Assembly (NCBI GenBank): GCA_964447495.1
Contig: CAYUTF010000053.1
Location: 1 to 22,682, forward strand
Direction: 5' to 3'
DNA: 22,682 nucleotides
From: an uncultured archaeon
GTDB lineage: Archaea; Asgardarchaeota; Lokiarchaeia; Sigyniarchaeales; SOKP01
Each line of letters opens with the position of its first letter. Positions within the stretch are counted from its first letter, which is position 1. The translations under genes were made by a program, and so were the position numbers. Positions 1 through 22,682 of this stretch are shown in pieces. The notes beneath the pieces are model-generated. The model did no database searches and was not told where the DNA came from. It worked only from the letters and a program-made list of their open reading frames with translations.

Positions 1-164
1 ATGTTTTTTATATAAGAGAATCAAATATTATTTATTTTTTATTAATTTTAGAAAGGATTTTCAGTTGACTTCTAAATCCTAACAGCCAAATATTAATAAT
101 CAATAAGCTCAAATTTAATATGTCCAAGATTAATCTAATACTTAAACTATATGAGGTTTCAAAA

Positions 165-650
165 ATGCCAGAAAAAAAAGTTGAATTAAAGGTTGGTGAT
201 CTCGCTCCAAAATTTTGTCTTCCAGATAAAGATAACAAAGAAATTTGTTTAGATAATTTCAAAGATAAATATAAGGTTGTATATTTTTACCCAAAAGATA
301 ATACACCTGGATGTACAACTGAAGCAATAGGCTTTACAGGAATTTTACCAGAGTTACAAAAACTTGATGCGATGGTTATTGGAATTAGCCCCGATAGTAT
401 TGAATCACATAAGAAATTTGCAGAAAAGAAGAACTTAAAAGTAACACTCTTAAGTGATCTAGAAAAAGAAGTAATCAAGAAATATGGTGCATGGGGTCAA
501 AAAAAATTTCGCGGAAAAACGTATATGGGAGTAATACGAAGTACCTTTTTAGTTGATCCGGCAGGTAAAGTAGCACATATTTGGCCCAAAGTAAGTGTTA
601 ATGGTCATGCAGAAGAAGTAAAAGCTAAATTAACAGATTTATCTACTTAG
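165..650 (+). CDS. bcp: Bcp/PrxQ-type thioredoxin-dependent peroxiredoxin
   Basis: Motifs YFYPKDNTPGCTTEA (peroxidatic Cys), GISPD and RSTFLVD. Start placed at ATG 165, which follows a GAGGT RBS-like motif, rather than ORF-track start 120. Confidence 0.92.
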   Translation: MPEKKVELKVGDLAPKFCLPDKDNKEICLDNFKDKYKVVYFYPKDNTPGCTTEAIGFTGILPELQKLDAMVIGISPDSIESHKKFAEKKNLKVTLLSDLEKEVIKKYGAWGQKKFRGKTYMGVIRSTFLVDPAGKVAHIWPKVSVNGHAEEVKAKLTDLST

Positions 651-838
651 AGCTTCTCTTGATTTCTTTATATTTTATTAGTTCTCTAATTCTAATTTTT
701 ATAAATAAAAATCATCCTTTTAAAAATCTAATAGATAATAACCCTCAGATTGATATTTAATTATTTACCTTATTAAATTGATATTAATCTATTTGAAAAT
801 ATATAAAGATATTAACTTATAAATTGATGATTTGTTAA

Positions 839-1405
839 ATGAATGTTAAAGAAGCTATAGAAATTAGACGGGCATACCGATCTTTAGAATCAATTGAGAT
901 CGATGATAACTTAATAAACGATTTAGCTCATGCTGCACAAATTGCTCCATCCTGTAATAATAATCAACCATGGCATTTCATTTTTGTCTATGAAAAAGAA
1001 CAACTACAAAAGCTATTTACAATCTTAACTCCTCATAATAAATGGATCGAGAAAGCTTCAATGATGATTGCTGTATTTTCAAATCCAAAAAATGATTGTA
1101 TAATCAATGAAAGAAAGTATTATCTTTTCGATACCGGCTTAGCAGTGGCTTTTATTATATTAAGGGCTACAGAACTAGGATTAGTTGCACATCCAATTGC
1201 TGGTTTTGATGAGAAAAAAGCAAAGGAAATATTAGAAATACCTGAAGAAATGAGACTAATTACTTTTATAAATATAGGTAAGCATTCTAGTGAGATTAAT
1301 CCCGTATTAAGCGAACCTATGAAGTTAGGTGAAAAACAAAGACCACCACGTAAATCTCTCTCTGAATTTGTGTACTTAAATAAATACGGAAATAATGCAA
1401 AATAA
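839..1405 (+). CDS. Nitroreductase-family flavoprotein
   Basis: N-terminal [39 protein letters not shown] and GFDE motifs typical of FMN nitroreductases. Confidence 0.9.
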
Positions 1406-1407
1406 TT

Positions 1408-3531
1408 ATGTCGGAAAGAAAAATACAAAGGGAAAATCAGCCTAATAGATTGATTAATGAAAAAAGTCCTTATCTAATTCAACACGCTTATAATCCTGTA
1501 GATTGGTACCCTTGGGGAGATGAAGCATTCCAAAAAGCAAAAAGTGAAGATAAACCAATATTTTTATCAATAGGATACTCCACTTGTCATTGGTGCCATG
1601 TGATGGCTCATGAATCTTTTGAAGATAATGAGGTTGCTAAGTTAATGAATGATGTTTTTGTATCGATTAAAGTTGATCGCGAAGAACGTCCGGATATTGA
1701 TAGTGTATATATGACCGTATGTCAATTGATATCTCATTCAGGTGGTTGGCCATTAACAATCATTATGACTCCTGAGAAGAAAGCCTTTTTTGCTGGAACA
1801 TATTTTCCTAAAGAAACACGTTTTGGAAGAACTGGTTTAAAAGATATAATTTTCAAAATAAGAGAATTATGGAATAATGAAAGAGATCAATTAATTGAAT
1901 CAAGTGAGAAGATCACTGAAATTTTGCAAGAAGCCACATTAGAAGCTCCTGGAATAAGTTTAAATGAATACAATCTCAATGATGCGCTTCAGCAATTAGT
2001 TAGAAACTTTGATAAAAATTACGGAGGATTTGGACAACGACCAAAATTTCCAAGCCCACATAATTTACTATTTTTATTAAGAATGTGGAAAAGAACTGGA
2101 AACAAGGAGATTCTATTTATTGTTGAAAAAACTCTCCAAGCAATGAGAAGTGGAGGAATTTACGATCATATCGGTTTTGGGTTTCATCGGTATTCAACTG
2201 ATCAAAAATGGTTAGTTCCTCATTTTGAAAAGATGTTGTATGATCAAGCTATGCTTGCAATTGCATATACCGAAGCGTATCAAGCAACAAAAAATATGCT
2301 ATACGGAAAAACAGCGAAGGAAATTTTTAATTATATTTTAAGGGATATGACTTCAAAAGATGGGGGTTTTTATTCTGCAGAAGATGCCGATAGCGCGGGT
2401 GTGGAAGGTAAATTTTACGTTTGGTCATATAATGAATTGCGAGATATTTTAGAGAAAAAAGAACTTGAATTCTTGACTAAGGTCTTTAATATTAATGAAA
2501 AAGGGAATTATCGCGAAGAAGCGACTCAAGAATTGACAGGAAAAAATATTTTGCATTTAACAGAATCAATTGAAGATTTAGCAAATAAATTAAGTATTGA
2601 ACTACAGGAATTTAAAGATTTATTAGAATCTATACGCAAAAAATTATTTATTCAAAGAGAAAAGAGAATTCATCCTCATAAGGACGATAAAATCTTAACA
2701 GATTGGAATGGTTTAATGATTGCTGCATTATCTCTAGGAGCATATGTTTTTAATGATAATAAATACCTGGAAACAGCGAAAGGAGCGGTAAAGTTCATAT
2801 TAACTAATTTAAGAGACACACAAGGAAGACTTTTGCACAGATATCGTGAAGAAAGTGGTGAATTAAAAGCATATTTAGATGATTATGCTTTTTTTGTATG
2901 GGGTCTGATAAATCTTTATGAAGCAACCTTGGATTCATATTATTTAGAATTAGCGATTGAGTTGAGCAATGATCAATTAAAATATTTTTGGGATAATAAT
3001 ATTGGTGCTTTCTTTTTTACTGCAAGTGATGCGGAGAAACTAATCGCTCGCAGAAAAGAAATTTACGATGGTGCAATCCCTTCAGGAAATTCTGTTGCAA
3101 TGTTAAACTTATTACGGTTAAGTCAATTAACTGGGGAACAAGAGTTTGAGGAAAAAGCGGATATTCTTGGAAGAGTATTTGCTGATAATGTTAAACAAAA
3201 CCCACTAGGTTATACTTTTTATTTGAGTGCAGTTGATTTTGCACTCGGACCAACTTATAGTCTAGTGATCTCGGGAGATACTGGTAAGGAAGACACGGAT
3301 AATCTTCTAAAAATCATTAAAGATCATTACCTCCCAAATAAAGCATTATTACACCGACCTACTGAAGATGAGACTCCGAAAATTGATGAACTCTCAAATT
3401 TCATTACATATTTTGATAAACATGAAAATAAAGCAACAGCATATGTCTGTATAAATAAAACATGCAAACCTCCGACAAATGATGGTGCTAAAATGCTCGA
3501 ATACTTAAATCCTATTAGAAAAACTGTTTAA
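1408..3531 (+). CDS. yyaL: Thioredoxin-domain protein YyaL/SSP411 (SPATA20 family)
   Basis: [93 protein letters not shown]. Starts 2 nt after the nitroreductase stop, so probably co-transcribed. Confidence 0.95.
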
Positions 3532-3650
3532 CTTTTGCGTTAAATTTGTTACACTCGCTTTAGAAGGCTCTCAATGACTCTATTATAATCTAAGTAAGTA
3601 AAATATTTTATATTTTAATTGGAAAGATAAGATAGAAAAAAAATATGTTC

Positions 3651-4064
3651 TTATAGATTAAATTCATCTATTTTCTTAATTACTAAATTTTTTAATTCTT
3701 CAATTTCTTTTACACTATTCATCTCTTCTTGTGAGATAAAAAGACTTAACTCTCCATTTTCTAAAACATATGCAGAAGGAAATTTAGCATCAGTAACCTT
3801 GAACTTTTCATCAAATTCATCCTTATGAAGAAATTCGAATGAAAATTTATCTTTCTTCTTAAATTCTACAGGTACATCGAGATTACTGACAAAATTCTTC
3901 CAATCCTTTTTCATACCAAATGCTCCGAATGTTACTTGGCATAGATTACATCCATATGTACTTTTTCTAAAGGTTTTATGTAAAGTATCCTTAAGACCTG
4001 TAAAAACACCCCCACTATCCGCATTATACACAAAAATTAGTTTGGTTTCCTCTACATCACTCAT
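3651..4064 (-). CDS. Conserved hypothetical small CxxC protein (LIFVYNADSG...CNLC; possible thioredoxin-like fold)
   Basis: 137-aa ORF with ATG start, LIFVYNADSG segment, CNLC motif and a later FP motif resembling the thioredoxin cis-Pro region. Confidence 0.7.
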   Translation of the reverse strand: MSDVEETKLIFVYNADSGGVFTGLKDTLHKTFRKSTYGCNLCQVTFGAFGMKKDWKNFVSNLDVPVEFKKKDKFSFEFLHKDEFDEKFKVTDAKFPSAYVLENGELSLFISQEEMNSVKEIEELKNLVIKKIDEFNL

Positions 4065-4246
4065 TATAAATCATTATTCTATTATTTAATACTTATATGG
4101 TATTAGTGTAATTTTCAAATTTTTTTAATTTACAGATTATAAATCATAAATCAATTGATTTGTAAATAAAGGAATAAAATATATGGTTTATATAACGCTA
4201 TTCCTTGTAAAAGATAAAGTAGTTAATCTCAAAATTTTATTAAGTA

Positions 4247-4636
4247 TTACCTTAGAAAAATCTCCCTGATTTTTTCCATTCTCTTTCGGTTAGTATTCCA
4301 GTCATAGCCTCCAATACGAGATTGAGATCTAAATTGAAGTAACTTATTAGTTTCATCAAAAATAAATTCGACATCATCCTTGAACCTAAATAAACCTGTT
4401 GTAAATTGAAAATGTAAATAATTGACTTCTTCTTTAAGTAATTGAGTTCTTTTAAGAGTATTTATGATGCTTTTGATCCTGCTTTTTGCTTCTTCAAGGG
4501 GGACAGTATAATTAATTGGTTCGATATAATGAACTTCATCATCTTTGTTAGCTTGGGTAGAAACACATACATGATGTTTATCACACGGATAAAATTTGCC
4601 ATCCTTTAATCCAACTTTTCTCTCTTCTTTAGGCAT
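4247..4636 (-). CDS. DUF1499 family protein
   Basis: PCDKHHVCVSTQ (cf. PCPxxPNCVSSQ), FRFKDDVEF and RSQSRIGGYDWNTNRKR match the DUF1499 pattern. ATG at 4636 preferred over GTG at 4645. Confidence 0.85.
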   Translation of the reverse strand: MPKEERKVGLKDGKFYPCDKHHVCVSTQANKDDEVHYIEPINYTVPLEEAKSRIKSIINTLKRTQLLKEEVNYLHFQFTTGLFRFKDDVEFIFDETNKLLQFRSQSRIGGYDWNTNRKRMEKIREIFLR

Positions 4637-4750
4637 AATAATCACTATTTTAATGTTTAATCTAGATGATCTGAAGATATTATAAATAAATTCTTTTTAT
4701 AAAATCTAAATGTTTCATTATAAAAGGAAATAAACCATCAAATTGCTATT

Positions 4751-6061
4751 TTAAATATCGAGAATATCTTTAATATCTTCTATTATTTTGCTTATATCAA
4801 AATATTGAGTATTACCTGTTTCAATAAATATCTTAATCTCATCCACATATCTTTCTTCGAAATCTTTGAGAAAATAAGCTAGTCTTTCCTTCAAACTTTT
4901 CTTAGCTGGTTTTGAGAGGATTAATGCAATTTTAACCCAATTACCATAGGTCGCATGGATATAAAAGCCTTTATAATTTATTTCATTCATAGATTCAGTG
5001 CCGCCAATTTCAGATATAAACGAATCCATTGCACTTAGGAAGCCTGAAACCAATTCTTGATCTATTTCTAAATCTTCACGCGAAAATGTAACTAAGGGTA
5101 ATCCAGATTTACGATCAATAACTAATAGCGTTCTAAAAATCTCTCGATATAAAGGTTTTCTAATAAGAGATTGCTCTTTCTCTAAAGCTTCGTCTTTAGG
5201 TAATAGCTCGTACATCGAAAATTTTTTGGGATTATAGGAATCTGATTCACTAAATGCGTACTCAGAAATCTTAACTACTCTAGAAGGAGCCCGAATCGGT
5301 TCTCGAGGTAATTTCCGTATATAATTCTCACTTGCTTTATCATTTTGATCTCTTGATTTCTTTCCTTTTGTTATTCCTAATACTCTTTGATGAATTGGAT
5401 CCACTACATAAAGCCAGACATTTAGTTTTTCCATATCAGCAACAATTCTTTCAAATCCAATATTGTAAATACCTTTTGGAGTTGTAACTAATATACTCCA
5501 ATGGGCGATTTTTGAGGATTCATTTAAAAGATAGAAAGTATTTTGATAAGATTCTTCATTCATTTCTACACCTGTTCGCACTATTACCGCTTCAGTTCTT
5601 AAACGTGGAGTCTTCTTAACTAAATATAAATCTAAATTATATACTGATTCATCTCTCTCTGTTGTATCAAACACAGAAATATTCAAATCAGCGCAATAAT
5701 CACCAAATACTTCGATTAATTCATTTTTTGCTATAAAGTCAAATCGAGTAAGGTATTTGCCAATTTTATTGTCTTTGAGAAGCATATCCGCTATAAAGGA
5801 TAGAGAATTAGGATAAATATCGCGTAATTCCTTAATAGTGCTATATTTTTCATAAAAATGCTTACTTATATAATCAAGATAATCAAGTTTCGTTAATTCT
5901 TTATCTTTAGGTACATGAATCTTATTATTTTTTACAAAACTTTCCAATTCCTTAAATCTCACTCTTACAATAAGACAATTTAAACATAATATTCCAATCT
6001 TACCCGCGTTTTCTTGACGGATGATTTCTAATATTTCTTCTAGACGCTCTTCTCTACTCAT
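4751..6061 (-). CDS. Hypothetical protein with a central restriction-endonuclease-like (Mrr-like) region and a C-terminal longin-like domain
   Basis: C-terminal ~125 aa (LLVIDRKSGLPL...DQELVSGFLSAMDSFISEI...) fit the Asgard longin-like pattern. The central DLYLVK...SILVTTPKG...LYVVDP segment resembles Mrr_cat topology. Confidence 0.65.
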   Translation of the reverse strand: MSREERLEEILEIIRQENAGKIGILCLNCLIVRVRFKELESFVKNNKIHVPKDKELTKLDYLDYISKHFYEKYSTIKELRDIYPNSLSFIADMLLKDNKIGKYLTRFDFIAKNELIEVFGDYCADLNISVFDTTERDESVYNLDLYLVKKTPRLRTEAVIVRTGVEMNEESYQNTFYLLNESSKIAHWSILVTTPKGIYNIGFERIVADMEKLNVWLYVVDPIHQRVLGITKGKKSRDQNDKASENYIRKLPREPIRAPSRVVKISEYAFSESDSYNPKKFSMYELLPKDEALEKEQSLIRKPLYREIFRTLLVIDRKSGLPLVTFSREDLEIDQELVSGFLSAMDSFISEIGGTESMNEINYKGFYIHATYGNWVKIALILSKPAKKSLKERLAYFLKDFEERYVDEIKIFIETGNTQYFDISKIIEDIKDILDI

Positions 6062-6142
6062 ATTGGTAATTATAGATTTTTAATTTTAAAAGATTTTTCT
6101 TTAAATTAATTAATCTCACACATTTAATGTAAGCTAATTATT

Positions 6143-6775
6143 TCATTTTTCTTTAAAAAGAAGATAGGCATCCCTTAATCTTAATAAAGCAGTAATAAAA
6201 ACCAAAATCGCAAAAGTCCAAAGCAGAATAATTCTCCAAAAATAAAATATAACTATTGCTAAAAAAAATATCAAAGTTTCTGAACGTTCCATTAAACCTC
6301 CATGATAATAAATTACTTTCTTTTTATCATTAATTTCTTCAGAATTATAAGCTCCTCCAATTAATAAGAACATGGTGATACAGAGGATAATAGCGCCTAA
6401 TGAGAATAATCCCGGATATATCAAATCTTTTAAATTAGTAGAAACGATTGAGATGATTATGAAAATTTCTACAGTTCTATCACAAAATATATCTAAAATC
6501 CCCCCAAAAATAGTTTTTCCTTTAGCTCTTGCTAGAGCTCCATCTAATGTATCAAAAAAGAATGAAATTATCATTAATACTATTGAAATTACTATTAAAA
6601 TGAAATTTAATTGTAAAAAAAGGTTACTTAAAAATATCGTAAGTGCAGTTAACAAACCTATTATTAAACCAATTATCGTAATTAAATTAGGCGAAACTCT
6701 CCCAAGAAATAATTTCTGAACAAAATTATCATAGGAATTTTTTAGTTTTGATTTTGATAACCACTTATCAATCAT
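6143..6775 (-). CDS. CDP-alcohol phosphatidyltransferase family protein
   Basis: Signature DTLDGALARAKGKTIFGGILDIFCDR, an SPNLIT motif and multiple hydrophobic helices. Confidence 0.92.
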   Translation of the reverse strand: MIDKWLSKSKLKNSYDNFVQKLFLGRVSPNLITIIGLIIGLLTALTIFLSNLFLQLNFILIVISIVLMIISFFFDTLDGALARAKGKTIFGGILDIFCDRTVEIFIIISIVSTNLKDLIYPGLFSLGAIILCITMFLLIGGAYNSEEINDKKKVIYYHGGLMERSETLIFFLAIVIFYFWRIILLWTFAILVFITALLRLRDAYLLFKEK

Positions 6776-6952
6776 TTCTTCTCAATTATTATTTATGAAT
6801 ATTTTTTAATAAATCACTCTTTTAGGTATCATTAGTTGTTATTATATATATTATCAAGCTGTTTTAGTGCATTATTATCTAATTGAATTAGTCTTAAAAT
6901 CGGTTTAATAAATCTAAATAAAAGATATTAAAGAGTAGTTCCAATAAATAAT

Positions 6953-6961
6953 AAAAAAAAA
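6953..6961 (-). terminator. Possible archaeal oligo-U terminator of the hdr-flx operon
   Basis: T9 run on the minus strand starting 2 nt after the flxA stop. Weak evidence in an AT-rich genome. Confidence 0.35.
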
Positions 6962-6962
6962 G

Positions 6963-7802
6963 TTAATATTCATTAGACATTTTTTTAAGTTCAGCAAGTG
7001 AGAATACAGGGCCATCAACACATACAAATTTATTTCCGATGTTGCATCTTCCGCACTTTCCGATACCACACTTCATTCTCATTTCTAGCGAATTTAATAT
7101 TTGTTCATCTTTCCACCCAAGGTTAACCAGCTCAGCTACCGCAGTTCTTATCATTATTGGAGGACCACAAACAACTGCTACGCCTTTATCCGGAGGTGGA
7201 GCAACTTTTTTAACGATTGCAGCTACAAAGCCAACTTCATGAGTCCATCCTTCTTCCTCACGATCGATGGTTAGCACCACCTTAATATCTTCTCGCTTCT
7301 CCCATTCTTCTAAAATTTCTCGATAAAGTAGTTCCCCGGAATCGCGGTTTCCATAAATAACTGTGATATTCCCATAATCATTCCTATGCTTTTTATCAAG
7401 CATAAATAAAATGAGAGACCTTAAAGTGGAAAATGCAAAGCCACCACCAATTACTACAATATTTTTTCCTTTCATCTCTTCTATTGGCCACCCATTTCCT
7501 AATGGACCTCTCACACCAACAGTATCTCCCATTTCACAATTGTGAAATCCAGAAGTTACAGTGCCCATTTTTTTAATTGTAAATTTTATTGTTCCTTCTT
7601 CAGTGGGAGAAGATGCTATTCCGATTGGGCATTCTCCTTTTCCTAATATACTAATTTCGGCAAATTGCCCCGGAATATAATCAAATGCTTTATAATCTTC
7701 GTCTTTCTTAAACTTTAATTCAATAGTTTTAATATCATTTACTTTATTCTCGGATACAAGTGATGCTACGGTGGTTAACATTGGAATATAAGGATTAGTC
7801 AT
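6963..7802 (-). CDS. flxA: FAD/NAD(P)-binding [2Fe-2S] oxidoreductase (FlxA/AsrB/PyrK-like)
   Basis: PGQF, VRGPLGNGW, GGGFAFSTLRS, CGPPIM and MKCGIGKCGRC...VC motifs. Last gene of the hdr operon, with a GAGGT RBS upstream. Confidence 0.88.
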   Translation of the reverse strand: MTNPYIPMLTTVASLVSENKVNDIKTIELKFKKDEDYKAFDYIPGQFAEISILGKGECPIGIASSPTEEGTIKFTIKKMGTVTSGFHNCEMGDTVGVRGPLGNGWPIEEMKGKNIVVIGGGFAFSTLRSLILFMLDKKHRNDYGNITVIYGNRDSGELLYREILEEWEKREDIKVVLTIDREEEGWTHEVGFVAAIVKKVAPPPDKGVAVVCGPPIMIRTAVAELVNLGWKDEQILNSLEMRMKCGIGKCGRCNIGNKFVCVDGPVFSLAELKKMSNEY

Positions 7803-7818
7803 TTATTTTATTTACCTC

Positions 7819-8856
7819 TTAAGATTCTATTGTTTCAATTTTTTTTAGAATTATTCTAAGATCATTATTAGCGGGACAGACATTAACACAGCGCCCGCAA
7901 CCAACACACCCAATTAAGCCGTAATTTTTTGGATAATAACTAAATTTATGCATGATGCGATTTCGACAACGTTCTATTTTGGTTGGACGAGGATTATGAC
8001 CACTTGTTTCTAATGTATAAAGACATGATTGACATGAATCCCAGATTCTTATCCTTCGACCTCGATCATGATAATTATCTTTTTCATCTATAACATCGAA
8101 ACAGGTGCATGTTGGGCATAAAAATGTGCAACTACCGCATCCTATGCAGGATTCACTAATTTCACGCCAAATAGGATGTACAAAATTCTTATCTAAATTT
8201 GATACGATTTTATCCACATCTAGATCAGTTGATATTGATTCTTCTGCTATTTTTGCTAGCTCCTCTGCTTTTTTCAGATCATCATCATTTGGTTTCCCAA
8301 GCCAAGTAAACTTTTGAAATATGCTATTTCCTTTTTCACTTATGATTTCAACTAAATATTTATCTCCCAAATCCACCAAAAATACGTCAACATCTTCCTT
8401 ATTAAAAGGATTTCCCCCTACGGAGGTACAGAAGCACGTTTGTCGAGGGGAGTTGCACCCCATACCTATAAGAACGGTGTTTTCTCTTTTTGTTAAATAA
8501 ATCTCATCCTTACAATCTCCATGAAACGAAAAAAAGTTTGCAAATAACATAAAACTATGGGCATCGCAAGGACGAATTCCAAAAATTATCTTTTTTTCCT
8601 CTAGATCTTTTCGATCCTCAATAATAACTTCTTTTCCTTCATATCGATATTCAAAAAGGACTTCGGTTTCTGGAAATAATATTTCTTTAGGTGGTACTTT
8701 TGAATTCAAAAAATCTAAATCAATATCTTCTGGATTCTCGATCTTTCTAAATGCTACATTTCCCTTCTCATTCACTGGCGCATAAAAAGTATAATCTTTC
8801 ACTAAAGCATTATACAATTTTCCAATATCTTTTTTTAACAAAATTTTATTTTCCAT
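7819..8856 (-). CDS. flxB: 4Fe-4S protein, AsrA/FlxB-like
   Basis: PPKEILFP, GIRPCD, CFCTS, CIGCGSCTFLCPTCTCFD, WDSC and CVGCGRCVNVCP motifs. GGTGAG RBS upstream. Confidence 0.85.
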   Translation of the reverse strand: MENKILLKKDIGKLYNALVKDYTFYAPVNEKGNVAFRKIENPEDIDLDFLNSKVPPKEILFPETEVLFEYRYEGKEVIIEDRKDLEEKKIIFGIRPCDAHSFMLFANFFSFHGDCKDEIYLTKRENTVLIGMGCNSPRQTCFCTSVGGNPFNKEDVDVFLVDLGDKYLVEIISEKGNSIFQKFTWLGKPNDDDLKKAEELAKIAEESISTDLDVDKIVSNLDKNFVHPIWREISESCIGCGSCTFLCPTCTCFDVIDEKDNYHDRGRRIRIWDSCQSCLYTLETSGHNPRPTKIERCRNRIMHKFSYYPKNYGLIGCVGCGRCVNVCPANNDLRIILKKIETIES

Positions 8857-8873
8857 ATAACAAACTCACCTAT

Positions 8874-9881
8874 TTAATCCTCCTCAAGCATAAATTCTTG
8901 TTTATCATCCATTTCAAAATGCATCATTGGTGGCATCTTTTTTAAATCAATACCACTTGTGAAGTTGAAATCTTCTTTTACCATTTTTTCTAATTTCCTT
9001 GTTATTAAATTCAAGTCAATTCCCATTGGACAGACACTACTACAGGCACCGCAAGCGACGCATCTTCCTGCTAAATGTAATGCTCTTACTAAATGAAAAA
9101 TAAAAACCTCTGATTTATCCGTTGTCTTTCCAAACCAAATTGGTTTGTTTTGATCTACGAAACATAAATTACAATAACACATTGGACATGCTTCTCTGCA
9201 AGCATAACATCTGATACAAGGACTCAATACTTCTGTGATATAGTTCCATTTCTCCTCGGGAGTTTTTGCTTCAAATTCCTTTACATCTGAAAATTCATCA
9301 TAAATAGATTCATATTCCACACATTCTCCTACACAGGCATCTGTCTTTGGTGGTGCTCTGATCTTGCATTCTTTACATAACTCATTTATATATTCATCAA
9401 ATGGAAAAGTTTTTTCAAAATCTTTACCTTTCACAATAATATCGTTTCCGGATGCTGAAACTTCTAAGATTTCTTTATCTCCAAGCTCTTTTTCAATTTT
9501 CTTTCTATTAATAATGCCATTACATGGAATACCTATTATTTTAATATTATCTAAATTTACTTGCTTCTCAATTGCCAATTGAATTAAAGCTCTCCCAACA
9601 CAGCCCTTCGCTACAATACCTACTTTTAAATCTCCTTTTTCAGGGTCAATTAACTGTGGCATTCGGGGTGCTAAATATTTCGCTAAATTGATATAACAAA
9701 GATTATTCCAAACAAGTTTCTCAACTTCTTCTTCATTTCTAACAATTATCAACGAGGTTCCTAAAGGAATAGTTCCTTTTGTATAACCTATAACTACATC
9801 AACTTCCTTATTCCTAAGGAGGTCTCTAGCGATTTCTTTAATTTTTTCTTCTATTTTTTGATTTTCTTCTTCAATACCCAT
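8874..9881 (-). CDS. flxC: 4Fe-4S protein with FrhB/FdhB-like N-terminus, FlxC-like
   Basis: VDVVIGY, KVGIVAKGC, IIGIPC, CIRCYACREACPMCYCNLC and HLAGRCVACGACSSVCP motifs. Lies between mvhD and flxB. Confidence 0.8.
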   Translation of the reverse strand: MGIEEENQKIEEKIKEIARDLLRNKEVDVVIGYTKGTIPLGTSLIIVRNEEEVEKLVWNNLCYINLAKYLAPRMPQLIDPEKGDLKVGIVAKGCVGRALIQLAIEKQVNLDNIKIIGIPCNGIINRKKIEKELGDKEILEVSASGNDIIVKGKDFEKTFPFDEYINELCKECKIRAPPKTDACVGECVEYESIYDEFSDVKEFEAKTPEEKWNYITEVLSPCIRCYACREACPMCYCNLCFVDQNKPIWFGKTTDKSEVFIFHLVRALHLAGRCVACGACSSVCPMGIDLNLITRKLEKMVKEDFNFTSGIDLKKMPPMMHFEMDDKQEFMLEED

Positions 9882-9886
9882 CTACA

Positions 9887-10354
9887 TCACCACTTTTTTA
9901 AAAATTTTTTATTCGGTCCTAATTTCTTTACATTTTCTGTTGCTTTTGCAATTAAGTTAGCAAATCGTTCACCTTCAGCAGCTGAAGCCCACATGAAATT
10001 AATTCTGCCCGGTTCTATACCAAAGAACTCTAAAAGCTTGTCGAGCATTGCAAAACGGCGTCTAGCAACTAAATTTCCACTAATATAGTGACAATCACCT
10101 GGATGACAACCTGAAACAACAATTCCATCCCATCCGTCTGTTAAAGCTTTAATGATAAAAAAGGGATTAATTCTACCGGTACATGGAACTCTGACAATTC
10201 TTACAGTTGCAGGGTATTGGATTCTACTTACTCCAGCTAAATCAGCTCCCGCGTAGGAACACCAATTACATAGGAATGCGAGAATTTTCGGCTTCCAATC
10301 CTTATCTTCTTTTATTTCTTTATCCTCTTCTGTTTCAAATACGATTTTACTCAT
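9887..10354 (-). CDS. mvhD: MvhD/FlxD [2Fe-2S] subunit
   Basis: AFLCNWCSYAGADLAG, RVPCTGR, GCHPGDCHY and WASAAEG motifs. GGGAGG RBS upstream. Confidence 0.95.
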   Translation of the reverse strand: MSKIVFETEEDKEIKEDKDWKPKILAFLCNWCSYAGADLAGVSRIQYPATVRIVRVPCTGRINPFFIIKALTDGWDGIVVSGCHPGDCHYISGNLVARRRFAMLDKLLEFFGIEPGRINFMWASAAEGERFANLIAKATENVKKLGPNKKFLKKW

Positions 10355-10356
10355 CT

Positions 10357-12354
10357 TTAAAACCTCCCTGTTATCATTTCAAATATTTGTTCAGAAGTAA
10401 AACCTTTAATATTAATTGCTGAACATCTGCAATTTCCTGCGCACGCACCACATCCTTTACATAATGCTTGGTTAACAGAAGCAATTCTTCCAAATCGTCT
10501 ATCTTCAACCAGTTCAACAGCACCATATGCACAATTTTCAACACACATTCCACAACCAATACATCTTTCGGGGGAGACAACGGCGTAAAAAGGCTCAATT
10601 TCGACTTCACCTTTAGACATTAATGCTGCAGCACTAGACGCAGCTCCTTTAGCTTGTGCTACCGCGTCTGGAATATCTTTTGGGCCTTGAGCCACACCAG
10701 CAATGAAAATTCCCTCCGTTAACGTATCAACGGGTCGTAATTTGGGGTGAGCTTCCATAAAAAAGCCATCTCCAGATTTCTGAATTCTTAATAGCGATGT
10801 AATTTTATCTGCATCTTTTCTTGGCTCTAAACCGCATGAAAGAACAAACAAATCGACTTCTAATTCAATCATTTGTTGAAGAAGTGTGTCTTCTGCCCTG
10901 ATGATAATTTGATGATCTTTTCCTTCACTAACTTCAGCAATTCTCCCTCTTATATAATTAATACCATAATTTCTTGCAGCAGATTCGTAAAACTCTTCAT
11001 AACCCTTTCCAAAAGCTCGGATATCAATATAGAAAATATAAATCTCTGCATCGGGATGTTTCTCCTTATATTGTCTCGCTTGTTTTGTTGCATACATACA
11101 ACACACTCTAGAACAATATTTATTCCCACCTTCCCTAAAATTTCTACTTCCAACGCACTGAAGAAAAGCAATTCTATGTGGCTCTTTAAGATCAGAAGGG
11201 CGTACAGGTTTTCCCAATAATGGTCCGAATGAACTCAATAAACGTTCCATTTGAAGCCCTGTTATTACATTTGGATATATACCATATCCATATTGTTTCA
11301 ACCCTGAAGGGTCAAATAAATCCCAGCCGGTAGCGACTATTATTGTGCCTACCTTAACTTTTATTTCTTCAGGCTTATCATCATATTTTATTGCTTCAGG
11401 TTCACAAACATTGGGTCGTGTACATATCCCACATTTAACGCAATGGTCCATATCAATGGTGTACTGTCCAGGAACTGCCTGAGGGAATGGAATATAAATC
11501 GCTTTTCTTGTAGCTAAACCAAGATCAAATTCATTCGCACATACAATAGGACAATAATCCACACAAGCTCCACAACCTGTACACTTTTCTTGATCAACAT
11601 AATGTGGTTTTTTTAAAATTGTTACTTCAAAATTCCCAATATAACCTGTTACGTCTACTACTTCAGAATAAGTCAAAAGCTCAATATTCTTACTTCTGGC
11701 AACATCAACCATCCTTGGGGTGAGTATACAAGCACTACAATCCATTGTGGGAAAGGTTTTATCTAGCTGTGCCATATGACCGCCAATAGTAGGCGATTTT
11801 TCAACTAGATATACTTTAAATCCTTCTGCAGCAAGATCTAATGCAGAATTCATACCCGCGATTCCACCACCAATGATTAAACACGATGGTTCTACTTTAA
11901 CTGTTTGAACTTCTAGTGGTACTAATTCTCTTGCTTTATTCACAGTTAATCGAATATGATCTTTTGCAATTTCGTACGCACCTTCAGGATCCCTCATATG
12001 AACCCAGGTGCTATGCTCGCGGATATTAGCCATCTCGAATAAAAATTGATTTAACCCTGCTTCTTTTAGCACTAATCTGAATGTAGGCTCATGCATACGG
12101 GGAGAACAAGCAGCAACAACCACACGATTGAGATTCATTTCCTGAATCTTTTTTTTAATAAGTGTTTGTCCAACATCAGAACACATAAATTTATAATCAG
12201 TAGCTAAAACTACATCAGGTAATGTTTTAGCATATTCGACTAAATCTTCTACAGGAACCACACCCGCTATATTAACCCCGCAATGACATACAAACACTCC
12301 AATTCGGGGTTTCTCATTACCAGTTACTATTATTTTCTTTTCAATTTCTGTCAA
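10357..12354 (-). CDS. hdrA: Heterodisulfide reductase subunit A (bifurcating FAD/Fe-S subunit)
   Basis: RIGVFVCHCG, ACSPRMHE, GGGIAG, DKTFPTMDCSACILTP, CVGSR, CSRVCCMYATKQA, plus inserted and C-terminal ferredoxin motifs. TTG start preceded by GGAGG. Confidence 0.97.
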   Translation of the reverse strand: MTEIEKKIIVTGNEKPRIGVFVCHCGVNIAGVVPVEDLVEYAKTLPDVVLATDYKFMCSDVGQTLIKKKIQEMNLNRVVVAACSPRMHEPTFRLVLKEAGLNQFLFEMANIREHSTWVHMRDPEGAYEIAKDHIRLTVNKARELVPLEVQTVKVEPSCLIIGGGIAGMNSALDLAAEGFKVYLVEKSPTIGGHMAQLDKTFPTMDCSACILTPRMVDVARSKNIELLTYSEVVDVTGYIGNFEVTILKKPHYVDQEKCTGCGACVDYCPIVCANEFDLGLATRKAIYIPFPQAVPGQYTIDMDHCVKCGICTRPNVCEPEAIKYDDKPEEIKVKVGTIIVATGWDLFDPSGLKQYGYGIYPNVITGLQMERLLSSFGPLLGKPVRPSDLKEPHRIAFLQCVGSRNFREGGNKYCSRVCCMYATKQARQYKEKHPDAEIYIFYIDIRAFGKGYEEFYESAARNYGINYIRGRIAEVSEGKDHQIIIRAEDTLLQQMIELEVDLFVLSCGLEPRKDADKITSLLRIQKSGDGFFMEAHPKLRPVDTLTEGIFIAGVAQGPKDIPDAVAQAKGAASSAAALMSKGEVEIEPFYAVVSPERCIGCGMCVENCAYGAVELVEDRRFGRIASVNQALCKGCGACAGNCRCSAINIKGFTSEQIFEMITGRF

Positions 12355-12366
12355 ATTTTATTCCTC

Positions 12367-13323
12367 CTATATTAGCTGGTTTTTAACTATATCTAAAAAA
12401 GGTTCAATTGGAATAAAGGGTGAAACACCTTGCAGATTGTGATTTTTTATTAAACCTAGTCGATTCGGATCCATACCCATAGCAACTCCTAACAGCTGGG
12501 TTATGTATATGACTGGAATTTTAAAAGGTTCTCCAATGATATCTTTATAAAAATTATTTACCTCAACTTGCCCGAGGTCAAACTGAAGATGACAAAAGGG
12601 ACAGCAATTTATGATAATGTCAGCACCTGCATCTCGCATATTCACTAACTTCTCACGTGTGAAATCAGCTGCAACTTCTTTGACTGCCGTTCTTACTGCT
12701 CCTCCAGCACCACAACACATGAATTTATCTTTATAGGGCACACTTTTTGCACCAGTAATTTCAACAATCTCATCAAGGAAAGTAGGCATTTCATACTCTC
12801 CATTCCAAGGACGTTTATCGCTTGGTTTAACAATGTGGCACCCATAATGAACTGCAACCTTTAAATCTTTGAAAGTATATTTAATACGATCTTTTAAATA
12901 ATCAAGCCCCATATCTAAATATAAAGCTTGTACAACATGCTTAGGTTCGAATGTTCCTTTATATGTACGTCCTACTTTGGCAAGTAATTCATTAACATGC
13001 TTTTTCTCTTTGGGATTATGTTCTAAATCATACCAAGCATCTCGAAGGGTTCCATAGCATCCATTACATCCTGTTAATGAACTAAGGCCTAGTTCCTCAG
13101 CAATAGAAATATTTCGCGCTGCAATAACTAACCATGTTGGGATATGAAATGCTCGAAATACTCCTGGAGCGGGACAACATGATGCTCCAGGCATGTCTAA
13201 TAGTTCTGCTCCAAGCTCATCAAATACATCCCTTATACTCCTTTCAATCATAGGATATCTATTTGGAATTACACATCCTAAAAAGAAAGCATATCGCCAT
13301 TTATATTGTGAATATTTACTCAT
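12367..13323 (-). CDS. hdrB: Heterodisulfide reductase subunit B (two CCG domains)
   Basis: FFLGC, ASCCPAPG, GCNGCY, HYGCH, MCCGAGG and CPFCHLQFD motifs. GAGGAGG RBS upstream. Confidence 0.97.
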   Translation of the reverse strand: MSKYSQYKWRYAFFLGCVIPNRYPMIERSIRDVFDELGAELLDMPGASCCPAPGVFRAFHIPTWLVIAARNISIAEELGLSSLTGCNGCYGTLRDAWYDLEHNPKEKKHVNELLAKVGRTYKGTFEPKHVVQALYLDMGLDYLKDRIKYTFKDLKVAVHYGCHIVKPSDKRPWNGEYEMPTFLDEIVEITGAKSVPYKDKFMCCGAGGAVRTAVKEVAADFTREKLVNMRDAGADIIINCCPFCHLQFDLGQVEVNNFYKDIIGEPFKIPVIYITQLLGVAMGMDPNRLGLIKNHNLQGVSPFIPIEPFLDIVKNQLI

Positions 13324-13945
13324 TTTTTTTTTCCTCCTCAGCTTTCTCTTTTGCTTTTTTTTCCTCCTCAGCTTTCCTCTCAGCTTTTAACTTAGCTGCA
13401 TTGTCTAATAAATCTCTAAAACCGACTTCATTCATTAGAGTCTGACATTCTTTGACGGCTTCTGGATAAGAATGAACAGTGGGTGGCAACGGAGGTAGCC
13501 CATAGGATTCGCGTAAATCTCGCCATTGCTTCTGATTTTCAGCATTAGCAGGTACCCCATGTCCCGTAGCGTAAAAAATATCGCTTGCCAAGGTAAAATG
13601 AGAGTCTAAAATATAGCCTTCCTCAACAGCAATGTTTCTTAATTTAATAATCATATCAGTAACTGGGATATTTCTAGGGCAACGCTCATAACAGTAATAA
13701 CACGTGCTACAAAACCAAATATCAATATCACTTAGAACAGATGTGTCTCCTGTAAGCGCTTTTCGAATGGCAGAACGAGTACGATATGCAGTACGTCTTC
13801 CGGAAGGACAACTGCCTGTACATGTACCACAATTAATACAAGCTCGGATCTTCTCCAATCCTGCATCCACAAATTTCTGGACAATCCGAGAGTTCTCCTT
13901 ACTATAAACTTTACGTTTAATATACTTTTCTACATTATCGCTCAT
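13316..13945 (-). CDS. hdrC: Heterodisulfide reductase subunit C (2x[4Fe-4S])
   Basis: CINCGTCTGSCPSGRRT, WFCSTCYYCYERCPR and TGHGVP motifs. Overlaps hdrB by 8 nt. Confidence 0.95.
   Translation of the reverse strand: MSDNVEKYIKRKVYSKENSRIVQKFVDAGLEKIRACINCGTCTGSCPSGRRTAYRTRSAIRKALTGDTSVLSDIDIWFCSTCYYCYERCPRNIPVTDMIIKLRNIAVEEGYILDSHFTLASDIFYATGHGVPANAENQKQWRDLRESYGLPPLPPTVHSYPEAVKECQTLMNEVGFRDLLDNAAKLKAERKAEEEKKAKEKAEEEKKNE
13325..13376. repeat. 22-bp direct repeat (30-bp period) encoding the duplicated KAEEEKK tail of HdrC
   Basis: TTTTTTTTCCTCCTCAGCTTTC at 13325-13346 and 13355-13376. Confidence 0.85.
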
Positions 13946-14017
13946 TTAAATCTCAAGTCTATAAATTAGTTTAAGATTAATGTTTTTTGAAAAAGCAAGG
14001 TTTTTACTTTTTAATTG

Positions 14018-14029
14018 GTTTGATCAAAC
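14018..14029. promoter_or_regulatory. 12-bp perfect palindrome upstream of hdrC, possible regulator binding site
   Basis: GTTTGATCAAAC is self-complementary and lies ~70-85 bp upstream of the hdrC ATG in a divergent intergenic region. Confidence 0.3.
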
Positions 14030-14293
14030 AATAATCAATCTTATGAAGTGAAAAGTATTTTTTAATAAAAAATTTGTTATTGTTATTTCATAATTAAAAC
14101 CAGAGAAATTATTATTTCTAATACTATTCAATATTATAAAACTCTAATATTCACTATGGCGTGTTTAATTAGGAGTAAAACTTATTTTGTTTCGACAGAA
14201 CTGTACAAAGATTTATATAAGAACATGAAATAATAATTTTGATTCATTTTATTTAATAGGGTTCATAAAGGGAAATAAAATCTACTAAGAATA

Positions 14294-14491
14294 ATGGAAG
14301 AAAAAGATAAGATCATTGAAATCTTAAGAGAAGAAATAAGTCTTATTAAGCGAATGAATTTGAAGGTTCTTTATGAGAAAGATAAATTAATAGAGAAATT
14401 GAAAGATATCGTTCAAGAAAAAGAGGATACTATAACTATCTTGAAGGATCGGTTAAAGCGAGAAAGCAATATTGATTACTTAACAATCTGA
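14294..14491 (+). CDS. Small coiled-coil hypothetical protein
   Basis: 65 aa, ATG start, repeating EKDxxIExL heptad-like pattern. Confidence 0.6.
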   Translation: MEEKDKIIEILREEISLIKRMNLKVLYEKDKLIEKLKDIVQEKEDTITILKDRLKRESNIDYLTI

Positions 14492-14522
14492 AAATTTTAT
14501 TGAAACAAAGAAAAGGAAAAAT

Positions 14523-14750
14523 TTATTCTTCTTTTTTATTCTCTATAAACTCCTTAATGTATTCTTTTTGTTGATCTTCTGGTAAAAAAGCTAATTCTTT
14601 CTTGATCTCTTTTAATTCTTCTTTAGATAAATTCAATTCAAGTAATTCCCTTCTTACTTCCTTGGAAAGTACGCTAAATATTCGAGCAAAGTATCTTTTG
14701 ACTACTTCATATTTTTCAAAACTATTGTCATCACTAATTATCATCACCAT
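14523..14750 (-). CDS. Small charged helical hypothetical protein
   Basis: 75 aa, ATG preceded by AAGGA, E/K-rich amphipathic helices. Confidence 0.6.
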   Translation of the reverse strand: MVMIISDDNSFEKYEVVKRYFARIFSVLSKEVRRELLELNLSKEELKEIKKELAFLPEDQQKEYIKEFIENKKEE

Positions 14751-15211
14751 TTATTCCTTTCTAAAAACACGATATTTCTTGCTTGACTCAAAACTAGGAG
14801 AAATTTATCTCTTAATTGAAAAAATATATAAATTCTATTAAACAATTTGTAGTCCAATTCTTCACATAAATGAAGACATAAAAGTTAAAAAATTAGTAAA
14901 AAAAGTAAATTAAATGATAATAGATTGAATGCTTATTAATACTGCTTTTAATAGTTTGTTTTAATGTCAAATTAAAAGAGAGTTTAAAGTCGTCTTCTAG
15001 TAAAACGTAAATTTGTTTCAAAAGCAAAAGTTAGAATTATTAAACGACAAAATTTTTGTGTGTACAAATTATCAACCGTTTTCTACTTTTTCGCATTACT
15101 AATTTGAAAAACTGGCACATTGCATGCATTTAAATATTTGAAGTATATCTAATATGATAGTTTAAAAGTTAGATGTTGTTAATCTTTTATCTGAGGTATT
15201 TGAGGAGACGT

Positions 15212-15469
15212 ATGAATCTCAACTTTGATGACTTTAGTTATATAAAGAGTGAGTTTAAGCAGAAACTCCGCTGGTTTGAAGAAGAATTTGATTTAATCTT
15301 CAAAAACAAAACATACAATTATACTAAGGATGAAATCCAACTCGCAAATGAAATCCTTGACCATTTATCTGAAACTATAAACGAATATCGTGATGAAAGA
15401 CTGCTTTTTCATTTAGTAAATTCCCTTAATAGTATAGAAAGGAAGCATCCTGAATTCTTTTCAAAATAA
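15212..15469 (+). CDS. Small helical hypothetical protein
   Basis: ATG at 15212 is preceded by GAGGAG, so it is preferred over ORF-track start 15173. Protein-like composition. Confidence 0.65.
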   Translation: MNLNFDDFSYIKSEFKQKLRWFEEEFDLIFKNKTYNYTKDEIQLANEILDHLSETINEYRDERLLFHLVNSLNSIERKHPEFFSK

Positions 15470-15472
15470 GCT

Positions 15473-15865
15473 TCAGAAAAAAGGTCCGAATTTTTTATAA
15501 ATTCGTATTAAATTCTCCTTATAGAACTTTATCTTCTCATTCTTCGGATTTAATTGTCTTGCCTTCTCCATGGTAGCTTCTGCTTCTATAAAATTATTAT
15601 TATCCATATATGTAATGGTTAATAACCCCCATGCTTCTAATAAAGTTGGCTTTAGGTCTATAGCAGCTTTGAAGCAATCAATAGCATCTAGAAAAGCCCT
15701 TATTCGGCGTTTAGCAATACCTAAGAGGAGCCATGCTTCTTCATTTGACGGATCCTCATCTAACAATTTATTCAGGAATTTAATTGCTTTACTATTCTTC
15801 TTTTTGATTAAATAATCGTTTGCCCGTACTAATTCCTTGTCAAATCTTAAAGTTTCTAATTCCAT
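15473..15865 (-). CDS. Tetratricopeptide repeat protein
   Basis: About three TPR units: DPSNEEAWLLLG, AIDCFKAAIDLKP, EAWGLL, ARQLNPKN. Confidence 0.85.
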   Translation of the reverse strand: MELETLRFDKELVRANDYLIKKKNSKAIKFLNKLLDEDPSNEEAWLLLGIAKRRIRAFLDAIDCFKAAIDLKPTLLEAWGLLTITYMDNNNFIEAEATMEKARQLNPKNEKIKFYKENLIRIYKKFGPFF

Positions 15866-16039
15866 TTTTCTTCAACATCCACTTCCTATAATAATAAATA
15901 TCCAAATTTATTTATATATCTTTAACATTTTTAGTAAATGATTTTTACCTATAATGTAACGGGCAATATTTTTTTAAAATATATTTAAATATCATAACAT
16001 ACAACTAAAATTAATATTTAGGAAAGAAGGATAAAAATT

Positions 16040-17299
16040 TTGGTTTCCTCAAGTATAATTCTAAAAAATCAATCAATTTTAAATATTAATCAATTTCTGG
16101 AACTTTATACCGAAATTAATAGATTAGATTTACATAATATTTTGAAACTTGATTTTAACTTAGATTATAGTGTGCTAGAACGATATGTTAAATCCCAGCG
16201 AATTTGCCCTATTATAGAATTGGCTAAACCAGGAGATGCTGAAGAGATATCCCAGATTTTCAAGGAAATTTACCAAGGGACATATCCATATAAAAGGATG
16301 GAAAACTCTGACAGCATTTCTGATATGATCAATGATCCAAATTATTACTGGTTTTTATTCAAGCTCAATTCCGGGGAAATTGTAGGGGCTTTTGGAGCAC
16401 ATTTAGAATTTGAAGAGAAGCGAGGATTCCTTTATGGATTTGTTATTAAAAAAGGATTCCATAAAACGATTGATGTTTTTAAAGCTTTTATCGGATGTGC
16501 GATATATTTATGGAAAAAGTATCAAGAACAGATTTTAATGTGGTATGGAGAGATGCGAACGAATGAAACATCATCACAATTCTTTACCTCCATTGTTGGA
16601 ATGAAACCAGTTGCATTTTTCCCAAATAAAGATCTCTTTTTCAATAAAAAAGAATCTGATATTTTACATGTGATTTATGATCGAAAGCTAATAAGAAACT
16701 TACGTAAAAAGGCGCAACCAGAGATTATACGACAAGCAATAAATTCTTATACTTATATTAATAAAAGATTTAATTTAGGACTACCAATCGTTAAAAATCC
16801 CGAAATTAAACTTGACCGAGAAAAAATAAAAAAAATAAAGATTGAAACCGAAATTACGATGGAGGAAGAGGAATTCGGAAATAAAAGAATCACAATATCA
16901 AATAAAAATTCTAAATCCTATTTCAAATTTCTCTATAACCCAAATAGTAAAAATTTTGAAAAAACAGAATATAATGTTGAATCTTTAGAAGAACTATATA
17001 CTTTTCTTAATGAAGCGAAGAGATTAATCAAAGATATGGATATAAATTATTTCGAATGTTTCGTTTCAGCCTATAATGCTGAACATCAAAAACTTTTCAA
17101 TGACTTAGGTTTCTGCCCAAGAGGTTATGTTCCTTCTTGGAAATATAATAAAACTACTAATCTTTTCGAGGATCGCATTGTTTTCAATTATTTTAAGGGA
17201 GATTTAGATAAGAAGATGCGAATTATCCCTGAAGTCGAAGAACTTCTTAAGATATTAAATATCTTTGAAGAAGATTATCCCCAAAACATATTCAAATAA
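16040..17299 (+). CDS. GNAT-fold N-acyltransferase-like protein (probably tandem GNAT)
   Basis: IELAKPGDAEEISQIFKEIYQGTYPY...GEIVG is a typical GNAT N-terminus. Two motif-B-like segments (SQFFTSIVGMKPVAFFP and HQKLFNDLGFCPRGYVP). TTG start. Confidence 0.7.
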   Translation: MVSSSIILKNQSILNINQFLELYTEINRLDLHNILKLDFNLDYSVLERYVKSQRICPIIELAKPGDAEEISQIFKEIYQGTYPYKRMENSDSISDMINDPNYYWFLFKLNSGEIVGAFGAHLEFEEKRGFLYGFVIKKGFHKTIDVFKAFIGCAIYLWKKYQEQILMWYGEMRTNETSSQFFTSIVGMKPVAFFPNKDLFFNKKESDILHVIYDRKLIRNLRKKAQPEIIRQAINSYTYINKRFNLGLPIVKNPEIKLDREKIKKIKIETEITMEEEEFGNKRITISNKNSKSYFKFLYNPNSKNFEKTEYNVESLEELYTFLNEAKRLIKDMDINYFECFVSAYNAEHQKLFNDLGFCPRGYVPSWKYNKTTNLFEDRIVFNYFKGDLDKKMRIIPEVEELLKILNIFEEDYPQNIFK

Positions 17300-17373
17300 A
17301 AGTAACATCAACTAATTTTTAATTGAAGGGACATTTTAATTTATTAATTTAAGAAACTTATCATTATTTTATC

Positions 17374-18228
17374 TTGCTTGAAGAAAAAAAGTTAACAAGT
17401 TGGAATGACCAATATTGGAATCAGATAAAAAGAAATATTGGATTAATTAGTATAGCAGAACAAGAAAGAATAAAGAAGGCTAGGATTGCTATTTTCGGAG
17501 TCGGAGGATTAGGTGGACCTGTTTTAGAACAACTTGTAAGAAGTGGATGTGAATATATAAATATTTGTGATAATGATAAATTTATTGGGTCAAATTTAAA
17601 TCGCCAATTATGTTACAATGAAGATATTGGAACCTTTAAGATCGATTTTTTTCATAAGATTACCAAAAAAATTAATCCAAATATTAATATTGAAAAATAT
17701 TACAGAATTGATAAAGAGAATATCGCTTCAATTCTAAAGGATGTTAACATAGCAGTTTTATGTTTAGATGATCCTCTTGCATCCATCATAATTACGAGGG
17801 CATGCTTAAAGCATAAAATACCATTATTAGAATCCTGGGGTATTCCTTATCTTTGTGCTTGGTATTTCACTTCTGATAGTGTGGATTATGAATCATGTTA
17901 TAAATTAGACACAAAAAGATTAAGTATCGATGAGATAAAAAAATCTACTGTGCTCCAAAAAAATATTAAGAATAAAATTTTGAGCAGGTTAACCCAATTT
18001 CCTGGAATAAAAGAAAGATTTGATAGAGAGTCGGGAGTATTAGAGGGTTTACTATCAGGACAATTGTCATCTATTTCCTTTGCTCCTATTGTAAGGCTTT
18101 CTGCTTCTTATTTAGCGTTTGAAGTTATATTTAGTGGCATTTTGAAAATAAAAAAGATGGTAAAAGCTCCGAAAGTAATTGGTTATGATTATTTAGAAAT
18201 GAAATCTTTTGAATTTGATTTTATTTAA
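17374..18228 (+). CDS. ThiF/MoeB/E1-like adenylyltransferase
   Basis: KRNIGL (Arg finger), EQERIKKARIAIFGVGGLGG, DNDKFIGSNLNRQ, KINPNI and LCLDD motifs. No CxxC Zn motifs. TTG start. Confidence 0.9.
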   Translation: MLEEKKLTSWNDQYWNQIKRNIGLISIAEQERIKKARIAIFGVGGLGGPVLEQLVRSGCEYINICDNDKFIGSNLNRQLCYNEDIGTFKIDFFHKITKKINPNINIEKYYRIDKENIASILKDVNIAVLCLDDPLASIIITRACLKHKIPLLESWGIPYLCAWYFTSDSVDYESCYKLDTKRLSIDEIKKSTVLQKNIKNKILSRLTQFPGIKERFDRESGVLEGLLSGQLSSISFAPIVRLSASYLAFEVIFSGILKIKKMVKAPKVIGYDYLEMKSFEFDFI

Positions 18229-18345
18229 TTAAATTTCAATTTCTTAACACATATCAAAAACTATAAATATAAAATAATTAAGCATTTTAAGGTAAAAGTA
18301 ATTTTATAAAGTATAGAAACACATTTATAATTATAAGAATAAATT

Positions 18346-19068
18346 TTGATAAGTGATATTTTGATATTCCAGATAAGTGAAATTGCTCGAATCTTGATTG
18401 TTGTTTTTATGCATTCATTTCTTGTAATTTTATTATATATCTTATCTTTTAAAATTTTAAGAAGAAATTTCAATCGGATGACATTAAATTTAAGTCTATT
18501 CTATTTCTTGCCCGCAACAGGTTTTTTACTAAACCTTATTTTTTTTACACTAAGCACGAGTTTAATTGGATATATCTTATATTTTATCTCTGCTTTTTGC
18601 ACTTTAAGCGGATTTATTTTTTTAATTATAGTTATGATTAATTTAACTAACATAGAATCATATATTTCAACAAAAAAGCAACTTTTAATAATTATTGCTT
18701 ATCTTTCCATAGGTCTATTAATTTTATTTATACCAGGTGGAATAACTATAAATGAATCTACAAACTGGACACCAGTATTTAGCCTTACTTTTTTTATTAT
18801 CATGTATACATTCTTTTCTTCAATAATATTCATCCCATCTTTAATCCTGTCATATAAAATTTATATATCATTTAAAGATAAAAAGTTAAAGAACAAATTT
18901 TTATTTTTTTTCATTGGAATAATTGGAATGTTGATAGCTTTTTATGGATTAATCCTTTTTAACACTTGGTATAATAGTACTTTTAGAACTATATGGACAT
19001 TTTTAGTTTTTTTTATTGTAGTCCCTTCTGGGATTTTTATTTATTATGGGATTATTCATAAATTATAA
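18346..19068 (+). CDS. Standalone ~7-TM membrane protein (HisKA_7TM-like sensor topology)
   Basis: Seven hydrophobic stretches, basic loops (RRNFNR, TKKQ, KDKKLKNK) and a polar GGITINESTNWTPVFS loop between TM4 and TM5. TTG start. Confidence 0.7.
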   Translation: MISDILIFQISEIARILIVVFMHSFLVILLYILSFKILRRNFNRMTLNLSLFYFLPATGFLLNLIFFTLSTSLIGYILYFISAFCTLSGFIFLIIVMINLTNIESYISTKKQLLIIIAYLSIGLLILFIPGGITINESTNWTPVFSLTFFIIMYTFFSSIIFIPSLILSYKIYISFKDKKLKNKFLFFFIGIIGMLIAFYGLILFNTWYNSTFRTIWTFLVFFIVVPSGIFIYYGIIHKL

Positions 19069-19116
19069 TGACTTATTACATTTCCAATCATTTTTAAATC
19101 AAAATAATTCCTTTTA

Positions 19117-20190
19117 TTGAAAGAAATATTAAACATTCCTATGGAAGATTTAAATTTTAGATTATTAGAAGATCCTAATGAGATATTAAACTATTTACAT
19201 TTAGGAATTTCAATACCAATAATTCCAGAATTCAAAAAATATATTTTAAAGACTTTTGAAGCATATAAAGTTAAAGCTTTATTATTAGAAGATATCTCAT
19301 CTAATGAAATTTTTGATGATAGAATAGATAATGTTGTAGGTATCACTATTATTTATGATGATGGTGCAGACAAATTGTTTTTTGGATTTTTTGGTGTATA
19401 TGATCATAGTAAAAAAAAAATTGAGTTTTTAACCAATCAATTAATTGAATACGCCAAAAATAATAATTATAACTATATTAGAGGTCCTGTAAATATACCT
19501 GCTGTGATATTTGGCTGGGGATTTATGGAAGAAGGAAGTAGTAAATCACTATTCATTTCTTGCCCGATAAATCCCCCTATTTATCAAAATATCTTCTTCG
19601 AAAAAGGATTTTATATAAAATTTGAAGAAGATAGATATGATGTAGTTGTAATTAAATTAAATCCATATAAATTGAAGAAAAAAAATGGGAGCTATTACAA
19701 TTTTTCTGATTACGAATATAAAAATCCCAATATGAATGAAATTTGGGAGACTATTAATGATATAGTTAATTTGCATCTAAATTTCATGCCACCATCAGCT
19801 CAAATTAGTCCTTTAAATCCAATCAATACTCAAGTCCATTTAGAGTTTATTTATGAATTTGGATCAGAATCCCATATATGGACAGTTTATCATAAACCAA
19901 CAAATAAAATGGTAGCTTGTGGGTTTATTGTACCTAATCCTTTCTCAAAAGATAAAAAAAATCGAGTTGACTCTGCTAGTTTTCATGATTGGGTGGTGCA
20001 TCCAGATCATAGACGCTCTGGACTTGCAATGTTGATGTATGGATGTACCTCAATGAAAGTTTATAAAGAGGGCTTGAGATGGGGATCTTGGCCAGTAGGC
20101 GCGGAAAATAAAGCTAATGCTGCAGCAGCACGAAAAATGAAAGGAATTAGAGACAGGCGTCATTTAATTTTAGAATTAAAATTAAATTAA
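19117..20190 (+). CDS. YghO/bCerS-like tandem GNAT acyltransferase
   Basis: FFGFF...IRGPVN...GFMEEG...PINPPIY...KGF in the N-domain. C-domain acyl-CoA motif VVHPDHRRSGLA followed by ENKAN...KMKG. Start is TTG 19117 or ATG 19141. Confidence 0.72.
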   Translation: MKEILNIPMEDLNFRLLEDPNEILNYLHLGISIPIIPEFKKYILKTFEAYKVKALLLEDISSNEIFDDRIDNVVGITIIYDDGADKLFFGFFGVYDHSKKKIEFLTNQLIEYAKNNNYNYIRGPVNIPAVIFGWGFMEEGSSKSLFISCPINPPIYQNIFFEKGFYIKFEEDRYDVVVIKLNPYKLKKKNGSYYNFSDYEYKNPNMNEIWETINDIVNLHLNFMPPSAQISPLNPINTQVHLEFIYEFGSESHIWTVYHKPTNKMVACGFIVPNPFSKDKKNRVDSASFHDWVVHPDHRRSGLAMLMYGCTSMKVYKEGLRWGSWPVGAENKANAAAARKMKGIRDRRHLILELKLN

Positions 20191-20208
20191 AAAACATAAT
20201 AATATTTT

Positions 20209-22680
20209 TTATCCCATTATTATTGGAATAGAGAAGAAAAAAGTGCAACCCTTATTTCGCCCACTCGATTCGACCCAAATTTGGCCCCCATGTAATTCTA
20301 TAATTTCTTTGCAGATATAAAGCCCTAATCCTGTCCCTTCTATTCCAACATCCCATCCTTGCCCATAGCGTTCAATTTTTCCGAACTGCTTAAAAATTTG
20401 GTTTTTTTCTTCTTTAGTAAGTCCAATTCCATTATCTTTAATTGAAATAATAATGAATTTCTCTTTTACTGAAGAATTTACAATAATTTGCCCCCCAACT
20501 GGAGTATATTTAATTGCGTTTATTATTAAGTTAGATAAAACTTCGTAAATTCTCTCTTTATCAAATTCAGTTATCAAGTCATCTTGAATATCAATCTTAA
20601 CTTTTTGTTTTCGTAATTCAGCTGCTCCTTCTAGTTGCCTAACGCAATACTTTATAAGAAACGACAGATTTTCTTTAGCATACTTTAATTTTAATAAGCC
20701 CTGTTCTAACTTTGAGCTCTCTAATATCGAATTGATATAATCTTCTAATCGCCGACTCCCTTTTTGAATTTCCTCTAATATTGATACGATTTCTTTATCT
20801 AACTTGTTATAATGGAGATTTAATAATAATTCGGTGAAACCTTTTATTGATATCAATGGCGTTTTTAATTCATGGGAAGTTCTTGAGAATAAATCGGTCT
20901 TTAATTTATTAATTTCACTTAGTGTTCTATTCTGTTCTTCTAAATGTTGTTGTACTTGCCAACGTTTTTGTTCAATTTCAATAGCATCGCATATAAGGAA
21001 TAGCACTAGTTGGTTTTGATTTGTTATGTTAGGGTAATCTTTATACATGACGCACAAACATTCATTCAAATCTGTTCCCGACATGATTAATTTTCCATAC
21101 GCATGCTTAATATTATTCTTTTTAATATAGTCATCTGTTTTTACATATTCTAATTTATCAATATCATTAAAAATCTGTGGGAAATCATGTTTTTCATTAA
21201 ATAATTCATTAACAAATAATTTTTCTTTAAATTCCTCTTCAGACAAGGTTTCTACTTTACCCTTGTTGGTGATAACCTTGTATAACTCTTCGCTTTCTTG
21301 CTTATCTTTATTAACATATATAACAAAATCACCATTTAATAATTTTAAACACGTGCAAAGAAGTAATTGAATATTCTTTTGAATATCGGTGGTGAAATTT
21401 AAAAAGTTTATATTTAATTCATAAATAAGCTCTTCATACATTTTCTTCTCAGTTACATCCTCTAACCATAAACGGAAGCTTAAAATATCGCCATTTTCAT
21501 TATATTTATTTGATTTTTTTCCTTTTAACCATTTTAGTTTACCATTTTTTGAAATAATACGGAATTCTATTTCTTTATCTTCGGAGCTGCGAAAAAGTTT
21601 TTTAACATCATCAGGATGAATGATATCATCTATTAACTTCTTATACACTGACTCTTTTTCTTGAAATCCTACCAATTCCAACAATTTTGGATTAAGATAC
21701 GAAACACGTTCATTAGCAACGTTGAATTCAATAATTCCGACAGAGGATGTTTCTAATAGATCACGATATTGTTCTTCCGATTCTTTAATTTTCTGCTCAG
21801 CTAATTCTCGTTCTGTTATATCATCTACAGTAAAAATCATGTTTTCTATTTCTCCATCTTTTCCTATTAATGGTGTACCGTTAATAGATAATAGAATAAG
21901 GTTGTTATTTGGTAATTTTAAAAATAAATGGAGATCAAATATTGGTTTTTTCATTTTGGATATCATTTGAAAGGGCAACTTTTCTTTAGGAATGTCTTTT
22001 CCTTCAGAATCAACGAATCGAAATAGAGAGGTAAAAATTGTATCTTTGGTCAATTCATCTTTTGGAAATTGAAGCACTTTTTCAGCTTGAGAATTAGCAA
22101 ATGTGATATTACCTTTTTTATCCACAGAAATAATTCCAGCAGGATTTGTTTCCATTATCCGTTCTAACCTGTCATGTTGGAGCAATAAATCTTCTTCGGC
22201 TTTTTTTCTTTCAGTGATATCATCAAAAGTGATTAATACACCCACTACTTTTCCATCTGAATCATTTAGAGGTATTCTATTGGTATTTACCCATATTTTT
22301 TCTCCAATCTTTAAAGTCCAATATTCAATATTGCGAAATTTTGGTTTATTGGTTTCAATGACTTCGTTCTCTTTTTCATTGTTGAAATTAATTTGAAATT
22401 CATCGATCATTAATTCGGGATCAGATTTATTGATTATATTTTCTGGATGTTCAATCCCAATTAAATTAGCGTAATTATCATTGCAGCCGAGATATTTTAA
22501 TTCTAAGTCTTTCCAATATATATATTGTGGAATATTCTCCATAACTATTTGGAGCATTTCGTAAGAGCTCTGTAATGCTTCCTCATACCTTTTAGGATTA
22601 AATAGTTTCCAAAAACGTATCTCTGGTATTGTTTCAGTTATTTTTTTAAAGCGTTCTTCATTAAAGCGTAATTCTTCTTC
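20209..22680 (-). CDS. Multi-PAS sensor histidine kinase (5' end outside the window)
   Basis: Three PAS/PAC units ending in DITE-like motifs, a GAF-like region, H-box SHELKTPL, N-box NLIINAIKYT, DNGIG and GTGLGL. The frame stays open for 41 codons upstream of ATG 22557 to the window edge. Confidence 0.93.
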   Translation of the reverse strand, partial: EEELRFNEERFKKITETIPEIRFWKLFNPKRYEEALQSSYEMLQIVMENIPQYIYWKDLELKYLGCNDNYANLIGIEHPENIINKSDPELMIDEFQINFNNEKENEVIETNKPKFRNIEYWTLKIGEKIWVNTNRIPLNDSDGKVVGVLITFDDITERKKAEEDLLLQHDRLERIMETNPAGIISVDKKGNITFANSQAEKVLQFPKDELTKDTIFTSLFRFVDSEGKDIPKEKLPFQMISKMKKPIFDLHLFLKLPNNNLILLSINGTPLIGKDGEIENMIFTVDDITERELAEQKIKESEEQYRDLLETSSVGIIEFNVANERVSYLNPKLLELVGFQEKESVYKKLIDDIIHPDDVKKLFRSSEDKEIEFRIISKNGKLKWLKGKKSNKYNENGDILSFRLWLEDVTEKKMYEELIYELNINFLNFTTDIQKNIQLLLCTCLKLLNGDFVIYVNKDKQESEELYKVITNKGKVETLSEEEFKEKLFVNELFNEKHDFPQIFNDIDKLEYVKTDDYIKKNNIKHAYGKLIMSGTDLNECLCVMYKDYPNITNQNQLVLFLICDAIEIEQKRWQVQQHLEEQNRTLSEINKLKTDLFSRTSHELKTPLISIKGFTELLLNLHYNKLDKEIVSILEEIQKGSRRLEDYINSILESSKLEQGLLKLKYAKENLSFLIKYCVRQLEGAAELRKQKVKIDIQDDLITEFDKERIYEVLSNLIINAIKYTPVGGQIIVNSSVKEKFIIISIKDNGIGLTKEEKNQIFKQFGKIERYGQGWDVGIEGTGLGLYICKEIIELHGGQIWVESSGRNKGCTFFFSIPIIMG

Positions 22681-22682
22681 TA

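Follow-up and report, generated by a model that had tools for sequence, protein, structure and literature searches.

The locus described here is a four-gene cassette in which two GNAT-type proteins, GNAT1 and GNAT2, form a constant core (at times a single polypeptide) that is tied to a polytopic membrane protein, which varies, and to an exchangeable ATP-dependent carboxylate-activating enzyme, here an E1/ThiF-like adenylyltransferase. The cassette probably makes a putative acyl-amide compound at the membrane, and we tentatively propose that the GNAT pair would make an N-acyl carboxylate that the E1 then activates. It is also plausible, with a similar degree of reservation, that the cassette is a lineage-specific, insertable, accessory biosynthetic unit of one Loki-type Asgard family. 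The locus follows the logic of the acyl-oxazolone pathways (OxzAB, TyzACB and TrzAS) and is not a member of them. A sequence-only reading of this DNA had proposed combined signal synthesis and sensing; we retain the co-conserved unit and, tentatively, the synthesis, but not the sensing, with its link to a kinase and its dedicated 7TM receptor.

Organization and conservation of the locus

The window (the whole stretch of DNA analysed, 22,682 nt) is the entire contig G000:C53. The ORF listing bears out the layout first described, with four co-oriented genes (16040-20190) that are 74, 117 and 48 nt apart. The gene for a multi-PAS histidine kinase converges on them, 18 nt past the GNAT2 stop codon (Table 1). 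The cassette genes are genuine: relatives at 32-80% identity number from dozens to hundreds for each of them. The GC content of the cassette is 0.272, compared with 0.314 for the genome, which places it among the lowest 6.2% of equal-sized windows. The gaps between its genes are AT-rich, and a TATA-like element 5' of the 7TM gene is conserved between the window and a relative (L035); both features count against our main reading.

Table 1. Features of the window discussed in the text
Feature	Coordinates	Strand	Remarks
CDP-alcohol phosphatidyltransferase	6143-6775		part of conserved backbone
orf98, small conserved soluble protein	15173-15469	+	no Pfam family
TPR protein	15473-15865	-	130 aa
GNAT1	16040-17299	+	419 aa; start TTG
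E1/ThiF-like adenylyltransferase, stand-alone	17374-18228	+	284 aa; start TTG
7TM protein, polytopic membrane protein	18346-19068	+	240 aa; start TTG; no known family
GNAT2	19117-20190	+	357 aa; start TTG
Histidine kinase, multi-PAS, soluble	20209-22680	-	truncated by contig end

A comparison of gene neighbourhoods, suggested with the original reading, shows that the four genes are co-conserved through four arrangements, paralogous copies and fusions. In all 29 loci of other genomes the E1 gene has GNAT1 or GNAT2 no more than 1.5 kb away, and all four families occur together in 16 of 20 wider loci. The orders seen are GNAT1-E1-7TM-GNAT2, GNAT1-GNAT2-E1-7TM, GNAT1-E1-GNAT2-7TM, and GNAT1-E1-7TM with GNAT2 on the opposite strand. 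Five paralogous copies of the cassette are located elsewhere in the genomes without the TPR, orf98 or kinase genes. The TPR protein (12/20 wider loci, 0/5 paralogous copies) and orf98 (11/20 wider loci; its relatives are 85-90 aa long and begin at an internal Met) accompany the cassette at this chromosomal site only, and a weak TPR-like relative (phmmer E 1.1e-12) is present at the empty, cassette-free site in L136; membership of the TPR protein is doubtful. The four-gene cassette is restricted to the Loki-type lineage (records labelled Promethearchaeota/Lokiarchaeia). We consider it accessory because E1 is found in 49 of 134 family genomes (often in multiple copies), the same chromosomal site lacks the cassette in four relatives, and its GC content is low. 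All of this evidence derives from relatives, whose genomes do not count as independent samples.

The GNAT pair

The assignment of both proteins to the GNAT fold holds at the level of the families but not for the window proteins themselves. The Pfam model Acetyltransf_1 matches 40 of 69 GNAT1 relatives (best E 2.2e-05) and 16 of 17 GNAT2 relatives (best E 1.4e-07), whereas GNAT1 and GNAT2 of the window (E 0.0044 and 0.0026) are under the 20.7-bit cut-off. In GNAT1 the signal is confined to the N-terminal part and in GNAT2 to the C-terminal part, and family and structure profile searches returned no match for the other half of either protein. Pfam scans place neither protein in the LuxI, FeeM or OxzA type, which counts against our main reading.

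GNAT1 is the signature protein of the cassette, with 405 relatives of which every named one is labelled Asgard. Its GNAT-like domain (approximately residues 55-215) is followed by a conserved C-terminal domain and has a degenerate CoA pyrophosphate loop (KKxYQKxxD instead of Q/R-x-x-G-x-G/A); because the glycine-rich loop is lost, GNAT1 is possibly no enzyme at all. GNAT2 has a conserved N-terminal domain and then a GNAT domain in which motif A is canonical (H-R-R-x-G-L-A), and is likely to be an acyl-CoA-using transferase. Among all solved structures, the best match to its profile is the motif-A region of the N-myristoyltransferase (NMT) 1iyk (E 2.8e-05 over 66 residues), the next GNAT having an E value of 0.011. 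Two proteins of 748 aa, P0332 and P0360, are GNAT1-GNAT2 fusions (hhalign E 4e-100 and 1.4e-65), and 18 of the best 120 of the 405 GNAT1 relatives are membrane fusions of 638-671 aa (GNAT1-DUF998), with PF06197 (DUF998) recognized in 13 of the 18. The membrane parts of two fused forms resemble Frag1/DRAM/Sfk1 faintly (E 0.008 and 0.0096, under cut-off).

These features raise the question of whether the cassette acts on the membrane itself, (amino)acylating a lipid head group, a lipid-linked glycan or a protein N-terminus and releasing no free metabolite, with GNAT2 as an N-myristoyltransferase-like enzyme and the membrane protein presenting or flipping the substrate. The obligatory tie to at least four unrelated kinds of polytopic membrane protein, including GNAT1-DUF998, is consistent with such a role, as are the NMT acyl-CoA-site match and the Frag1/DRAM/Sfk1 resemblance. 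We nonetheless think it unlikely, both as a general activity and in this specific form: the NMT match spans motif A only, and falls in the C-terminal half of GNAT2 but in the N-terminal half of NMT. Genes for lipid synthesis or glycosylation are not linked to the cassette, the CDP-alcohol phosphatidyltransferase gene being part of the conserved backbone, and the role of E1, PP-loop or LuxE partners is easier to explain by a free carboxylate on a small product.

The membrane protein and the neighbouring kinase

The seven helices of the 7TM protein are a reading of its sequence and of conserved hydrophobic blocks in the alignment; a crude hydropathy scan gives nine peaks, some overlapping. The N-terminus is predicted to be outside by the positive-inside rule, and the most conserved motifs (PGGIT, NW.P.YS and NTW) are in predicted outer loops. 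Every named member of its 88 close relatives is labelled Asgard, and neither the protein nor any of the 88 has a Pfam domain. Members of the wider family occur in 127 of 135 family genomes, for the most part not near E1, and in sister loci either a fused DUF998 domain or unrelated polytopic proteins stand in for the 7TM protein, a pattern that gives no support to a dedicated receptor. Pfam recognizes HisKA, HATPase_c and three or four PAS domains in the kinase, whose full-length orthologues are approximately 940 aa long and lack a membrane helix.

In the sensing scheme, the enzymes would produce a diffusible acyl-amide, with the 7TM protein and/or the PAS kinase sensing it in a quorum-sensing manner. 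A seven-helix protein with conserved predicted outer-loop motifs does accompany the enzymes, and the kinase is soluble and would require a membrane partner; it is adjacent to the cassette or within 18 kb, on either side, in 11 of 20 loci, and a language-model search gives a faint lead from the 7TM protein to HisKA_7TM (score 0.88, 10% of one cluster). The comparative data nevertheless make this scheme improbable. An Hdr-o75-kinase backbone without the cassette is found in L134, L136, L137 and L138, and the kinases there are closer to that of the window (63-68% identity) than are the kinases that adjoin cassettes (56-59%). Five genomes of the same genus (G239, G245, G252, G254 and G256) keep the kinase and have no E1-family gene, the kinase is within 18 kb of none of the five paralogous cassettes, and the unrelated Hdr cluster is as faithful a neighbour as the kinase. 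The 7TM protein can be replaced, its family reaches much further than the enzymes do, PF16927 is without a match in the window's own genome, and 7TMR-DISM_7TM is touched by only 4 of 16 7TM members (E 0.012 or worse). We judge the kinase to be a conserved-backbone neighbour outside the cassette.

An exchangeable activating enzyme

The E1 protein matches ThiF (PF00899) with an E value of 2.2e-36, and 20 sequences keep its adenylation residues (GxGGxGG, D66, N76-R77-Q78, K89 and D132-D133) without change. CxxC zinc pairs, a rhodanese domain, a nitroreductase domain and an N-terminal peptide clamp are all absent from it, and solved E1 structures align only to its first ~155 residues. That it is no housekeeping TcdA, MoeB or UbaA orthologue is supported by scores under every NCBIfam equivalog cut-off, by the missing zinc cysteines and by the patchy, multi-copy distribution; the three other ThiF genes of the genome are better candidates for MoeB, ThiF, UbaA or TcdA, and the cassette E1 is the most divergent of the four. 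Against the TrzS (Rv1355c) family model, for which the cut-off is 476, it reaches only 22 bits, and this tells against our main reading.

The partner of the GNAT pair is E1 here, PP-loop ATPases in sister loci and LuxE/LuxC in Riflebacteria. At a second locus in the genome of the window, on C58, a GNAT1 paralogue is accompanied by a PP-loop ATPase and a GNAT2-like gene, and E1 is missing. Genomes of genus g12 likewise lack the cassette E1 and keep GNAT1 (or GNAT1-DUF998) and a GNAT2-like gene, together with an 8-9-helix membrane protein and PP-loop ATPases (motif SGGKDS). Both E1 and a PP-loop gene are present in L052, while L130 has the 7TM, GNAT1 and GNAT2 genes and no activating enzyme. In Riflebacteria, distant GNAT1 relatives adjoin LuxE and a LuxC-AMP-binding fusion in seven of nine loci.

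This pattern bears on a RiPP-like pathway, in which the ThiF-like enzyme would adenylate the C-terminus of a very short precursor, as do MccB, PaaA and GrcB, with tailoring or immunity left to the GNATs and export to the membrane protein. Of the E1 relatives with a solved structure, MccB and PaaA are among the best (E 3.3e-17 and 1.2e-16), one account describes acetyltransferases and transporters in such clusters (PMC12250964), and precursors can be as short as seven residues and be missing from ORF lists. A pathway centred on ThiF predicts, however, that the GNATs should be dispensable, whereas sister cassettes dispense with E1 and never with the two GNATs. E1 also lacks a peptide-clamp or RRE domain, residues 103-237 of MccB align to 23-154 of E1 and leave ~100 MccB residues unmatched, and no conserved small ORF is present in the E1-to-7TM gap in 13 loci, so that we regard both the pathway and these roles for its parts as very improbable. 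That E1 activates a Ubl or sulfur carrier encoded elsewhere, its linkage to the GNATs being incidental, is scarcely credible: the adenylation domain is complete, Ubl systems occur in Asgard genomes and two further Uba-like E1s are encoded in this one, but Pfam analysis of the flanking ORFs agrees with the earlier observation that genes for a Ubl, E2, JAB or precursor are not adjacent, Ubl, E2 and JAB genes are missing from the window and 20 related loci, where none of 519 ORFs of up to 130 aa ends in Gly-Gly, the zinc pairs are missing, the MoeB, ThiF, UbaA and TcdA cut-offs are all far above its scores, E1 is in just over a third of the family genomes, and its tight linkage to the GNATs persists through rearrangement.

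A proposed pathway

In the acyl-carboxylate pathway that we favour, GNAT2, with its acyl-CoA loop kept, and GNAT1 would N-acylate an amine bearing a free carboxylate at the membrane, the acceptor presumably being amino-acid-like; GNAT1, with its degenerate loop, may bind the acceptor or serve as a scaffold. The stand-alone E1 would adenylate the carboxylate of the N-acyl product, and the adenylate could then be ring-closed (oxazolone-like) or taken by another nucleophile, an order of steps that we infer solely from which parts are dispensable. The seven-helix protein may anchor the enzymes, or handle or export the hydrophobic product, and the neighbouring PAS kinase would lie outside the unit. 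Pfam analysis of the flanking ORFs finds no flavin oxidase or nitroreductase linked to the cassette, which counts against this pathway.

Comparison with known systems

Acylation by a GNAT with subsequent activation or cyclisation by an E1, the chemistry first suggested for this locus, has been demonstrated in bacteria. As described in the published accounts, the acyl-oxazolone pathways (OxzA/OxzB of Pseudoalteromonas rubra, TrzA/TrzS of Mycobacterium tuberculosis and relatives, and TyzA/TyzB/TyzC) use an acyltransferase to convert acyl-CoA to an N-acyl amino acid, whose carboxylate is then adenylated and the ring closed by an ATP-dependent ThiF-like enzyme; N-acyltransferase, ThiF-like cyclase and ATP yield acyl-oxazolones in vitro, and TyzB is a stand-alone ThiF of 318 aa (10.1101/2020.06.11.147165, PMC10404671, PMC12856293, PMC12596934). 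The cassette differs in having two GNAT-type proteins of new families rather than one LuxI/FeeM-like synthase, no flavin oxidase or nitroreductase either fused or adjacent, an E1 far below the TrzS cut-off that is swappable for PP-loop ATPases, an obligatory membrane-protein partner and an archaeal host.

With MoeB, ThiF, UbaA and TcdA the cassette E1 shares a Rossmann-type adenylation core and catalytic residues, but it misses all of their equivalog cut-offs by wide margins and differs in zinc cysteines and distribution. Microcin C-type systems (MccB/MccE/MccC, PaaA, GrcB) also place an E1-like adenylyltransferase beside one or more GNATs and a membrane protein, and the solved structures nearest to the E1 core include MccB and PaaA; in the cassette, by contrast, the peptide clamp/RRE is lacking, a precursor ORF was not found, and it is the GNATs that are constant and the E1 dispensable. 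The C-terminal acyl-CoA-binding strand-loop-helix of GNAT2 matches NMT above any other solved GNAT, but over 66 residues only and with the domain order reversed, so the match is a lead that does not establish whole-protein homology; a literature search found no paper linking NMT and Asgard. The LuxC/LuxE systems, absent from the window, have an adenylating fold unrelated to E1 and an expected outcome of reduction, and are a parallel for partner logic only: the distant GNAT1 relatives of Riflebacteria are in one operon with LuxE (acyl-protein synthetase, PF04443), another carboxylate-activating partner, and with the LuxC-AMP-binding fusion.

Organization and conservation of the cassette

The four genes encoding the two GNAT-like proteins (GNAT1 and GNAT2), the ThiF-like adenylyltransferase (E1) and the putative seven-helix membrane protein (7TM protein) are co-oriented, with intergenic gaps of 74, 117 and 48 nt, and a convergent kinase open reading frame ends 18 nt past GNAT2, with its other end running off the contig. 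The ORF list bears out this layout as it was described in the sequence-only reading. The window, 22,682 nt long, is an entire contig (G000:C53).

Cassette genes and their products, taken from the ORF list
Gene	Coordinates	Strand	Product length
GNAT1	16040-17299	+	419 aa
E1	17374-18228	+	284 aa
Membrane (7TM) protein	18346-19068	+	240 aa
GNAT2	19117-20190	+	357 aa

These four genes form one unit. In 29/29 short loci from other genomes the E1 gene has GNAT1 or GNAT2 no more than 1.5 kb away, and all four families are found together in 16 of the 20 loci with wider flanks, so that the neighbourhood conservation proposed as a check is present, with the genes rearranged yet linked. Counting the window, the order GNAT1-E1-7TM-GNAT2 occurs in four loci, GNAT1-GNAT2-E1-7TM in seven, GNAT1-E1-GNAT2-7TM in three, and GNAT1-E1-7TM with GNAT2 on the opposite strand in three more. 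Five cassette copies at other chromosomal sites stand without the TPR gene and small ORF that lie upstream of the cassette in the window, and without the kinase. E1 homologues of other classes (L118-L120; 34-38% identity) have different neighbours, with no GNAT1, GNAT2 or 7TM gene nearby; the loci that carry the cassette all come from within the order.

In a collection clustered at 90%, GNAT1 has 405 relatives, GNAT2 214 and the 7TM protein 88, and the named records are all Asgard-labelled; the records of close relatives of the low-GC source genome (GC 0.314) carry the labels Promethearchaeota/Lokiarchaeia. Twelve sequencing runs are listed for the locus, all of them DNA and mostly salt marsh metagenomes. 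A literature search on Asgard, ThiF and GNAT found no paper on the cassette.

A sigma-70 scan gave 37 sites against 34 expected, and both the sigma-70 and terminator models are uninformative for an archaeon. In the gap between E1 and the 7TM gene (18261-18345) a 25-nt AT-rich stretch immediately precedes the 7TM gene; it contains a TATA-like core, TTTATAAAG, and is nearly identical in the window and in the related locus L035. The 7TM gene may have an archaeal promoter of its own.

E1 is a divergent member of the ThiF superfamily

Members of the E1/ThiF superfamily share a Rossmann-like adenylation domain whose hallmarks are a glycine-rich loop for ATP, an arginine finger and an aspartate that binds Mg. 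E1 belongs to this superfamily (PF00899, E 2.2e-36, 125.7 bits, cut-off 28.1), and residues G42-x-G44-G45-x-G47-G48, D66, N76-R77-Q78, K89 and D132-D133, whose roles in adenylation we take to be those assigned in work on MoeB and ThiF, are invariant in an alignment of 20 sequences. It falls far below every NCBIfam equivalog cut-off compared: ThiF (95.3 bits, cut-off 159), TIGR02356 (92.9, cut-off 275), MoeB (76.4, cut-off 266), UbaA (67.4, cut-off 450) and TcdA (38.4, cut-off 304). The third-best NCBIfam match, PRK08223 (87 bits), is an unnamed family and has the longest coverage. The housekeeping enzymes carry two CxxC pairs for a structural zinc and are nearly universal, in single copy; no CxxC pairs are present in the 20-sequence alignment. 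Among 400 genomes of the phylum, full-length relatives with E below 1e-40 occur in 49/134 genomes of the window's family and 3/14 of its sister family, some of them in multiple copies. Judged by sequence, E1 is not a housekeeping enzyme, and the concern that it might prove to be a TcdA, MoeB or UbaA orthologue is answered by the widely missed cut-offs, the lack of CxxC pairs and the patchy distribution.

ThiF-type matches number up to six per genome. The window genome has four ThiF genes, of which the cassette E1 is the most divergent, and a 250-aa ThiF protein encoded on contig C3 has a MoeB/UbaA match over its full length. Two larger E1-like proteins of 411 and 527 aa are encoded at G000:C62:15436-16671 and G000:C67:13336-14919; their best models are ThiF/MoeB, their matches to the ubiquitin-activating E1 model TIGR01408 (E 1e-31 and 8.5e-33) are both under cut-off, and these Uba-like proteins may act in Asgard ubiquitin-like systems.

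Solved E1 structures align to only the first ~155 residues of the cassette E1. The best match (E 9e-19) is to 9egc/9egb, 264-265-aa proteins described as 'THIF-type NAD/FAD binding fold domain-containing protein', and Uba1, MccB and PaaA come next; a literature search found no paper citing PDB codes 9EGC, 9EGB or 9EGD.

GNAT1 and GNAT2

Pfam gives only sub-threshold GNAT matches to the two window proteins (E 0.0044 and 0.0026), and we assign them to the GNAT superfamily because family-wide scans support it, Acetyltransf_1 being matched by 40/69 GNAT1 relatives and 16/17 GNAT2 relatives. Scanned member by member, the families matched are Acetyltransf_1, _3, _7 and _10; autoinducer-synthase and FeeM-type families are absent from the nine families listed for GNAT2 and from the first 25 of the 41 listed for GNAT1. 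Profile searches of the PDB with GNAT1 gave a best match of only E 0.09.

In GNAT1 the GNAT signal is confined to the N-terminal part, in GNAT2 to the C-terminal part, and the other halves match nothing. Alignment of GNAT1 halves to GNAT2 halves with hhalign found no similarity (probabilities ≤5%), and for this reason the term double-GNAT is not applied to these proteins. In the GNAT superfamily, motif A (Q/R-x-x-G-x-G/A) forms the acyl-CoA pyrophosphate loop. GNAT2 has H298-R-R-S-G-L-A at this position (HRRKGL in the family), indicating that the loop is kept; motif A of GNAT1 is degenerate (KKxYQKxxD) and has lost its glycines, and distant GNAT1 relatives retain YQGxG.

Natural fusions of GNAT1 to GNAT2 are found in two 748-aa representative proteins (hhalign E 4e-100 and 1.4e-65), and 18 of the best 120 GNAT1 relatives are 638-671-aa fusions to a C-terminal membrane domain, annotated as DUF998 in 13 of the 18.

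Alternative partners of the GNAT pair

Across sister loci the pair of GNAT1 and GNAT2 is the constant part of the cassette. At a second locus of the source genome (G000:C58:2764-11164) a GNAT1 paralogue and a GNAT2-like protein are accompanied by a PP-loop ATPase, and E1 is absent. This locus further encodes a 1269-aa protein with four predicted helices and a 121-aa protein, and L053, L054 and L114-L116 have the same block, in which a 1260-aa protein occurs with 284/250-aa neighbours. In the genomes of one genus (g12) the cassette E1 is absent, and GNAT1 (often DUF998-fused) and a GNAT2-like gene are kept beside a membrane protein from a different family, with 8-9 helices, and either one or two PP-loop ATPases, which have an SGGKDS motif and weak matches to QueC and argininosuccinate synthase. 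E1 and a PP-loop gene are both present in locus L052, beside a ~12-helix protein, and in locus L130 the 7TM gene, GNAT1 and GNAT2 occur without an activating enzyme.

A profile search of 1.84 billion representatives returned 358 GNAT1 relatives, and distant ones are found in records labelled Riflebacteria/Ozemobacteraceae, Patescibacteria and Bathyarchaeota. The distant relatives share too little conserved sequence in their alignment to seed a search for related loci, such a search with P0480 returned none, and the Bathyarchaeota locus was uninformative. In seven of nine Riflebacteria loci a GNAT1-like gene is followed by LuxE and then by a LuxC-AMP-binding fusion. In the Riflebacteria/Ozemobacteraceae loci L088, L091, L092, L094 and L098-L100 this row lies at ~7000-12000, with a GNAT1-like protein of 396 aa and LuxE as an acyl-protein synthetase; we found no published description of it.

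The PP-loop and LuxE enzymes are thus alternative partners to E1, and three unrelated carboxylate-activating folds pair with one acyltransferase family. This association of genes among related genomes, on which our chemical inferences are based, suggests that the product of the GNAT pair would carry a free carboxylate, and that E1 would act on that carboxylate after acylation. The cassette is a compact, testable target: its three enzymes are soluble, none of its partners is cofactor-heavy and natural variants are plentiful. It could serve in the search for a first acylated metabolite, or membrane modification, specific to Asgard archaea.

The convergent PAS kinase and the adjacent backbone

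The sequence-only reading had placed the soluble multi-PAS HisKA/HATPase kinase, together with or instead of the 7TM protein, as the sensor of the cassette product in a quorum-sensing-like module. In 11/20 loci the kinase and the cassette are no more than 18 kb apart, with the kinase at the far end of the cassette in seven and on the TPR side in four. The unrelated Hdr/Mvh cluster, which serves as a control for synteny by descent, neighbours the cassette in 7/20 loci, and we judge it to be as faithful a neighbour as the kinase. The order HdrC-o75-kinase (o75 being the backbone gene between the Hdr cluster and the kinase) is intact with no cassette in between in four relatives (L134, L136, L137 and L138); L135 ends at a contig edge. 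Kinases at these empty sites share 63-68% identity with the window kinase, compared with 56-59% for cassette-adjacent kinases, and five genomes of the same genus (G239, G245, G252, G254 and G256) have the kinase and lack an E1-family gene. We therefore conclude that the kinase belongs to the backbone and that the cassette next to it is an insertion or deletion. With a GC content of 0.272, the cassette ranks among the lowest 6.2% of same-size windows. None of the five paralogous cassettes has the kinase (0/5). A two-component or quorum-sensing circuit with the PAS kinase is not supported, as the kinase is not inherited together with the synthase genes, and a tempting quorum-sensing interpretation of the locus is thereby removed.

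The heterodisulfide-reductase (Hdr) type cluster (6963-13945, minus strand) encodes HdrC, HdrB, HdrA, MvhD, FrhB-like, Fer4_22 and FAD/NAD oxidoreductase proteins and is strongly syntenic across the family, with 80-86% identity in HdrA/B/C. Three genes past the PAS kinase, beyond the end of the window, L134-L138 encode a second, membrane-bound kinase-like protein, which has 739-868 aa and ~7 predicted helices in L136, L137 and L138, and 802 aa and ~5 helices in L134; L135 has a shorter 523-aa form without helices. At the other end of the window (120-3531) there is a set of redox genes encoding an AhpC/TSA peroxiredoxin, a small nitroreductase and a DUF255 thioredoxin-domain protein. This set is unrelated to the cassette; the DUF255 gene is on the conserved backbone in L137 too.

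The 7TM protein

About seven helices are evident in the 7TM protein from reading of the sequence and its family alignment (A3), and a crude hydropathy scan gives nine partly overlapping peaks. It has no Pfam family. HisKA_7TM (PF16927) was a faint lead obtained through a homologue, and a search for that family in the source genome failed to bear it out (no match at E 0.01 or better); 7TMR-DISM_7TM (PF07695) is touched by 4/16 family members, with a best E of 0.012 and no significant match. Comparison of the 7TM profile with the DUF998 part of a representative fusion protein (P0109) found no similarity (probability 0.4%). Other membrane proteins stand in for the 7TM protein in sister loci, and 127/135 family genomes encode members of the 7TM family, from 1 to 11 per genome, frequently as tandem copies and for the most part located apart from the enzymes. 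In a second conserved neighbourhood (L126, L127, L128, L129 and L131), which holds no GNAT or E1 gene, 7TM paralogues occur as tandem pairs or triplets amid several 8-11-helix membrane proteins and small soluble proteins.

The proposal that this protein is a dedicated receptor fares poorly, given its replacement in sister loci, the near-ubiquity of its family and the lack of a match to a known sensor domain. We consider it very improbable that the cassette makes a membrane-active N-acyl amide and that its own seven-helix protein, which is GPCR-shaped, serves as the cognate receptor for this amide. Were that the case, Loki-type Asgard archaea would both make their own lipid signal and possess a repertoire of 7TM receptors, a ligand-receptor logic so far linked to eukaryotes.

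Comparison with known systems

The closest parallels are the bacterial acyl-oxazolone pathways. In one of these, OxzA uses acyl-CoA to form N-acyl tyrosine, from which OxzB, a ThiF-nitroreductase, produces an oxazolone in an ATP-dependent step (10.1101/2020.06.11.147165); in M. tuberculosis TyzA, the stand-alone ThiF protein TyzB and the flavin oxidase TyzC perform the same conversion (PMC10404671); and TrzA and TrzS yield tryptazolones, with the ThiF, oxidase and acyltransferase genes adjacent or fused (PMC12856293). A 2025 review gives oxazolone formation as the sole validated ThiF-like chemistry on a small molecule, in bacteria only (PMC12596934).

The cassette has the acyltransferase-plus-ThiF logic in common with OxzAB, TyzACB and TrzAS, and by analogy may work like an acyl-oxazolone pathway. 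It differs in that E1 consists of a ThiF domain only, with no fused flavin oxidase or nitroreductase, and in that its acyltransferases are not of the LuxI/FeeM/OxzA type by Pfam scans. Pfam identifies no nitroreductase in the cassette or its flanks; the only nitroreductase gene in the window (839-1405) is 14.6 kb off, on the far side of the Hdr cluster, and none of the 20 related loci contains a homologue of it. In a comparison that covered the TrzS member of the three cyclases, E1 scores 22.2 bits against the Rv1355c (TrzS) model NF005901 (cut-off 476). Because of the absence of a linked oxidase, the non-LuxI/FeeM acyltransferases and the low TrzS score, we do not file the cassette as a member of these pathways.

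N-myristoyltransferases have a two-lobed fold in which the N-terminal lobe binds acyl-CoA. GNAT2 matches them by sequence over 66 residues only (E 2.8e-05), in its C-terminal half, and our literature search found no paper on N-myristoyltransferase in Asgard archaea. The microcin C/ThiF-like RiPP systems, which are marked by an N-terminal peptide-clamp or RRE domain on or near the ThiF-like enzyme and by a precursor peptide gene, are a very improbable fit, since E1 has no peptide clamp (22 residues precede its ThiF core, unlike the ~100 in MccB) and the E1-to-7TM gap, the one gap aligned, contains no small conserved ORF in 13 loci. No Gly-Gly-ended small ORF is present in the window or the 20 related loci.

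Set beside the oxazolone pathways, the locus would carry acyltransferase-plus-ThiF small-molecule logic into Asgard archaea, and this version would add to it new families of acyltransferase, a membrane protein as obligatory partner, and activating enzymes of the E1, PP-loop and LuxE types that can replace one another.
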